Positions 1 to 64,000 of a DNA stretch of 64,000 bases are shown here, piece by piece (position 1 is the first letter of the stretch; each line of letters starts with the position of its first letter). Location: NCBI GenBank assembly GCA_015065085.1, contig SVQW01000005.1:66936-130935 (forward strand), in the 5' to 3' direction. The notes below the pieces were generated by a model that saw only the letters and a list, made by a program, of their open reading frames with translations, made no database searches and was not told the origin of the DNA. The DNA comes from Oscillospiraceae bacterium (GTDB lineage Bacteria > Bacillota > Clostridia > Oscillospirales > SIG627). The translations under genes were made by a program, and so were the position numbers.

Positions 1-95
1 ATGCATTCAAGCTCGTCCAAAAGCGCCAGCGCTTCGTCGGCGGTTTTACAGCCGTCGTCTACACAGGGCAAAAGATGAGTGTGCAGGTTTAACAT
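1..95 (-). CDS. N-terminal fragment of a PHP-family tyrosine-protein phosphatase (CpsB/YwqE-like); the gene runs off the left edge
   Basis: Not in the ORF track because it is open at the window edge. The minus-strand ATG at 95 translates to MLNLHTHLLPCVDDGCKTADEALALLDELEC. The HxH..P.VDDG start is typical of CpsB/YwqE, and the gene lies downstream of the Wzz/BY-kinase pair. Confidence 0.5.
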   Translation of the reverse strand, partial: MLNLHTHLLPCVDDGCKTADEALALLDELEC

Positions 96-124
96 ACATG
101 TAAAGTCCCTTCGGTTTAGTTTGA

Positions 125-188
125 CAATTCGCAATGTGCAATGCGCTTCGCGATGCAATTCGCAATGCGCAATTCGCAATTCGCAATT
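125..188. repeat. Array of degenerate CAATTCG/CAATGCG short repeats (member of the CGCAATT intergenic repeat family)
   Basis: The sequence reads caattcgcaatgtgcaatgcgcttcgcgatgcaattcgcaatgcgcaattcgcaattcgcaatt. The same motif recurs at 6897, 7497, 38801, 38998, 40597, 40778, 47629 and 9698. Confidence 0.85.
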
Positions 189-292
189 GAGGAAGATTTT
201 GCTACGCAAAATCATTTGTTATAACGCTTCGCGTGCATGATGTACGTATTACGGTCGGTACGCGGATTGGTTCGCCTCTCACGCCCGCAGGC

Positions 293-389
293 ATATCACT
301 TGCGAAGCAAATATCACGCACCGAAGGTGCATATAACTCGCCGTAAGCCGAATAAAACCGGCGTTGTATCCGTGAGGAAACAACGCCTG
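293..389. repeat. ATATCAC-punctuated mini-hairpin array, ending in a terminator-like hairpin just after the BY-kinase stop
   Basis: The layout is atatcac-ttgcGAAgcaa-atatcac-gcaccGAAggtgc-atataac-tcgccGTAAgccga-ataaaac-cggcgttg..caacgcc. A homologous string lies on the minus strand near 9760-9830. Confidence 0.7.
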
Positions 390-400
390 TGCGCTCTTTT

Positions 401-1171
401 TTATTTATAATACTTTCCGTATCTGCCGTATTTGTTCTTGGTAAAGCGGTCGTCCTCAACATCGTTGAAAACAAAGCCGAGGATTTTTCCGCCGATAAAC
501 TCGATGCTCTGCTTAGCACGGGATATTTCGGGGTAGGTGGAATAGTTCTGACGAACCACCAGCACCACGCCGTCCGACATTCTTATAATGGGGAGCACGT
601 CGGCAACAACGTTGATGGGGGGAGTGTCAAACAGAATGTAATCGTACTTTTCTTCCAGCGATTCAATAAACTTTGCGGTTGCTTCGCACGCCAGAAGCTC
701 ACCGGGGTTGGGAACCGAAATTCCCGCACACAGCACGTCCAGATTGGGGAACGCGGTGTCGTTGACGGCTTCCTCCAGTGTCGAAAGACCTGTAAGTACA
801 TTGGTAAATCCGGGGGTGTTGGAAAAGCCCATTGAGCTGTAAATGCTGGGCTTACGAAGGTCAGCGTCAATAAGCAGAACCTTTTTGTCGGTCTGCGCAA
901 GAGAAGTGGCAAGGTTAGCCGAGGTGGTGGACTTGCCTTCGCCCAGAACGGCGCTGGAAATGACGATTTTGTGGCATCCGCCCTGAGGGAGCGAGAGAAT
1001 GAGATTTGTTCTTATAGCCTTGTAGGACTCCTTGATGAGAGCCAGCTTATCCTTGTCAACCGCGGTAATGTTTTTGGAATTCTTGTTGCTTGCAACGGCT
1101 TCCTTTTCCACTGCGGCATTCATTGTGCGGGTGAGAGTATCGTCTATATTAGCCTTGTCCTTATTGTTCAT
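401..1171 (-). CDS. Tyrosine-protein kinase, BY-kinase catalytic subunit (CpsD/YwqD-like)
   Basis: P-loop GEGKSTTSANLA, Walker A'-like LLIDADLRKPS and a C-terminal Tyr cluster KNKYGRYGKYYK. A 4-nt overlap couples it to the upstream Wzz gene. Confidence 0.85.
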   Translation of the reverse strand: MNNKDKANIDDTLTRTMNAAVEKEAVASNKNSKNITAVDKDKLALIKESYKAIRTNLILSLPQGGCHKIVISSAVLGEGKSTTSANLATSLAQTDKKVLLIDADLRKPSIYSSMGFSNTPGFTNVLTGLSTLEEAVNDTAFPNLDVLCAGISVPNPGELLACEATAKFIESLEEKYDYILFDTPPINVVADVLPIIRMSDGVVLVVRQNYSTYPEISRAKQSIEFIGGKILGFVFNDVEDDRFTKNKYGRYGKYYK

Positions 1172-1968
1172 TTCTTAACTGCCTCCTTGCCTTTTTTGGT
1201 TGTAGCCTTGAAGGTGGCTATCATTCCCAGAACGGGAATATTTTCAAACTTTTCGGTAAGCTCATTAAGTGTTCTTACGCGGTTGTCAAGCAGGTCTATA
1301 ACGAGAAATACCAGGAATGAAGCGAAGAAGCCGATAAACAGACCCGTAATGGTGTTCATGAAAACATCGGGGCCGGAAAGCACGCCGGGCAGGGGAGTTT
1401 CGTAGCAGCGAACGGTGTCCGCAACAGCGGTTTCGCCCGCAAGGGAGTTATCCGACAGCGCCATCTGGGTCAGACGGACATTGGCGGTTTTTTCGATAGC
1501 GTCCGCAATCATTTTACTCTCGCCCGAGGAGTTGGTGGTAACGGTAACGGTGAAAAGCTCGGTGTTTTCCAGTATGTTAAATCTTACCGAGTTTTTAATC
1601 TGCGCCGCAGTTTTCTTTGAGCGTATCACATCATCGGCGTATTCGGGATAATTCACCGCAAATTCATCGATATCGCTGTTAAGCTGGGAAGCAACCATGT
1701 TGTAATAATCCAGTGTATCCAGCATAGCTATCTTTGAGTGGATTATCTCACGTGTATACGCAAGGTTGGAGTTAAGGTAAGAGGGGTTGGAAACGTTGGT
1801 TTCCGACGCGGTGGATATTACCGTAAAACCGATACGCGAAACATATGTTTTCGGCATGGTATACTTTGTTATCATAAATGCCGCTATGGAGCACAGCACC
1901 GATGCAACAGCAATTATAATAATGTTCTTCCATACTATTTTAAAAAGTTTTTCCAATGATATTTCCAT
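1168..1968 (-). CDS. Wzz/CpsC-type polysaccharide co-polymerase (BY-kinase transmembrane modulator)
   Basis: N- and C-terminal transmembrane helices flank a soluble domain. It sits immediately 5' of the BY-kinase and is translationally coupled to it. Confidence 0.75.
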   Translation of the reverse strand: MEISLEKLFKIVWKNIIIIAVASVLCSIAAFMITKYTMPKTYVSRIGFTVISTASETNVSNPSYLNSNLAYTREIIHSKIAMLDTLDYYNMVASQLNSDIDEFAVNYPEYADDVIRSKKTAAQIKNSVRFNILENTELFTVTVTTNSSGESKMIADAIEKTANVRLTQMALSDNSLAGETAVADTVRCYETPLPGVLSGPDVFMNTITGLFIGFFASFLVFLVIDLLDNRVRTLNELTEKFENIPVLGMIATFKATTKKGKEAVKK

Positions 1969-2053
1969 GGAATACCTCCAATGTACAACTGAGTGTGTGT
2001 TTTGCTTTTATACCTTAACAGTATATCACAATTTTTTGCAAAAATCAATAGAA

Positions 2054-3931
2054 TTATTTAATATTGTTTATTTTGTCCAGCCACAATTTGCCTACGGCAT
2101 CGGAAGGCATCCTCCATGCTCCGCGGGGGCTGAAGCTGACGGGTGTCACCTGCACACCGTCGGGCAGACAGCTTCTTTTGTACTGCTGTGCGAAAAAGCG
2201 GCGGTACAGTGTTTTCATGCAGGTGAGAATTTCCTCTTTTCCGTACATTCCCTCAAAGGCATTGAGGGCAAGACGGTATATTTTTGAGGGCGTAAAGCCG
2301 TAGGTGTACATGTAATAGATAAAGAAATCGTGAAGCTCGTAAGCACCCACAATCTCCTCGGTTTTCTGGGAAATATCTCCGTTTTCGGGAGGAAGAAGCT
2401 CGGGGCTGACGGGGGTGTTTACTATATCGTGCAGGATTTTGCCCGTTTCACCGCCCATGGTGTCCGCGATGCTGCGGGTAACGGTGCGGATGAGTGTTTT
2501 TGGGAGAGTTGCATTTACACCGTACATGGACATGTGGTCGCCGTTGTAGGTGGCAAAGCCCAGCGCCAGCTCCGAAAGGTCGCCTGTACCCACCACAATG
2601 CCGTTTTCGGCATTGGCAATGTCCATAAGCACCTGGGTTCTCTCACGCGCCTGGGCATTTTCAAATACCACATTCACGTTTTTGGGGTCGTGTCCGATGT
2701 CGGAAAAATGACCCGTCACCGCGTCTGCAATATTGACGGTACGCAGTGTGACGCCCAATTCCTCGCAAAGCCTGACGGCATTGTTTTTTGTGCGCTGAGA
2801 AGTGCCGAAGCAGGGCATGGTCACGGCAATTACATTTTTGCGGTCCTTGTTCAGCATATCCATGGCACGTACCGTTGCGATAAGAGCCAGTGTGGAGTCC
2901 AGTCCGCCCGAAATGCCGATAACCGCACTTTGCGCATTTATGTGCTCCAGACGGCGCTTGAGACCCGCCGCCTGAATGTCAAGAATTTTATTGCACTGCT
3001 CGCTGTCGGCATAAAAAGGGTCGGCAGGGTAGCGGCGATCAAGCTTTGTCGGGGTAATTTCGGTTCTGAAAAAGAAAATATTGTCGCACAGCTTACCAAA
3101 ATACGGGCTTTTTGTCCGAAGTGCACAGCAGGCTTGAGTATCGCCGTCGCCGTAAAGTATGCCGTCCCGTTCGTAAAGAGGGCTTTCACACAGTATTTCG
3201 CCGTTTTCCGCCATAATCCTGCTTCCCGAATAAACCGCGTCGCCCGAGGATTCGCCCGAGGGGGAGTTGACGTAAACGTAGACGCACTTATACTGCTCCG
3301 AACGGCTTATGCAAAGCTCGCGTCTTTTTTTCTCACTGCCCGTAATTTCGGGAGCAGTGTCGAGATGTATTATAATATTTGCGCCCTCACAGGCAAATTT
3401 TGCCGAAGGGGGACAGGGTGCATGGGCATCACTGCCTATTTCAACGGCAAAGGTGAAATTTTCCAAGCCGTCACAGGCATAAATGTGGTCGCAGGTTACC
3501 ATGGCGCTTGACATTATACCGCCGAACTTTGCCCATATCGCATCCTTTGCTGCGGGCGCGGGCCGGAAAATGCCTTCCGGCATTGTCTGAGCCGAAAGAC
3601 CGCATATTCTGCCTTTGTTTATTACCGCCGCACAGTTGTAAACACCGTTTGCAACGGCAACGGGCACACCCACAATCAGTACCGCGTCGATATTTTCGCT
3701 CTCACCTGCTATTTTCGTAAGGCATTCTGCGGCACTGTCGGTAAGTGCCTTTTGTAAAAACAGGTCACCTAAGGTGTATCCCGTCAGACAAAGCTGAGGG
3801 AAAACAATAAGCTTTGCACCGTTTTTTGCCGCTTTGCGGGCATTTTTTATTATGCTTTCGGTATTTTTTTCGCAATCGGCAGGTGTTATATCGGGGCTTA
3901 CAGCCGCGATTTTAATAAATCCGTCCTTCAT
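2054..3931 (-). CDS. nadE: Glutamine-dependent NAD+ synthetase
   Basis: 625 aa with an N-terminal CN-hydrolase (glutaminase) half and a C-terminal NAD synthetase half carrying the PP-loop AVIGISGGLDSTL. Confidence 0.9.
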   Translation of the reverse strand: MKDGFIKIAAVSPDITPADCEKNTESIIKNARKAAKNGAKLIVFPQLCLTGYTLGDLFLQKALTDSAAECLTKIAGESENIDAVLIVGVPVAVANGVYNCAAVINKGRICGLSAQTMPEGIFRPAPAAKDAIWAKFGGIMSSAMVTCDHIYACDGLENFTFAVEIGSDAHAPCPPSAKFACEGANIIIHLDTAPEITGSEKKRRELCISRSEQYKCVYVYVNSPSGESSGDAVYSGSRIMAENGEILCESPLYERDGILYGDGDTQACCALRTKSPYFGKLCDNIFFFRTEITPTKLDRRYPADPFYADSEQCNKILDIQAAGLKRRLEHINAQSAVIGISGGLDSTLALIATVRAMDMLNKDRKNVIAVTMPCFGTSQRTKNNAVRLCEELGVTLRTVNIADAVTGHFSDIGHDPKNVNVVFENAQARERTQVLMDIANAENGIVVGTGDLSELALGFATYNGDHMSMYGVNATLPKTLIRTVTRSIADTMGGETGKILHDIVNTPVSPELLPPENGDISQKTEEIVGAYELHDFFIYYMYTYGFTPSKIYRLALNAFEGMYGKEEILTCMKTLYRRFFAQQYKRSCLPDGVQVTPVSFSPRGAWRMPSDAVGKLWLDKINNIK

Positions 3932-3944
3932 GGGAGCACTTCCT

Positions 3945-4586
3945 TTATCTGGTAAGTTTGTAGCACAGCTTCATAAGGCTGTCGCCCATGTGCATATTCT
4001 CAATCTGCACGTCGTAATCCGGCAATTTAAGCTCCATATTGGAAAAATTCCAGAAGCCCTTTACACCCAGCTTTGCCAGCTTTTCGCACATAAGGGGGGT
4101 CTCGGTTTTGGGCACGGTCATCACGGCGATATCTACCGTGTTCTGAGCACAAAATACCTCCAGCTCGTCGATGTGGCAAATGTTAAGACCGTTGACTGTC
4201 TGACCGATAATGTCTTCTTTTTTGTCAAAAAGACCGATGAGATTGACACCGCGGTTCTTGAAAAGGGGGTGAGTGGCAAGTGCGTGGCCTAAGTTACCCG
4301 TTCCCACAATTATTGCATTGTAGCTTTGGCTGACACCCAGAATATCGCCTATCGCCTCGTAGAGCAAACGCACATTGTAGCCGTAGCCCTGCTGACCGAA
4401 GCCACCGAAGCAGTTTAAATCCTGGCGTATCTGAGAGGCGGTGAGGGACATACGCTTTGCCAGCTCTCCCGAAGAAATTCGGGTGATATCGCTTTTTATC
4501 AGCTCACCCAGATATCTGTGATACCTGGGCAGACGGTTTATGACCGCCTTGGAAATGGACTTTTCGGGAATTGTTCCGCTTTTCAT
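3945..4586 (-). CDS. rex: Redox-sensing transcriptional repressor Rex
   Basis: RLPRYHRYL winged-helix motif plus a GTGNLGHAL Rossmann motif. The 213-aa size is typical. Confidence 0.9.
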   Translation of the reverse strand: MKSGTIPEKSISKAVINRLPRYHRYLGELIKSDITRISSGELAKRMSLTASQIRQDLNCFGGFGQQGYGYNVRLLYEAIGDILGVSQSYNAIIVGTGNLGHALATHPLFKNRGVNLIGLFDKKEDIIGQTVNGLNICHIDELEVFCAQNTVDIAVMTVPKTETPLMCEKLAKLGVKGFWNFSNMELKLPDYDVQIENMHMGDSLMKLCYKLTR

Positions 4587-4599
4587 TTTATCCTCATTT

Positions 4600-5775
4600 T
4601 CAAAGCTTTTCTATGGTTTCCATAACGTAGTCCGCAAACTGCTGTGCGGTAGCACCGTTGTCGCGTCCTGTCATGGTGAGCTTCTTTTCTTCAAACATAC
4701 AAATATCCAGTGCACGAGCCAGCTTGTCGGATTTTTCCTGATATCCGATATGGCTGAGCAGCAAAACTACCGCTCTCAGCATGGAGCAGGGGTCGGCGTA
4801 CTGAGCGCGTCCCTCTTTTACCATTCTGGGCGCAGAGCCGTGGATAGCCTCGAACATTGCATATTTCTTGCCGATGTTTGCGCTTCCCGCAGTACCTACA
4901 CCGCCCTGGAATTCAGCCGCCTCGTCGGTGATGATGTCGCCGTAAAGGTTGGGCAGAACCACTACCTGAAAATCGGTGCGGCGCTTTTCATCAACCAGCT
5001 TTGCGGTCATGATATCTATGTACCACTCGGTTGTGCGGATTTCGGGGTATTCGGCGGCAACCTTCTGGCAGAGGTTGAGGAATTTGCCGTCGGTGGTCTT
5101 TATAACGTTAGCCTTGGTAACGATGGAAACGTGGTTTTTGCCGTTCTTTTTTGCGTAGTCGTAAGCAAGACGGGCGATACGGTCGGTACCCTCGGTGGTG
5201 GTGACAACAAAGTCCACCGCAAGGTCGTCGTTTACGTGAACGCCCTGGCTTCCCACTGCGTAAGCACCCTCGGTGTTTTCGCGGAAGAAGGTCCAGTCAA
5301 TACCCTGGTCGGGTACCTTTACGGGGCGTACGTTGGCAAAAAGGTCCAGCTTTTTGCGCATTGCAACGTTTGCACTTTCAATGTTGGGCCAGCCGTCGCC
5401 TGCCTGGGGAGTGGTGGTGGGTCCCTTGAGGATTACGTGGCACTTGTAAAGCTCTTCCATAACATCGTCGGGAATAGCCTTGCCGCAGGCAGCACGGTTT
5501 TCGATGGTAAGGCCGTCGATAACCTTGAATTCAACCTTGCCCCTGAGCTGTTCATCTTTCAAGAGATATTCCATTATTCTCTGTGCCTGGGCGGAAATAA
5601 CAGGTCCTATTCCGTCGCCGCCGCAGATGCCGATAACGATTTTGTCCAGCTTTTCGTAATTTATAAACTCCGAATCCTTTTTGATGTTTTCCGCACGGTC
5701 AAGCTGTGCGCTTACGAGAGCCTTGAATTTTTCAACCGCCGCTTCAATTGCGGCATTTTTTACTTCGGGGGTCAT
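4600..5775 (-). CDS. Isocitrate/isopropylmalate dehydrogenase family protein (probably isocitrate dehydrogenase)
   Basis: GGDGIGPV, ILKGPTTTP, FRENTEG and NLYGDIITDEAA..GG.G.A.SANIG are signatures of beta-decarboxylating dehydrogenases. Confidence 0.8.
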   Translation of the reverse strand: MTPEVKNAAIEAAVEKFKALVSAQLDRAENIKKDSEFINYEKLDKIVIGICGGDGIGPVISAQAQRIMEYLLKDEQLRGKVEFKVIDGLTIENRAACGKAIPDDVMEELYKCHVILKGPTTTPQAGDGWPNIESANVAMRKKLDLFANVRPVKVPDQGIDWTFFRENTEGAYAVGSQGVHVNDDLAVDFVVTTTEGTDRIARLAYDYAKKNGKNHVSIVTKANVIKTTDGKFLNLCQKVAAEYPEIRTTEWYIDIMTAKLVDEKRRTDFQVVVLPNLYGDIITDEAAEFQGGVGTAGSANIGKKYAMFEAIHGSAPRMVKEGRAQYADPCSMLRAVVLLLSHIGYQEKSDKLARALDICMFEEKKLTMTGRDNGATAQQFADYVMETIEKL

Positions 5776-5951
5776 GATGTATCTCCTTTAATGTGTTAAA
5801 TTTAATACGTATCTCATAATTTCGCAGAAATACAAATTAGTACATCTTATATTATACATCAAAGCAGTGCCCGTATAAATGTACAAAATGAAAAATAAAT
5901 CTATATAATATTGTTAAATTTGGTATTATTCATATTTTTTCAATTTATTTC

Positions 5952-5980
5952 TTGATTTATCACGTTTTTTTTGGTATAAT
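5952..5980 (+). promoter_or_regulatory. Sigma-A-type promoter upstream of galU
   Basis: TTGATT (5952-5957), a 17-nt spacer, then TATAAT (5975-5980). Confidence 0.6.
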
Positions 5981-6023
5981 ATAACTTCAATAATACATAT
6001 TTACACAAAAAGGTGGTATTTCT

Positions 6024-6896
6024 ATGAAAAAAATAACAAAAGCCGTAATTCCCGCAGCAGGTCTGGGAACCCGTATGCTTCCCGCGGCGGCAGGTGTACC
6101 CAAGGAAATTATGCCCATCGTGGATAAGCCCTCCATTCAGTACCTTGTTGAGGAGGCGGTTGCCGCAGGCATTACCGATATTCTTATAATCACCAACCGC
6201 GGAAAGGAAGCCATCGAAAACTATTTCGACTACTCCGTTGAATACGAAAGTAAATTAAAGTCATCCGGTAAACTGGAAATGCTGGAAAAACAGCGTACCG
6301 TTGCCGACCTCGCAAACATATACTTTATCCGCCAGAAGGAGCCCAAGGGTCTGGGTCATGCCGTACTGCGTGCCAAGTCCTTTGTGGGCGATGAGCCTTT
6401 TATGGTGCTTTACGGCGACGACGTTATAGATGCACCCGTTTCCACTACCAAAAAAATGGTGGATATTTATGATAAGTACGGCATGTCCGTTGTGGGTGTG
6501 CAGTCGGTTACCGATGAGCAGATTGTTAAATATTGCTCTCTTAAGGTGGATAAGTGCGAGGACAGAATTTATAAGGTGTCCGATATGATTGAAAAGCCCC
6601 CGATTGAAAAGAAGTTCTCCAATCTTTCCATTCTGGGCAGAGCACTGCTTACCCCCGATATTTTTGAAATTCTTGAAAATACCGCTCCCGGTGCGGGTAA
6701 TGAGCTTCAGCTTACCGACGCAATGGCAACCCAGGCGCGCAACGGCAGGGTAATGGCTTACGAATTTGAAGGCTTCCGCCACGATATGGGCAGTAAGCTG
6801 GGCTTTTTGATGGCAAATGTCATGCTGGGTGTTAAGAATGACGAGCTGGGCGAGGACTTTAAGGCATTTTTGAAAGAATTTACAAAAACGCTTTAA
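6024..6896 (+). CDS. galU: UTP--glucose-1-phosphate uridylyltransferase
   Basis: KAVIPAAGLGTRMLPAAAGVPKEIMPIVDKP N-terminal signature. The 290-aa length is typical. Confidence 0.9.
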   Translation: MKKITKAVIPAAGLGTRMLPAAAGVPKEIMPIVDKPSIQYLVEEAVAAGITDILIITNRGKEAIENYFDYSVEYESKLKSSGKLEMLEKQRTVADLANIYFIRQKEPKGLGHAVLRAKSFVGDEPFMVLYGDDVIDAPVSTTKKMVDIYDKYGMSVVGVQSVTDEQIVKYCSLKVDKCEDRIYKVSDMIEKPPIEKKFSNLSILGRALLTPDIFEILENTAPGAGNELQLTDAMATQARNGRVMAYEFEGFRHDMGSKLGFLMANVMLGVKNDELGEDFKAFLKEFTKTL

Positions 6897-6971
6897 CAAT
6901 TATCAATTCGCATTGCGCTTCGCTCAATTCGCAAATTGCGAATTTGAAAAGGCGCACCGCGCCTTGAAAGG
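6897..6971. repeat. CGCAATT-family repeat plus GC hairpin in the galU/deaminase spacer
   Basis: caattatcaattcgcattgcgcttcgctcaattcgcaaattgcgaatt is followed by the hairpin aaggcgc-accgc-gccttg. Confidence 0.75.
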
Positions 6972-6980
6972 AACAAGTTT

Positions 6981-7472
6981 ATGAACCAACGAGTTACAAA
7001 AGAAAACTACTATCTCGATATTGCACAGACGGTTGCCCAGAGAGGCACTTGTTTGCGCAGAAAATACGGTGCTGTCATTGTCAGGAACGACTCCATTGTT
7101 TCCACCGGCTACGCAGGTGCTCCCAGAGGCAGAAAAAACTGCTGTGATCTGGGCTACTGTATGCGCGTGAAAATGAATATTCCCCGCGGACAGCGCTATG
7201 AGCTGTGCCGTTCGGTTCATGCGGAGGCTAACGCTATCATTGCCGCGCCCCGTGAGCAGATGCTGGGTGCTACACTGTATCTGGCAGGTATCGATTCCGC
7301 AACGGGCGAGCTTGTGCCGGACGGCGACTGCTGTCAGATGTGCAAGCGCATGGTCATAAACGCAGGCATTGAGCGCGTTATCATACGCAACACCCCCGAA
7401 AAATACACTGTAATTGACGTCGAAAGCTGGATTGACAACGACGACAGCCTTAACGGAACAATAGGATATTGA
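6981..7472 (+). CDS. Deoxycytidylate (dCMP) deaminase, ComEB-type
   Basis: HAEANAI zinc/catalytic motif and CCQMCKRMVINAGI second zinc motif; 163 aa. Confidence 0.85.
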   Translation: MNQRVTKENYYLDIAQTVAQRGTCLRRKYGAVIVRNDSIVSTGYAGAPRGRKNCCDLGYCMRVKMNIPRGQRYELCRSVHAEANAIIAAPREQMLGATLYLAGIDSATGELVPDGDCCQMCKRMVINAGIERVIIRNTPEKYTVIDVESWIDNDDSLNGTIGY

Positions 7473-7496
7473 TAAACGGCGTGCCGTTTATCAATA

Positions 7497-7596
7497 TCAA
7501 TTAGCAATTCGCAATTATCAATTCGCAATTTCGGAAGAAAACCGCTTGGCGGTTTTCAACATTAATTGCGCATTGCGAATTGCGCATTTCGAATTA
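7497..7596. repeat. Archetypal composite palindromic intergenic element: CAATTCG arm, central hairpin, AATTGCG arm
   Basis: The left arm is tcaattagcaattcgcaattatcaattcgcaattt. The central hairpin is gaaaaccgc-ttg-gcggttttc. The right arm is the inverted ttaattgcgcattgcgaattgcgcatttcgaatt. Confidence 0.85.
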
Positions 7597-7612
7597 AATT
7601 AAAGGTGGTATT

Positions 7613-8494
7613 ATGCAGAAAGTACTGTTTGTATGTACCGGCAACACCTGCCGAAGCCCTATGGCGCAGGCGTGTGCCAACATATTTTTTGAGAATAATG
7701 ACATAGATGCAAAGGCATATTCCTGCGGTCTTGCCGCGGGTGTCAACGATGAGGCTTCCCCCAACGCGGTTCAGGCGGTAAAGGAGCGCTACGGCATTGA
7801 TTTTTCCCACCGCGCCGTACAGATAAACGAACAGCTTATTACCGACAGTGATGTTATTGTGGGCATGAGCCGTCATCATGCCGAAACGGTTTTTCAGCTT
7901 TACCCCCATCTTTTAAAGGGTAAAATCCTCATTTCTATGCCACGCGACATTCCCGACCCCTACGGTCAGGACATTGAAATTTACCGTAAGGCACTGGATG
8001 TCATTCATGAGGGCATACATCAGCTTTTCAATCCTCCCGAAGAGCCGGAAATGTCGGATTTCACGGTAGAGCTTTTCGAGCCTAAATGGGCAAAGGAGCT
8101 GTTTGAGATAGAAAAGCAGTGCTTTTCCACCCCCTGGTGCGAGGACGAGTTCACAAATCTTGACAAAAACGAGTTCGCCACCGCATTTGTGGCGCTTAAA
8201 GAGGATAAGCCCGTAGGCTTTACGGTAATATACCGCGTTGCCGACGAGGCTCAGATAATGGATATCGCCACCCACCCCGCTCACAGACGCGAGGGCATCG
8301 CCGAGGCACTGATGGATGTGGCAATAGATTACAGCCGTACCGACGGCGCTTCAAAAATGATGCTGGAGGTTCGCCGTTCCAACACCGCCGCACAGAAACT
8401 TTACCAAAAGAAAGGCTTTAAGACCGTAGGCACACGTCGGGACTACTACACCTGTCCCACCGAGGACGCGGTTCTTTACGATTTGGAATTATGA
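7613..8494 (+). CDS. Fusion protein: low-molecular-weight phosphatase (YwlE-like arginine/tyrosine phosphatase) + RimI-type GNAT N-acetyltransferase
   Basis: The N-terminal half carries VCTGNTCRSPMA (CX5R(S) P-loop) and DIPDPYG. The C-terminal half (from about aa 150) has a GNAT core RREGIAEALM..A.KLYQKKGF. It is one uninterrupted ORF, and its ATGA stop/start overlaps tsaD. Confidence 0.8.
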   Translation: MQKVLFVCTGNTCRSPMAQACANIFFENNDIDAKAYSCGLAAGVNDEASPNAVQAVKERYGIDFSHRAVQINEQLITDSDVIVGMSRHHAETVFQLYPHLLKGKILISMPRDIPDPYGQDIEIYRKALDVIHEGIHQLFNPPEEPEMSDFTVELFEPKWAKELFEIEKQCFSTPWCEDEFTNLDKNEFATAFVALKEDKPVGFTVIYRVADEAQIMDIATHPAHRREGIAEALMDVAIDYSRTDGASKMMLEVRRSNTAAQKLYQKKGFKTVGTRRDYYTCPTEDAVLYDLEL

Positions 8495-9486
8495 AAATCC
8501 TTGCAATAGAATCCTCCTGTGATGAGACCTCTGCCGCAGTGGTGGAGGACGGCAGAAAAATATTGTCAAACGAGGTGCTTTCCCAGATAGACATCCACAA
8601 GCGCTACGGCGGAGTTGTGCCCGAAATAGCCTCCCGCGCCCACATCGAGGCAATAAGCCCCCTTGTGAAAACAGCGCTGGAGACGGCAAACGTAACTCTC
8701 GACGACATTGACGCCGTAGCCTGCACCAACCGCCCCGGGCTTATCGGTGCGCTTCTTGTGGGCGTGAATTTTGCAAAATCGCTGGCGTATTCGCTGTCCA
8801 AGCCCCTTATCCCCGTAAATCACATAATGGGTCATGTGGCGGCGAACTATCTTGTGCACGAAAATTTAAAACCGCCCTTTCTTGCGCTGGTTATTTCGGG
8901 CGGACATACTTCTGTTCTGGGAATGGACTCCTTTGCGTCATATAAAACCATCGCACGCACACGTGACGATGCCATCGGCGAAGCCTTTGACAAGGTGGCG
9001 CGTGTTATGGGACTTGAATATCCCGGCGGAAAGGAAATGGACAGACTTGCCGCCTCGGGTAATCCCAAGGCATACACCTTCCCCCAGGTTCACGTTAAGG
9101 ATGCGCCCTATGACTTTTCCTTTTCGGGTCTTAAAACCGCTGTTATAAATACTTTGCACAACAGTGAGCAAAAGGGGATTGAGGTTGTCCGCGAGGATAT
9201 TGCCGCTTCCTTTACAGCCAATGTGGTGGAAACACTGATTGACAGACTGGATAAAATACTTGCCGATTATGATTATAAATCGCTTGCCGTTGCAGGCGGA
9301 GTGAGTGCCAATTCCCACATACGGGGCGCACTTGAAAAATACTGCGCGAAAAAGGGAATAGGTCTTTATCTTCCGCCCATTTCGCTGTGCGGAGACAACG
9401 CCGCCATGATAGGAGCGCAGGCATTTTATGATTATCAGGACGGCATAACAGCCGACATTTCGCTTAATGCGTTTGCGACGCTCTAA
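8491..9486 (+). CDS. tsaD: tRNA N6-adenosine threonylcarbamoyltransferase
   Basis: ILAIESSCDETSAAV, GGVVPEIASRAH, ISGGHT and CGDNAAMIG are motifs of the Kae1/Gcp/TsaD family. Confidence 0.92.
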   Translation: MKILAIESSCDETSAAVVEDGRKILSNEVLSQIDIHKRYGGVVPEIASRAHIEAISPLVKTALETANVTLDDIDAVACTNRPGLIGALLVGVNFAKSLAYSLSKPLIPVNHIMGHVAANYLVHENLKPPFLALVISGGHTSVLGMDSFASYKTIARTRDDAIGEAFDKVARVMGLEYPGGKEMDRLAASGNPKAYTFPQVHVKDAPYDFSFSGLKTAVINTLHNSEQKGIEVVREDIAASFTANVVETLIDRLDKILADYDYKSLAVAGGVSANSHIRGALEKYCAKKGIGLYLPPISLCGDNAAMIGAQAFYDYQDGITADISLNAFATL

Positions 9487-9664
9487 GCTTTCCTTTGCCG
9501 TAATCCGAATGTGATATGGAAGAATCTTTTACTTTCCATTTGTCTTAAATGGTTTACAGTTCAAATATGCTTCGACTTCGCGGTTTCTCCGCTCCGCTTA
9601 GCATGACAGTAAAGGAAAGTGCTTCGCGTGATATTGTGTTCGTATTACAGTCGGTACAATAATT

Positions 9665-9697
9665 AAAACCTGAAACGGATTCCGTTTCAGGTTTTTT
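9665..9697 (+). terminator. Rho-independent terminator after tsaD
   Basis: Stem aacctgaaacgg / ccgtttcaggtt followed by tttttt. Confidence 0.8.
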
Positions 9698-9947
9698 CCA
9701 TAATTGCGAATTGCACATTAGAAAAAACACTCCCGTGGCACTGCCCAAGTGTTCTCAAGGACACTTGGGCAGTTTTATTCGCCTTACGGCGAGTTTTATT
9801 GCTTCGCAGTGATATTTGAACAAAGTTCAAGTGATATTGCCTCCGGCAGTTTATGGCGAATAAAATAACACTGAAATCGCAAGATTTCAATATCACTTCC
9901 CGAATGGGAAATATCACTCTGTGCGAAAGGCACAGAATATCACGATA
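9698..9947. repeat. Mosaic of intergenic repeat modules between two convergent terminators
   Basis: It contains the arm ccataattgcgaattgcacatt and the long hairpin ctgcccaagtgttc..gaacacttgggcag. The 7-mer GTGATAT/ATATCAC occurs five times, each next to a short hairpin (tgaac-aaa-gttca, ttccc-gaat-gggaa, tctgtgc-gaaa-ggcacaga). Confidence 0.7.
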
Positions 9948-9996
9948 TAAAAAAATACTACCCGGAAAAGAGCTTTGTTTTCTCTTCTTCGGGTAG
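9948..9996 (-). terminator. Rho-independent terminator downstream of the EF-G-like gene
   Basis: On the minus strand, ctacccgaagaagag..ctcttttccgggtag (15-bp stem, 2 mismatches) is followed by tattttttt. Confidence 0.65.
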
Positions 9997-10106
9997 TTTT
10001 GTCGTATACTGTTGCAAGCAGGAATTTTGTGTGCCAAATTTCGTTTATATTAAAGATAACTGTCCTTAGCAACCCTGCTCTTTCCACGGAGTTTTTTTGT
10101 TTTATT

Positions 10107-12164
10107 TTATTCCTGTTCTTTCTTTGCTTGTTCAATTATCTTCTGCGCTACGTTGGAGGGTGCTTCTGCGTAACGGTCGAAGGTGTAGGTGAAGCTTCCG
10201 CGTCCCTGAGTGGAGGCGCGCAGGGTGATGGTGAAGTTGCCCATTTCGCTCTGAGGAACCTCTGCGTCAACAACGCTGTATCCCTTGAGGAATTCGCTGG
10301 GATTCATGCCCATTACCTTGCCGCGGCGCTTGTTGATGTCGCCGATGATGTCACCCATCATGGAATCGGGTACTGTAACGCTCAGATTGCCCACGGGCTC
10401 CAGAATTACGGGATTAGCCTGCTTTAAGCCGTCCTTGAATGCCAGCGCCGCCGCCAGCTTGAACGCCATTTCCGACGAGTCAACATCGTGATATGAGCCG
10501 TCGTACAGGTTGGCTTTAAGACTTGCAACGGGGAAGCCTGCCAATACGCCCTTAGCCATACATTCCTGCAGACCTTTTTCAACTGCGGGGTGGAAGTTCT
10601 TGGGCACAGAGCCGCCGAAAATACTTTCGGTAAAGGTGAGGCCGTCCTCTTCGCCGGGTGAGAACTCTATCCATACATGACCGTACTGTCCCTTACCGCC
10701 CGACTGCTTCTTGTGTTTTCCTTCAACCTTGACGGATTTTTTGATTGCTTCGCGGTATGCAATTTTTTCGGGTTCAAGCTCAACCGTTGTACCGTAACGG
10801 GTTTTAAGACGGCTGACTATAACGTCGATATGCTGTTCGCCCAGACCGTACAGAAGCTGCTGCTTGGTTTCGGCGCGGTTTTCGTATCTGATGGAGAGGT
10901 CTTCCTCCAGAAGCTTTGCGATACCTGCGGAAATCTTATCTTCGTCGCCCTTTGCCTTAGGCACAACGGCGGTGCACAGAAGCGGCTCGGGGAAGGTGAT
11001 TTTCGCATACTGCTTGTCGTGGTCGGCGGAAAGTGTGTCGTTGGTGTTGGTGTTTACAAGCTTGGTGGTAACACCAATGTCGCCGCATGCCATTTCCTCA
11101 ACCTCTATCTGACGTTTGCCCTTGGAAACGTAGATATGAGCGAATTTTTCGGTCTGACCTGTGGTAAGGTTCTTCAGAACGTCGTCCTTTTTCAGAACAC
11201 CGCTCATGACCTTGAAGTAGGACATTTTACCTACAAACGGGTCGGCAACCGTTTTGAATACGAAGATGGAGGCGGGACCCGTTTCCTTGATTTCGATAGG
11301 TCCTTCAACACCGCGCTCAACCTTTTTGTCAAGGGGAGTGGGGTAGGACTCTGCTATGTATTCAAGGAAGTGCTCAACGCCCCAGGTGGTGGTGGCGGAG
11401 CCTGAATATACGGGAGTGATGTCGCCCGAAACCATACCGTCATGAAGCGCGGTAAGTGTTTCCTCCATGGTGAACTCTTCGCCTGTGAAGAATTTTTCCA
11501 TAAGTGCGTCGGAGGTGCCTGCAAGAGCTTCGTCCAGCATCTCTCTGTATCTGTCGATAAGTGCCTGTGCGCCGGCGGGTACATCTATCTGCTTTCTTTC
11601 GCCGTTTTCGCGGATAAACGCGGTTTTACGCGCAATATCCACAAGACATACAAGCTTGTCATTCTCTCTGAAGGGAACAACCAGCGGAACTACCGAAACA
11701 CCGAACATATCGCGCATTTCCATGAGTACTTTGCTGAAATCGGTATTTTCCTCGTCCAGATGGTTTACGAAAATGGACTTGGGAATGTTGGATTCCTGAG
11801 CGTATCTCCAGCCCAGCTCCGCGCCTACCTCAAGACCTGCTTTGGCGTTCACCACGATAAGCGCGCTTCCCGCAACACGCAGAGCCTGACGGGTCTCGGC
11901 GATAAAGTCCAGATAACCGGGAGTGTCTATAATATTGATGATTTTGTCTTTAAAATTAATGGGGGCAATGGCGGTGGAAACCGAAAAACCTCTCTTTATT
12001 TCCTCGGGGTCGTAGTCGCACATGGTGTTTCCTTCGCTGATTTTGCCCAACCGGTCAGTAGCTTTTGTAAGATACATCATAGCTTCTGCAAGAGATGTCT
12101 TTCCGCTTCCGCTGTGACCGAGCAGGGCGATATTACGAATGTTGGCAGTGCTGATGTTAGGCAT
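10107..12164 (-). CDS. Elongation factor G family GTPase (EF-G paralogue, outside a str-operon context)
   Basis: G1 motif GHSGSGKTS and G3 motif IIDTPGYLDF. The 685-aa five-domain length fits EF-G. Confidence 0.85.
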   Translation of the reverse strand: MPNISTANIRNIALLGHSGSGKTSLAEAMMYLTKATDRLGKISEGNTMCDYDPEEIKRGFSVSTAIAPINFKDKIINIIDTPGYLDFIAETRQALRVAGSALIVVNAKAGLEVGAELGWRYAQESNIPKSIFVNHLDEENTDFSKVLMEMRDMFGVSVVPLVVPFRENDKLVCLVDIARKTAFIRENGERKQIDVPAGAQALIDRYREMLDEALAGTSDALMEKFFTGEEFTMEETLTALHDGMVSGDITPVYSGSATTTWGVEHFLEYIAESYPTPLDKKVERGVEGPIEIKETGPASIFVFKTVADPFVGKMSYFKVMSGVLKKDDVLKNLTTGQTEKFAHIYVSKGKRQIEVEEMACGDIGVTTKLVNTNTNDTLSADHDKQYAKITFPEPLLCTAVVPKAKGDEDKISAGIAKLLEEDLSIRYENRAETKQQLLYGLGEQHIDVIVSRLKTRYGTTVELEPEKIAYREAIKKSVKVEGKHKKQSGGKGQYGHVWIEFSPGEEDGLTFTESIFGGSVPKNFHPAVEKGLQECMAKGVLAGFPVASLKANLYDGSYHDVDSSEMAFKLAAALAFKDGLKQANPVILEPVGNLSVTVPDSMMGDIIGDINKRRGKVMGMNPSEFLKGYSVVDAEVPQSEMGNFTITLRASTQGRGSFTYTFDRYAEAPSNVAQKIIEQAKKEQE

Positions 12165-12600
12165 AGTTTTTGTCCTCCAAATTTATAAGCGTCTGAATAA
12201 AAATCTATCTGTGGATAAGAAAACTCTTAAATTCGGCAAGATGATTAATTTCAGCGGTATGTGTTCATTATACAACATAACTTTTCCAATTTCAATAGGG
12301 AAAAATGAATTTTTCACGATAACCATGAGAAAGTGAGTAGTGTTTTTTGTGTACATTGCATAAATAAATGTTAATTTAAGGTTTTTATAACGTGTATAGA
12401 GGAAATATAACATTTTCAGACAGCACCGCGTGTATTCACGTAGAGCAAAATTCAATTCCGGCAAATGTTGCTTCAATTGCCTTTTTCATAAATATTTATA
12501 ACTTCAATTCCGCATTTGTTTGCGTAATTAACGTAGTATTTACTACCATACTTGCGGTCTGCAAAATTACTCACTTGAGTAGTATAATACTTTAAGAAAG

Positions 12601-12915
12601 ATGGGTGATAAAGTGGACATTATTGAAAGACTTTCTGCTATTCTTAAAAAATACGGCTGGACAAAGTATCGGCTTTCCAAGGAAAGCAAAATACCCGAAT
12701 CCACATTATCAAATATATTTCATCGTGGTACTGTCCCCACTATTGCAACGCTTCAGTTGATATGCGAAACAATGAATATTTCACTTGCGGAATTCTTTTC
12801 TGACGATGAGCAAGTTGTTATGACCCCCGAGCTTAAAGAATTTTACGAGGAATGGAAATTGTTACCGCCGGAAAAAAGAAAACATCTGCTTCAGACAATG
12901 AAGTGTATGCGATGA
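12601..12915 (+). CDS. XRE-family helix-turn-helix transcriptional regulator
   Basis: SKESKIPESTLSNIFHRGTVPTIATLQLICETMNISLAEFF matches an HTH_3-like pattern. The palindrome tactca-ct-tgagta overlaps its putative -10 (tataat). Confidence 0.7.
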   Translation: MGDKVDIIERLSAILKKYGWTKYRLSKESKIPESTLSNIFHRGTVPTIATLQLICETMNISLAEFFSDDEQVVMTPELKEFYEEWKLLPPEKRKHLLQTMKCMR

Positions 12916-13061
12916 GAAGCCGATTTGCGCTTCTCTTTTTTGTGTCGGCAAGGAAAAGCTGATTGGTAATAAAAATTTTCTTAAACCTATTGCAATTTCA
13001 TTTATTTTGTGTTATACTAACATATAAGCGCAATGCAAAGCTCTTTTGCGCACACAATAAT

Positions 13062-13148
13062 GCCGGAATGATGGAATTGGCAGACGTGCCGGACTCAAAA
13101 TCCGGTGGTAGCGATACCGTGCGGGTTCGACCCCCGCTTCCGGCACCA
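13062..13148 (+). tRNA. tRNA-Leu (anticodon CAA), CCA encoded
   Basis: The acceptor stem gccggaa/ttccggc pairs, and the anticodon loop is ct-CAA-aa. It has a long variable arm (class II), the T-loop ggttcgac and a terminal cacca. A hairpin terminator follows (agaaatccgaaccc..gggttcggatttct). Confidence 0.9.
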
Positions 13149-13269
13149 AACAGTAGAAATCCGAACCCAAAGCTGGTAGGCGAAGGGTTCGGATTTCTTT
13201 GCGTTTTCGCAGAAAACGAGTGTTCGGGTGATATGTGATGATAATCAGGTTTTAAATTTGCGTTTGGAA

Positions 13270-14262
13270 TCAGCTATGCTTGCTTTGCAGCTTATCGTAA
13301 AGAGTGGGAATCGTATGCTGATGATCTCCGCAAAAATGCCATCCGAGACCGCCTTTGCTGGTGGGACGGTTTACGATATTTTTTCGGGGACGGTAATAAT
13401 AGTTGGGATCATTATACCCGATCTTGGAACGGTAATCCCCCAAATCTATCAGGTCGAAATTTGCGGTGGTAATGTCAAACGTTGGGTATCCGAGATTTCT
13501 CGCAATGGACAGTGCCTTCAAAAAGACCTCCGCTCCGATCACCGCTGAGCCGAAATTCAAGAAAACGCCTCCGTCAAGATCGCAAACTGTTGCACACATT
13601 TTCTTAAAATCAATACCCGAACATTTACCGATCAGCGCCATATTGCAAGAGGGATGCTGATGAATGATATCGGTTCCGAGGGCAATGTGGTAGGTGGCCG
13701 GAATATTGTTGACGTACGCCTGATACAGTACGCAATCCTCACGGTATGGAAATTTGTCGGGATTTTCAAAAATATACTTTCCCAATGCCTCTCCGTAACC
13801 CAGATCCTGCTCGGCTCCCAATCGCAATGCCTCGTTCATCCAAGCCCCGGTCTGCTCCCACATTCCGAAGGAACCGTCCTCGATGGCAGAGGGAACGTCC
13901 TCGCTGGTTCCCCCAAGATATGCCAGCTCAAAATCGTGAATGCTTCCGGCACCATTCGATGAAATATGCGTTATGGTTTTGTTTTTTATCATTGCGATCA
14001 AATAGCGTGAAAGGCGGTTCTTGATCACGTGGGCGCCCATCGACCAAATAACAGGGCGATTGCTGCTTCTCGCCTTTGCGATTCTTTCAACCAACACGTC
14101 AAAATCGGGATGCTCGAAGTTTTCATGAGGCGTAACACCCGGTGTCATAAGATTATCAATGGTGACCAAATTTCTTCGGTCGTTTGCGTCGTATGTTTTA
14201 ATGTTATCAAATACCAGCTGCCGGTTTTTTCCTTCGCCAATAAAAATTCCTCTGGTTTCCAT
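13270..14262 (-). CDS. Deoxyhypusine-synthase-like (DHS-like NAD-binding fold) protein of unknown function
   Basis: The blocks VIWSMGAHVIKNRL..LI..IKNKTITHISSNGAGSIHDFE, NIPATYHIALGTD and GGVFLNFGSAVIGAEVF run in the same order as DHS blocks recalled from memory (TIFLGYTSNLISSG..VDVLVTTAGGVEEDL, HIPVFSPALTDGS, MIILGGGVVKHH). The functional call is tentative. Confidence 0.4.
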   Translation of the reverse strand: METRGIFIGEGKNRQLVFDNIKTYDANDRRNLVTIDNLMTPGVTPHENFEHPDFDVLVERIAKARSSNRPVIWSMGAHVIKNRLSRYLIAMIKNKTITHISSNGAGSIHDFELAYLGGTSEDVPSAIEDGSFGMWEQTGAWMNEALRLGAEQDLGYGEALGKYIFENPDKFPYREDCVLYQAYVNNIPATYHIALGTDIIHQHPSCNMALIGKCSGIDFKKMCATVCDLDGGVFLNFGSAVIGAEVFLKALSIARNLGYPTFDITTANFDLIDLGDYRSKIGYNDPNYYYRPRKNIVNRPTSKGGLGWHFCGDHQHTIPTLYDKLQSKHS

Positions 14263-14263
14263 A

Positions 14264-15034
14264 TTAATTCTCCAGCCATGTTAAAATTTTATCTACATTC
14301 TCAAAACAATCTACGAGAGCGTGTGCTCCGGCATTGGTTAACCGTTGAATCTTTACATCATCAAATCCGCACAGCTCTTTTTCTTTTCCACAGATGCCAA
14401 GCGTACAAGCACCTACGGCTTTTCCTAATCTGATCTCGACAGGTCCGTCTCCGACTACGAGAAGTCCACTGTGATTTTTCGCGATCAGTCGTTCCAAGGT
14501 TGCTTCTTTTGAGCAATTCTCACTGTGTGGTTTTGCTCCGGCAATCTCCTCAAAAAAGCAAGAAAGACCAAGCGCTTCTGCCTCTTTGATCACGTCTTCC
14601 TCATCGGTTCCGCTTGCCGCATAGAGTCGAATACCTCTTTCTTTAAGGGCAGCAAGAAATTGCTTGGATCCGCGCATGATGTAATGATCTGCTTTACCCG
14701 CTTGCGCGTCTGCTTTGTTTTTTTCCACGTTTATCATTAATCTGCGGTTGTACTCCGCCTTGTATTCCCAAGGATCAAGTGGCGTTTTCCCCTGTTGCTT
14801 AACGCGTTCGGCAAGCCATTTCATTTGAAGTATGGTTTGAATTCCGGTCGAATCTTTAATATAATCGCGAACCTCTCGTTGGTTTTCCTCGGTATATCCG
14901 TCGCCGAAAATACATTCCAGCATAAGAGGCTCCATAACGGCTTCCCAACCGCAACGAAGCGTCGACAAGGTTCCGTCAAAATCAAAAACGGCAGCAACGA
15001 TTTTTTTCTTTTCGTGTTGCTCCAAAACGATCAT
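14264..15034 (-). CDS. HAD-superfamily hydrolase (probable sugar-phosphate phosphatase)
   Basis: Motif I VFDFDGTLS and motif IV VVGDGPVE. An ATGA overlap links it to the upstream ROK gene. Confidence 0.75.
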   Translation of the reverse strand: MIVLEQHEKKKIVAAVFDFDGTLSTLRCGWEAVMEPLMLECIFGDGYTEENQREVRDYIKDSTGIQTILQMKWLAERVKQQGKTPLDPWEYKAEYNRRLMINVEKNKADAQAGKADHYIMRGSKQFLAALKERGIRLYAASGTDEEDVIKEAEALGLSCFFEEIAGAKPHSENCSKEATLERLIAKNHSGLLVVGDGPVEIRLGKAVGACTLGICGKEKELCGFDDVKIQRLTNAGAHALVDCFENVDKILTWLEN

Positions 15035-16170
15035 AAGTGCATTCCTCCATTAAAGTAATATTCCAAAGCCGTCATAGCTGCGGCATAAGCGCGTGCATTT
15101 TTTCCAAGGCAAGAAGAATACACATGAAATTGGTGTACCTTCCGTGAGAATGCAGCGCGGTCAAGAGCGCTTTCTATCATTTCCTTCAGTACAAAATCCG
15201 CATTCGTCAACTCTCCGCCCAAAACGATATTCAGAGGTTCAAATAAGTTTACGGCATTGATACAAAGGACTGAAAGAATTTTCCCTTGCTCCCGCAGCGC
15301 AGTCATTGCTTTTTGATCGCCGTTTTCGGCTCTGCATATCAGGTCATTCCAACTGCTTGCACCGGCTTTTTGCACTGTTGCCGGAATAGATGCGTATAAT
15401 TCGGCGCAACCGACGTTTCCGCAGGCGCAGGTGGGTCCGTTGATGTCTACCGTAGTATGCCCCAGCTCTCCGCCCATACCGTCTCTTCCGGTAAAAAGAT
15501 GCCCGTTCTTGATGATCGAGCAGCCGATGCCGTGGTCGGCGAGCAAAAACAGCATATCGCCATGAACGTTATTTCGGTTTTTCTCGGCAAGAGCCAGCAC
15601 GTTCGTATCCTTTTCCAAATACACCGGAAGGGCAAAACGGGAAGAAAACGCGTGTTTGATATTATAATCGTGAAAAAGATACAATCCAGATGGATTCAGT
15701 ATCATGCCTTTCGCAGAGTCAATGGGACCCGGAGCACAGATACATATTCCCAAGGGTGTGGCACCGTTGCTTACGCTAGCTAATGCAAGCGTGATCTCTT
15801 CGCAAATGAGCAAAACGGTTTTCTCGGCACTTTCAAGAAAATCCATTTTCTTTCCGAAAATCTTATTCCCTGAAAAATCAGTTAACAGTATCTCGCAGCC
15901 ATCACGGCTTAAATCAATCCCGATGGAAATGAAGGCATTGGGATTCAACTGTAGCAAAGTCGGTCTTCGTCCTGATCCGGATTTTACGACATCTCCGTTC
16001 ATGATAATGCCTTGTTCAATAAGAGAATCGGTAAGAATTGTAACGGCTGCACGAGAAAGACCCATAGCGCGGGAAAGATCTGCTCGCGATAACGGTTTTT
16101 TTCGGATCATATCTACGATCAAGCGCTGATTACTTTCTCGCATAATGGCAGAATTGTGCGCTTTTATCAT
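15031..16170 (-). CDS. ROK-family transcriptional regulator (NagC/XylR-like)
   Basis: N-terminal winged-helix (RLIVDMIRKKPLSRADLSRAMGLSRAAVT) plus a ROK sugar-kinase-like domain with the CACGNVGCAE zinc motif. I moved the start to the ATG at 16170, which has a GGAG 9 nt upstream and avoids overlap with the kinase. The track start at 16224 remains possible. Confidence 0.8.
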   Translation of the reverse strand: MIKAHNSAIMRESNQRLIVDMIRKKPLSRADLSRAMGLSRAAVTILTDSLIEQGIIMNGDVVKSGSGRRPTLLQLNPNAFISIGIDLSRDGCEILLTDFSGNKIFGKKMDFLESAEKTVLLICEEITLALASVSNGATPLGICICAPGPIDSAKGMILNPSGLYLFHDYNIKHAFSSRFALPVYLEKDTNVLALAEKNRNNVHGDMLFLLADHGIGCSIIKNGHLFTGRDGMGGELGHTTVDINGPTCACGNVGCAELYASIPATVQKAGASSWNDLICRAENGDQKAMTALREQGKILSVLCINAVNLFEPLNIVLGGELTNADFVLKEMIESALDRAAFSRKVHQFHVYSSCLGKNARAYAAAMTALEYYFNGGMHL

Positions 16171-16174
16171 TTCA

Positions 16175-17203
16175 TCATTCTCCATAACGAATAAGTTGTT
16201 CAATAAGTTCAGATGCACTCGCACTTCCAGTTGTATTCATCTTCTTCACACAAACAGATGAAGCCAGGGCGCCGATCACGCCTGCCTCACGGTCATTCGC
16301 TCCGGATGCCAGAGCCAGCGAAAACGCGGAAAGAAAGCAATCCCCCGCGCCTACCGTGTCTACGGGCGGTGCAACGGGTATAGCGTAGATTCGTGTGGCA
16401 CCGTTTTTTCGATATATCAGACATCCTCGCTCGCCAAGAGTCAAACAAACTTCAGAATCGGTTTTTCTTGCAAGACGGCAAGCTGCCATGGCTATATCAT
16501 CCTCGGTTGCGCAAAGCGACAGATCGGTTTCGATCGCATGCGCGCATTCCATTTCGTTTGGTTTCAAAATGCAGTGACGGAATCGGTCAATGCGAGATCT
16601 ACTATCCACTACCGTTAAAAGCCCCGACTGTGAAAGACCGTTGATCACTTCGCGCACTCTGTCCGTAACGCATCCATTCTCAAACTGATCGCTTACGCAA
16701 AGCACGTCGGCTGATGCCGCATAGCGTTTCAACTTCTCGATCAGCTGATCCTCCATCTCTTTAGACAGCGGAGAAAAGCTCTCAAAATCCAGACGCGGAT
16801 CCTCTACCTCTATACCGGGATATCCTTTGCGCATGGGTTTACAATAAGCGTTAGTAACTCGTCCTTTTGCCATCACAAGTCCGTCGGCGGAAATACCAAG
16901 CTCTTCCATGACGTTTTTTAAACAAACACCGCGCCAATCGTCGCCAATGACACCGATAGGGGTAAACCCGTCACAAAGTGTCGCCATATTGACTGCGACG
17001 TTACCTCCTGCGCCGGCGGAAAAGCGTTCTTCTACTATTGGCAAAGGAAAATGAGGTGTTTCTCTGGAAAGGTGACTTCTTGTCATGTCGCCAACCCAAT
17101 ACACATCAAGACACATATCACCGATCAGTACGGCTTTCACCTGCTTCATTTTTTCTAAAATCGTTTGGAGCCGTCCCTCGCTAACTCCTTGAAAATATTT
17201 CAT
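16175..17203 (-). CDS. PfkB-family carbohydrate kinase, RfaE/HldE domain-I-like
   Basis: VLIGDMCLDVYWVGDM..E.P.P...E.....GAGGNVA.N and C-terminal TVGAGDCFLSAF resemble the HldE kinase half and PfkB signatures. Confidence 0.75.
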   Translation of the reverse strand: MKYFQGVSEGRLQTILEKMKQVKAVLIGDMCLDVYWVGDMTRSHLSRETPHFPLPIVEERFSAGAGGNVAVNMATLCDGFTPIGVIGDDWRGVCLKNVMEELGISADGLVMAKGRVTNAYCKPMRKGYPGIEVEDPRLDFESFSPLSKEMEDQLIEKLKRYAASADVLCVSDQFENGCVTDRVREVINGLSQSGLLTVVDSRSRIDRFRHCILKPNEMECAHAIETDLSLCATEDDIAMAACRLARKTDSEVCLTLGERGCLIYRKNGATRIYAIPVAPPVDTVGAGDCFLSAFSLALASGANDREAGVIGALASSVCVKKMNTTGSASASELIEQLIRYGE

Positions 17204-17357
17204 AAACGTCCTCCATTGTTGATCGTGCTCTTTGGAAGATTATAGCACTAAAACAATTCAATGTCAATAGTTTGTTATATGATTTAACAAAATGTTTTTC
17301 GTTTTTTTCGGAATTGAAGCTATGTTTGGTTCGGATTTATCATCACTCACTGCACCA

Positions 17358-17392
17358 AACAGCAGGTGATGTCAGATGCATCATCTGCTGTT
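17358..17392 (+). repeat. Orphan copy of the AACAGCAGGTGAT hairpin (terminator-like, followed by gtttttgtttt)
   Basis: aacagcaggtgatg-tcaga-tgcatcatctgctgtt. The same stem sequence occurs at 23417, 55081 and 55343. No plus-strand gene lies upstream for it to terminate. Confidence 0.7.
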
Positions 17393-17457
17393 GTTTTTGT
17401 TTTAATGATGTTTTGTAAAAAATTGTTTGCGACTTTTGGAAAAGTGTCAGAAAACAC

Positions 17458-17486
17458 TTGCATTTTTTAAAAAGCAGGTGTATAAT
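17458..17486 (+). promoter_or_regulatory. Sigma-A-type promoter of the thiamine operon
   Basis: TTGCAT (17458-17463), a 17-nt spacer, then TATAAT (17481-17486), directly upstream of the riboswitch. Confidence 0.7.
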
Positions 17487-17491
17487 GTACT

Positions 17492-17653
17492 CACAACCGA
17501 ATATACGGGAGCTTGTATACAGGCTGAGAGGAAGGTGCGACCTTCGACCGAGAACCTGATTTGGATAATGCCAACGTAGGGATGCCTGATGCAAGAATGT
17601 TAGGAAAAACAAGCAATTTACGGAAGCTGCCAAATCGGCGGCTTCCTTTTTTT
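17492..17653 (+). promoter_or_regulatory. TPP (THI-box) riboswitch with terminator expression platform
   Basis: The conserved core is aggCTGAGAg...gACCTGATttGGATAATGCCaaCGTAGGGAtg. It is followed by the hairpin ggaagc..gcttcc plus ttttttt (17622-17653), directly upstream of thiS. Confidence 0.9.
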
Positions 17654-17679
17654 GTTGCAATTTACATGGAGGTGTAAAA

Positions 17680-17874
17680 ATGGTAAACGTAAACGGAAAG
17701 CCCCTGGAGATAGCGGGCAAAACCCTTGCCGGGTATCTTGAGAGCACAGCTTACGATATGAAGCGTATAGCAACGGAGCTGAACGGAAATATCGTTCCGA
17801 AGGCTTCTTATGCCCATACCGTTCTGAGGGACGGCGACAGTGTGGAAATCGTGAGCTTTGTGGGAGGTGGTTGA
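17680..17874 (+). CDS. thiS: Sulfur carrier protein ThiS
   Basis: 64 aa with a ubiquitin-like length and a C-terminal VGGG. It is the first gene after the TPP riboswitch. Confidence 0.9.
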   Translation: MVNVNGKPLEIAGKTLAGYLESTAYDMKRIATELNGNIVPKASYAHTVLRDGDSVEIVSFVGGG

Positions 17875-18522
17875 GTGATTCCTTCAAAGGAAGAATGGGA
17901 CAGCGCTCTGGAGCAACGATACGGCAAAGAGCTGCAAATGGCATTTTCCCGTGCAACCGTTGCGGTGTGCGGACTGGGCGGGCTGGGCTCAAATATCGCC
18001 GTGGCGCTTGCAAGGGCGGGTGTGGGCAGGCTTATACTGATTGATTTTGACCGTGTGGATATCACAAATCTTCACCGTCAGCAGTATAAGGCAAGTCAGA
18101 CGGGAATGTATAAGACCGAAGCATTTGCAGAAAATCTCAGAGAATTAACACCGTATGTTTCACTCGAAATACATACACAAAGAATAACCCGATCAAATGC
18201 CGTATCCCTTTTGTCGGAGGCGGATGTTATCTGCGAGGCATTTGACAGCGCTCAGCAAAAGGCTATGCTTGCGGACACCGTCTTTTCAAAAATGCCGGAC
18301 AAATATTTTGTTGCGGCTTCGGGAATGGCGGGCATGGGGGATGCAAACAGCATCAGGACAAGAAAAATAACAGACAAATTCTATCTGTGCGGAGACGGAA
18401 AAAGCGATGTCGCCGACACAATGGGGCTCATATCGTCCCGTGTTATGCTGTGCGCCGCGCATCAGGCGCACGCGGTACTGCGGATTTTGGCAAACAGATT
18501 TGAATATCAGGAGGAAAAATGA
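17875..18522 (+). CDS. thiF: ThiS adenylyltransferase ThiF (E1-like)
   Basis: [41 protein letters not shown] matches the ThiF/MoeB nucleotide-binding motif. It uses a GTG start abutting the thiS stop. Confidence 0.88.
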
Positions 18523-19289
18523 ATAACGACAAGCTTATTATCGGCAATCACCAATTCAACTCACGTTTTATTCTCGGCTCGGGAAAATATTCCATGAAGC
18601 TGATTGAAGCGGCGGTAAAGGACGCGGGGGCGGAAATTATCACTCTGGCGGTTCGGCGCGCCAATACCGAAAAGCACGAAAGCATTCTGGATTACATTCC
18701 CGATGGGGTTACGCTTCTGCCCAACACCTCGGGCGCAAGAAATGCGGAGGAGGCGGTTCGTATCGCCCGACTTGCCCGTGAGCTGGGATGCGGTGATTTT
18801 ATTAAAATCGAAATTATGCGGGATTCCAAATATCTGCTTCCCGATAATGAACAAACCGTCAAGGCGACCGAAATACTTGCAAATGAAGGGTTTGTGGTTA
18901 TGCCGTATATGTATCCCGATCTGAACACTGCCCGCGACCTTGTAAACGCAGGCGCGGCAAGCGTTATGCCGCTGGCATCTCCCATAGGCTCCAACAAGGG
19001 GCTTGCCACAAGGGAATTTATACAGATACTCATTGACGAAATTGACCTTCCCGTTATTGTGGATGCGGGCATTGGCAGACCTTCTCAGGCTTGCGAAGCC
19101 ATGGAAATGGGTGCGGCGGCAATCATGGCAAATACCGCGCTTGCAACCGCGGGTGACCTTCCCATGATGGCATCGGCTTTCAGAAAGGCGGTTGAGGCGG
19201 GCCGTAAGGCGTATCTTTCGGGGCTCGGCAGAGTTCTTACCCGCGGTGCATCTGCCTCCGACCCCTTGACGGGCTTTATAAGAGATTGA
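18519..19289 (+). CDS. thiG: Thiazole synthase
   Basis: 256 aa. LLPNTSG, IKIE.. and [15 protein letters not shown] motifs of ThiG. Confidence 0.9.
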
Positions 19290-19290
19290 G

Positions 19291-20553
19291 GTGAAGAAAG
19301 TGGATAAGCGTTTTTTTGTCGACTCAAAGCACCTCTCGCCCGAGGCGCTTGAAAAAAAGCACCGTATCGAAAACGACCCCTCAAGCCGTAACAATCATAT
19401 GGAATATCTGCCGGGTATGGAGATTATACAATCGGACGTATGCTCGCAGGTCATGGAACAAATGCATTCTTATGATTACAGCAGATATACTTCGGATGAT
19501 GTCCGCACGGCGCTGGAGCATTCCGTTTGCACCGTTGAGGATTTCAAGGCACTTTTGTCGCCTGCCGCCTCTGAGCTTCTCGAACAGATGGCTCAGCGCG
19601 CAAGGCTGGAAACAAGCAGGCATTTCGGCAACACCGTGTACCTTTTTACACCCTTGTATATCGCCAACTACTGCGAAAATTACTGTGTGTACTGCGGATT
19701 TAACTGTTATAACCACATCAGGCGAATGAAGCTGTCCATGGAGCAGATCGAAAAGGAAATGAGGGTGATTGCCGACAGCGGTATGGAGGAAATTCTCATT
19801 CTGACGGGCGAGAGCCGTTTTGAAAGCGACGTGAAATACATAGGAGAAGCCGTAAAAACGGCAAGAAAATATTTTCGCATGGTGGGGCTTGAGATTTATC
19901 CCGTCAATACCGACGAATATAAGTACCTTCATGAATGCGGTGCGGACTATGTGACAGTGTTTCAGGAGACCTACGACACCGACAGATACGAACAGCTCCA
20001 TCTTTTGGGCCACAAGCGCATATGGCCCTATCGCTTTGACGCCCAGGAAAGAGCCCTGCGCGGCGGTATGCGGGGCGTTGCATTTTCGGCACTTCTGGGG
20101 CTTTCGGACTTCCGCAAGGATGCGCTGGCAAGTGCGTTGCATGTTTATTATCTGCAAAGAAAATATCCTCACGCCGAGATGTCGCTGTCCTGCCCGAGAC
20201 TTCGTCCCATTATCAATAACGACAAAATCAATCCGCTTGATGTTCACGAAAGAGAGCTTTGCCAGATTATTTGTGCGTACCGTATTTTTCTTCCGTTTGT
20301 CGGCATTACCGTGTCATCCCGCGAGAGTGCGGAGTTCAGAAACGGCATAGTTAAAATCGCCGCCACAAAGGTGTCCGCAGGTGTTTCCACCGGCATCGGT
20401 GACCATGAAAGCAAATACAGCGGTAAAAAAAGCGATAGCGACGGGGGCGATGAGCAGTTTGAAATAGACGACAGCCGAAGCCTTGAGTGCATGTATCGGG
20501 ATATTGAAAGCGAAGGTCTTCAGCCGGTATTGAATGATTATGTGTACGTGTAA
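19291..20553 (+). CDS. thiH: 2-iminoacetate synthase (tyrosine lyase), radical SAM
   Basis: CENYCVYCGF radical-SAM cluster motif and LLSPAAS..LEQMAQRA similarity to ThiH. The start is uncertain: the GTG at 19291 gives an N-terminal extension, and internal ATGs are possible. Confidence 0.85.
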   Translation: MKKVDKRFFVDSKHLSPEALEKKHRIENDPSSRNNHMEYLPGMEIIQSDVCSQVMEQMHSYDYSRYTSDDVRTALEHSVCTVEDFKALLSPAASELLEQMAQRARLETSRHFGNTVYLFTPLYIANYCENYCVYCGFNCYNHIRRMKLSMEQIEKEMRVIADSGMEEILILTGESRFESDVKYIGEAVKTARKYFRMVGLEIYPVNTDEYKYLHECGADYVTVFQETYDTDRYEQLHLLGHKRIWPYRFDAQERALRGGMRGVAFSALLGLSDFRKDALASALHVYYLQRKYPHAEMSLSCPRLRPIINNDKINPLDVHERELCQIICAYRIFLPFVGITVSSRESAEFRNGIVKIAATKVSAGVSTGIGDHESKYSGKKSDSDGGDEQFEIDDSRSLECMYRDIESEGLQPVLNDYVYV

Positions 20554-20563
20554 GGAGAACAAA

Positions 20564-21199
20564 ATGAAAAAGCTTGATACAACATTTTATTTTATAACCG
20601 ATTCCACGGGCTTTGAGCAGGATGAATTTCTGCGCCGTGTTGAAGAAGCGCTTAAGGGCGGTGTGAGTATTGTTCAGCTCCGCGAGAAGAACAAATCCAC
20701 AATAGAGTATATACGGCTTGCCGAAAGGGTTCATGAGCTGACCCGAAAATACAATGTTCCGCTGATTATCGATGACCGTGTGGATGTTGTGCTTGCCGTC
20801 GGTGCAGAGGGTGTGCATCTGGGGAAAGAGGATATGCCCGTTGAGAGTGCAAGAAGAATTCTCGGCAATGACTTCATTATCGGAGCGACCGCAAAGACGG
20901 TGCCGTGGGCGCTTGAAGCTTATGAGAGCGGTGCCGATTATCTGGGAGTGGGAGCGATATATCCGACAACAACCAAAGTAAAAACCGTTATCACCTCCAC
21001 CGATACGCTTAACGACATTTGCAGGGCTGTTCCCATCCCCGTAAATGCAATCGGCGGGCTTAACAAAAACAATATTGACGTTCTCAGAGGTATTCCCGTT
21101 GCGGGCATTTGCGTTGTATCCGCCGTTATGAAAGCCGAATGTCCCCAAACGGCGGTGAAACAGCTTAAAAGAAGAGCCGCGGAGCTTGGGATATGCTGA
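20564..21199 (+). CDS. thiE: Thiamine-phosphate synthase
   Basis: YFITD, VQLREK, IIDDRVD, GVHLG and GVGAIYPT motifs. I moved the start to the ATG at 20564, which is preceded by AAGGAG; the track start overlaps thiH. Confidence 0.88.
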   Translation: MKKLDTTFYFITDSTGFEQDEFLRRVEEALKGGVSIVQLREKNKSTIEYIRLAERVHELTRKYNVPLIIDDRVDVVLAVGAEGVHLGKEDMPVESARRILGNDFIIGATAKTVPWALEAYESGADYLGVGAIYPTTTKVKTVITSTDTLNDICRAVPIPVNAIGGLNKNNIDVLRGIPVAGICVVSAVMKAECPQTAVKQLKRRAAELGIC

Positions 21200-21257
21200 G
21201 GGGCGCGGTTTTTATTACGGCGGGCTTTACGGAGCCGTATAGTTTGAGAGGATACAA

Positions 21258-22055
21258 ATGAAAACAGTATTATCGATAGCGGGAAGTGATTCCTGCGGAG
21301 GCGCAGGTATTCAGGCGGATATAAAAACAATGACAATGAACGGAGTTTACGCCATGAGCGCAATCACGGCGCTGACCGCACAGAACACCGTAGGTGTTGA
21401 GGGTATTATCCTGACTGCTCCCGGGTTTTTGGAGGCTCAGATAAATGCGGTATTCCGCGATATCCGCCCCGATGCCGTAAAGACGGGCATGACGGGTTCG
21501 GCGGAGCTTACAGAGGTAATCGCCGGGAGACTTCGCTTTTATAAAGCGGAAAATATTGTGGTCGATCCCGTAATGGTTGCGACAAGCGGTTCAAGGCTTA
21601 TGGAGCCCGACGCGGCAGAGGCGCTGAAAAAGGAGCTTCTTCCGCTGGCGCGTCTTGTTACGCCCAATATCCCCGAGGCACAGGTCCTGTCGGGCATCGC
21701 TATACGTACAAAGCGGGATATGGAATATGCGGCAAAGGCTATGGGCGAAAGCTTCGGCTGTGCCGTGCTGCTCAAGGGCGGACACAGCATCAATGACGCA
21801 AATGACCTTTTGTATGACGGCGGCAGCTTAAGATGGTTTTGCGCCGAGCGTATAGAAAATCCGAACACACACGGTACGGGATGTACGCTTTCGTCGGCAA
21901 TTGCGTCCAATCTTGCCAAGGGATATAGCCTTGAAGCCTCGGTTGAAAGAGCCAAGGAATATATATCGGGTGCACTGGGTGCAATGCTTGATTTGGGTCA
22001 GGGCTCGGGGCCCATGAACCATATGTTTGATATCAGCGGACGGTTTTTTGAATAA
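21258..22055 (+). CDS. thiD: Hydroxymethylpyrimidine/phosphomethylpyrimidine kinase
   Basis: VLSIAGSDSCGGAGIQADIKT, KTGM, DPVMVA and GTGCTLSSAIAS motifs. Confidence 0.9.
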   Translation: MKTVLSIAGSDSCGGAGIQADIKTMTMNGVYAMSAITALTAQNTVGVEGIILTAPGFLEAQINAVFRDIRPDAVKTGMTGSAELTEVIAGRLRFYKAENIVVDPVMVATSGSRLMEPDAAEALKKELLPLARLVTPNIPEAQVLSGIAIRTKRDMEYAAKAMGESFGCAVLLKGGHSINDANDLLYDGGSLRWFCAERIENPNTHGTGCTLSSAIASNLAKGYSLEASVERAKEYISGALGAMLDLGQGSGPMNHMFDISGRFFE

Positions 22056-22079
22056 CTTGTCTGAAAGGAACTGAATAAA

Positions 22080-23384
22080 ATGAGAAGCTATACAACACAA
22101 ATGGATGCCGCAAGACGCGGTATCATCACTCCCGAAATGAAAGCCGTTGCGGCAAAGGAATACAGAACGCAGGAGGAAATAAGAGAGCTTGTTGCCAAAG
22201 GTCAGGCGGTTATTTGCGCCAATAAGCTTCACACTTGCTTAGAACCCAACGGTGTCGGCTCGATGCTGGGCACCAAGATAAACGTCAATCTGGGTGTATC
22301 ACGGGACTGCAAGGATTACGATATCGAGATGCAAAAGGTTATGACGGCGGTGGATATGGGTGCGCATGCCATTATGGACCTTTCTTCTCACGGCGATACA
22401 CAGCCCTTCCGCAGAAGGCTGACGGGAGAGTGTCCTGCCATGATAGGAACCGTACCCGTATATGACAGCGTGATTCACTACCAACGCGACCTTGCAACGC
22501 TTACGGCACGGGATTTTATTGATGTAGTCCGTCTTCACGCGGAGGACGGTGTGGATTTTGTCACTCTGCACTGCGGTATCACCCGCAAGACCATTGAGCA
22601 AATCAGAAAGCATAAGAGAAAAATGAATATCGTTTCCCGCGGCGGCTCATTGGTGTTCGCCTGGATGTGTATGACAGGAGAGGAAAACCCGTTTTACGAA
22701 TATTATGACGAAATACTTGACATCTGCCGTGAGTATGATGTGACCGTTTCGCTGGGTGATGCCTGCCGTCCGGGCTGTCTTGCGGATGCGGGCGATGTGT
22801 GCCAGATTGAAGAGCTTGTGCGTCTGGGCGAGCTTACAAAGCGCGCATGGGAAAAGGATGTTCAGGTCATGGTGGAGGGACCGGGGCACATGCCGTTGGA
22901 TCAGATAGAAGCCAACATGAAGCTCCAGCAGACGGTTTGCATGGGTGCGCCGTTCTATGTGCTGGGTCCCATTGTGACGGATATTGCTCCCGGCTATGAC
23001 CATATAACCTCCGCCATAGGAGGAGCGATTGCGGCGGCATCGGGCGCGGCATTCCTTTGCTATGTGACACCTGCCGAGCATCTGGCTCTGCCTGATGTTA
23101 ATGACGTGAAGCAAGGCATTATTGCCTCCAAAATTGCGGCTCATGCGGCGGATATCGCAAAGGAAATCCCCCACGCAAGAGATATTGATGACCGCATGGC
23201 TCAGGCACGGCGCAGGCTTGACTGGGAAGAACAGTGGGCATGCGCTCTCGACCCCGAAACAGCCAAGAAAATACGCAGTGAGCGTAAGCCCGAGCAGGAC
23301 GATACCTGCTCCATGTGCGGTAAGTTCTGTGCTGTGCGCAGTATGAACAAGGCGCTTAACGGGGAGTACATAGACATTCTGTGA
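22080..23384 (+). CDS. thiC: Phosphomethylpyrimidine synthase (radical SAM)
   Basis: 434 aa with [21 protein letters not shown] and the C-terminal CSMCGKFC cluster motif. Confidence 0.92.
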
Positions 23385-23416
23385 TTTTAATAATACGCTG
23401 ACGGATTGAAAAGACA

Positions 23417-23451
23417 AACAGCAGGTGATACCACATGTATCACCTGCTGTT
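23417..23451. terminator. Bidirectional terminator shared by thiC (+) and the TIR-NACHT-LRR gene (-); a copy of the AACAGCAGGTGAT hairpin
   Basis: aacagcaggtgatac-cacat-gtatcacctgctgtt, with a T-tract on both strands (aagcttttt on plus, gtcttttc on minus). Confidence 0.75.
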
Positions 23452-23458
23452 AAGCTTT

Positions 23459-26400
23459 TTATATGTATTCAATTATCTTTGTGTCGATATCTCCGAAAAT
23501 GACGGGGACAAGCTCTTTGAAATTGGCAGAAAGGAATATCTTTTCAAGTCCGTTACAGCCCTTGAAGGCACCCTTGCCGATGTTGCGCAGCTCCGCGCCC
23601 AGCGTAAGCTGTTTCAGCGAACGACAATTCCTGAAAGCGAAACGGCCGATGTCGCCTATACCGCTGTGCAGTCCGATGCGGACAAGAGAGGTACAGCCCT
23701 CGAAAAGATGGTTCCCCACATAGCTTACACCCTCGGGCAGGTCAAATTCCTTCAGCGAAACGCAATCCGCGAAAGTACAGTCCGCAAGGTGCTTTATACC
23801 TTTGGGCAGTGATATTGTCTCCAGTGAGGCACAGCCCGAAAATGCCGCGAATTTTATGCTTTCCACGGTGTCGGGCAATATGATTTGTCTGAGAGAACGG
23901 CAGTTGTTGAAAAGTCTGTTTTCCAGCTCTGTGAGGGGACATTCCAGCTTTGCGTATTCAAGGCTTTCACAGCCTTCAAAAACTCCGCCGTAGTCATAGT
24001 CCGCGTCTCTGTCATCGATGAGCTTTCCGCCCAGCACCTCAACTCCCGACGGCACGGTTATTTCGCGCAGACTTGCGCAACCGCTGAACGCGTTGCGGTC
24101 TATATAACTCAAACCGCGGGGGAGAGATATATGCTCCAGACTTTCACAGCCCTCAAAGGCGCTTGCACCGATTCGGGTAAGGCATTGCGGAAGATGTATT
24201 TCCTCCAGCGAAAAGCATCCGCCGAAGGCGTAATTTCCGACAGATTCCGTGCTGTCGCCAAGACAGACATATTTAAGTCTTGTGCAATCCTCAAAAACAG
24301 AGGTGCCCAGAGCTTTTATAAGAGGCGGAAGCACTGCTTCGCGCAGAGTATTGCATTTGGCAAATGCCTTTTCACCTATTTCCTCCAGCGCGTCGGGCAG
24401 CTTGATTTGGGTGAGCGAACGGCAGGAGCTGAAGGCATTTTTACCGATGCTTTTCACACCGTCATGCAGAATTGCCCGTGAAAGGCTTTCGCAGGCGAAA
24501 AAGGCGTGCTCGGGGATTGCCGTAACGGCGGTGGGGATAATTATTTCCTTAAGCGCACTGCAACCGCTGAATGCCGCTTCGCCCATTCTCTCAACGCCGT
24601 AGGGTAATTTCAGCTCAGCCAGAGAGACGCAGTCCTCAAAGGCATAGTCTCCCACCTCAATAAGGCTGTCGGGCAGATTTATGCTTTTCAGACTTTTACA
24701 GCCCGTAAAGGCATTGGCACCCACCGATATGATTTCGCCTTGTATCTCCACATTCTCAAGTGCATTGCAGGTGTCAAAGGCAGCCGACGCAATTTCCGTC
24801 ACACCGCGCGGTAAAACGATGCTTTTCAGCGAGAGACAGGAACCGAAAGCCATTTTACCGATATGCGTCAGACTTTGGGGCAGAGTTATCGCGGCGAGAT
24901 TTTCACATCCGCCGAAAGCGTTATCGCCGATTTTTGTAACACCCTCGGGGATTTTCACGCTTACTATCGAAAGGTCGTCACGGTAAGCATCGGGGGCGAT
25001 TTCGGTTGTGCCGTCGGGGATAATAAGCTCTCTTTCCTCAACGTCGATAAGGTTGAATTTAACCTGTGTGCCCTCGGGGATGCCCAGAAACGCTTCTTCG
25101 CCTCTGAAATTCCTGGGCAGAATAAGGGATGTTAGGTTTTCGCAATTTACAAATGTGTCCTTGCCCATCAGCAGAACGCTGTCGGGGACGGTTAATTCTT
25201 TCAGAGAAACACAGCCCGCAAACACACGGCTTTCCTTGGCAAAAAAATCCATTCCCACACATTCAAGTGTGTCGGGCAGGTTTACATATGACAGCGAGAT
25301 ACAGTTTTCAAAGGCGCACGGATGTATATCTGTGAGTCCTTGGGCAAAATCCAGCGATGTAAGGCTCTCACAGCTGTAAAAGGCACGGCTTTTCACTGTT
25401 TTGAGTGAGCGCGGCAGCTTTACTTCCCGAAGAGAATCACAGCCGGCGAAGGTGGCACGATTTATTGTATCTATACCGTCGGGAAGCTCTATGCGCTCAA
25501 GGCTTGTGCAGTCGCTGAACGCCATAAGTCCGATTTCACTGATGCTGTCGGGCAGTTTTATGCTTTTCAGACGACAGCAATTCTCAAATGCCTCGGCAGA
25601 TATTTTTGTCACACTGTCGGGCAGCTCCACACCGACCAGCGCTTCGCAGGAGGCAAAAAGCTGAGAGGGTATAAGAGTGACACCGTCGGGAATGCTGATT
25701 TTCATCAGCCGTTTACAGCCCATAAACGCCGAGCCTCCCAGCGCTTTTAGGGTGTTCGGCAGAGATAAAAAGGTTATGCCCTCGCATTTATTGAAGGCGT
25801 GTGCGTGTATCGCGGTAAGCATAGGCGGCAGATTTACCGTCATGATCCGCCTGCAATTGCTGAACGCACCGTCGGGTATCTCGGTGATTTTGTCGGGAAG
25901 GTTGAGCACGGTGAGGGAGGAGCAGTTGAAAAACGCCCAGTCTCCGATGGACTTCAGGCTTTGCGGGAATACAATCTCACTCAGCTCATCACAGCCGAAA
26001 AATGCCTTGTCGCCGATGCTTTCAAGACCCTCGGGTAAAACCACGTTCTGCAAGCCGACACATATTTCAAAGGCGCTTTTTCCGATAGTGCGGACTCCGC
26101 CTCCGATGTACACCTGCTCCAGATTGATGCGGTCGGCAAACATTCCGTCGGGAATTTCGTCGGTGTTTTCTATATACACTCTGTCGTAGAAATATACTAT
26201 ACCGTCCTTGTTGCAGGCGGCATCCGCCATAAGCACCGCGTGCAGACTGTAATCACGGTGCAGACGTGTGGTGTTTTCGGGCAGAATAATGTGTCGCAGT
26301 TCGGAGCGGTTGAAGGGAATATAGCTGATTTCGGTGTCATCGCCGTCCGACAGGAAAAGTCCGCACAGCTTATTGCAGGGCTTGGATGACAAAATTCGGG

Positions 26401-28717
26401 ATATTTCTTTACTATTATATATATCACAGGCAATGCCGATGTATTCATCGTTCAGGGTGTTGTACATACTGTGACGGTAAAGTCCCAGCTCGTCCTCAAA
26501 GGGATGTGTCATATGGCACAGCACACCGCATCCTCTGTCCATCCATGATTTTGTTTCGCGTATGCTGAAAAGTCGGGGATAAACGTCAGATTCGTCGGTT
26601 CGGTCGGTTTTTCCGGTGTAAAACAGCTCGCAAAGCCCGTAACGGACACCGTTTAAGGAGAGCTTTACGCCGTCAAAAATACTTTGCGTGCTTTCGCCCA
26701 TCAGCTCCTGCGCCGAAAATCTGCCGTTGAGTACGCACACATCGCGCACGAGAGCCGCCGCGGGAGCGTTGGCTTCAAGCTGTGCCAACGACTGCATAAG
26801 AGAGGTGTACAGCCCGTATTCGGGTATATACCAGAACAGCGGTCCGTAAGGCGGATAGGTTCCGTCGGCGGATTTTGTGAGAATGTCGCCCGCAAGAACC
26901 GTTTGCGCACATTCTTTATGGTTTACCAGCTCACAGCAGGCATCAAACAGCAAGGTGTATTCCTTTATGCCGAAAGTTGTTATAAGGCTGAAAAGCTGAT
27001 GTGCCGCATCGGCTTTAATAACGCTGTCCGCCTTGGCAAGATACAGCTTTATTACCGCTTCCCAGTAAGGGTCGCTGTAATGAGCGAACAGCTCCGACAC
27101 AGCCTCGGGCTTTCTGAGATTTCTGCTTCTGAACGAGGAGTTGAAGCAGTACACCGCCGTGAAGTATTCAAGGAACATTTTGTGGCTGAACTCGCCCTCT
27201 GTCACTATGGCGCGTTTTTGCAGATAACCCGACAAAAACCGCGTTCTTTTGGTCAGCGCCGCATCGTCATCGTCGTATTTTTCCCCCAGAACCTCCTCGA
27301 GAAGCTCGGTGAAGGTGTAATTTTCGCCCTCGGACAGCGTAACATACTTCTTGTAGGCGAAGCGGTTGAGAATATCGTTTATGTCGCTCTCCACCATTTC
27401 GCGGTACAACGGCAGAATGTCGCTCATGAGCTTTGTTTCCTCAAGATTGAGGGTTATTTTCAGCACTGCCTCCAGAATACCCGCAACGGTACGCGGAAGT
27501 GTGCCTGTTTTGTTGTAAATTGCGGCAAGCTGGCTGAGAAGCATCGGGTTGGAGCGGATTTCGCTGTCCAGCGCACTCAGACTGACGTAAAATGCTTCGC
27601 CCTTGCTTTGGTCACCCATAAGCACAAAAAGATTTGTGCCCAGCGTGTGTATATCATCATCGTCCAACGGCTCAAGCAGGTATTTTTTTATTTTGTAATC
27701 ACCGATAATAAGCTGATTAAGGTCCCTTTCACTGCGTCCCGTGAAAATAAGAGCGGTGTCGGTGCTGTTCAGCCTGAAATACTCCTCTGCTTTTTGGGCA
27801 AGCAAGGCGGTTGATGCACCGGTGGTTACCTCGTCCACACCGTCCAGCACGAGTATCAGCTTTTTTTCCGACAGCATTTTCCCGAAGTCATCGGAGGTCA
27901 AAAATGCTCTTTGCCCGCACACACTGTGGAATCGGCGGTACATCAGAGTGAAAAGGCTTTCATCGGATTTTGCCGCGTCGGCGCATTTTAAGGCTATTAC
28001 CACCTCGTTATTTTCGGCGGCGGCGTATATCTGATTGATGTAACGGCTTTTACCGCTTCCCGCCGCACCTCTGAGAAAGGATACCTGCCCAAGCTGCATC
28101 ATGGCGCGGGGAGAGTTTTCGGAAACTCCGTTGTCACAGGTTATTTTTCGGGGTACATAAAGCTTTGTAAAATCGAAGTTTATATCGCTGTCATCCTCAA
28201 AATCGCTGTACAGCGCGGAGATTTTTATATATTCCTCGCGCACGTTGCGTCGGTATTCGGTGTAAAAGCCCGACACAATGCTTTCTAACGCCTGGGCACA
28301 CACTTCTTCAAGCAGGTCTTTGCTTTTGTCCATGAGCACTGCGCTTATCTCGTATTTTCGGAAAACGGCGCATATATCGGATTCCTTGTAAAACCTCTCG
28401 GTGATGCAAACAGGAATGATGTGACTGCTCCACCACTCTCTTGTAGTGGGGTTTTCCAGCTTTTTGTATATCTCCTTAAGCTCCCAATCCATGCCCTCGC
28501 TGGAAAGGGAGTTTTCGGTTATGATTGCAATAAAAACGGTTGCCGAGGTGGCGGCGGCACGGCTCCAGTCCACGAAATTGCCGTAGCAGTGCATGTCCGA
28601 TTCCAATACCGTCACACCGCTCTCACTCAGACGGCGCTGTATGTCATCCTTTATTCGGGCATCCGCTCTCGTCCAGCTTATAAACACATCGCGTGGTCTT
28701 GTGTAAGTGTCAGACAT
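23459..28717 (-). CDS. TIR - NACHT (STAND NTPase) - BspA-type leucine-rich-repeat protein, 1752 aa; NLR-like candidate immune receptor
   Basis: TIR signature DVFISWTRAD..VFIAIITENSLSSEGMDWELKEI. Walker A is GAAGSGKS (28046-28069) and Walker B is LILVLDGVDEV (27827-27859), followed by SNPMLL. The last ~900 aa (23462-26160) are ~23-aa repeats of the form IG..AF..C..L..I.LP. I set the start at the ATG at 28717, which is preceded by GGGGGAA; the track start at 28828 adds 37 unlikely residues. Confidence 0.8.
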   Translation of the reverse strand: MSDTYTRPRDVFISWTRADARIKDDIQRRLSESGVTVLESDMHCYGNFVDWSRAAATSATVFIAIITENSLSSEGMDWELKEIYKKLENPTTREWWSSHIIPVCITERFYKESDICAVFRKYEISAVLMDKSKDLLEEVCAQALESIVSGFYTEYRRNVREEYIKISALYSDFEDDSDINFDFTKLYVPRKITCDNGVSENSPRAMMQLGQVSFLRGAAGSGKSRYINQIYAAAENNEVVIALKCADAAKSDESLFTLMYRRFHSVCGQRAFLTSDDFGKMLSEKKLILVLDGVDEVTTGASTALLAQKAEEYFRLNSTDTALIFTGRSERDLNQLIIGDYKIKKYLLEPLDDDDIHTLGTNLFVLMGDQSKGEAFYVSLSALDSEIRSNPMLLSQLAAIYNKTGTLPRTVAGILEAVLKITLNLEETKLMSDILPLYREMVESDINDILNRFAYKKYVTLSEGENYTFTELLEEVLGEKYDDDDAALTKRTRFLSGYLQKRAIVTEGEFSHKMFLEYFTAVYCFNSSFRSRNLRKPEAVSELFAHYSDPYWEAVIKLYLAKADSVIKADAAHQLFSLITTFGIKEYTLLFDACCELVNHKECAQTVLAGDILTKSADGTYPPYGPLFWYIPEYGLYTSLMQSLAQLEANAPAAALVRDVCVLNGRFSAQELMGESTQSIFDGVKLSLNGVRYGLCELFYTGKTDRTDESDVYPRLFSIRETKSWMDRGCGVLCHMTHPFEDELGLYRHSMYNTLNDEYIGIACDIYNSKEISRILSSKPCNKLCGLFLSDGDDTEISYIPFNRSELRHIILPENTTRLHRDYSLHAVLMADAACNKDGIVYFYDRVYIENTDEIPDGMFADRINLEQVYIGGGVRTIGKSAFEICVGLQNVVLPEGLESIGDKAFFGCDELSEIVFPQSLKSIGDWAFFNCSSLTVLNLPDKITEIPDGAFSNCRRIMTVNLPPMLTAIHAHAFNKCEGITFLSLPNTLKALGGSAFMGCKRLMKISIPDGVTLIPSQLFASCEALVGVELPDSVTKISAEAFENCCRLKSIKLPDSISEIGLMAFSDCTSLERIELPDGIDTINRATFAGCDSLREVKLPRSLKTVKSRAFYSCESLTSLDFAQGLTDIHPCAFENCISLSYVNLPDTLECVGMDFFAKESRVFAGCVSLKELTVPDSVLLMGKDTFVNCENLTSLILPRNFRGEEAFLGIPEGTQVKFNLIDVEERELIIPDGTTEIAPDAYRDDLSIVSVKIPEGVTKIGDNAFGGCENLAAITLPQSLTHIGKMAFGSCLSLKSIVLPRGVTEIASAAFDTCNALENVEIQGEIISVGANAFTGCKSLKSINLPDSLIEVGDYAFEDCVSLAELKLPYGVERMGEAAFSGCSALKEIIIPTAVTAIPEHAFFACESLSRAILHDGVKSIGKNAFSSCRSLTQIKLPDALEEIGEKAFAKCNTLREAVLPPLIKALGTSVFEDCTRLKYVCLGDSTESVGNYAFGGCFSLEEIHLPQCLTRIGASAFEGCESLEHISLPRGLSYIDRNAFSGCASLREITVPSGVEVLGGKLIDDRDADYDYGGVFEGCESLEYAKLECPLTELENRLFNNCRSLRQIILPDTVESIKFAAFSGCASLETISLPKGIKHLADCTFADCVSLKEFDLPEGVSYVGNHLFEGCTSLVRIGLHSGIGDIGRFAFRNCRSLKQLTLGAELRNIGKGAFKGCNGLEKIFLSANFKELVPVIFGDIDTKIIEYI

Positions 28718-28750
28718 ATCATGTTCCCCCGTATGTTTTATTACCTTTAT

Positions 28751-28779
28751 ATTATACATTCTTTTTTTGAAAAAATCAA
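28751..28779 (-). promoter_or_regulatory. Sigma-A-type promoter of the TIR-NACHT-LRR gene
   Basis: On the minus strand: TTGATT (28779-28774), a 17-nt spacer, then TATAAT (28756-28751), about 35 nt upstream of the ATG. Confidence 0.6.
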
Positions 28780-28884
28780 CACATGGTTTATTGCAAATTG
28801 CACGGCGCACTGCATTCGCAAAAAGCACTTTTACTAAAGAAAAAAGTTTTTTCTGTGCAAAATTGATAAATTTACTTTTTTCTA

Positions 28885-28913
28885 TTGCAATTATTTTGAA
28901 TTTGTGCTAGAAT
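28885..28913 (+). promoter_or_regulatory. Sigma-A-type promoter of the 1572-aa secreted protein gene
   Basis: TTGCAA (28885-28890), a 17-nt spacer ending in TGc (extended -10), then TAGAAT (28908-28913). Confidence 0.6.
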
Positions 28914-28995
28914 TATAACTGTATAGGTGCCGTTAGTGCAATTTGATATTGTTTTACGGCATATAAATAACTATAATTTTATAAGGAGAAGACTC

Positions 28996-31900
28996 ATGAA
29001 AAAGACTCTTTGTTTACTTACTCTTTCATTATTGCTCGTTGCGGCAATGATTTTGGGTGTAAGCGCTAAGGTCGAAAGCACAGATGTCGGTCTGTACATC
29101 CGTTTTGACAGTGCTGAAAGCATTGCTCAGTATGTGACAGATGCAACCAGCGGCATCAACATGGATTTCGATGCAGAAAAGGGCGCTATGCACTACACCG
29201 CGGCAGCATCCGACCAATATTTCAAGGTTGGTAATTTTACTTCCTTTGATGCTGTTCAGTACCCCTACATGCGTATCACCTATATGGCAGACAGGAAGAT
29301 AGACTCCATTTACCTTATCGCAAACGGTACCAGCATTCTTAATGCTCTTAGCGACGCAGGTATGGTTGCAGGCACCGATAAGTGGAGCCGCTTCTTATAC
29401 GACTGGAGAAAGATTTCGGGAGTAGGAACCGAGTCCTGCACTCTCAATGACCTCAGATTAGACATACCCAACGACAATGTCGCGGCTGAATTGTGGATTT
29501 ACGACATCGGCTTCTTCAAGACCATTGAAGCGGCTCAGGCGTACAAGCACAACCAGTCCAATGTCGTACTTGACATGACCGACCCTGCAGTTGTTGACAG
29601 AACAAGCGGTACCTCGGGCGGTAAGTGGTATTATGACGAGGAGCTGGGTGCGGCTAAATTCGTTCACGACCAGGCTACATATATCCCCGATAACCCCGAG
29701 ACCGAGGCGAATGACCCCGTAAACGTTGATGCCCGTGCAAGAATAGACGTGGCTGTTGAAGAATACTTCAGCCTTGAAAATTACCCCTACGGTAACATTA
29801 TGGCACTGGCAGGTAACACCGATTATACCTACGCTCAGGCACAGGCAATGTCCGAACAGGAAAGAAATGAGACTGTCACAGGTGTTATCCCTTACAGACA
29901 TTACCTCATCAACGAGGTGTCTAATTCAAACTTAAAAGCTGATATCTGGAGCGGATGCGGCGGCGGAACCCAGTACCTGATCAATAACAAGGGCTTTACC
30001 TGGCAGTTCACCGAGTTCGACCTGAGCGCAAATGTTTCCGGCAAAAACGGCTCTGTCGTTGTACGCCACGTATTTGACCCTATCGATAAGAATGCTGACA
30101 CAACAGGTAAGGAATACAGAGCGTATAAGTACATCGCTTACTACGCAACCGCAGAGGAAGCGGCACTGGAAACTCAGGGTGCTCCCCGCGGACTTGAGGG
30201 TGTTATGCCCGCAGATGCGGCAAACACCGGTAAAATTACCGGTCTTGATGCCGGCCTTTCCTATGAATACCGTGTGAGCGGTAACGCTAACGCTTACACC
30301 GCAGTAGCAGCAGGTGCAACCGAAATTACCGGTCTTGCAGGCGGTAAGACCTACGACGTACGTCTTGCAGGCGAAGAGGGCGTTAAGAACCCCGGTTATG
30401 CCGCAGAAGTTACCGTACCTGCTTACACCAAGTTTGTTATCAACTCCGTTGAGGGTGTTAACGATGCAGTTATCACCGAGACCTCTGCCGGCAACTGGAA
30501 GGTAGAGCTTCCCATCGGTACAAATCTTTCTGCCGTTAAGCTCAATACAACCGCATACTACGGTGCAAATAATGCCACCGTTACGGCTTACGGCGATTCC
30601 AACCGTGCATCCATCGGAGCACTGAATGTTTCCGAAAACGTGGCAAACGAGACCCCCGTTGAGCTGGCTCTTTACTATACAAGACAGCTTTACATGCCCA
30701 TAACCGTTACCTTCGCTCTCAAGGGCGCAGAGGGCGGTGCACAGAGTGTTGTAGAACTCATTGCCAATCAGCTTGAAGATGTAGAAATCAATGAACAGAT
30801 TTTTGTAGGTATTACTACTTCCGCTGATGCAAAAGCTGCTATTGAAGCAGCCGCAGGTATTGCCATTACCGAAGCAAGCCTTCCCGGTCTTGACATTGAA
30901 GTTTCGGTTGAAAGCTTTGAAGCCGCTACCGCAGGTACCGCTGAGGATATCGACGGTGAGGACCAAAGCCTTACCTATAAGTTTATCGTATCCTATCAGG
31001 GCGCAACTGACGAAACCGAAATCGCAACTCTTGCAGTTCCCGCCGCTCACTTCCGTGTGCTGTGGAAGTTCAACGACCAGGAGCTTGCAAATAAGTTCGG
31101 AGTATCAGGTCCCGGCTTTGTTAAAACCGCTGACAACAAGCTTCCCATTATCAAGGACGGCGATAAGTACTATATGCGTGCCGAAATTGCCGAGGGCGGC
31201 AAGAACGGCGGCGACGGTTATATAATGTGGACAGCCGCAAGTGATGATGCTGTAAAGAGCGGAGACTACACCGCTATGCTCAACGCAGACGATTATCCTT
31301 ACGTTGTATTCAGCTACCGTTCCTCCGAAGCTATGCCCAGCGCATCTTCAGGTTCAGGTATAGGCATCTACTGGGCAACCTCCTTCAACATCCTCAACAA
31401 CACCTTTGTTGGCGATGCAGATAATCCTGTAAGCGGTATCTACTACGGCTACAAGTGGGCACGCAACCAGGGCTACTGGAATGTTACCGGTGACGCTGCA
31501 CCCAAGAACACAGCAGGAACCAAGCTTGTTATCGATTATCCCAACGGCACAAGCGGTGTTAACCTGGCATCCAGCGGTGCTGTTGAAAATCCCGACGGCT
31601 CTATCAACTACAATGCAACTGTTAAATACCCCTGGAGAAGCGACCTTGTTTCCTGGAGAATGGATATCTCCAAGAGCGCTAACGTTGCCGAGGGCGAGTA
31701 CTTTGACCTCGAATATGTCGCATTCTTTGCAACCAAGGCAGAAGCCGAAGCTTTTGCAGGCGAAGTTGCATTCCCCTTTGATGGAATTGGCAAGGAAGTT
31801 GTCGAAGTTTACACATTACCCGATATTGACGGTCTCGAGGCAGGAACCGAAGAAGCTGTTGCCAACGCAGTTGAAGCAGACTTTGTCGAGCAACTTACCG

Positions 31901-33714
31901 CAGGCGGATACGCCTTTACAAGTGTACATGTTGACACCGTAAGCTACACCGGCTATAACCTTGCGGAAAGCGAGAATGGCGAGCTGAAGTACACCGTTAC
32001 CGTTATAGGCGAAGGTCCTCTGGGCGACCGCGATACTTATACCTCCGCAGTTAAGACCACCGTTATCACCGTTCCCGATCTGGACGTACAGGATGCAATC
32101 GATGAGATCAATGCACTTAAAGGTACCGACGTATTTGTCGTAAAGGGAATTAAGACCGAGCAGCAGGCTCTTGATTATATTGCTGAGGTTATTGCACCTA
32201 TCATCGACAGGTACAACGGTATTGAGTTCGAGATAACAGGCAGAGTCGAATTTGTTGCTCCTGCTGAAGGTGAAACTGGAAACTTCTCCTTTGAAGTAAG
32301 ATATGGCAACAACTATGTTACAGAAGATATCCCCATGGTCCTTATAGGTCCTGCAAAGCCCATTATCTTCAACTTTGCAAACCCCATTACCAGAACCAAC
32401 TTCACCTTTACCGCCACCGGCAGAGGAAAGACCATTACGGCTGTTGAAAATGAGGACGCACTGGGCGGCGCTGTTGCCAAGTATGTAAGACCTGCTACCG
32501 GCCCCGAGTTCAACCTCAACACCAAGATGGGTATTAACGGTATGCCCGCTATCGAGGAGCTGAGCGATTATCAGGTAATTGTATATCGTTACAAGGCTCC
32601 CAATAACCTCCAGAACCAGATTTACTACTACACCGACAGCTACACCGGCGGTAATATGTACTACAACCTGCCTCTGGCAGCGGGAACCACTGATGAATGG
32701 TACACCCACTATGTTGAAACCGGCAAGGGCGGTGCGGAAACTCCCGCGAACTCTGTTGTAGGCGACGGAAGCTGGGCTAACGCTCTTGAATCCATCCGTT
32801 TTGACTTCTACCGTGCAGGCGCAAATCACAGCCTTGAAAACAATACTCTGGAAATCGACTACATCGGCTTCTTCGCAGACCGTGAACAGGCTGACGCATT
32901 CGTGGCTAACCCCACTATGGCTGACTACAACCCCGCAGCTCTGAAGGCACAGTATCAGGCTTACCTTGACATCGTCGACGATGTTGAAAACACCGAGTAC
33001 ACCGTTACCTCCGCAATGAATGAGGGCGGCTTTGTAGCTGATGCTCAGTATATTGTTGACAAATACTTCGGTCTGCCCGAGGATACCGAGTACTACATTG
33101 TTATCAAGGACGACTTCACACAAGACGAAGTAACAGGCAAGAGCGACACCGAATACGATGACTTTACCGCCATCGACGGTCAGTTCACCTTCACCGTTGC
33201 ATTTGCAAACCACACTACCAACGGCAATGTTGTTGAGTCCAAGGAATTCACCGTAAATGTAATCGCCGACCACCGCAGAGTTGATTTGTACGAAAATGGC
33301 ACCGATGAAACAATCGGTAAGTTCATCCGTATAGGTACTCTCATGGATAAGGATTGGATGGCTAACGTTAAGGACAACGGAACTCTCACCTACGGTATGC
33401 TCATCACCTCCAAGGCGGTTTGGGATGAAATAAAGGCTGATTACGAGGATGGCTTTACTCACGAGGTTGCAGGTATACTCAATGCAGGTGAGGATAAGTT
33501 TGTTCAGGATGTAGAGTTTGTAAACATCTATGCTCAGGACAATGATAAGAACACCATTACCCACACTGCACGTATCGCAGTTCCCGCGGGTCAGGAGGAT
33601 ACATTCCTTTATGCACGTGCTTATGTTAAGTACACCTTCGACGGTGTTGAAGTTATCGACTACTTCGGCGCAAGCGAAGTAAGCTTCAACAATCCCGACC
33701 CCAACGCAAGATAA
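28996..33714 (+). CDS. Giant secreted protein (1572 aa) built from an unnamed repeated module plus FN3/Ig-like segments; paralogue of 51388-54945
   Basis: Signal peptide MKKTLCLLTLSLLLVAAMILGVSA, with AAGGAG before the ATG at 28996. Module ends recur four times (..YDIGFFKTIEAA, YIAYYATAEEAA, YVAFFATKAEAE, YIGFFADREQAD). No cell-wall anchor motif was seen. Confidence 0.8.
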   Translation: MKKTLCLLTLSLLLVAAMILGVSAKVESTDVGLYIRFDSAESIAQYVTDATSGINMDFDAEKGAMHYTAAASDQYFKVGNFTSFDAVQYPYMRITYMADRKIDSIYLIANGTSILNALSDAGMVAGTDKWSRFLYDWRKISGVGTESCTLNDLRLDIPNDNVAAELWIYDIGFFKTIEAAQAYKHNQSNVVLDMTDPAVVDRTSGTSGGKWYYDEELGAAKFVHDQATYIPDNPETEANDPVNVDARARIDVAVEEYFSLENYPYGNIMALAGNTDYTYAQAQAMSEQERNETVTGVIPYRHYLINEVSNSNLKADIWSGCGGGTQYLINNKGFTWQFTEFDLSANVSGKNGSVVVRHVFDPIDKNADTTGKEYRAYKYIAYYATAEEAALETQGAPRGLEGVMPADAANTGKITGLDAGLSYEYRVSGNANAYTAVAAGATEITGLAGGKTYDVRLAGEEGVKNPGYAAEVTVPAYTKFVINSVEGVNDAVITETSAGNWKVELPIGTNLSAVKLNTTAYYGANNATVTAYGDSNRASIGALNVSENVANETPVELALYYTRQLYMPITVTFALKGAEGGAQSVVELIANQLEDVEINEQIFVGITTSADAKAAIEAAAGIAITEASLPGLDIEVSVESFEAATAGTAEDIDGEDQSLTYKFIVSYQGATDETEIATLAVPAAHFRVLWKFNDQELANKFGVSGPGFVKTADNKLPIIKDGDKYYMRAEIAEGGKNGGDGYIMWTAASDDAVKSGDYTAMLNADDYPYVVFSYRSSEAMPSASSGSGIGIYWATSFNILNNTFVGDADNPVSGIYYGYKWARNQGYWNVTGDAAPKNTAGTKLVIDYPNGTSGVNLASSGAVENPDGSINYNATVKYPWRSDLVSWRMDISKSANVAEGEYFDLEYVAFFATKAEAEAFAGEVAFPFDGIGKEVVEVYTLPDIDGLEAGTEEAVANAVEADFVEQLTAGGYAFTSVHVDTVSYTGYNLAESENGELKYTVTVIGEGPLGDRDTYTSAVKTTVITVPDLDVQDAIDEINALKGTDVFVVKGIKTEQQALDYIAEVIAPIIDRYNGIEFEITGRVEFVAPAEGETGNFSFEVRYGNNYVTEDIPMVLIGPAKPIIFNFANPITRTNFTFTATGRGKTITAVENEDALGGAVAKYVRPATGPEFNLNTKMGINGMPAIEELSDYQVIVYRYKAPNNLQNQIYYYTDSYTGGNMYYNLPLAAGTTDEWYTHYVETGKGGAETPANSVVGDGSWANALESIRFDFYRAGANHSLENNTLEIDYIGFFADREQADAFVANPTMADYNPAALKAQYQAYLDIVDDVENTEYTVTSAMNEGGFVADAQYIVDKYFGLPEDTEYYIVIKDDFTQDEVTGKSDTEYDDFTAIDGQFTFTVAFANHTTNGNVVESKEFTVNVIADHRRVDLYENGTDETIGKFIRIGTLMDKDWMANVKDNGTLTYGMLITSKAVWDEIKADYEDGFTHEVAGILNAGEDKFVQDVEFVNIYAQDNDKNTITHTARIAVPAGQEDTFLYARAYVKYTFDGVEVIDYFGASEVSFNNPDPNAR

Positions 33715-33744
33715 TAAAAACAACAGACTGTATCTGATACAAAT

Positions 33745-33777
33745 AACAGGGAATCTTCGGATTCCCTGTTGTTTTTT
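33745..33777 (+). terminator. Rho-independent terminator
   Basis: aacagggaatc-ttcg-gattccctgtt followed by gtttttt. Confidence 0.85.
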
Positions 33778-33924
33778 CTTTGAGGGAAGCCCGGAGTGCA
33801 TGATGCTTGAATTACGGCAGGCACACGGATTGCCGTCGGTAACTATGCCGTGACTTGCAAAATCTGCGAAAATGTGGTATACTTTATATGTACGCTTAAC
33901 CATTACAAAAAAATGGAGATAATT

Positions 33925-35133
33925 ATGGAAAAAATCAAGCTTTTATTTGTAGGTATAACAATGCACTGCGGCGGAAGTGAAAAATCCTTTTTGTCATTTG
34001 TCAATTGCCTGGATTTTGACCGATTTGAGGTGGATCTGGTGCTGGCTAAAAAGGACGGACTTTTCATGTCCCAGCTTCCCAAGCAGATTAATGTAATAGA
34101 AATGGAAAAGTACGGCGAGCATTTTCTTTTGTCCAACAAAAACGCCGTAAGCTGTCTTTTCAACACCTTTATAAAGAAAAATCCGCTGTATGCCTTTGAT
34201 ATTCTGCCGTATTTCTTAAAGGCGGTATTCTGCCGTAAGTCCTGGAGCGATACGGGCGGACGGCTTTGGGTGCACATGATGCAGAAAATGAAGCCGCTGG
34301 ACAAAAAATATGACATCGCCGTTGCATATTGGGGCGACAGAGCCATGTTTTACATGATAGATAAAGTAAAGGCGGATAAAAAAATCACCTGGCTTCACTT
34401 TGACTATGCCCATCCCAAGAGGGATAACGAACTGTATCTTAAATATTTTTCCAAGTGCGATGCCATTGTCAACGTGTCCACCATGGTGGATGACGCGCTT
34501 AAGGGCGAGCTTCCCGAATTGAGCGACAAGTGCCTGGTTATCGAGAATATAAATAACCCCATACTTATAAATCAGCTTGCCGATTCGGGCGAGGATTTTC
34601 CCGATGCCGATTATAAGGGCAAGAGAATACTTACCGTGGGACGCATTGCGGAGCAGAAGGGCTATGATTTTGCCGTAAAAGCCATGAGCCTTCTGAAAAA
34701 GGACGGCATTGACGCCAAATGGTATGTGCTGGGGGACGGCGATGAGGATTATAAAGAGTACATACGTTCCCTCATTGACGAAGCAGATGTGGCAGACCGC
34801 TTTGTATTTCTGGGCACTACCCCCAATCCGTACTCCTACATGAAAAAATGCGACATATATGCTCAGCCCTCCCGCTTTGAGGGTAAGCCCATTTCGGTGG
34901 AGGAGGCAAAGATTTTAAGAAAGCCCATTGTTGCGGCGAAATATCTTTCCGCTCCCGAACAGCTTTGCGACGGGAAGTACGGCATGATAGCCGAGATGAG
35001 CGGTGAGGGTGTGTACGAAAAGCTTAAAATCATGCTTACCGACCCCGCTGTTCCCGAAATGTATGAAAAAGAACTGGGCGAGCACGATTTTTCAAACACC
35101 TGCGAGATAGAAAAGTTCTACAATATTATTTGA
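33925..35133 (+). CDS. Glycosyltransferase, GT4-like (GT-B fold)
   Basis: RILTVGRIAEQKGYD..LGDG and an EX7E motif (RFEGKPISVEEA). I moved the start to the ATG at 33925, which has a GGAG 7 nt upstream. Confidence 0.8.
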   Translation: MEKIKLLFVGITMHCGGSEKSFLSFVNCLDFDRFEVDLVLAKKDGLFMSQLPKQINVIEMEKYGEHFLLSNKNAVSCLFNTFIKKNPLYAFDILPYFLKAVFCRKSWSDTGGRLWVHMMQKMKPLDKKYDIAVAYWGDRAMFYMIDKVKADKKITWLHFDYAHPKRDNELYLKYFSKCDAIVNVSTMVDDALKGELPELSDKCLVIENINNPILINQLADSGEDFPDADYKGKRILTVGRIAEQKGYDFAVKAMSLLKKDGIDAKWYVLGDGDEDYKEYIRSLIDEADVADRFVFLGTTPNPYSYMKKCDIYAQPSRFEGKPISVEEAKILRKPIVAAKYLSAPEQLCDGKYGMIAEMSGEGVYEKLKIMLTDPAVPEMYEKELGEHDFSNTCEIEKFYNII

Positions 35134-35200
35134 TTGTTTACACAATACTGTTGATAATTCCTTATTAAAGAAATAAAATATATCTGTGGAATGGTGAAGT

Positions 35201-36079
35201 ATGTTCGGATATATAAGACCCCGTGAGAGCGAGCTTCTTGTCAAGGAGCTGGAGCTTTACAAGGCGGTGTACTGCGGGCTTTGCAGGGCACTCAAAAAAT
35301 TTGTTTCGCCCTTTATGCCGCTTACTCTCAGCTATGACGGTACATTGCTTGCCGTTTTCCGCATGGCGATAATGCGTATGCCCCCGAAAATCGAAAAGGG
35401 ACGGTGTATCGCTTCGCCTTTTAAAAAGAAATGCCGTGTGTGCTCATGCGAAAACGATGCTTTGTGTTACAGTGCGCGCGCTTCGGCGGTGCTGGTGTAT
35501 TATAACCTCAAGGACGATATAAAGGACAGGGACAAGGGCTTTTTGAAACGTCTTTTGTGCCGTGTGCTTCTGATGCTTGTTTCCCCGTCGGTGAAGAAAA
35601 TCATCGGGACGGACGAAAATATGTCGGCACTGAGTAAAGGCGTTGAAGACTGTCTTGAAAGACTGAGCATAATGGAAAAGGACAACAGCGTTAATATTGA
35701 TACTCTTGCCCAAACCTCGGGCGAGATACTTGCGCTGACGGCGTGTACGGGGCTTTGCGGTGAAAGCCGTGAAATTGCCGAAAAATACGGCATGAGTATC
35801 GGAAAATGGCTGTATATCGCCGATGCGCTTGACGACATGGAGCACGACCAAAAGAAAAAATGCTTTAATCCGCTCATAGCCCGTTTCGGCAGTGCCGGAG
35901 CGGTGAACGAAAACTCGGAAATGATAAGGGCGGTGCTGAGCCGCTATTCCGCCGATGCAATGGAACAGCTGCAAAGACTCAGCCCCACCTGCTATAATAA
36001 CCTTATTGCCAACATAACTTCACTCGGACTTGAAAGTGCAATTTATAAGATATTCAACAACCGAAAGGAAAATAAATGA
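35201..36079 (+). CDS. Conserved clostridial protein, DUF5685-like
   Basis: The N-terminus [33 protein letters not shown] matches my recollection of the DUF5685 start (MFGY..P....L...E...Y...YCGLC). The function is unknown. Confidence 0.5.
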
Positions 36080-36684
36080 AAGATCCGTATCATGTTCTGG
36101 GCGTAAGCCCCGATGCTTCTGTGGAGGAAATCAAAAAGGCTTACAGAGAGCTGGCAAAAAAATATCATCCCGATGCAAATGTGGATAACCCCCTGAAGCA
36201 TCTTGCCGATGAAAAGATGAAAGAAATAAATGAGGCGTACGATTATATAATAAATCTGCGTGAAAAGGGCGGTACTTCCTCGCAAAACGGTAACACCCAC
36301 TATTCGGGAACGGCGTCCGGTACGCCTGATATCACCCGCGCCCGCACTCTTATTTCGCAGGGACGGTATGCCGAGGCGGGTGTTGTACTCAACAGTATAC
36401 CCGTGCATCTGCGCAATGCCGAGTGGTATTATCTTAACGGTACAATCAAGGCAAACGGCGGAATGTATTTTGACGCCCGTTCCAGCTTTGAGGAGGCGGT
36501 GCGCCGAGACCCGTCCAATCCCATGTACCGTCAGGCGCTTAACAATATGTCACGAAACGGTGCCTACGGCGGATATACCGGCTCAAATATGAACTCCTGC
36601 AGCGGATGCGATATGTGTACGGGACTTATGTGCGCCGACTGTCTGTGCGAATGCTGCGGCGGAGACCTGATAAGGTGCTGTTGA
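36076..36684 (+). CDS. J-domain protein with a Cys-rich C-terminal tail
   Basis: [31 protein letters not shown] carries the HPD motif. The C-terminus is [29 protein letters not shown] 4-nt overlap links it to the upstream gene. Confidence 0.8.
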
Positions 36685-36685
36685 T

Positions 36686-37204
36686 ATGAAAAAATCCAAA
36701 AAAACCGCACTGGGCGGTATTATTACCGCACTGTGCGTGGTAATTCTGTTTCTGGGCAGCTTTTTTTCCACCCTCGACCTTTCAATGTCCGCGCTGGCGG
36801 GAATGCTTCTCGTGCTGGCGGTTGTTGAAATGGGTGATAATTGGGCGTGGGGCATTTTTGCCTGCGCTTCGGTTGTAAGCATTCTTGTTATTCCTTCAAA
36901 GCTTGTGGTGTGCTTTTTTGTGTGCTTTATGGGGTGGTATCCCATAGCAAAACGAAGCTTTGAACGGCTTCATCCCGTGCTTGCGTGGTGCGTCAAGATA
37001 AGTACCTTTAACGTGTTTCTCACCGTGGCGATATGGGCGGTGAACTTTGTGTTTAAGCTCAGCGTGTCCGACTTTTCATTTTCGTGGGCGCTGTACGGGC
37101 TGGGAAATGTGACCTTTGTGCTGTACGATATAGCCCTTTCAAAAATCATTCTCTTGTATCTTGTGAAGCTGAGAAATATACTGAAAATCAATAAATTACT
37201 ATAA
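36686..37204 (+). CDS. Small polytopic membrane protein (about 5 TM), function unknown
   Basis: Hydrophobic segments run throughout. It starts 1 nt after the J-domain gene stop. Confidence 0.6.
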   Translation: MKKSKKTALGGIITALCVVILFLGSFFSTLDLSMSALAGMLLVLAVVEMGDNWAWGIFACASVVSILVIPSKLVVCFFVCFMGWYPIAKRSFERLHPVLAWCVKISTFNVFLTVAIWAVNFVFKLSVSDFSFSWALYGLGNVTFVLYDIALSKIILLYLVKLRNILKINKLL

Positions 37205-37269
37205 AATGAAGAAAGCCGTGGGATATCTGTGGCTTTTGAAGTGATTTGCGTTGAAATTATGAAAATATC

Positions 37270-37298
37270 TTGCGAAAAATGATTATTGGTGGTATAAT
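37270..37298 (+). promoter_or_regulatory. Sigma-A-type promoter of the lipoprotein cassette
   Basis: TTGCGA (37270-37275), a 17-nt spacer, then TATAAT (37293-37298). Confidence 0.55.
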
Positions 37299-37336
37299 AA
37301 CAAACAATAATTTTATAAAAAGGGGAAAACCAACTT

Positions 37337-38665
37337 ATGAAGAGAATGATGATTGTTTTATGTTTTATGTTATTTATTACAGGATGTAATAAACATACTG
37401 ACATTTCAAATCCTTACATTGAACTTGCGAACGAATACATTGCATCCGGTGAATACACTTTGGCTGCCGATGTCTTACAGAAAGGACTGGAAAAGGAAAA
37501 CACAAAAGAACTTTCTGAAAAGCTAACCGAAGTACTAAGGCTACAGGTTGAAGTTGAAGCGGAAAACGGTAAAGACCAAGTTGATGTAAACGAGGAAGCT
37601 TTTGAACCTGTAGTTGAAAACGAAGATGTTGAGAATTATTATTATAGAAACGAGGATCCGTCAAACAAATTTATATCCGGAGAAATAACAATAGTTCCCA
37701 AAGACGTATATTGGGAATTTGGTAGTTTGATTGCAAATTGCTACGTGCTTAACGGCTTTTCCTACAAGGTTAATAACATAACAGTAGATTCGCTGGGATT
37801 TTACAATGAAGACGGTTATATAGCTGGCGGTGGATGCGGAATTTTACAAGGGCTGAGTCTGGAGCCGTTTTCGTACTGTGAGTGGGCTTTTACAATGCCT
37901 CCCGAATGCGTGGTTAAACCCGGAGCAATATTGAAAAACGGAGTGGATTGCGAAGGTAGTATTACGCATAGCGCTGAGTACGATTTGTCGAAAGCGAGTG
38001 GAGTACTGGCTAAGGCTGGTTTGTCCGAACAGGACTTCAGGAATATGTGCACGCCTTTGCTGAGCAGTGGATACTATGCATGGAACTACAACCGAGTTGG
38101 CAGTAGTAAAACCCACGACTATGACAGATACGTTGTGGCCAACGGTGAACAGTATTATGCTTCTTTAGAAGGAGATGATACGGTGCAAAAGGCTATTTCG
38201 AAATGGGATGAAATTTGCCTTGATTATGAAACCGGTGGCAAAAGATACTATAAATCAGGGCAGTCGGGTCCTTATTCGTATTACGATTATCATGTGTACG
38301 AAAAGTATGGTACGCTTGATTCGTATTTGAAGGATACTGTATATGCGCCAAAAGGCTGCTCTATAATATACGATTATTCCAAAGACATATTTGAAAAAAT
38401 GAAAGAATATCCGAACGAATATCTCGGAACCCCTTTTGTCTTGATTGACTGTGACATCGAATCGTGTGGAAATAATATTTATGATTCCGACAACTTCGTT
38501 GACACTGAAATAGCAATAAATGATATTAGAGATGATGTGCATTCTCCAAATTTGATAACCGATAACGATTATTATCTTTATGTAATATTCAATGGAACAT
38601 ACGTATGTTATGATGGTGATATTGGCTTGAAATTCTCTTTGTTGTCTCTCGAAAAGATAGATTGA
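37337..38665 (+). CDS. Lipoprotein, function unknown (visibly AT-richer than its neighbours)
   Basis: Lipobox MKRMMIVLCFMLFITG-C. I saw no recognisable catalytic motifs. Confidence 0.7.
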   Translation: MKRMMIVLCFMLFITGCNKHTDISNPYIELANEYIASGEYTLAADVLQKGLEKENTKELSEKLTEVLRLQVEVEAENGKDQVDVNEEAFEPVVENEDVENYYYRNEDPSNKFISGEITIVPKDVYWEFGSLIANCYVLNGFSYKVNNITVDSLGFYNEDGYIAGGGCGILQGLSLEPFSYCEWAFTMPPECVVKPGAILKNGVDCEGSITHSAEYDLSKASGVLAKAGLSEQDFRNMCTPLLSSGYYAWNYNRVGSSKTHDYDRYVVANGEQYYASLEGDDTVQKAISKWDEICLDYETGGKRYYKSGQSGPYSYYDYHVYEKYGTLDSYLKDTVYAPKGCSIIYDYSKDIFEKMKEYPNEYLGTPFVLIDCDIESCGNNIYDSDNFVDTEIAINDIRDDVHSPNLITDNDYYLYVIFNGTYVCYDGDIGLKFSLLSLEKID

Positions 38666-38767
38666 TTCTACATAATACGAAAGAGGAAAAGTGCTTATAC
38701 GAATGTTTTAGCTCCATATCTCATTTTGTGAAATCAAGAAACATACTTAAAATCAATAAACTGCTGT

Positions 38768-38797
38768 AAAAAACCCGCGGATGTCCGCGGGTTTTTT
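38768..38797 (+). terminator. Strong rho-independent terminator
   Basis: aaaaacccgcgg-atgt-ccgcgggtttttt. Confidence 0.85.
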
Positions 38798-38800
38798 ATA

Positions 38801-39052
38801 ATGCGCAATTCGCAATGCGCAATTCGCAATTGATGTTGAAAACCGCAAAAGCGGTTTTCTTCAATTTGTCATGTTGAGCGTAGTCGAAACATCTTTAAAA
38901 TACTTTATGGTTTAAGATTCTTCGACTACGTGCTGCGCACTTCGCTCAGAATGACAATAATGAAGAAAGCCGTGGAATTTTTCCACGGCTTTCAACCATA
39001 ATTGCGCATTGCGAATTGAGCGAAGCGCATTGCGAATTGCAAATTGCGAATT
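38801..39052. repeat. Composite intergenic repeat with a nested MITE-like element (38868-38955)
   Basis: The order is a CAATTCG arm (38801-38831), hairpin gttgaaaaccgc..gcggttttcttcaa, then the nested element. That element has inverted ends gtcatgttgagcg / cgctcagaatgac. After it come hairpin gaagaaagccgtgg..ccacggctttc and an AATTGCG arm (38998-39052). Confidence 0.8.
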
Positions 39053-39053
39053 A

Positions 39054-40577
39054 TTATTTAAGCACTCTCCTCACAAATGCCCCATCCTCTCTTGTGATGC
39101 ATCCCATCAGCCCGAGAAGCAGGGCGTACAGTAAAAGGGTGAGGGTGATTATAAGGGCGAGGGGGAGCGAAAAATGCATAAAGCGGCTTAGTGTGTGCAT
39201 TATAAAAAGTGAAACGGTTATGCATATTGCGGGTTTTATTATGTCCTCGAATATGTGCACCTCAAAGCCCGTTTCGATTAAAAGCCTGCGGAAGCTGAGA
39301 AAGAAATTCAGAGCCTCACTGACGGTTATTACGATAATATAGCCTCCGATGCCCATGGCGGGCAGAAGCGTGACTGTGAGAATGACGCTGACGGCGGAGT
39401 CGATAAGGTTGTAGCGCATGTGGTTTTTTTGCAGATTAAGCCCTTTGAGCATACTGTCGGTCACACTGTCCAGGTACATTACGCACACAAGGGGAGCGAG
39501 TATTTTTACAAAATATGCCGCACGGCTGTTTTTGTACATAGCCATGGCGATTTCACCGCCGAAAACACACAAAATTCCTGCCACTGCGACGGAAAACACC
39601 AGCGTGTAACGGAAAATGAAGGAAAAAATGCGGTTGATTCGTGCTTTGTCATCTACTGCACGGCAGGCGGCGATTTCCGTTACCAATAGACCCGAAAAAC
39701 CGCTGATGAACACGGCGGGAAGCATTATCACGGGCATTGCCATGCCGCCGATGACACCGTATTCCGCCAGAGAGGCGCTTTCCGAATGGCCGTATTTTTT
39801 CAGACCCCAGGGAATCATCATCTGCTCCACCGAGCTGAGTCCGCTTCTCAGATATGAGGTCAGCGCAACGGGCAGAGCAATGGACAGCATACGGTTGAGA
39901 ATGTCGTCAGAGGCTTTCTTCGGATTTTTGACGCGGAATTCCTTTCTTCTGTCGGCAAGATACAGAATGAACAGCGTGATAAAAGACAGTATTTCTGCCG
40001 ATGTGCCGCTCAGCACCAGTATACAGCAGGCGCTTTGCAGGTCGGTGGCGAGATATGAAAGCAGAAATGCCGAAAGGGATATTTTTATGTACTGCTCCAG
40101 CATAAGCACCGCCGAGTTTTTCACCGTCTTGCGCATGGCGGTGAAATATCCGCACAAAACCGAGCTGCAGGACAGCGCAGGCAAACTGAACGCCAGTATT
40201 TTCAGCGATTCAAGCGTGCGAATATCGCCCAGCCAGCTCAAAGCTATTTTTTCTGAAAACACAAACAGCAGTGCGCCTGAAAAAAGGCTGAGTGTTGAGG
40301 CGTAAAACAGGCAGTTTCTGACCGCTTTGGTACAGCCTGCCCTGTTTCCCACCGCCGCCTCCTCACTGACAAGACGTGAGGCGGCAAGCCCGATGCCGCC
40401 CGTGGCAAAGGTGACGGCAAGCCTGTACACCGTCATTATAAGCTGATAAAGCCCCATGCCGTCTGCGCCTATGCGGGAGGACAAAAACACCGTAAAGCCC
40501 ATGGAAACAGCTGATATTATAATGGAAGTCGCCGTGGTGATAAGTGCATTTACGGCAAATTGTTTTGTTTTGTTCAT
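39054..40577 (-). CDS. MOP-superfamily polysaccharide/lipid-II flippase, SpoVB/MurJ-like
   Basis: 507 aa and polytopic. The N-terminal block FLSSRIGADGMGLYQL....Y.L.....T.GI..A.S.LVSE resembles SpoVB. Confidence 0.75.
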   Translation of the reverse strand: MNKTKQFAVNALITTATSIIISAVSMGFTVFLSSRIGADGMGLYQLIMTVYRLAVTFATGGIGLAASRLVSEEAAVGNRAGCTKAVRNCLFYASTLSLFSGALLFVFSEKIALSWLGDIRTLESLKILAFSLPALSCSSVLCGYFTAMRKTVKNSAVLMLEQYIKISLSAFLLSYLATDLQSACCILVLSGTSAEILSFITLFILYLADRRKEFRVKNPKKASDDILNRMLSIALPVALTSYLRSGLSSVEQMMIPWGLKKYGHSESASLAEYGVIGGMAMPVIMLPAVFISGFSGLLVTEIAACRAVDDKARINRIFSFIFRYTLVFSVAVAGILCVFGGEIAMAMYKNSRAAYFVKILAPLVCVMYLDSVTDSMLKGLNLQKNHMRYNLIDSAVSVILTVTLLPAMGIGGYIIVITVSEALNFFLSFRRLLIETGFEVHIFEDIIKPAICITVSLFIMHTLSRFMHFSLPLALIITLTLLLYALLLGLMGCITREDGAFVRRVLK

Positions 40578-40596
40578 GGCAAATTCCTTTAATGTT

Positions 40597-40808
40597 CAAT
40601 GCGTAATTCGCAATTCGCAATTTCGGTTGATTTTGCTGTGCAAAATCTTCATTATGTCATTCAGGAAATAACCATCGCAAGCGGTGCTTGAAAAGAGCAA
40701 AGTGAAGAATCTTTTATTCTTTCTTTCGTATTAACCGGTTTGCGGTTTAAAGATGTTTCGACTGCGCTCAACATGACATAATTGCGAATTGTGCATTGCG
40801 AATTGCAA
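40597..40808. repeat. Second composite intergenic repeat with the MITE-like element in the opposite orientation (40656-40777)
   Basis: The order is a CAATTCG arm (40597-40622), hairpin gattttgc-tgt-gcaaaatc, then the element gtcattcagg...aaagatgtttcgactgcgctcaacatgac. Its 29-nt end is the reverse complement of 38868-38896 with 1 mismatch. An AATTGCG arm (40778-40808) closes it. Confidence 0.8.
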
Positions 40809-40933
40809 AATATACCGCAACGAGTGTCTGTACTATTATATTTTCATTTCACGTTAAGTATGTCAAAATGTTAACTTGTGTGTAAAGTTCACATAATTAA
40901 TGTTAAATTAACAAACGAAATGTTAGCTTTTTG

Positions 40934-40962
40934 TTGACTTATCGCGTTTTTTGTGATATAAT
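40934..40962 (+). promoter_or_regulatory. Sigma-A-type promoter (extended -10) upstream of the DeoR regulator
   Basis: TTGACT (40934-40939), a 17-nt spacer ending in TGa, then TATAAT (40957-40962). Three AATGTTA(A/G) direct repeats lie just upstream. Confidence 0.6.
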
Positions 40963-41020
40963 TACCATGTGTGAAAATGAAAAATTGTATTAGTATTTCG
41001 TGCCCATCAAATCTGAAAGG

Positions 41021-41803
41021 ATGAATAATTCGTTTATGAATTACAGAAGACGCGAACTGGTTAAGGAAATTATCCTCTCCAAGCCCTTTACATCCCTGAA
41101 AGAGCTTGAAGAGCTGTTCCCCAATGTCTCCAGCATGACCCTCAGACGCGATATTGAGTATTGCGAGGCACAAGGCGACGCCGTAAAGGTGCGTGGCGGC
41201 GCTAAGTCCATGAAGTTTATTACAACTTCCATGGAGGACCCTATTTACAACCGTATGAATTCCAATGTTTCGGTCAAAAAGCGTATCGCAAAAAAAGCGG
41301 CGGAGTTTTTTGAGCAGGGACGCTCGATTTTTGTGGATTCCGGTACCACCTGCATTGAGCTTGCACAGCTTATGCCGGATATGCGTATCACCGTAACCAC
41401 TACCGGCCCCAACGTTGCAATGAGTATGATTAAGAACACCAAGCCCATGATAAATCTTGTAGGCGGGCTTATCAACCGCGAGAATATGTCCATTTCGGGT
41501 GCTCAGGCATTGGAATATATCAACAGCATCAATATCGACCTTGCGTTTATTTCTCCCTCGGGCCTTTCGCTGAAAAACGGCTTTACCAGCGGTAACTTCA
41601 ACGAGTGCGAGCTGAAAAAAACCATTGTCAACAAGGCGCGCGAGGTTATTATGCTTCTTGACGCGGCGAAGTTTGAAAAGGACCTTCCTTACACCTTCTG
41701 TCAGCTTAAGGACATACACATGATTATCACCAACACCGCACTGCCCCCTGTCTTTATGGAAGAGGCGGCGCGCAGTAATGTGAGAATCGTTATAGCAAAC
41801 TAG
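41021..41803 (+). CDS. DeoR-family transcriptional regulator
   Basis: N-terminal HTH (RRRELVKEIILSKPFTSLKELEELFPNVSSMTLRRDIEY) plus a DeoR C-terminal sensor domain. The start is ambiguous (41000, 41021 or 41036). Confidence 0.8.
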   Translation: MNNSFMNYRRRELVKEIILSKPFTSLKELEELFPNVSSMTLRRDIEYCEAQGDAVKVRGGAKSMKFITTSMEDPIYNRMNSNVSVKKRIAKKAAEFFEQGRSIFVDSGTTCIELAQLMPDMRITVTTTGPNVAMSMIKNTKPMINLVGGLINRENMSISGAQALEYINSINIDLAFISPSGLSLKNGFTSGNFNECELKKTIVNKAREVIMLLDAAKFEKDLPYTFCQLKDIHMIITNTALPPVFMEEAARSNVRIVIAN

Positions 41804-41848
41804 TCGGCAAAAAAATTAATATATATATATTTTACGGAGGTAAAATCA

Positions 41849-43549
41849 ATGGCAGTTGCAATTATCATGCCTCGCCAGGGACAGAGCGTTGAAAGCTGTG
41901 TCATCACAACCTGGGAAAAGAAAGTAGGCGACCCTGTTGCCGAAGGCGACATCTTGTTCACCTACGAAACAGACAAATCTTCCTTCGAGGAAAAGTCGAC
42001 CGTCAGCGGTACTCTTCTTGCTATCCTTGCTGAAGAAGGCGAAGATGTACCCTGTCTGGAAAATGTTTGCGTTATAGGTAACGCAGGCGAGGACATTTCC
42101 GCGTTCACCAAGGGCGCATCAGCTCCCGAAGCTGCTCCTGCGCCTGCACAGACTCCCGCTCCTGCGGCACCCGCAGCGGCTCCTGCTCCTGCGGCAGAGC
42201 TTCCCGCTTCTGTTACCGCGGTTATCATGCCCCGTCAGGGACAGAGCGTTGAAAGCTGTGTTATCACTACCTGGGAAAAGAAGGTAGGCGATACCGTTAA
42301 AAACGGTGACATTCTCTTTACCTACGAAACCGACAAGTCCTCTTTCGAGGAAAAGGCGGCTGTTGAGGGTACTCTGCTTGCTATCCTTGCAGACGAGGGC
42401 GAAGACGTTCCCTGTCTCGACAACGTTTGTCTTATCGGTCCTGCCGGCACAGACGTAAGTGCGTTTGTAAACGGTGCATCTGCGGCACCCGCTCAGACAG
42501 AAGCAGCTACCGCTGTATCTGCGGCTCCTGCAGTTCAGGCGGCTCCCGTTGCGGCTACCGCGGCAGAGGTTAATGTAGAAAAAATCTCCCCCAGAGCTAA
42601 AAATCTTGCCATCAAGACCAATGCTGACCTGCTCAAGGCAGTTCCCACCGGCCCCTACGGCAGAATTATTGAGCGCGACGTTCAGGCTCTTCTGGACAAG
42701 GGCTTCACCGTAAGCGGCGCGGCTATGGGCGAATACAAGAGTGCTGTTGAAGGCACAGGCGCTAACGGCAGAGTTGTTCTTGGTGACCTGGCTCCCAAGG
42801 CTCCCGAGGCGGCTGCGGCTGTTGAAGCTCCTGCTGCATCTGCGGCTCCCGCAGCGGCATATGTGGACGAAAAGCTCCCCAACATGCGCAAGGTTATTGC
42901 CAAGGCTATGCACAACTCCCTGTCTACAATGGCTCAGCTCACTCTCAACACTTCCTTCGACGCTACCAAGCTTCAGGCTTGCCGTGCAGGTCTCAAGGCT
43001 CATGCGGAAAAGATGGGTCTTGCAAAGATCACTCTCAACGACATGGTGCTTTATGCCGTTTCCAGAACACTTCTCAACCACAAGGCTGTGAACGCTCACT
43101 TCCTGGACGACAAGATGAGATACTTCACCAATGCCAATATCGGTATTGCGGTTGACACCGACAGAGGACTTCTCGTTCCTACCGTGTTTGCGGCTGAAAA
43201 GCTGACTCTCAACGAGCTCAGTAAGGCGGCAAAGGTTGTAATCTCCGAGGCTCAGAAGGGTACTATCTCCCCTGACAACCTCAAGGGCGCAAGCTTCACC
43301 GTTACCAACCTGGGTGCTATGGGCATCGAAAGCTTCACTCCCGTTATCAATCCCCCCCAGACCTGTATTCTCGGCGTGAACAACATCACCAAGAAGATAA
43401 AGGAAGTAGACGGCGAGGACGTTATTTACCCTGCAATGGGTCTGTCCCTCACCTTCGACCACAGAGCACTGGACGGCGCTCCTGCGGCTAAATTCCTTCA
43501 GGAACTTTGCTACAACCTTGAGAACTTCGACATTCTCATGGCTCTGTAA
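41849..43549 (+). CDS. Dihydrolipoamide acyltransferase (E2) with two lipoyl domains
   Basis: The lipoyl domain is duplicated (..IMPRQGQSVESCVITTWEKKVGD..ETDKSSFE.. occurs twice). Ala/Pro linkers, a subunit-binding domain and the catalytic C-terminus with LSLTFDHRALDGA are present. Confidence 0.9.
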   Translation: MAVAIIMPRQGQSVESCVITTWEKKVGDPVAEGDILFTYETDKSSFEEKSTVSGTLLAILAEEGEDVPCLENVCVIGNAGEDISAFTKGASAPEAAPAPAQTPAPAAPAAAPAPAAELPASVTAVIMPRQGQSVESCVITTWEKKVGDTVKNGDILFTYETDKSSFEEKAAVEGTLLAILADEGEDVPCLDNVCLIGPAGTDVSAFVNGASAAPAQTEAATAVSAAPAVQAAPVAATAAEVNVEKISPRAKNLAIKTNADLLKAVPTGPYGRIIERDVQALLDKGFTVSGAAMGEYKSAVEGTGANGRVVLGDLAPKAPEAAAAVEAPAASAAPAAAYVDEKLPNMRKVIAKAMHNSLSTMAQLTLNTSFDATKLQACRAGLKAHAEKMGLAKITLNDMVLYAVSRTLLNHKAVNAHFLDDKMRYFTNANIGIAVDTDRGLLVPTVFAAEKLTLNELSKAAKVVISEAQKGTISPDNLKGASFTVTNLGAMGIESFTPVINPPQTCILGVNNITKKIKEVDGEDVIYPAMGLSLTFDHRALDGAPAAKFLQELCYNLENFDILMAL

Positions 43550-43567
43550 GAAAGGGGTTATATAATA

Positions 43568-44932
43568 ATGTACGATCTTATTATTCTGGGCGGCGGCCCC
43601 GCAGGCTACAATGCCTCCGAGCATGCTGCTCATGCAGGACTTAAAACTCTCGTTATCGAGGAACGCGCACTGGGCGGTGTATGTCTTAACGAGGGCTGTA
43701 TCCCTACCAAAACCTTCCTCTATTCCGCTAAGGTTTTCGACTACGGCAAGCATGCCGCTGACTACGGTGTAACCTTTACGGGTGCTTCCATCGACCACAA
43801 CAAGGTGGTTGACCGCAAGAACAATGTTGTTAAAACACTGGTAAGCGGTGTCGGCGCCAAGCTTAAAAAGGCGGGCGTTGAGGTTGTTAAGGCTTCCGCT
43901 GTTATAAAGGAAAGAAACGCAGAGGGCTTTGTAGTTACCGCTGAGGGCAAGGACTATGTGGGCAAACAGCTTCTGGTTTGCACAGGCTCCAATGCCGCTG
44001 TTCCCCCCATTCCCGGTCTGGCTGATTCCATCAAGAACGGCTTTGCTCTGACCAACCGCGAGATTCTCGACCTTCGCGAAATCCCCAAGACCATCGTTGT
44101 CGTAGGCGGCGGTGTTATCGGTCTTGAAATGGCTTCTTACTTCAACTCCGTAGGCTCCAAGGTTTACGTTGTTGAAATGCTGGACCACATTGCAGGTCCT
44201 ACCGATGCCGAAATTTCCGCTCTTCTCCAGAAAGAATACGCTAAACGCGGCGTAGAGTTCATTCTGGGCGCAAAGGTTACCTCCATTGCTGACAAGAAGG
44301 TGGCTTACGAAAAGGACGGCAAGATTTCCGAAATTCCCTGTGACTATGCTCTGGTATCCATCGGACGCCGTGCAAGAACCGCAGGCATCGGACTTGAAAA
44401 TATCGGTGTTAAAATCGAGCGCGGCGCCATCGTTACCGACGAATACGGCAAGACCAACGTTCCCGGTGTATGGGCGGCAGGCGACGTAAACGGCAAGAGC
44501 ATGCTGGCGCACACCGCGTACCGCGAGGGCGAGGTCTGCATCAACAACATTCTCGGCAAGAAGGACAGAATCAACTACAATTCCATTCCTTCCGTTATCT
44601 ACACCAACCCCGAGGTTGCGGCAGTAGGTGAAACCGAGCAGACCGCAAAGGCTAAGGGACTCAATGTTAAAATTCAGTCCGTAACCCTTAAGTTCAGCGG
44701 CAGATACATCGCCGAGAACGAGGGCGGCAACGGTATTCTCAAGATAATAATCGATGCTGACCACAAGAACATTGTAGGTATGCACATGATAGGCACCTAC
44801 GCTTCCGAAATCATTTACGGTGCGGCTATGATGGTTGAGACCGAAATGAGAATCGCCGACATTCAGAAGATGGTATTCCCCCATCCTACTGTTTGCGAGG
44901 TAATCCGCGAAGCACTGTTCATGTTCGACTAA
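43568..44932 (+). CDS. lpd: Dihydrolipoyl dehydrogenase (E3)
   Basis: GGGPAGY FAD motif, redox-active GGVCLNEGCIPTK, the second Rossmann motif VVGGGVIGLE and C-terminal HPT..E. Confidence 0.9.
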   Translation: MYDLIILGGGPAGYNASEHAAHAGLKTLVIEERALGGVCLNEGCIPTKTFLYSAKVFDYGKHAADYGVTFTGASIDHNKVVDRKNNVVKTLVSGVGAKLKKAGVEVVKASAVIKERNAEGFVVTAEGKDYVGKQLLVCTGSNAAVPPIPGLADSIKNGFALTNREILDLREIPKTIVVVGGGVIGLEMASYFNSVGSKVYVVEMLDHIAGPTDAEISALLQKEYAKRGVEFILGAKVTSIADKKVAYEKDGKISEIPCDYALVSIGRRARTAGIGLENIGVKIERGAIVTDEYGKTNVPGVWAAGDVNGKSMLAHTAYREGEVCINNILGKKDRINYNSIPSVIYTNPEVAAVGETEQTAKAKGLNVKIQSVTLKFSGRYIAENEGGNGILKIIIDADHKNIVGMHMIGTYASEIIYGAAMMVETEMRIADIQKMVFPHPTVCEVIREALFMFD

Positions 44933-45080
44933 GCAGGGTAAGCCCTGCACCCAATCCGCGTACCGAGTGCAGCGCGAACATCATGCACGCGAAGCACTGT
45001 TCATGTTCGATTAAGCAGGTCACTTGCGTGACGGCGTATCGTGTACCGAGTGCAGTGCGAACATCATGCACGCGAAGCAC
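44906..45080 (+). repeat. About 83-bp tandem repeat (~2.1 copies) starting inside the last 27 nt of lpd
   Basis: cgcgaagcactgttcatgttcga[c/t]taagcagg occurs at 44906 and 44988. gtaccgagtgcag[c/t]gcgaacatcatgcacgcgaagcac occurs at 44960 and 45043. Confidence 0.85.
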
Positions 45081-45144
45081 CGCAGCAATTCAGATACAAA
45101 AACAGTAAAAAATAATATAATGAATATAAAGGAGATTTCCGACT

Positions 45145-47625
45145 ATGCCTAAGAGTTTATTCGTTGACCCCAAAGAGGTCAGAAAAGCGGGCTTTGTTCA
45201 CTTTGAAGACATTCCCGTAAACCAGTACAACAAAACACTGGCAGAAGAAAAGAAGCTTTACACCAAAGCAGATTTCATGCGCATTTATCGTGACATGGCT
45301 ACCATCCGTGAGTTTGAGACCATGCTCAACGACATCAAGACCAAGAGCGCATACAACGGCGTAGAGTACAACAACCCCGGTCCTGCTCACCTTTCCATCG
45401 GTCAGGAAGCTACCGCAGTTGGTCAGGCTTACGTGCTTGACGTAAATGACTACATCTTCGGTTCTCACAGAAGCCACGGCGAAATCATCGCTAAGGGTCT
45501 TTCTGCAATCGAAAAGCTCACCGAAGCTGAAGTCGAAGACGTAATGAAGAACTTCCTGGGCGGTAACATCTACTCTATCGTTGAGAAGAATATGCCCAGC
45601 AAGAAGGACGGCATCAAAGAACTTGCCATCGACTTCCTGCTTTACGGTGCACTTGCTGAAATCTTTGCTCGTACCACCGGCTTCAGCCGCGGTCTGGGCG
45701 GTTCCATGCACGCATTCTTCCTGCCCTTCGGTATCTACCCCAACAATGCTATCGTTGGCGGTTCCGCAGGTATCGCATTCGGTGCAGCTCTTTATAAGAG
45801 AGTAAACAAGAAGCCCGGTATCGTTGTTGCCAACTCCGGTGACGGCGCGCTGGCTCGCGGACCTGTTTGGGAAGCATTTGTTATGTCCACCATGGACCAG
45901 ATCAAGAAGCTGTGGGATGAAGAGCACAACGGCGGTGTTCCGATACTCTTCAACGTTAATAACAACTTCTACGGTATGGGCGGTCAGACCTACGGTGAAA
46001 CCATGGGCTACAACATCGCTGCACGTATCGGTGCCGGTGTAACTCCCAACCAGATGCTTGCTGAACGTGTTGACGGCTACAATCCTCTTGCAGTTATCGA
46101 CGCATACACCAGAAAGAAGGCTCAGCTGCTCAAGGGCGAGGGTCCTGCTCTTCTGGATATCGTTACCTACCGTATCTCCGGCCACTCTCCTTCCGACTCC
46201 TCCACTTACAGAACTCCCGAGGAAATCGAGACCTGGAAGAACGAGGATGTTCTGGTTGCATTCGAAACCAAGATGGTTAAGGGCAAAATTGCTACTGCCG
46301 CTGAGTTCGAAGCTATCAGAGAAAAGATCAAGGAGCGCATGACCAACATCATTAAGCTTGCTATCAACGATGAGATCTCTCCCCGTATGGACCTTGCAAA
46401 GGATCCCGGCGCTATTGCAGACATTATGTTCTCCAACCAGCACGTTGATTCCATGGATCCCGACCGCAAGCCCGACGTTCTCATTCCTCTTGAAGAGAAC
46501 CCCCGCGTAAAAGCTCTCAAGGCCAAGGCTCGTTTTGCATTTGATGCTGACGGCAAGCCCGTACCCAAGGCTAAGGTATTCGGTCTGCGCGACGGTCTGT
46601 TCGAGGCTATTATCAATAAATTCTATACCGATCCTACCCTTATCGCTTACGGCGAAGACAACCGTGACTGGGGCGGCGCGTTCGCAGTTTACAGAGGTCT
46701 CACCGAAAGCCTTCCTTACCACAGATTCTTCAACTCTCCTATCTCCGAAGCCGCTATCGTAGGCTCCGCAGTAGGTTATGCTATGGCAGGCGGACGAGTT
46801 ATCGTTGAGCTTATGTACGCTGACTTTATCGGCTGTGCAGGCGACGAAATCTTCAACCAGCTGTCCAAGTGGCAGTCCATGAGCGCCGGAATCCTCAAGA
46901 TGCCCGTTATCGTACGTGTTTCCGTTGGTTCCAAGTACGGTGCTCAGCATTCTCAGGACTGGACCGCTCTCACTGCTCACATTCCCGGCCTGAAGGTTGT
47001 ATTCCCCTCCACTCCTTACGATGCTAAGGGTCTTATGAACGCCGCTCTTGCAGGCACCGACCCCGTTATCTTCTTCGAGAGCCAGAGAATTTACGACATC
47101 GGCGAGCAGTTCCATGAAGGCGGCGTACCCGAAGGATACTACGAAATCCCCATGGGCGAGCCCGATATCAAGCGCGCAGGTAAGGATATCACCATCGTTA
47201 CCATCGGTGCTGTTCTGTACAGAGCTCTGGAAGCTGCTAAGATTCTGGAAGAAAAGTACGGCATCTCCGCTGAAGTTATCGATACACGCTCTATTGTTCC
47301 TTTCAACTATGAAAAGGTTCTGGAATCCGTTAAGAAGACCGGTAAGATCGTGTTCGTAGGTGACGCTTGCGAGCGTCAGTCCGTAATGCGCGACATGGCT
47401 TCCACCGTTGCTGAGCTTGCATTCGATTACCTTGACGGACCTCCCGTAGTTGTAGGCTCCAGAAACTGGATCACTCCCGCGTTCGAGCTTGAAAAGTTCT
47501 TCTTCCCGCAGGCTGATACCATCATTGATGCTATCAATGAAAAGATTCTGCCCCTGCCCGGTCACGTTGCTAACTACAACTTCACCGACCTTGAGAAGAT
47601 CGACCGCAATAAGAAAGGCATCTAA
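45145..47625 (+). CDS. Fused E1 alpha-beta subunit of a TPP-dependent 2-oxoacid dehydrogenase (826 aa)
   Basis: The N-terminal half is E1-alpha-like (GQEA, HRSHG, and TPP motif GDGA...G...E..N). The C-terminal half is E1-beta-like (GEDNRDWGGAF..T.GL, F.SPISEAAIVG, then a transketolase C-terminal-like end). Confidence 0.85.
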   Translation: MPKSLFVDPKEVRKAGFVHFEDIPVNQYNKTLAEEKKLYTKADFMRIYRDMATIREFETMLNDIKTKSAYNGVEYNNPGPAHLSIGQEATAVGQAYVLDVNDYIFGSHRSHGEIIAKGLSAIEKLTEAEVEDVMKNFLGGNIYSIVEKNMPSKKDGIKELAIDFLLYGALAEIFARTTGFSRGLGGSMHAFFLPFGIYPNNAIVGGSAGIAFGAALYKRVNKKPGIVVANSGDGALARGPVWEAFVMSTMDQIKKLWDEEHNGGVPILFNVNNNFYGMGGQTYGETMGYNIAARIGAGVTPNQMLAERVDGYNPLAVIDAYTRKKAQLLKGEGPALLDIVTYRISGHSPSDSSTYRTPEEIETWKNEDVLVAFETKMVKGKIATAAEFEAIREKIKERMTNIIKLAINDEISPRMDLAKDPGAIADIMFSNQHVDSMDPDRKPDVLIPLEENPRVKALKAKARFAFDADGKPVPKAKVFGLRDGLFEAIINKFYTDPTLIAYGEDNRDWGGAFAVYRGLTESLPYHRFFNSPISEAAIVGSAVGYAMAGGRVIVELMYADFIGCAGDEIFNQLSKWQSMSAGILKMPVIVRVSVGSKYGAQHSQDWTALTAHIPGLKVVFPSTPYDAKGLMNAALAGTDPVIFFESQRIYDIGEQFHEGGVPEGYYEIPMGEPDIKRAGKDITIVTIGAVLYRALEAAKILEEKYGISAEVIDTRSIVPFNYEKVLESVKKTGKIVFVGDACERQSVMRDMASTVAELAFDYLDGPPVVVGSRNWITPAFELEKFFFPQADTIIDAINEKILPLPGHVANYNFTDLEKIDRNKKGI

Positions 47626-47628
47626 TAT

Positions 47629-47716
47629 AATTCGCAATTATCAATTAGCAATTAATGTTGAAAGCCGCGGACTTTTGTCCGCGGCTTTCTTCCATAATTC
47701 CGAAATTGCTTGCGAG
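47629..47716. repeat. Degenerate copy of the composite palindromic intergenic element; its central hairpin serves as the E1 terminator
   Basis: aattcgcaattatcaattagcaatt, then hairpin gttgaaagccgcgga-cttt-tgtccgcggctttc, then ccataattccgaaattgc. Confidence 0.7.
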
Positions 47717-47735
47717 ATTTTGGCATTAGCACATT

Positions 47736-47818
47736 CTGTTACAAACCGCCCGCGGTTTGTAACAAAACCCCTACGTTTTGTAACAAAAAACCGCCCTGTG
47801 TTACATGTGTGTTACAAA
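47736..47818 (+). promoter_or_regulatory. Cluster of five GTTACA(A)/TTTGTAAC motifs immediately upstream of the S-layer promoter (candidate operator array)
   Basis: tgttacaaa at 47737, tttgtaaca at 47756 (together a 13-bp-arm palindrome), tttgtaaca at 47777, tgtgttaca at 47797 and tgtgttacaaa at 47808. Confidence 0.5.
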
Positions 47819-47831
47819 CGATTAAAAGCTA

Positions 47832-47860
47832 TTGACATTTTTCCGTACTTGTTGTACAAT
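47832..47860 (+). promoter_or_regulatory. Consensus sigma-A promoter of the S-layer gene
   Basis: TTGACA (47832-47837), a 17-nt spacer, then TACAAT (47855-47860). AGGAGG lies before the ATG at 47913. Confidence 0.75.
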
Positions 47861-47912
47861 GACAATGCAAGAAAAACTTGCCACAAAATATTTTTTTTAG
47901 GAGGACTTTTCA

Positions 47913-50738
47913 ATGAAAAAGTTAGCAATGCTCTTAGCAGTACTCATGCTGGCAGTTGCAGCGTTCAGCGTTAGCGCTTTTGAAGACGTTACCGTTAACG
48001 ATGCTTGCTTTGATGCTGTTAACACTCTGACTTCCCTCGAAGTAATCAAGGGCAAGACTGAGACCACATTCGCACCCGAAGATCCCGTTACCCGTGAACA
48101 GATGGCTATGCTTTTCACCCGTCTGTACACTACCGTTAACATCGAAAACGGTGACAACCTCACTCCTTTCACCGACCTCGATGATCCTTACTTCAACAGC
48201 GCTATCGCATGGTGCTTTGATGCAAAGGTTATCAACGGTACAACCCCCACCACCTTCGAGCCTAAGGCTCACATCATTTACCAGGACGCTCTTACCATGG
48301 CTTGCCGTCTCCTCGGCTACACCAATCTTACATATCCCCTTGGCAACATCACCAAGGCTCGTCTGATTGGTCTTACCGAAGGCCTCGAAGGCACTGCATA
48401 TGACAAAGAGCTTACCCGTGGCGAAGTTGCTATCATTCTCTACAACGCTCTCGAAGCTGAAGGCGCTGAAGTAATCAAAGAGAACAAGGTTACTCTTTAC
48501 AACGGCTATCCTCTCGTAGAAGCTATTGAAAGAAACTTCGAAATCGCAATCGACGTTTACAACTTCAAGAAGGAAACCTACCAGATCGTTGCTACCGAAA
48601 ACTTCTTCATCGATCCTGCAAGAGGCACCGTTGACGAAGAGCAGTACGGTCTTATCGAAATCGTAGACGGCGAGCAGTTCGGCGACGTTGACACCTACGA
48701 CTTCGAAGAAATCGCAGTTGCAGAAGGCACCGTAAGCGATGACAACATCCTTGCTTACATCGAAATCCTCTACAGAGGCGAATCTCTCGACGACAAGAAG
48801 GCAGTTGTTCTTTCTTCCGTAATCAACTCTGACCTCGACGCAGAAGCTGATGTTGAAGTTTACTTCAAGAAGGAAAAGAGCACTGATAAAGAAGAAAAGG
48901 CTCAGAAGAACGCAATCCGCGTTAACGGCAAGGTATTTGACCTCACCGACGCTGATGAGCAGATCGTTTACTACATCAACGGCAACGAAATCAAGGTTGT
49001 AACCGACCTTTCTGTTGACGCTCCTGTATTCTACCAGACCAAGAAGGACCTCGACGCAGGTATGTACGCTCAGAAGATCGTTGACGTAGACAAGGACGCA
49101 ACTCCCGACTACATCATGTTCTTCCCCATGACCTTCGAAAAGGTTACCGGCATTTCCACCAAGGGCGTTTACAAGTTCGAAACCTCCGGTGAATTCAAGA
49201 CCGAAGAGGAAGAATGCACTCTCGTAATCAACGCTGAAGAAGTAGCAAAGGGCGACTATGTTCTGACCTACAAGTACGGTCCTTTCACCGTTGTTGACTC
49301 TGTTGTTGAGCCCCTGGTTACCACCATTACCAGAAGAACCGGCTCCAGCCTCGCAAACTACAAGTACACTCTCGCTACCGGCGACGTTGTAACCTTCGCA
49401 GATGCTAACTACCCCGTTGCAGGTACCTACATGGCAGCTAAGAAGCTCGACGCTTCCAACAAGGAAGATGTATTCTACATCATCAACGATAAGATCATCT
49501 ACACCGAAAAGGAAAGCGCTACCGGCTACGAAGCTTACAGCTACGCATTCTTCATTCAGGGCGGCGAGGTTGAAACCTCTGTTGATACCGAAGACGGTAC
49601 CGTTACAGACGTTAACACCATCATCGCATTCATGAACGGCAAGGCTGTTACTCTCCCCGTTGAAGCTGACAAGATCGACGACCTCACTCCTAAGTCCGTT
49701 ATCACTGTTACTGACATCAAGGATGGCAAGTACATTGTAGAAAACGGCATGGTTGCTGCTGACAAGATCGCTGCAGATAACGAAGATGGCTACGAACATC
49801 AGTTCGCAAGCGGCTCCGCTCAGATCTGGTACGACACCAACTCTAACATCTACAAGCTTTCTGCAAACAGCAAGATCTACAACATCGGCCTCACCGCTGA
49901 TTCCGAGCTGTACGCAGTTAACATGAAGAACGGCAATTACGACAGCGTTAAGCGCTACACCATGGCTAACATGCCTAAGTACGGCAAGACCACTCTTACC
50001 AACGTTATCATCGCAGCTGTTAAGGATGCTGATGAAAAGATCACCGGTTGGAACCTCCTCGTTGCTTACATCGCTGACGCTTCTCTCGTTGGTGATACCA
50101 ACAACGAATACCAGGATTACAGAATCGTTCTCTCTGCAGGTGAAGAAATCGACGACGAAGACAACACCTACACTGTATACGAAGTTCTGAACCCTGTTAC
50201 CGGTGCTACCGAAACCATCGTTGATACCACTGCTAACAGCACCATCTGGAGCGAAGGCACTCTGGTTCGCAAAGCTAACAACGGTTCCGTTAAGGCTGTA
50301 ATCAACGAAGACGTTGCTGACGGCGGCAAGTACGAAGTATTCAACGCTAACAACCTCCAGTCCGGCGCAGACACCAGAAAACTGATGCAGATCAACAAGC
50401 TCATCAATGATGATACTTTTGCAACTGTATTCAAGGGTCTCAACCAGGGCGAAATGGGCGATCCCGGCGAATACAGCCAGGAAATCAAGCTCAACGGCGT
50501 TAACATCGTTGTTATCGACATCGACGAAGACACCGACGAAATCACTGTTGAAGTAACCGAAGATGCTACCGAGCTCGAGGGCAAGGTTGTTAGAACCTTC
50601 GTTACCAGCGGTCTCAGCTACAAGCCTGCTTACATGGTAATTCTTCCTTGGCAGTGGGTTGACGCTGAAGGCGACTTCGCAGGCTTCGCTAACCTCGACG
50701 AATACTACGACGACTACGAAGAAGAAGTACTCGCATAA
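47913..50738 (+). CDS. SLH-domain S-layer / cell-wall-anchored surface protein (941 aa, highly acidic)
   Basis: Signal peptide MKKLAMLLAVLMLAVAAFSVSA. Tandem SLH-like units follow (FEDV..ACFDAVNTLTSLEVIKG......F.PEDPVTREQMAMLFTRLY; FTDLDDPYFNSAIAWCFDAKVINGT.PTTFEP). Codon bias is strong. Confidence 0.85.
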   Translation: MKKLAMLLAVLMLAVAAFSVSAFEDVTVNDACFDAVNTLTSLEVIKGKTETTFAPEDPVTREQMAMLFTRLYTTVNIENGDNLTPFTDLDDPYFNSAIAWCFDAKVINGTTPTTFEPKAHIIYQDALTMACRLLGYTNLTYPLGNITKARLIGLTEGLEGTAYDKELTRGEVAIILYNALEAEGAEVIKENKVTLYNGYPLVEAIERNFEIAIDVYNFKKETYQIVATENFFIDPARGTVDEEQYGLIEIVDGEQFGDVDTYDFEEIAVAEGTVSDDNILAYIEILYRGESLDDKKAVVLSSVINSDLDAEADVEVYFKKEKSTDKEEKAQKNAIRVNGKVFDLTDADEQIVYYINGNEIKVVTDLSVDAPVFYQTKKDLDAGMYAQKIVDVDKDATPDYIMFFPMTFEKVTGISTKGVYKFETSGEFKTEEEECTLVINAEEVAKGDYVLTYKYGPFTVVDSVVEPLVTTITRRTGSSLANYKYTLATGDVVTFADANYPVAGTYMAAKKLDASNKEDVFYIINDKIIYTEKESATGYEAYSYAFFIQGGEVETSVDTEDGTVTDVNTIIAFMNGKAVTLPVEADKIDDLTPKSVITVTDIKDGKYIVENGMVAADKIAADNEDGYEHQFASGSAQIWYDTNSNIYKLSANSKIYNIGLTADSELYAVNMKNGNYDSVKRYTMANMPKYGKTTLTNVIIAAVKDADEKITGWNLLVAYIADASLVGDTNNEYQDYRIVLSAGEEIDDEDNTYTVYEVLNPVTGATETIVDTTANSTIWSEGTLVRKANNGSVKAVINEDVADGGKYEVFNANNLQSGADTRKLMQINKLINDDTFATVFKGLNQGEMGDPGEYSQEIKLNGVNIVVIDIDEDTDEITVEVTEDATELEGKVVRTFVTSGLSYKPAYMVILPWQWVDAEGDFAGFANLDEYYDDYEEEVLA

Positions 50739-50770
50739 TTCGTTAATTTAACTTAATACTTAAGTTCCTA

Positions 50771-50799
50771 AGGGACCCGACGCAAGTCGGGTCCTTTTT
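50771..50799 (+). terminator. Rho-independent terminator of the S-layer gene
   Basis: gggacccgac-gcaa-gtcgggtcc followed by ttttt. Confidence 0.85.
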
Positions 50800-51178
50800 G
50801 TGTGTGTGCGTTGCAGGTGCAGAGCCGAAAAGAGCCGAACTCATGTCGGTTTCGAGGACGATTTTCGCCCCTTTCGGCGTTATTTTTTCTTGTAATATGT
50901 ACATATAACTGCGCAAAAATGCCTTGAAAGAAACAAAAATCGTTCCTTGAAACTTCCCTCGAACCGAGGAAAGATAATTTTCAAAGATGTATTTATGCCG
51001 GAAAGAAATTTTCTCGGCGGCATTAGTTCGACTCTTTTCGGCTATAGCCGATCCGCTTAAGCTATAATTGTCACGCGTGACAATTTTGCAAACCGCTGTA
51101 CGTAGCACTGCTCATGATGACATGTGGACGGCAGATGACGGCGGTTGGCGGAAAAACTGTTAAAATAGTAAAAATGTA

Positions 51179-51207
51179 TTGACTTTTTTATGGAAATATG
51201 CTACAAT
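51179..51207 (+). promoter_or_regulatory. Sigma-A-type promoter of the 1185-aa secreted paralogue, followed by a ~180-nt structured leader
   Basis: TTGACT (51179-51184), a 17-nt spacer, then TACAAT (51202-51207). The leader holds the perfect palindrome ACAAAAGGGTACCCTTTTGT (51236-51255) and the hairpin aacactgta-taca-tacagtgtt (51256-51277). Confidence 0.7.
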
Positions 51208-51387
51208 GTATGTGTATATTTGTACAAGAGTTTACACAAAAGGGTACCCTTTTGTAACACTGTATACATACAGTGTTATAACTCATTTTCAGCACTACAT
51301 ATTGTGTGTTGTAAACGCTTCGGCGATTACATATATTGACTTCCGGGTAAAGACATAAAATAGAAAAAATATATAAAGGAGTTTATC

Positions 51388-54300
51388 ATGAAAAAAGCAT
51401 TACTCACAATTTCTGCATTGCTTATTCTGTGTATGGCAATGACCTTGTGTGCGGGCGCTGTTATTCAGGATAGTGACATCGGTACATATATCCGTTTTGA
51501 CAGCCAGGAAAAAATCGACCTGCACACAGTGGGAAACCTCGGCGATATTTCAATGGATGCAGAGAACAATGCACTGCGCTACACCACCAGATACAAAACT
51601 GCCGATGGAAATGACCTTAATATGCGCGTGATTTTCGACGAGCGGGTTAAGATTGAAGACTATCCCTTTGTACGTATTACCTACAAAATGCCGACTACTC
51701 AGACCAGCGGCGCGGTTAACACTTCCTTTAGCAATGTGCACATGTTCGTTAACCAGAACGGTAATGACGAACACGGTCATATTTCCATTAATATCGGTAG
51801 CTACGGCAACACAATGACCGCAAATGACAAATGGGAAAGAATCATTTTCGATTTGAGAATTGCCAACAACAGCCGTACTACAACAGTGGACAAAGAAACT
51901 GTGCCTGTTGCCCCTGAAACTTATGCACATGACTTCCGTTTCGACTTCCCCAACAACGAAGCGGCAAACACTACTCATGAATATCTTATCTATGATGTAG
52001 GTATGTTCAAGACCGCCGAGGCGGCTGCGTCCTACAACGGCGTTCAGGATTTCTACTACCATGACCTTTCGGTTGCAGATAACGGTCTGACCTGGGAAAA
52101 GAAAGGCGGCGAAGTGTCTTTCACATATGACGAGGGCGAAAAGGCATATCTGTGGCATCATGTGTCGGGTGACTCCCGTATGCGCAGCTCTATGATAGAG
52201 TCCATAAACTGGTTCAGCCCTTCCACATGGCCTGTTTTCTCCACCTATTATAAGAGTACCGCCCCCTCATTAGCCACCTTCCTTTACAACGATGGTTACA
52301 GCCCTCGCAACGCAGACGGAACTGACAATACCTCTATAAAAAAAGTGGGCAGTATGGCAGAGGGTAAAATCAGTACAACCAATGGAAGCGGAGTCCTCAA
52401 CAGTAACGCTAAAGCAAACGAGTGGAGTGTGGGTAAGCTTAATATAGCTAATGCCTCCACAAACGCTCAGTTCAGCATTGCTACCGCCGCAGTGCTCACC
52501 AGACACGGCGGTGACTGGATAAATACCTCCGGTGATGAACAAGAAACTCACTTCAAGTACATCGCATACTATGCAACCGAAGAGGAAGCAAATAAAATGA
52601 CCGTAGGCGCTCCCGAGGTAACAGGTGTAATGCCTGCCGATAAGGAGACCGAAAACGGTAAGATCAGCGGCGTTACCGCCAAAATGGAATACCGCGCAGG
52701 CGGTAAGGGCGGCGAGTGGATTGCCATTACCGACAACGATATAACCGACGGCGCAATTTTTGTTGCTCCCGGTCAGGTTTACAGCGTTCGTTACAAGGCA
52801 ACCGAAACTGCAAACGCAGGTTACATTGCCGAGGTTTATGTACCTTACTACTTCAAGTTTAACCTTACCGGAGTTAAAAACGGAAGCAGTATGGAATTGT
52901 ACGATGCGGAAATAGATTACGTTGACGGCAGATGGAAGGTTGAGCTTCCCTATGGCTCTTCTCTTACCAATATCGTTCTTGTATTCGACCTGGAAAGCAA
53001 TGTTTCCAACGCATATCAGCTGTACAACAATACCCATGTAGCTGAAAACAAGAGCCGTGCCGGTGTAGCACTGTATCAGAATTCTCAGAATGTGGATGAC
53101 AGAAAAGCTGTTATATCCGGTGATAGTACAATCGACGCATCCGCAAGCACCGTACAACTTACCGCTGTTCAGCCCGGCGCAATTCACGAATACATCAATA
53201 TCGATGTTTCCGTGTCAGAAAGTCAGTATACCGACAAGGAAATTGTTGATATGGCTCTGGCGGCAATTGATGCGGCAGTAATACCCACCGATGATTTGTA
53301 TGCACTTTCTACCGCTGACGAAATCGAAAATGCGGTAAAAGGCACACTTGAAACCGCTATCTCCGGTTTCGCCGGTGCACAGCTTGCATTAGAGGCTGAG
53401 TTTATTTCTCCGGCTGCTTCGGGTACTGCAGAAAACAGAAACGGTACCGACGGTAAGGTAAATATTACCTGCACCGTTACCTATGACAGCTATACGGACA
53501 GCACTGTCAAGGAAGATGTTCCTGTCCCCGCAAAGCCTTTCCGCTGGATTCTCAATTTTGGCGGAAACGAAATCATGCTTGACAACATCAAGAGTAATGT
53601 GATTTACAACGGCGGTCTTGAAGTGGAAAACAAGGCTGATGACAGCTGTCTGGGCGGTTCTTATGCTCATATTTATAAAAGAACAGACGCTGAAGATACC
53701 GAGGGCTTCTACTTCAGTATTTATCCCGGTCAGAACGGCGTTCCCGCAATAGACGACCTTTCCGAATACAAGGTGGTTGTTTACAGCTACAAGCACAGCA
53801 ATAGCAGTGATAAAAATAACCAGCTTTACTACTACACCAACCTTTACTCCGGAGCCCATGCATATCAGAGCTTTAATATGAACAATACAGCAGGCGTTGC
53901 CGACACAGAGTGGCATCAGCGTCTGTACGAGATAAACGCATCCGGTAATCTTTCCGGTACTACTACAGGCGACTACTCCTGGAACGGTACTCCCCGTACT
54001 CTCAGATTTGACTTCCAGCGCGGTATCAACGAAGTAGGCGAGGAAAACAGATACGTTGACCTTGACTACATCGGTTTCTTCGCAACTATGGAGGAAGCAC
54101 AGGAATTTATCGCTAGCCCCGTGCTTGATTCCAATGCAGATGAAGAAGCACTTGAGGTTAAGTTCGCAGACGAGCTGGGTTGGGTTGCGGCAGGCAAGGC
54201 CGATGTAGACGCAGGTAAGTATGATTACACCGCTTCAACCGTTATTGAGCTTATGAATAATAATAATATGCTTCACGGTGCCGAAAATGGTATAGTGCTG

Positions 54301-54945
54301 ATTGACGAGCTTGTTAACGCACAGCCTGCTTCCATCGGTATGCCGGGCGGTAAGAACGGTAAGCTTGTTTACCGTGTTGCATTTGCCGATTCCTTCATCA
54401 ACGGCAATGTAATATACAGCCCTGCTTACACCGTGACTATCAAGCCTACTACCCCTGCATATATTAACGTGTTCATGGCGGGCGCTCAGATAAGAACCGA
54501 GGACGCCGCTGCTGCTATGGGCGGAGAAGCGGCACAGCACGGTGAGGCACTGCGTTTCGGTGCATACCTTGACTTGAACGGCTGGCAGAACGAAGCAGGT
54601 GTTACCGATGTTGAATACGGTATGATTCTTACCTCTGCGGCTATTCTGGGCGAAGATGAGCTGACTCTCGATATGCTTGATGAGAACAGAATAATCAAGG
54701 TTGTTGCAAAGAACATTTACAAGCACAATGAATATGACGAGGGTTGTGACCAGATAATTTACACCGCCGCTATTTACGGTGTTGGTGATAAGACTGCTAA
54801 AATCGTTGCACGTCCTTATGTAACCTACAAGTACAACGGAAACCCTGTCGTTGTTTACGGACATGACATAGTACGCTCCTTTAAGCAGGTGTTTGATAAG
54901 GTAACCGGTGTCGATGATGGCTACTGGGATAGCGACGCTCAGTAA
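51388..54945 (+). CDS. Giant secreted protein (1185 aa), paralogue of 28996-33714
   Basis: Signal peptide MKKALLTISALLILCMAMTLCAGA. Blocks shared with the 1572-aa protein are YIRFDS, YPFVRITY, KYIAYYATEEEA..GAPE.TGVMPAD, LRFDFQRG, LDYIGFFATMEEAQEFIASP, YGMILTS and ARPYVTY. Confidence 0.8.
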   Translation: MKKALLTISALLILCMAMTLCAGAVIQDSDIGTYIRFDSQEKIDLHTVGNLGDISMDAENNALRYTTRYKTADGNDLNMRVIFDERVKIEDYPFVRITYKMPTTQTSGAVNTSFSNVHMFVNQNGNDEHGHISINIGSYGNTMTANDKWERIIFDLRIANNSRTTTVDKETVPVAPETYAHDFRFDFPNNEAANTTHEYLIYDVGMFKTAEAAASYNGVQDFYYHDLSVADNGLTWEKKGGEVSFTYDEGEKAYLWHHVSGDSRMRSSMIESINWFSPSTWPVFSTYYKSTAPSLATFLYNDGYSPRNADGTDNTSIKKVGSMAEGKISTTNGSGVLNSNAKANEWSVGKLNIANASTNAQFSIATAAVLTRHGGDWINTSGDEQETHFKYIAYYATEEEANKMTVGAPEVTGVMPADKETENGKISGVTAKMEYRAGGKGGEWIAITDNDITDGAIFVAPGQVYSVRYKATETANAGYIAEVYVPYYFKFNLTGVKNGSSMELYDAEIDYVDGRWKVELPYGSSLTNIVLVFDLESNVSNAYQLYNNTHVAENKSRAGVALYQNSQNVDDRKAVISGDSTIDASASTVQLTAVQPGAIHEYINIDVSVSESQYTDKEIVDMALAAIDAAVIPTDDLYALSTADEIENAVKGTLETAISGFAGAQLALEAEFISPAASGTAENRNGTDGKVNITCTVTYDSYTDSTVKEDVPVPAKPFRWILNFGGNEIMLDNIKSNVIYNGGLEVENKADDSCLGGSYAHIYKRTDAEDTEGFYFSIYPGQNGVPAIDDLSEYKVVVYSYKHSNSSDKNNQLYYYTNLYSGAHAYQSFNMNNTAGVADTEWHQRLYEINASGNLSGTTTGDYSWNGTPRTLRFDFQRGINEVGEENRYVDLDYIGFFATMEEAQEFIASPVLDSNADEEALEVKFADELGWVAAGKADVDAGKYDYTASTVIELMNNNNMLHGAENGIVLIDELVNAQPASIGMPGGKNGKLVYRVAFADSFINGNVIYSPAYTVTIKPTTPAYINVFMAGAQIRTEDAAAAMGGEAAQHGEALRFGAYLDLNGWQNEAGVTDVEYGMILTSAAILGEDELTLDMLDENRIIKVVAKNIYKHNEYDEGCDQIIYTAAIYGVGDKTAKIVARPYVTYKYNGNPVVVYGHDIVRSFKQVFDKVTGVDDGYWDSDAQ

Positions 54946-54998
54946 TTTAAAGAAAAAGTAAACACAAAAAGCTGTAAGCACTCAATGAGTGCTTACAG

Positions 54999-55478
54999 CT
55001 TCAGACTTTCGAGAAAGTCGTGATACCGCGACGAAATAAATTATATTTCAAAAAGACGAAAATAAATCAAAGAACAAATTAACAGCAGGTGATACATCGA
55101 ATATCACCTGCTGTTTGTCGCTTTTTGCCGCTTCAAGCCTTATCGTACCTTTGTACGCCGACAGGCTTAAATCAGCAAAATATCCCTGACTTTTCGAAAG
55201 TCTCACAGTGTGTCGATAAACCTATCGACACACTGAAGCAAGAGTGAAAATTCACTCTTGCTTCAGACTCCCGAGAAAGTCGTGATACCGCGACGGAAAT
55301 AAATTATATTTCAAGAAACGCAAATAAAGCAAAAAATAATTTAACAGCAGGTGATACATCGAATATCACCTGCTGTTTGTCGCTTTTTGCCGCTTTAAGC
55401 CCTACCGTACCTTTGTACGCCGACAGGCTTAAATCAGCAAAATATCCCTGACTTTTCGAAAGTCTTACAGTGTGTCGA
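54999..55478. repeat. Noncoding tandem duplication: two ~218-nt copies with a 262-bp period, each preceded by a different hairpin
   Basis: Copy 1 spans 54999-55216 and copy 2 spans 55261-55478. They are near-identical over the 3' ~150 nt, which includes the AACAGCAGGTGATA hairpin (55081 and 55343) and the palindrome gacttttcgaaagtc. Confidence 0.85.
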
Positions 55479-55531
55479 GCTGATTTGTGAAAGAGCCTTG
55501 TGTGCGATTTGTGCATTGCAGGTACGCGGAT

Positions 55532-56824
55532 TTACTCTTCCTTGTCAAAGGCGCGCCATCTGATGAGTGCAAAGACGCAGAACACAATGGCGGCAAGTGA
55601 GCAACAGCCCCAGAAGATGCATACGGTGCTCCAGCCGAAGTTGTCCGCCAGGAGCCCTACGCCGTAAAAGGATATTGCCGCGCCCGCACTGCTCATGGCA
55701 TTGAGCACACCCGAAACCTTTGAAACACAGCCGAATTTTGCAAAATGGGTTGGAAGCATGATATTTATGGTCTGGCATACGGCGTTTGTTACGGCATAAA
55801 CCGTACCGAGAATAAATACGCTCAGCCACACACCCAAGCCCTGCATGTTTGTCAGCAGGAATAAGAGAGGCACGGAAAGCGCGAAAAAGAATATTGATGT
55901 TCCGATTTCGTTTTTGAACAGTCTTGCTGTGAGAAATGTGGCAAGAAAACCGCCTGCGAGATTGAAAAAGGGAATAATATTGGAAACGGTTGTTGAAAAT
56001 GCGGGTGTCACATCAAACACCTCCATGACAATGGTGGGTGTCCAGGCGGTCATGGAGTTGGAGATAACCGTTCTCAGCAGTGCGGGAGCAAAGGATAACA
56101 GCAATCCTGAAATTAAAAGAAGCTTGTAGAATGAATAGTTGACGATTCTTTTTTCGTCGTGAGAGGGTACAGGCTCGTCGTCGGGTGCTTCGTAGTCATT
56201 TTTTTCGATAAGATGCTTCTGCATGGTAAGGGTGTGAACTGTCCATAAGATGAGAAGTCCTGCCAGAACCGCGCCTGCGAAAACGAAAATGCCCTGCCAG
56301 GTGAAGTTGGCTGTCAGCCATACTGCCGAGATGTTGGTAAGAAGTGTGCTGGCAGTGTAGGTGAAGTTGAGGAACATACACGCTTTACTGCGGTGCTCCT
56401 TGATGAGCATATTTGAAATGAGGTTTATAACGCAGGGGAAAATGGTTGCCTGTCCCATGCCGTTGAGGCACCACAGAACCGTCATAACAACGGCGTTTGA
56501 TGACAGCGCCATGGTGAAATTGGCGGCGCAGGAAATTCCGATGCCGATGCCGATAAGCTTGATTGGCGAAAATCGGTCGCCCATAATGCCGAAAACTATT
56601 TGTCCCACACCGTAAAAGGCATAAAATAAGCCGTTCATCAGACCCATATCGGACTTTGTGAAAATGCCCGCATCGATTATAAAAGCCGCGGCGGTGGAAA
56701 GACTGAAGCGTCCCACGCATACGATAGTGTACATTATGAGGCATACAAGGCAAAAAGCAAGACTTGCGCGCTTGTTAGCAAAAACACGTGTTATCATTTC
56801 AGTTCTCACCGTTTCCTTTCTCAA
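55532..56824 (-). CDS. MFS transporter
   Basis: About 12 TM segments and a loop 2-3 motif G.MGDRFSP. The start may be the internal Met at 56797, which would avoid the overlap. Confidence 0.75.
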   Translation of the reverse strand: MRKETVRTEMITRVFANKRASLAFCLVCLIMYTIVCVGRFSLSTAAAFIIDAGIFTKSDMGLMNGLFYAFYGVGQIVFGIMGDRFSPIKLIGIGIGISCAANFTMALSSNAVVMTVLWCLNGMGQATIFPCVINLISNMLIKEHRSKACMFLNFTYTASTLLTNISAVWLTANFTWQGIFVFAGAVLAGLLILWTVHTLTMQKHLIEKNDYEAPDDEPVPSHDEKRIVNYSFYKLLLISGLLLSFAPALLRTVISNSMTAWTPTIVMEVFDVTPAFSTTVSNIIPFFNLAGGFLATFLTARLFKNEIGTSIFFFALSVPLLFLLTNMQGLGVWLSVFILGTVYAVTNAVCQTINIMLPTHFAKFGCVSKVSGVLNAMSSAGAAISFYGVGLLADNFGWSTVCIFWGCCSLAAIVFCVFALIRWRAFDKEE

Positions 56825-58217
56825 GCACCTTACAGCCCTTGTTCAAGTAGAAAAGCGTTGCAACAATGCCCAGTGTGCCAAGTGCACACAAGACCTGCTG
56901 TGCATAGATGTGAGTTCCGAACAGGGATATATTGTTTTTCTGCAAAATATCCATTACGATGCCTGCTCCAAAGGTACAGAGAACACCGATGATGCTGTTT
57001 ATGGTGGTATACACTGCAAAGTAGTTTGAATTATCCCTTCCGTCAGAGGGGAAAACGGAGTAAAGTACTGCTGACATGCCCATGCTGTGAACACCCGTTC
57101 CGATGGTAACGATTATCTGATGGATGGAAAACGTGACAAGCACAAGGCCGCCCGGCATACAGAAAGCGCCTGCCAGATAACCCAGACCTGTCAGGAGCGT
57201 GCCCAGCTTGAGTACGAACATGTAGGAAATCTTGTCTGCCAGACGTCCTATTCTGGGGAGAATGAGGGCGCATATAACTCTTGCGATAAGAAGCATGGCA
57301 TTGATAAAGGTGTATTTGAGACCCAACTCGGAAATCTGATAAATGTACAGAAACGGCATAGCCACATAGTAGCTTATGTACCACAGGATATAAATACAGA
57401 TTATCTTGCGGAAGCCGGGGTTTTTGAAGGTGTCCGCGACAAGCTTGATAAGGCTGGCGGGCTTTTCGTTGTTGGAGCTTCGCCTTGCGAGCCTTCCCAC
57501 TGCCTCATGATTTTCGTCCATGTACAGAGTGCCGATTTTAGGCTCCTTGCACATGTTGAGACCTATTGTATCCACAATGGTGAGAATGAAAATCATAATA
57601 CCTATAACGGCAAAGCCTGTTTTTTCGTTTCCGTCGGCGGAAAAGCGGTCAAGCACACCTGCACCCACAAGAGATGCCGCGCCGGCGCATATCATGTTGA
57701 CGGTGTCGCGTATGCTGATAAAGCGTCCCTTTGAAGTAGCGGGCAGAAGAGAAATGAGCCATGCACCGCTGCAGGGGCTGACAAACTGCAAAAGAAGCGA
57801 AGCTATTATGTAAAGACCCAGGAATACCGCCGTGCGTAAACCGCCCGGCATATCAATAAAGGGTACAAACACCATAACACCGTAGATGGCACGGGCTATA
57901 AAACAGCTGACTATGGAGGGGAGCTTTGCTTTTTTGATATGCTTTGTGATTTCAAGCATGAAAATACAGCTTATGGCGGCGATAGTGGGAATGGTGGAGA
58001 AAACACCGTTGAGTGCATCGCTCATGCCCAGCTGACGAAGCAGTGAGGCGATAAATGTACCGCCCATAAGACCGGCTATGGCATTTGCGGCGCCGGTTGT
58101 GATAAGATAGCCGACGCGGCTTATTGCCCAATCATGCTCGCTTTCGGGGTATTGCATGAAAAAGTGCTGACGGAGCTTGCCCAGAATAAAAAGCCAATAA
58201 TACTTTAGTTTTTTCAT
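56799..58217 (-). CDS. MFS-type transporter (possibly GPH-like sugar/cation symporter)
   Basis: 472 aa, polytopic, arranged head-to-tail with the downstream MFS gene. Confidence 0.65.
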   Translation of the reverse strand: MKKLKYYWLFILGKLRQHFFMQYPESEHDWAISRVGYLITTGAANAIAGLMGGTFIASLLRQLGMSDALNGVFSTIPTIAAISCIFMLEITKHIKKAKLPSIVSCFIARAIYGVMVFVPFIDMPGGLRTAVFLGLYIIASLLLQFVSPCSGAWLISLLPATSKGRFISIRDTVNMICAGAASLVGAGVLDRFSADGNEKTGFAVIGIMIFILTIVDTIGLNMCKEPKIGTLYMDENHEAVGRLARRSSNNEKPASLIKLVADTFKNPGFRKIICIYILWYISYYVAMPFLYIYQISELGLKYTFINAMLLIARVICALILPRIGRLADKISYMFVLKLGTLLTGLGYLAGAFCMPGGLVLVTFSIHQIIVTIGTGVHSMGMSAVLYSVFPSDGRDNSNYFAVYTTINSIIGVLCTFGAGIVMDILQKNNISLFGTHIYAQQVLCALGTLGIVATLFYLNKGCKVLEKGNGEN

Positions 58218-58406
58218 ATTTCACCCTGAGTTTTAAAATATTTGTAAAGCCACCACTTATTATATACTCTTTATTTATAAAGTCAATAGGTTTTGATAAA
58301 AAAGAAAAATAACACCCTGCTAATTTGAATAAAAGTGTTGATTTTTGGACGGATTTGTGGTATCATTAGAATCGTGAAGTTGTGTTTTATTACAAGGAGA
58401 GGGATT

Positions 58407-59483
58407 ATGTCAAAATTAAAAATAGGTATTATAGGTACAGGAAGTATTTCCAACGAGCATATCAGAGGTTATCTGAATAATCCCGATGTTGAGCTTTATG
58501 CTTTTTGCGATATTGATGCCGACAAGCTTAATGCAATGGGCAAAAAATACGGTGTCACCCGTCTTTATACCGATAAGGACGAAATGTTGAAGCTGAGTGA
58601 GTTGGATGCGGTGAGCGTGTGCACCTGGAATGCCGCTCACGCAGAATGTACTATTGCCGCTCTCAATGCAGGTAAGCATGTTTTGTGTGAAAAGCCCACC
58701 GCCATGAATACTGCCGAGGCGCAGGCAATGAAGGATGCGGCAGAGAAAAACGGAAAAATACTGATGATCGGCTTTGTGCGCCGTCACGGTAATGATTGTG
58801 CGCTTCTTAAGGACTTTATAGAAAAGGGCGAATTCGGCGAGCTTTACTACGGCAAGGCGAAATATCTGCGCCGCAACGGATGCCCGGGCGGTTGGTTCGG
58901 AAACAAGGAGTTTTCGGGCGGCGGTCCGCTTATAGACCTGGGTGTGCACGTAATCGATATGGTGAAATATCTTGCCGGTAACCCCAAGCCCGTTTCGGTT
59001 TACGGCTTCACCTTCGATAAGCTGGGCAACCGTCCCGGTCTGCGCGAAAATGTTTCTATCGGCAACTATCGCGGCTTGCACAATAAAACCGTTTTCAATG
59101 TTGAGGACTTTGCAGGCGCAATAATACGCTTTGACAACGGCTTTGTATTGTCGGTTGAGGCAAGCTTCAGCCTTAATGAAAAGTGCGATACCTCTTCAAT
59201 CGAGCTGTTCGGAACAAAGTCGGGCGCAAGGCTGGATGCATCAAACGACCCACCGCTGGAGATTTATACAACCACCAACGGCTATCTCACCAACACCACC
59301 TTCTTTAACCGCCGTCTTACCGAATCCGGCGACTTTTTCGCCATGGAAATGAATAATTTTGTGGATGCTGTTCTTGGCAGAGCCGAATGTAAGGCGCCCG
59401 CGCAGGACGGCGTGGACATAATGAAAATTCTTGATGCCATCTATGAATCCGCACGCACGGGTCATGAGGTGGTTATAGACTGA
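58407..59483 (+). CDS. Gfo/Idh/MocA-family NAD(P)-dependent oxidoreductase
   Basis: KIGIIGTGSISNEH Rossmann motif and the EKP motif (VLCEKPTA). I moved the start to the ATG at 58407, which is preceded by AAGGAGAGG. Confidence 0.85.
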   Translation: MSKLKIGIIGTGSISNEHIRGYLNNPDVELYAFCDIDADKLNAMGKKYGVTRLYTDKDEMLKLSELDAVSVCTWNAAHAECTIAALNAGKHVLCEKPTAMNTAEAQAMKDAAEKNGKILMIGFVRRHGNDCALLKDFIEKGEFGELYYGKAKYLRRNGCPGGWFGNKEFSGGGPLIDLGVHVIDMVKYLAGNPKPVSVYGFTFDKLGNRPGLRENVSIGNYRGLHNKTVFNVEDFAGAIIRFDNGFVLSVEASFSLNEKCDTSSIELFGTKSGARLDASNDPPLEIYTTTNGYLTNTTFFNRRLTESGDFFAMEMNNFVDAVLGRAECKAPAQDGVDIMKILDAIYESARTGHEVVID

Positions 59484-59502
59484 TACGCTGAAAGGGAGTA
59501 AA

Positions 59503-60138
59503 ATGGCAGAAAAATCACAGGCACAGTTGAAATTTGATATTGCTTACGACAGCTACAAGCAGGTAGAGGCTGTCGTGAAGGAGCTTTCCGAGCTGACACA
59601 AATAGTATTCAGGCATTTTTCCCACACAATAGCCATGCGCCAGTATGATTATATGCTTCAGCTTTTGTTGCTTTCCATGGCTGTGGCGGACGATGATTAC
59701 AAAAATCTGGAAAATCAGTTTGTGGAGAAAATAACCCGTTACGGCAGTATTCTCACGTCCTATAACATAAGTCTCAAGGACAAGGGCAGTGACACCAAGT
59801 ACACCTGGCAGAGCCTCAGAGAGCATATAAATTCGCTGAGCGGAGACGAAAAATCGGCATTTGTGGGAGATCTTTACTCGCTTATCTCGCACAGAATAAA
59901 GGAGTTTGTGGATTTCTTCGCCTGCATCGACCAGGCGGTAAAAGGCCGCAATTTTCTGGCGGAAATTAATTTCGCCACCGAAAATATACTCAGGCAGTTT
60001 GCAATTATTGACGAAACCGAGGACGTAAATCCCAATGATCCGGGCACGGCGGCGTTTTCCGAATTGGAGCTGGCGCTGGAATTAAAAGCGGAGATATTTA
60101 CCGAAAAATGGCTTCAGGTAATATCGGAATGCGAATAA
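59503..60138 (+). CDS. Hypothetical cytoplasmic protein (predicted helical)
   Basis: The ORF has a good RBS context (gggag before the ATG). I recognised no motif. Confidence 0.5.
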   Translation: MAEKSQAQLKFDIAYDSYKQVEAVVKELSELTQIVFRHFSHTIAMRQYDYMLQLLLLSMAVADDDYKNLENQFVEKITRYGSILTSYNISLKDKGSDTKYTWQSLREHINSLSGDEKSAFVGDLYSLISHRIKEFVDFFACIDQAVKGRNFLAEINFATENILRQFAIIDETEDVNPNDPGTAAFSELELALELKAEIFTEKWLQVISECE

Positions 60139-60177
60139 AGTAAAAAATAAAATAATAATAAATTCAAGGAGATTATC

Positions 60178-62082
60178 ATGCAACAGAACAAAGACTTCAA
60201 GCCGTATGTTCCTGCTGAAAAGATTACTCCCGAAATAACTGTGACCTCCATAGTTATGGGTATAATCCTTGCGGTAGTATTCGGCGCCGCAAACGCATAT
60301 CTGGGACTCAGAGTAGGTATGACTGTTTCGGCATCCATTCCCGCCGCGGTAATCGCCATGGGCGTTATCCGTGTTATTATGCGCAAAAACTCCATTCTCG
60401 AAAGTAACATTGTCCAGACTACCGGTTCTGCCGGCGAAAGTCTTGCGGCAGGTGCGATTTTCACTCTTCCTGCGCTCTTTTTATGGGCAGCAGAGGGCAA
60501 AATGGATAAGCCCGGCATTGTTGAAATAACTCTTATCGCTCTTCTGGGCGGTCTTTTGGGTGTATTTTTCATGGTGCCACTGAGAAACGCTCTTATCGTT
60601 AAGGAGCACGGTGTCCTGCCTTATCCCGAGGGAACGGCATGCGCCGAGGTCCTTCTTGCCGGCGAAAAGGGCGGTGCAAACGCCTCCACCGTATTTGCAG
60701 GTATGGGCTTTGCGGCACTGTTTAAATTCATTATAGACGGACTTAAGGTAGTTGCAGGCGAGGTCTCTGTAAGCATCAAGGGCTTTGCGGGTGCTATCGG
60801 AACACAGATTTACCCCGCTGTAATGAGCGTTGGTTATATCTGCGGTGCAAGAATTTCGTCCTATATGTTCGCGGGCGGTATGCTCAGCTGGCTGGTGCTT
60901 ATTCCCGTTATTGTGCTGTTTGGCGAGAATGTTGTAATGGCTCCCGAAATGTCGGCTACCATCGGCGAGCTTTATGCTTCGGGCGGTGCAAGTGCCATTT
61001 GGTCCACCTACATCCGCTATATCGGCGCAGGTGCTCTTGCGGCGGGCGGTATCATAAGCCTCATCAAGTCTCTGCCTCTTATCGTTTCCACCTTTGCAGG
61101 CGCCATGAAGAGCATTTCCGCAAGCGGTTCAAATACGGGAAATCTGCGCACCGAAAAGGACATCAGCCTTAAAATAGTTATTCCCGCTATTATCGTTCTC
61201 ACACTTCTGGTGTGGCTGGTTCCCGCTATTCCCGTGTCGCTTCTGGGCGCGTTTATAGTTGTAATATTCGGTTTCTTCTTTGCCACCGTTTCCTCCCGTA
61301 TGGTAGGTCTGGTGGGAAGCAGTAACAACCCTGTTTCGGGTATGGCTATTGCAACACTTCTCATAACCACCGTAATTCTCAAAATGACCGGCTCCACCGG
61401 TGCGGCGGGTATGTGCAGTGCTATTGCCATCGGTTCCATAATTTGTATCGTTTCCGCTATTGCGGGCGACACCTCCCAGGACCTTAAAACAGGTTATCTT
61501 TTGGGTGCAACCCCCAGAAAACAGCAGATAGGTGAGATTATCGGTGTTATTGCCGCGGCGTTTGCTATCGGCGGAACGCTTTACCTGCTGGATACCGCAT
61601 GGGGCTTCGGCGGCGAGGAGCTGGGTGCACCTCAGGCAACCCTTATGAAGCTTATCATTGAGGGTGTTATGGATAATAATCTCCCCTGGGGACTGGTATT
61701 TATCGGTGTATTTATCGCTGTTATCGTTGAAGTTGTGGGTATTCCCGTGCTTCCGTTTGCTATTGGTGTATATCTGCCCGTTCAGCTCAACGCCTGCATA
61801 ATGGTGGGCGGTCTTGTCCGTCTGGCGCTTGACAAAATGAAGGGCGACGAGGAAAAGAAGAAGGCTATTATCAGCGACGGCACTCTGTTTTGCTCGGGTA
61901 TGATTGCAGGTGAGGGCCTTGTGGGCATACTGCTCGCGCTTCTTGCAGTATTCGGCATCGGCGAAATGATTGACCTTTCCGCCTACATTCACCCCGTTGT
62001 TTATAATGTGGGAAGCCTTGTACTGTTCGGCATCATAATTCTTACGGTACTGAAATTCTCACTGTGGAAAAAGCGCAAATAA
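60178..62082 (+). CDS. OPT-family oligopeptide transporter
   Basis: 634 aa with about 16 TM segments. The N-terminus (PEITVTSIVMGIILAVVFGAANAYLGLRVGMTVSASIPAAV) is typical of bacterial OPT proteins. Confidence 0.8.
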   Translation: MQQNKDFKPYVPAEKITPEITVTSIVMGIILAVVFGAANAYLGLRVGMTVSASIPAAVIAMGVIRVIMRKNSILESNIVQTTGSAGESLAAGAIFTLPALFLWAAEGKMDKPGIVEITLIALLGGLLGVFFMVPLRNALIVKEHGVLPYPEGTACAEVLLAGEKGGANASTVFAGMGFAALFKFIIDGLKVVAGEVSVSIKGFAGAIGTQIYPAVMSVGYICGARISSYMFAGGMLSWLVLIPVIVLFGENVVMAPEMSATIGELYASGGASAIWSTYIRYIGAGALAAGGIISLIKSLPLIVSTFAGAMKSISASGSNTGNLRTEKDISLKIVIPAIIVLTLLVWLVPAIPVSLLGAFIVVIFGFFFATVSSRMVGLVGSSNNPVSGMAIATLLITTVILKMTGSTGAAGMCSAIAIGSIICIVSAIAGDTSQDLKTGYLLGATPRKQQIGEIIGVIAAAFAIGGTLYLLDTAWGFGGEELGAPQATLMKLIIEGVMDNNLPWGLVFIGVFIAVIVEVVGIPVLPFAIGVYLPVQLNACIMVGGLVRLALDKMKGDEEKKKAIISDGTLFCSGMIAGEGLVGILLALLAVFGIGEMIDLSAYIHPVVYNVGSLVLFGIIILTVLKFSLWKKRK

Positions 62083-62083
62083 A

Positions 62084-62425
62084 ATGAAAAATAACAAGTC
62101 AGAAAATTACCTTGACCGCATCCCCTGCCGCAATCCTGCCATTGGCTGGAAGTGCGACGGGGAGGGTAAGGTTACACTGGAAATAGAAAACAAAGGTATT
62201 TTTAACCGTATAGCACAAAAGTTTTTCAGAAAGCCACGTATAAGCTATGTGCATCTGGACGAAAACGGAAGCTTCGTGTGGCCGCTTATCGATGGCGAAA
62301 AGGATATTGCCGCACTGGGCATTGAAGTGAAAAATCACTTCGGGGATGCCGCCGAACCGCTTTACGAGCGACTTGCAAAATTCTTTCAGATACTTTCAAG
62401 CTATGGCTTTGTCACCTTCAAATAA
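62084..62425 (+). CDS. PqqD-family (RRE-like) small protein
   Basis: 113 aa. ...V.LDENGSFVWPLIDGEKDIAALGIEVKNHFG.....LYERLAKFFQIL resembles a PqqD-like winged-helix pattern. It starts 2 nt after the OPT stop. Confidence 0.55.
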   Translation: MKNNKSENYLDRIPCRNPAIGWKCDGEGKVTLEIENKGIFNRIAQKFFRKPRISYVHLDENGSFVWPLIDGEKDIAALGIEVKNHFGDAAEPLYERLAKFFQILSSYGFVTFK

Positions 62426-62438
62426 AAGGAGAAATGTT

Positions 62439-63338
62439 ATGATATACGAAAATTTGCTTGACAGAATCGGTTTTACACCCGAGGACAAAAAAGATTACGA
62501 AAAATACAAGGCGCTTTCCGATGGTGTGACCGAGGCGGTTGCTTTTGACTACATGAGCGGAAAAATCAGCTTTAACGAGGCGCTGGAAAAGGTTAAAAGC
62601 CTGAAAAACGATAAAATCGGCGAATATGCTCTCAATATGCTGTTTTTTCTGGATTGTACGGGCTATCTGTACCCCGAAAAGTATGCACAAAAGGGCTGGA
62701 GCGAGGCACTTTTTGTAAATGCCATGCGCGACCTGAAGTCCAAGCTGGACGAATGCCGCGATGTGATGGGATGCTTCGGCACATTTGTGCCCGAGTGGTA
62801 TGAGGGATTTTATGTTCCCTGCCGTGTTGCCCCCGGCAGATTGCAGTACGACATCAAAACCCACGAGGACGAGTCGGTGAAGCTTAAAAATTACGAAATC
62901 AAAAAGGGCGACCTTATTCTCAACTGCCACATTCCGGGTTCAAGCTACGGCCCTCTTCTTGAAAAGGACTGTATTGAATCCTACAAAATGGCTTATGAGC
63001 TGTTCAAGGGACAGATAAGGGACAAAGTTCTGGTCATACGTTGCTGTTCATGGCTTTTGTTCCCTGCGTATCAGTCTCTTTTCGGCGATAAATCCAATAC
63101 CTATAAATTCGCGGAGAAATTTGAAATAGTTGAAAGCCGTTATCATGAAAGATTTCTGGATGGCTGGCGCATTTTCAATCAGCACCCTTATGACGGTACC
63201 GCCAATCTGCCCCGTGACACCCGTATGCGCAGAGCATTTATAGACTACATAGACAACGTGCCCGACAGTGACAAAAAGTACGGAGCAGGTCTGGGATATC
63301 TGCTGTTTGACGGCGAAAGCATTATAACTCACAGATAA
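62439..63338 (+). CDS. Hypothetical protein (299 aa); possibly an acyltransferase-like two-domain protein
   Basis: I moved the start to the ATG at 62439, which is preceded by AAAGGAGAA. I recognised no firm motif. Confidence 0.5.
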   Translation: MIYENLLDRIGFTPEDKKDYEKYKALSDGVTEAVAFDYMSGKISFNEALEKVKSLKNDKIGEYALNMLFFLDCTGYLYPEKYAQKGWSEALFVNAMRDLKSKLDECRDVMGCFGTFVPEWYEGFYVPCRVAPGRLQYDIKTHEDESVKLKNYEIKKGDLILNCHIPGSSYGPLLEKDCIESYKMAYELFKGQIRDKVLVIRCCSWLLFPAYQSLFGDKSNTYKFAEKFEIVESRYHERFLDGWRIFNQHPYDGTANLPRDTRMRRAFIDYIDNVPDSDKKYGAGLGYLLFDGESIITHR

Positions 63339-63355
63339 ATTTCAAGGAGAAAATC

Positions 63356-64000
63356 ATGATTAGCGAAAAAGGCACAATTTTCAGAATCACCGCGCAGAAG
63401 CCCTGTGAGGGCTTTTGTGCAGAAATCAAAAACACCGACGCCAAAAGCTGTAAATGGTGTGTTACCGACAGCATGGGCAATACAAAAATAAGCGGACAAG
63501 CTGATGCCGCAAACGGTGAAATCACCGTCAAGGGTGTGTTTGACGCACTGCCCTGGTCGGCACAGGAGCCTGTCCTGTACACACTCGGCATCGAGCTTTC
63601 AAACGGCGAAAAGCTGAGCGACCGCTTTGGGTTCCGCTACTTTTCCTGCGACGAAAGATACATATACCTCAACGGTTTTCCGTTCTACATGCGCGCGTAT
63701 ATCCGCGGTGCGGCGGCGCATGAGCATCAGAACAACTGCGGTTTGAGTGAATTTGAATTCTACAAAAAGAATATTATCACCGCCAAGTCCTACGGCTTCA
63801 ACGCAATACGCTTTCACTCGGTAATCCCCCCAAAGGCATGCTTTGACGCGGCGGATGAATTGGGTATGCTTATCCACATCGAGACCCGCGCCGAAGGACA
63901 CGAGGATTACAACAACCTCGAGGAAATGCTGTACGGCAAGGACAACCTTATTACCAATGAGGGACTTATGAATGTTATAAATACCAATTTCAATCATCCC
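63356..64000 (+). CDS. Glycoside hydrolase family 2-like protein, N-terminal part (runs off the right edge)
   Basis: Not in the ORF track because there is no stop in the window. AAGGAGAA precedes the ATG at 63356. The translation contains LYTL.IEL......DRFGFRYF.....IYLNG.PFYMR and SYGFNAIRFHS, typical of the GH2 sugar-binding to TIM-barrel transition. Confidence 0.65.
   Translation, partial: MISEKGTIFRITAQKPCEGFCAEIKNTDAKSCKWCVTDSMGNTKISGQADAANGEITVKGVFDALPWSAQEPVLYTLGIELSNGEKLSDRFGFRYFSCDERYIYLNGFPFYMRAYIRGAAAHEHQNNCGLSEFEFYKKNIITAKSYGFNAIRFHSVIPPKACFDAADELGMLIHIETRAEGHEDYNNLEEMLYGKDNLITNEGLMNVINTNFNHP

Follow-up and report, generated by a model that had tools for sequence, protein, structure and literature searches.

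A candidate single-gene TIR-NACHT receptor with a BspA-type LRR sensor in gut and rumen Clostridia

Bacterial NACHT proteins are known to defend their hosts against phages, including protection of E. coli, and the catalogue of these proteins (Kibby et al., 10.1101/2022.07.19.500537) contains bNACHT16 of Vibrio campbellii, in which NACHT is combined with LRR, while its Table S1 lists TIR_2 and NACHT together with FGE-sulfatase, GUN4 or TPR. Neither the string "TIR(_2)+NACHT+LRR" nor LRR_5 was found in this table. A single-gene TIR-NLR encoded by P4-like satellites of E. coli protects against many phages (Rousset et al. 2022, PMC9122126). Sensors named in the main text of a recent paper on Avs proteins (Nature 2026, PMC13581612) are mostly TPR-like, WD40 or FGE-sulfatase, and LRRs are not mentioned in it; according to an earlier survey, prokaryotic NLRs "do not display LRR repeats". 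A combination of TIR, NACHT and LRR_5 was not found described in the literature.

The window analysed here, a stretch of 64,000 nucleotides from an Oscillospiraceae bacterium (contig SVQW01000005.1), contains an intact open reading frame of 1752 codons plus stop on the reverse strand (23459..28717). The earlier note described it as a TIR-NACHT-LRR protein and a candidate "undescribed STAND anti-phage system", and all coordinates given in it were reproduced. The second part of this definition needs correction, since proteins of this kind have already been described as bNACHT and TIR-NLR; it is the union of TIR and NACHT with LRR_5, and LRR_5 as the sensor, that is new. An identical protein (P0006) occurs, with unchanged gene surroundings, on 20 public contigs. 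The anatomy proposed previously, with TIR as effector, NACHT as switch and LRR as sensor joined in one cytoplasmic polypeptide, is supported by profiles, motifs and predicted folds.

The TIR domain occupies amino acids 10-165 (28223..28690, reverse strand). It was recognised by Pfam TIR_2 with 36.8 bits at a cut-off of 28 and was detected in all 32 relatives. The best match of a TIR profile built from the family was the TIR domain of RPS4 (1e-8), and structures of Cat1, TIR-1, SNC1 and SARM1 were also retrieved. The glutamate of the W-x-x-E pattern, pointed out before at 28481..28483 (reverse strand), is Glu79. All relatives compared, 30 of 30 in one set and 32 of 32 in another, have this residue, and in the profile alignment it stands in the column occupied by Glu of RPS4 (WCVRELEKI), SNC1 (WCLNELVEI), Cat1 (WCWDELEQA) and TIR-1 (WVHKELKCA). 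These residues we take to be catalytic in the four NADase TIRs, and Glu79 is a candidate catalytic glutamate of the same active site. TIR domains are also able to produce signalling nucleotides rather than deplete NAD+.

The nucleotide-binding domain of NACHT type (amino acids 206-400, 27518..28102) includes Walker A GAAGSGKS (amino acids 217-224, 28046-28069) and Walker B LILVLDGVDEV (amino acids 287-297, 27827-27859), all on the reverse strand and exactly where they had been placed earlier, as well as a sensor-1-like TGR (amino acids 326-328) and an NPMLL motif (amino acids 390-394). Its motifs are invariant at G220, G222, K223, D292, D295, E296, T326, R328 and P391 across 32 relatives. Walker A has the form GxxxxGK[ST], and 45 of 49 relatives conform to the stricter variant GxxGxGK[ST]. 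The initial assignment to NACHT had been based on the hhhhDGxDE form of Walker B, and this holds: the signature D[GAS]hDE, represented by DGVDE (D292-G-V-D-E296), is found in 49 of 49 full-length relatives, with G293 conserved in at least 90%. This is the signature that sets NACHT apart from other STANDs (Koonin & Aravind 2000, quoted in Kibby et al., 10.1101/2022.07.19.500537). Pfam NACHT (PF05729) gave 19.0 bits for the window protein, which is below the cut-off of 26.7; among 32 relatives it matched 29 with E of 1e-3 or lower, the best value being 9.4e-15. NB-ARC matched just 7 of the 32 (best E 1.9e-5).

The sequence-only search of PDB with a profile of five N-terminal sequences was weak (P-loop of VirB11, and NLRP1 at E=0.05), so that a fold search and a TIR-only profile were needed. 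The AF2 model of amino acids 1-816 (pLDDT 73.7) had nearly all of its top 30 Foldseek matches among NLRP3, NOD2, NLRP1, NLRP2 and NLRP7 (E from 2e-8 to 3e-5), with NLRP3 and NOD2 at the top for the NACHT domain and TMt of 0.55-0.63 against NLRP3 NACHT constructs; the plant TIR-NLR RPP1 was also among the top matches, and E was about 1e-7 to 1e-8 for NLRP3 NACHT, NOD2 and RPP1 taken together. The profile and structure comparisons proposed in the earlier note placed TIR_2 above its cut-off, recognised LRR_5 and matched the NACHT part by its fold. They also removed the "unassignable" region of about 300 amino acids in the middle of the protein, as the model and Foldseek assign amino acids ~400-815 to the NACHT module, which continues there through HD1, WHD and HD2. 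Helical domain 1 and the winged-helix domain (amino acids 401-560, 27038..27517, reverse strand) were modelled as helical with pLDDT 80-90. The WHD motif FSHKMFLEYFTA was found at amino acids 510-521, where F510 and H512 are invariant. His512 (codon 27182-27184) is the equivalent of the conserved H443 of NLRC4, and the motif aligns with FAHLCLQEFFAA of NLRP1, in a weakly scoring stretch. The subsequent conserved helical region, designated mid2 (amino acids 561-815, 26273..27037, reverse strand), is HD2-like, runs into the repeats and has a confident model only to about amino acid 700; its mean pairwise identity (0.39) equals that of the nucleotide-binding domain. Judging from the D[GAS]hDE signature, the WHD histidine and the modelled NBD-HD1-WHD-HD2 fold, the NTPase is assigned to the NACHT clade of STAND.

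The C-terminal half is built of BspA-type repeats, whose number had been estimated as roughly three dozen units of ~23 amino acids. The count came to 34 canonical units with an exact period of 23 amino acids and about two degenerate ones, covered by Pfam LRR_5 (PF13306) in nine stretches with E=1e-231 and arranged as two arrays on the reverse strand. The first array (amino acids ~848-1200, 25118..26176, pLDDT >90) has about 15 units and the closing cap ILPRNFRGEEAF. The second (amino acids ~1225-1727, 23537..25045) has about 21 units and matches 4fs7 with E=1e-15 and TMt 0.73. It is followed by a family-conserved C-terminal cap and tail (23462..23536), modelled as a helix and a strand and ending with NFKELVPVIFGDIDTKIIEYI; the consensus SxxFxxxIxRIFGxIDxxIIxFI was found here in 32 relatives. 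For the LRR model as a whole (pLDDT 87) Foldseek returned 4fs7, an LRR protein of B. ovatus, together with 4gt6 and 4h09. The structural matches include the cell-surface LRR proteins 4gt6 and 4fdw, in line with the previous remark that this class of LRR normally belongs to surface proteins. Nevertheless, hydropathy scanning of the entire protein revealed neither a 19-residue segment averaging above 1.36 nor an N-terminal signal sequence, that is, no segment long enough for the signal peptide, whose absence had been noticed before, or for a transmembrane helix. Signal peptide, transmembrane helix and anchor are all absent, and the protein is cytoplasmic. Family-wide identity of the LRR part is 0.32 versus 0.35-0.39 in other domains. 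Hypervariability of LRRs among close relatives was considered and not accepted, because the differences are too few to judge and in one close pair the trend is opposite, the N-terminal part being more diverged than the LRRs. Recent expansion of the repeats, or their high internal conservation, was also rejected, as Tandem Repeats Finder registered nothing at the DNA level across 23400-28800.

The family was collected by an exhaustive HMMER search, which gave 136 matches below 1e-30. At least 49 clusters (50% identity) have the full architecture, and all of them come from metagenome-assembled genomes of gut or rumen Clostridia. Among 185,579 species representatives the distribution is patchy, with 28 loci, every one again in gut or rumen Clostridia. 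A word-index search had suggested only four relatives, and the resulting impression of extreme rarity was discarded as a sensitivity artefact in view of the HMMER data. The number of LRR_5 repeats varies from 5 to 34 across the family. The TIR-NACHT core also occurs with N-terminal Sel1 repeats in place of LRRs, and mid2 together with LRR_5 is also present in relatives that have tandem TIRs and no NTPase. Such modularity is typical of conflict systems. Searches of IMG/VR viral contigs, INPHARED phages and PLSDB plasmids revealed no family member, and carriage by mobile elements was therefore rejected.

Based on this set of features one can assume, with somewhat better than even confidence, that the product of the gene is an immune receptor of NLR type (STAND), cytoplasmic and made of a single polypeptide, which acts by abortive infection through TIR-mediated cleavage of NAD+. 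At rest, the NACHT module would be kept closed, with ADP bound, by the WHD-HD2 region and the two BspA-type arrays. This lock would be released once the LRR solenoid captures a foreign protein, for which a conserved protein of phages is the most plausible candidate, and the NACHT module would then exchange its nucleotide and oligomerise. As the N-terminal TIR domains gather, composite active sites could form around Glu79, where NAD+ would be cleaved, and the loss of NAD+ would halt the infected cell ahead of phage progeny, with no need for a partner gene. The ligand, oligomerisation, NADase activity and protection from phages are all inferred for the window protein.

The same receptor logic could also serve a different output, if the TIR domain generated a signal (a cADPR isomer or an ADPR-derived nucleotide, as in Thoeris) for an unlinked effector. 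Signalling nucleotides are indeed made by the TIRs of ThsB (Thoeris) and of plant TNLs, a few relatives gave weak PADLOC matches to ThsB or SAVED-TIR, and in two loci (L002 and L030) extra TIR proteins adjoin the family members. However, all-against-all BLAST of 186 neighbours from 31 loci disclosed no conserved partner gene, so that the idea of such a partner was abandoned and the gene is regarded as a single-gene unit. No receiver of ThsA, SLOG or SAVED type was noticed among the homologue neighbours, and a TIR joined without intermediary to a STAND oligomeriser agrees with direct NADase action, as in SARM1-like assemblies. We therefore consider a signal-generating TIR rather unlikely.

Genomic surroundings bear on another interpretation, which we likewise regard as having a small chance of being correct: an NLR-like death or stress switch may control cell fate in response not to phages, but to a cue from the host or from bacteria, for example toxins of competing bacteria, plasmids, damage, or signals of development in a sporulating Clostridium. 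The window gene resides in a chromosomal housekeeping context, between the thiamine operon with its convergent thiC and a gene for a surface protein, and a Pfam scan of 21 neighbouring ORFs revealed no mobile or defence gene, which agrees with the preceding statement that this is not an obvious defence island. The flanking "cell-surface genes" mentioned along with it proved to be one secreted protein of 1595 amino acids, which falls into no recognised family, and a glycosyltransferase; the former, divergently encoded, had no relative at any homologue's locus. Most of the 139 genes located no more than three genes away from homologues in 30 loci are housekeeping, by a raw count, and the defence-type ones, which speak for an immune receptor, are few: four TIR_2 proteins, one AbiEii, components mad3/6/8 of MADS, and RmrA-like and PD-T4-6-like matches. 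The LRRs, moreover, display no visible hypervariability. On the other hand, a TIR domain with an intact catalytic Glu is an effector of conflict type, whereas non-immune STANDs usually have DNA-binding or signalling outputs rather than NADases. The family has a patchy distribution and a modular build, and all bacterial TIR-STAND or bNACHT proteins for which we found experimental tests act against phages. Finally, the possibility of a BspA-like surface adhesin with incidental resemblance to TIR and NTPase, suggested by the surface proteins that the C-terminus matches best in NCBIfam and among structures (HupY/LrrG adhesin, Gli349, 4gt6, 4fdw and PcpA) and by the secreted product of the divergent neighbour, is extremely improbable and effectively refuted by the absence of export signals (signal peptide, transmembrane helix or anchor), by the TIR beta-A strand beginning already at residue 10, by TIR and NACHT catalytic motifs invariant across 32-49 relatives and by the clear fold match to NLRP3 and NOD2.

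Returning to the NLR-type immune receptor, its closest counterparts are bNACHT proteins, which are likewise single polypeptides with an N-terminal effector, central NACHT (D[GAS]hDE and the WHD histidine) and a C-terminal repeat sensor, TIR being included among effectors and LRR among sensors by Kibby et al. However, their LRRs belong to LRR_8, LRR_4 or ImmLRR and occur in Proteobacteria, Spirochaetes and others, while the window family is confined to Clostridia of gut and rumen, with much longer arrays that reach about 36 units. PADLOC, to which the earlier note had referred for a check, offered no system model for the window protein, with PDC-S53 at E=0.033 as the sole match, though it may lack models of bNACHT; for 32 relatives it gave one match to Avs4 (1.5e-4) and a few scattered weak ones based on TIR only. 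The TIR-NLR of E. coli similarly unites, within a single gene, a TIR effector and an NLR-like STAND. It sits, however, in a mobile satellite hotspot, while the window gene is found on the chromosome in surroundings where no mobile gene was seen, and no sequence match was detectable in phage and plasmid collections. To our knowledge, the sensor of the E. coli protein is not an LRR_5 array. In PMC13581612 Avs proteins appear as effector-STAND-sensor receptors recognising conserved phage proteins, which is the scheme suggested here, and the sensor Avs7/Dsr1 is described there as common to STAND and NTPase-less proteins, in parallel with mid2-LRR_5 of the NTPase-less TIR relatives. A clade with at least 50% of members bearing an annotated defence effector is treated in that paper as defence-associated, and the window family would belong to this category if TIR is on its effector list. 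For the window protein itself a role in anti-phage defence is deduced rather than observed.

Similarity to plant TNLs (RPP1, ROQ1, RPS4), noticed from the very beginning, concerns the order of TIR, NTPase and LRR, and the TIR of RPS4 is the best match of the family profile. By analogy, the two probably share the logic in which a ligand-induced oligomer forms the TIR NADase. The parallel goes no further than analogy, because the NTPase is of NACHT type and not NB-ARC, with NLRP3 and NOD2 as the best folds. The LRRs are of the 23-amino-acid BspA type as opposed to plant-specific ones, and no C-JID-like domain was seen in the window protein, which is an independent assembly and not an orthologue. 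Animal NLRs (NLRP3, NOD2, NLRC4 and NLRP1) are the best structural match for amino acids ~200-700 (NBD-HD1-WHD-HD2), have the WHD motif FxHxxFxEYxxA in common with it and carry their LRR sensor after HD2 as well, but differ in the effector (PYD/CARD instead of TIR) and in the LRRs (ribonuclease-inhibitor type versus LRR_5), the identity being 10-13%. The same 23-amino-acid repeat and solenoid fold are typical of BspA-type proteins from gut bacteria and protists (4fs7, 4gt6, 4h09, PcpA and TpLRR). According to PDB descriptions 4gt6, 4fdw and 4fd0 are located on the cell surface, while the array of the window protein is cytoplasmic and fused to TIR-NACHT.

A broader generalisation, which we put forward only tentatively, is that gut and rumen Clostridia independently assembled a TIR-NBS-LRR receptor by recruiting BspA-type LRRs as an intracellular sensor, and that this sensor is portable and also works with TIRs lacking NTPase. 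If so, the NBS-LRR layout has a further independent origin besides plants and animals, and a repeat seen elsewhere in extracellular adhesins, the BspA-type LRR, also recognises patterns inside the cell, as a solenoid that can reach about 36 units. Operation of mid2 and LRR with NTPase-less TIRs would then define LRR_5 arrays as a portable class of cytoplasmic sensors missed by current defence catalogues. Should the protein be active, LRR_5 arrays would join the sensor types of bacterial STAND immunity, and bacteria would provide a model with the complete TIR-NOD-LRR layout, so that a question familiar from plants, how an LRR solenoid gates the TIR NADase via NOD, could be studied in a prokaryote. 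The gene also points to a defence candidate, passed over by PADLOC, in Clostridia of gut and rumen, the uncultured and little-studied group to which it is specific.

Expression signals described for the gene were found in place. The sigma-70-like promoter TTGATT-17 nt-TATAAT (28751..28779, reverse strand) is the top promoter-like match within 23300-29000, with 10 of 12 positions, and the ribosome-binding site GGGGGAA (28724..28730, reverse strand) precedes the ATG at 28717 by 6 nt. The NCBI model MBE6688705.1, labelled merely "TIR domain-containing protein", begins 14 codons further upstream, within the -10 box; the start at 28717 is supported by homologues, which begin about 10 amino acids ahead of the DVFISW strand. 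No compositional sign of foreign DNA was seen, GC content being ~0.50 in the gene and 0.49-0.52 in its flanks. Downstream of the gene a hairpin with a 15-bp stem and T-runs on both strands (23417..23451) forms a bidirectional terminator common to the convergent thiC.

The 1752-aa ORF at positions 23459-28717 (−) of the window is translated without interruption and has its own promoter TTGATT-17-TATAAT (28779-28751, −), which matches at 10 of 12 positions and is the top sigma-70-like site of the region, as well as the RBS GGGGGAA on the same strand, 6 nt ahead of the ATG codon. Between its stop codon and the convergent thiC there is a 15 bp hairpin (23417-23451), which has T-runs on both strands. 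Given this promoter, RBS and terminator hairpin, the gene, further referred to as the NLR gene, is a monocistronic unit; it is intact, single and transcription-competent. The N-terminus of the product is hydrophilic, with the first TIR strand DVFISW starting from residue 10, and since mean hydropathy is at most 1.36 in every 19-residue segment, there is neither a signal peptide nor a membrane helix, and the protein is cytoplasmic. The NCBI model MBE6688705.1 (Ruminococcaceae/Oscillospiraceae MAG) is 14 residues longer and named ‘TIR domain-containing protein’. All coordinates of the earlier note were correct, placing the P-loop GAAGSGKS at aa 217-224, Walker B LILVLDGVDEV at aa 287-297 and the codon of Glu79 at 28481-28483.

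The TIR-NACHT-LRR domain architecture proposed for this protein is almost certain. At its N-terminus, Pfam TIR_2 gave 36.8 bits, above its cut-off of 28, and a profile of the TIR region made from 30 diverse relatives matched solved TIR domains of RPS4 (1e-8), Cat1, C. elegans TIR-1, SNC1 and SARM1. Glu79 is the sole invariant acidic residue of this region in the 30 relatives, and in the profile alignment its column coincides with Glu of RPS4 (..WCVRELEKI), SNC1 (..WCLNELVEI), Cat1 (..WCWDELEQA) and TIR-1 (..WVHKELKCA). Both the TIR fold and the glutamate in the NADase position, as suggested earlier, are therefore supported. The glutamate of this column is the established catalytic residue of NADase TIRs, which makes Glu79 a candidate for the same role.

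Assignment of the next module as NACHT rests on family, motifs and fold. For the window protein alone the Pfam NACHT score (19.0 bits) is below the cut-off of 26.7, yet 29 of 32 full-length relatives are recognized at E<=1e-3, the best value being 9.4e-15. NACHT is distinguished from other STANDs by the Walker B signature D[GAS]hDE (Kibby et al., bioRxiv 10.1101/2022.07.19.500537), which is represented here by D292-G-V-D-E296 and was found in all 49 full-length relatives. T326 and R328 of IFTGR are invariant among relatives, as are P391 (NPMLL) and F510/H512 (FSHKMFLEYFTA), the latter motif aligning weakly with the winged-helix motif FAHLCLQEFFAA of NLRP1. IFTGR presumably corresponds to the ..TSRP sensor-1 region of NACHT motifs. 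The AlphaFold2 model of aa 1-816 (mean pLDDT 73.7, 80-90 across aa 190-600) best matched NLRP3 NACHT constructs (TMt 0.55-0.63), NOD2 and the plant TIR-NLR RPP1 in PDB, followed by NLRP1, NLRP7 and NLRP2. The similarity of this predicted fold to NLRP3 and NOD2 identifies the middle region, which had been left unassigned, as HD1-WHD-HD2 of the NACHT module. Its last part (aa ~700-815), modelled less confidently, leads into the repeats.

The C-terminal part was identified by Pfam LRR_5 with E=1e-231. Its repeats, 34 with a ..F..C..L core spaced at exactly 23 residues and about two more of degenerate form, make up one array at aa ~848-1200 and another at aa ~1225-1727. Both arrays are closed by an NF.G.E-type cap, and the protein ends with the family-conserved tail IFGDIDxxIIE[FY]I. 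The model of aa 817-1752 (pLDDT 87.1) best fitted 4fs7 (E=1e-15, TMt 0.73) and then 4gt6, 4h09, PcpA and TpLRR, so that its fold resembles that of BspA-type LRR proteins of gut bacteria. In the close pair P0004/P0007 of the homologue set divergence amounts to 16% of positions over the N-terminal 830 aa but only 8% in the LRR part. A hypervariable sensor would show the reverse pattern, and recombination may be responsible. Another homologue, P0001, carries a hydrophobic, Lys-rich insertion (..KKITLILYKILLVITSFVKTKS..KRKQSKRKEQHK..) in the pre-LRR linker (aa ~860-930), absent in other members.

Thus, the anatomy described in the earlier note was substantiated by profiles, motifs and folds, but the term ‘undescribed system’ was an overstatement, since the kind of system is established: bacterial NACHT proteins defend against phage, with TIR listed among effectors, LRR among sensors and bNACHT16 combining NACHT with LRR (Kibby et al., bioRxiv 10.1101/2022.07.19.500537), and a single-gene TIR-NLR system was validated (Rousset et al. 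2022, PMC9122126). What is new compared with published data is the combination of TIR, NACHT and LRR with an LRR_5 sensor. Table S1 of Kibby et al. contains TIR_2+NACHT fused to FGE-sulfatase, GUN4 or TPR and, in the copy searched, neither TIR+NACHT+LRR nor LRR_5. Sensors named in the main text of a 2026 survey of 589 STAND clades (PMC13581612) are mostly TPR-like, WD40 or FGE-sulfatase, with LRRs unmentioned there; according to an earlier survey, prokaryotic NLRs ‘do not display LRR repeats’. A literature search for BspA or LRR_5 joined with TIR-NACHT or TIR-STAND found nothing relevant. Resemblance to plant TNLs is an analogy, as the NTPase is of NACHT type and the LRR class is different; independent assembly is the best interpretation of the fusion. 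A complete TIR-NOD-LRR layout with an unexpected sensor class is thereby present in a bacterial protein, and its hosts, uncultured gut Clostridia, are outside the coverage of current defence finders.

The apparent rarity of the family (four relatives by word-index search) was a sensitivity limit: exhaustive HMMER search with the N-terminal profile against 1.84 billion representatives gave 136 matches below 1e-30. Among the best 150 matches, 49 clusters (50% identity) have the full layout, in which a conserved HD2-like helical region (mid2) links NACHT to LRR_5; they are 1013-1908 aa long, with 5-34 repeat cores each. The window protein itself occurs in the searched collection on 20 contigs in an identical context. 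A scan of one genome per GTDB species, reaching close relatives only because it used two peptide patterns, registered 28 loci. All of them belong to MAGs of Clostridia from the gut of goat, sheep, roe deer, yak, rabbit and human, which are assigned to Acutalibacteraceae, Oscillospiraceae or Christensenellaceae or are unclassified. The family is modular and patchy. P0092, P0097, P0108 and about 40 more HMMER matches have 8-14 N-terminal Sel1 repeats before the TIR-NACHT core and no C-terminal LRR, so that the sensor is exchanged and the domain order inverted. Others have a long spacer between TIR-NACHT and LRR_5, with a total protein length of up to 2231 aa. Finally, NTPase-less TIR-LRR_5 proteins (L028:9110-13858, L029:8849-13420, L030:8846-12493, L031:6499-10278; P0055-P0075) lack Walker A/B but keep the same mid2 and LRR_5 module after ~420 aa in which two TIR-like modules are combined with a Sel1-like helical stretch, reminiscent of the shared sensor of Avs7/Dsr1.

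The TIR with its candidate catalytic Glu, NACHT with all nucleotide-handling motifs and the long LRR solenoid are conserved in the family, and abortive infection directed against phages or other MGEs through TIR activity is a moderately probable function. By analogy with STAND/NLR receptors and TIR NADases (bNACHT, Avs, plant TNL resistosomes, SARM1), a ligand bound by the LRRs would relieve autoinhibition and the NACHT module would oligomerise, clustering TIRs into active sites that would cleave NAD+ and arrest the infected cell. No partner gene is conserved, which makes production of a signalling nucleotide by the TIR less likely than direct NAD+ depletion.

No neighbour family recurs across the 31 homologue loci. 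In the window, the NLR gene lies between the thiamine operon thiS-F-G-H-E-D-C, controlled by a TPP riboswitch (17496-17599, +) and ending at thiC (23384), and a divergent gene for a 1595-aa secreted protein (28927-33714, +) with a signal-peptide-like N-terminus (MKKTLCLLTLSLLLVAAMILGVSA), which has no Pfam match or known family and no relative in any homologue locus. Genes for a glycosyltransferase, DUF5685 and a DnaJ-domain protein come after it; the ORFs of the latter two (292 and 202 aa; 35201-36684, +) overlap by 4 nt. This pair is of note solely in view of the host DnaJ, which mediates sensing by bNACHT25. GC content of the NLR gene equals that of its flanks. A low-GC segment (37000-39000; 0.38 versus about 0.49) holds a 442-aa ORF (37337-38665), which, like the adjacent 172-aa ORF (36686-37204), has no Pfam match. 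Other scanned ORFs, located at 39-55 kb and in one case at 13 kb, are metabolic, cell-envelope or without Pfam match; a 941-aa protein carrying an SLH domain at its N-terminus (47913-50738, +) and a 1185-aa ORF without Pfam match (51388-54945, +) are large proteins, probably of the cell envelope. There is a match to the Gut-1 sRNA at 288-360 (−), and one tRNA at 13062-13145 (+). Family members were absent from IMG/VR, INPHARED phages and PLSDB plasmids. The 139 proteins encoded within three genes of a homologue are mostly housekeeping, with a defence- or mobility-like minority (raw counts) of four TIR_2 proteins and one AbiEii, as well as MADS components, RmrA-like and PD-T4-6-like matches and NikA. 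One of the TIR_2 proteins, 378 aa long with the TIR at its C-terminus, is encoded at L002:2187-3323 (also in L003), in L002 co-directionally and 25 nt upstream of P0001. At L030:14191-15834 a 547-aa protein, again with the TIR at its C-terminus, is located two genes from the family member.
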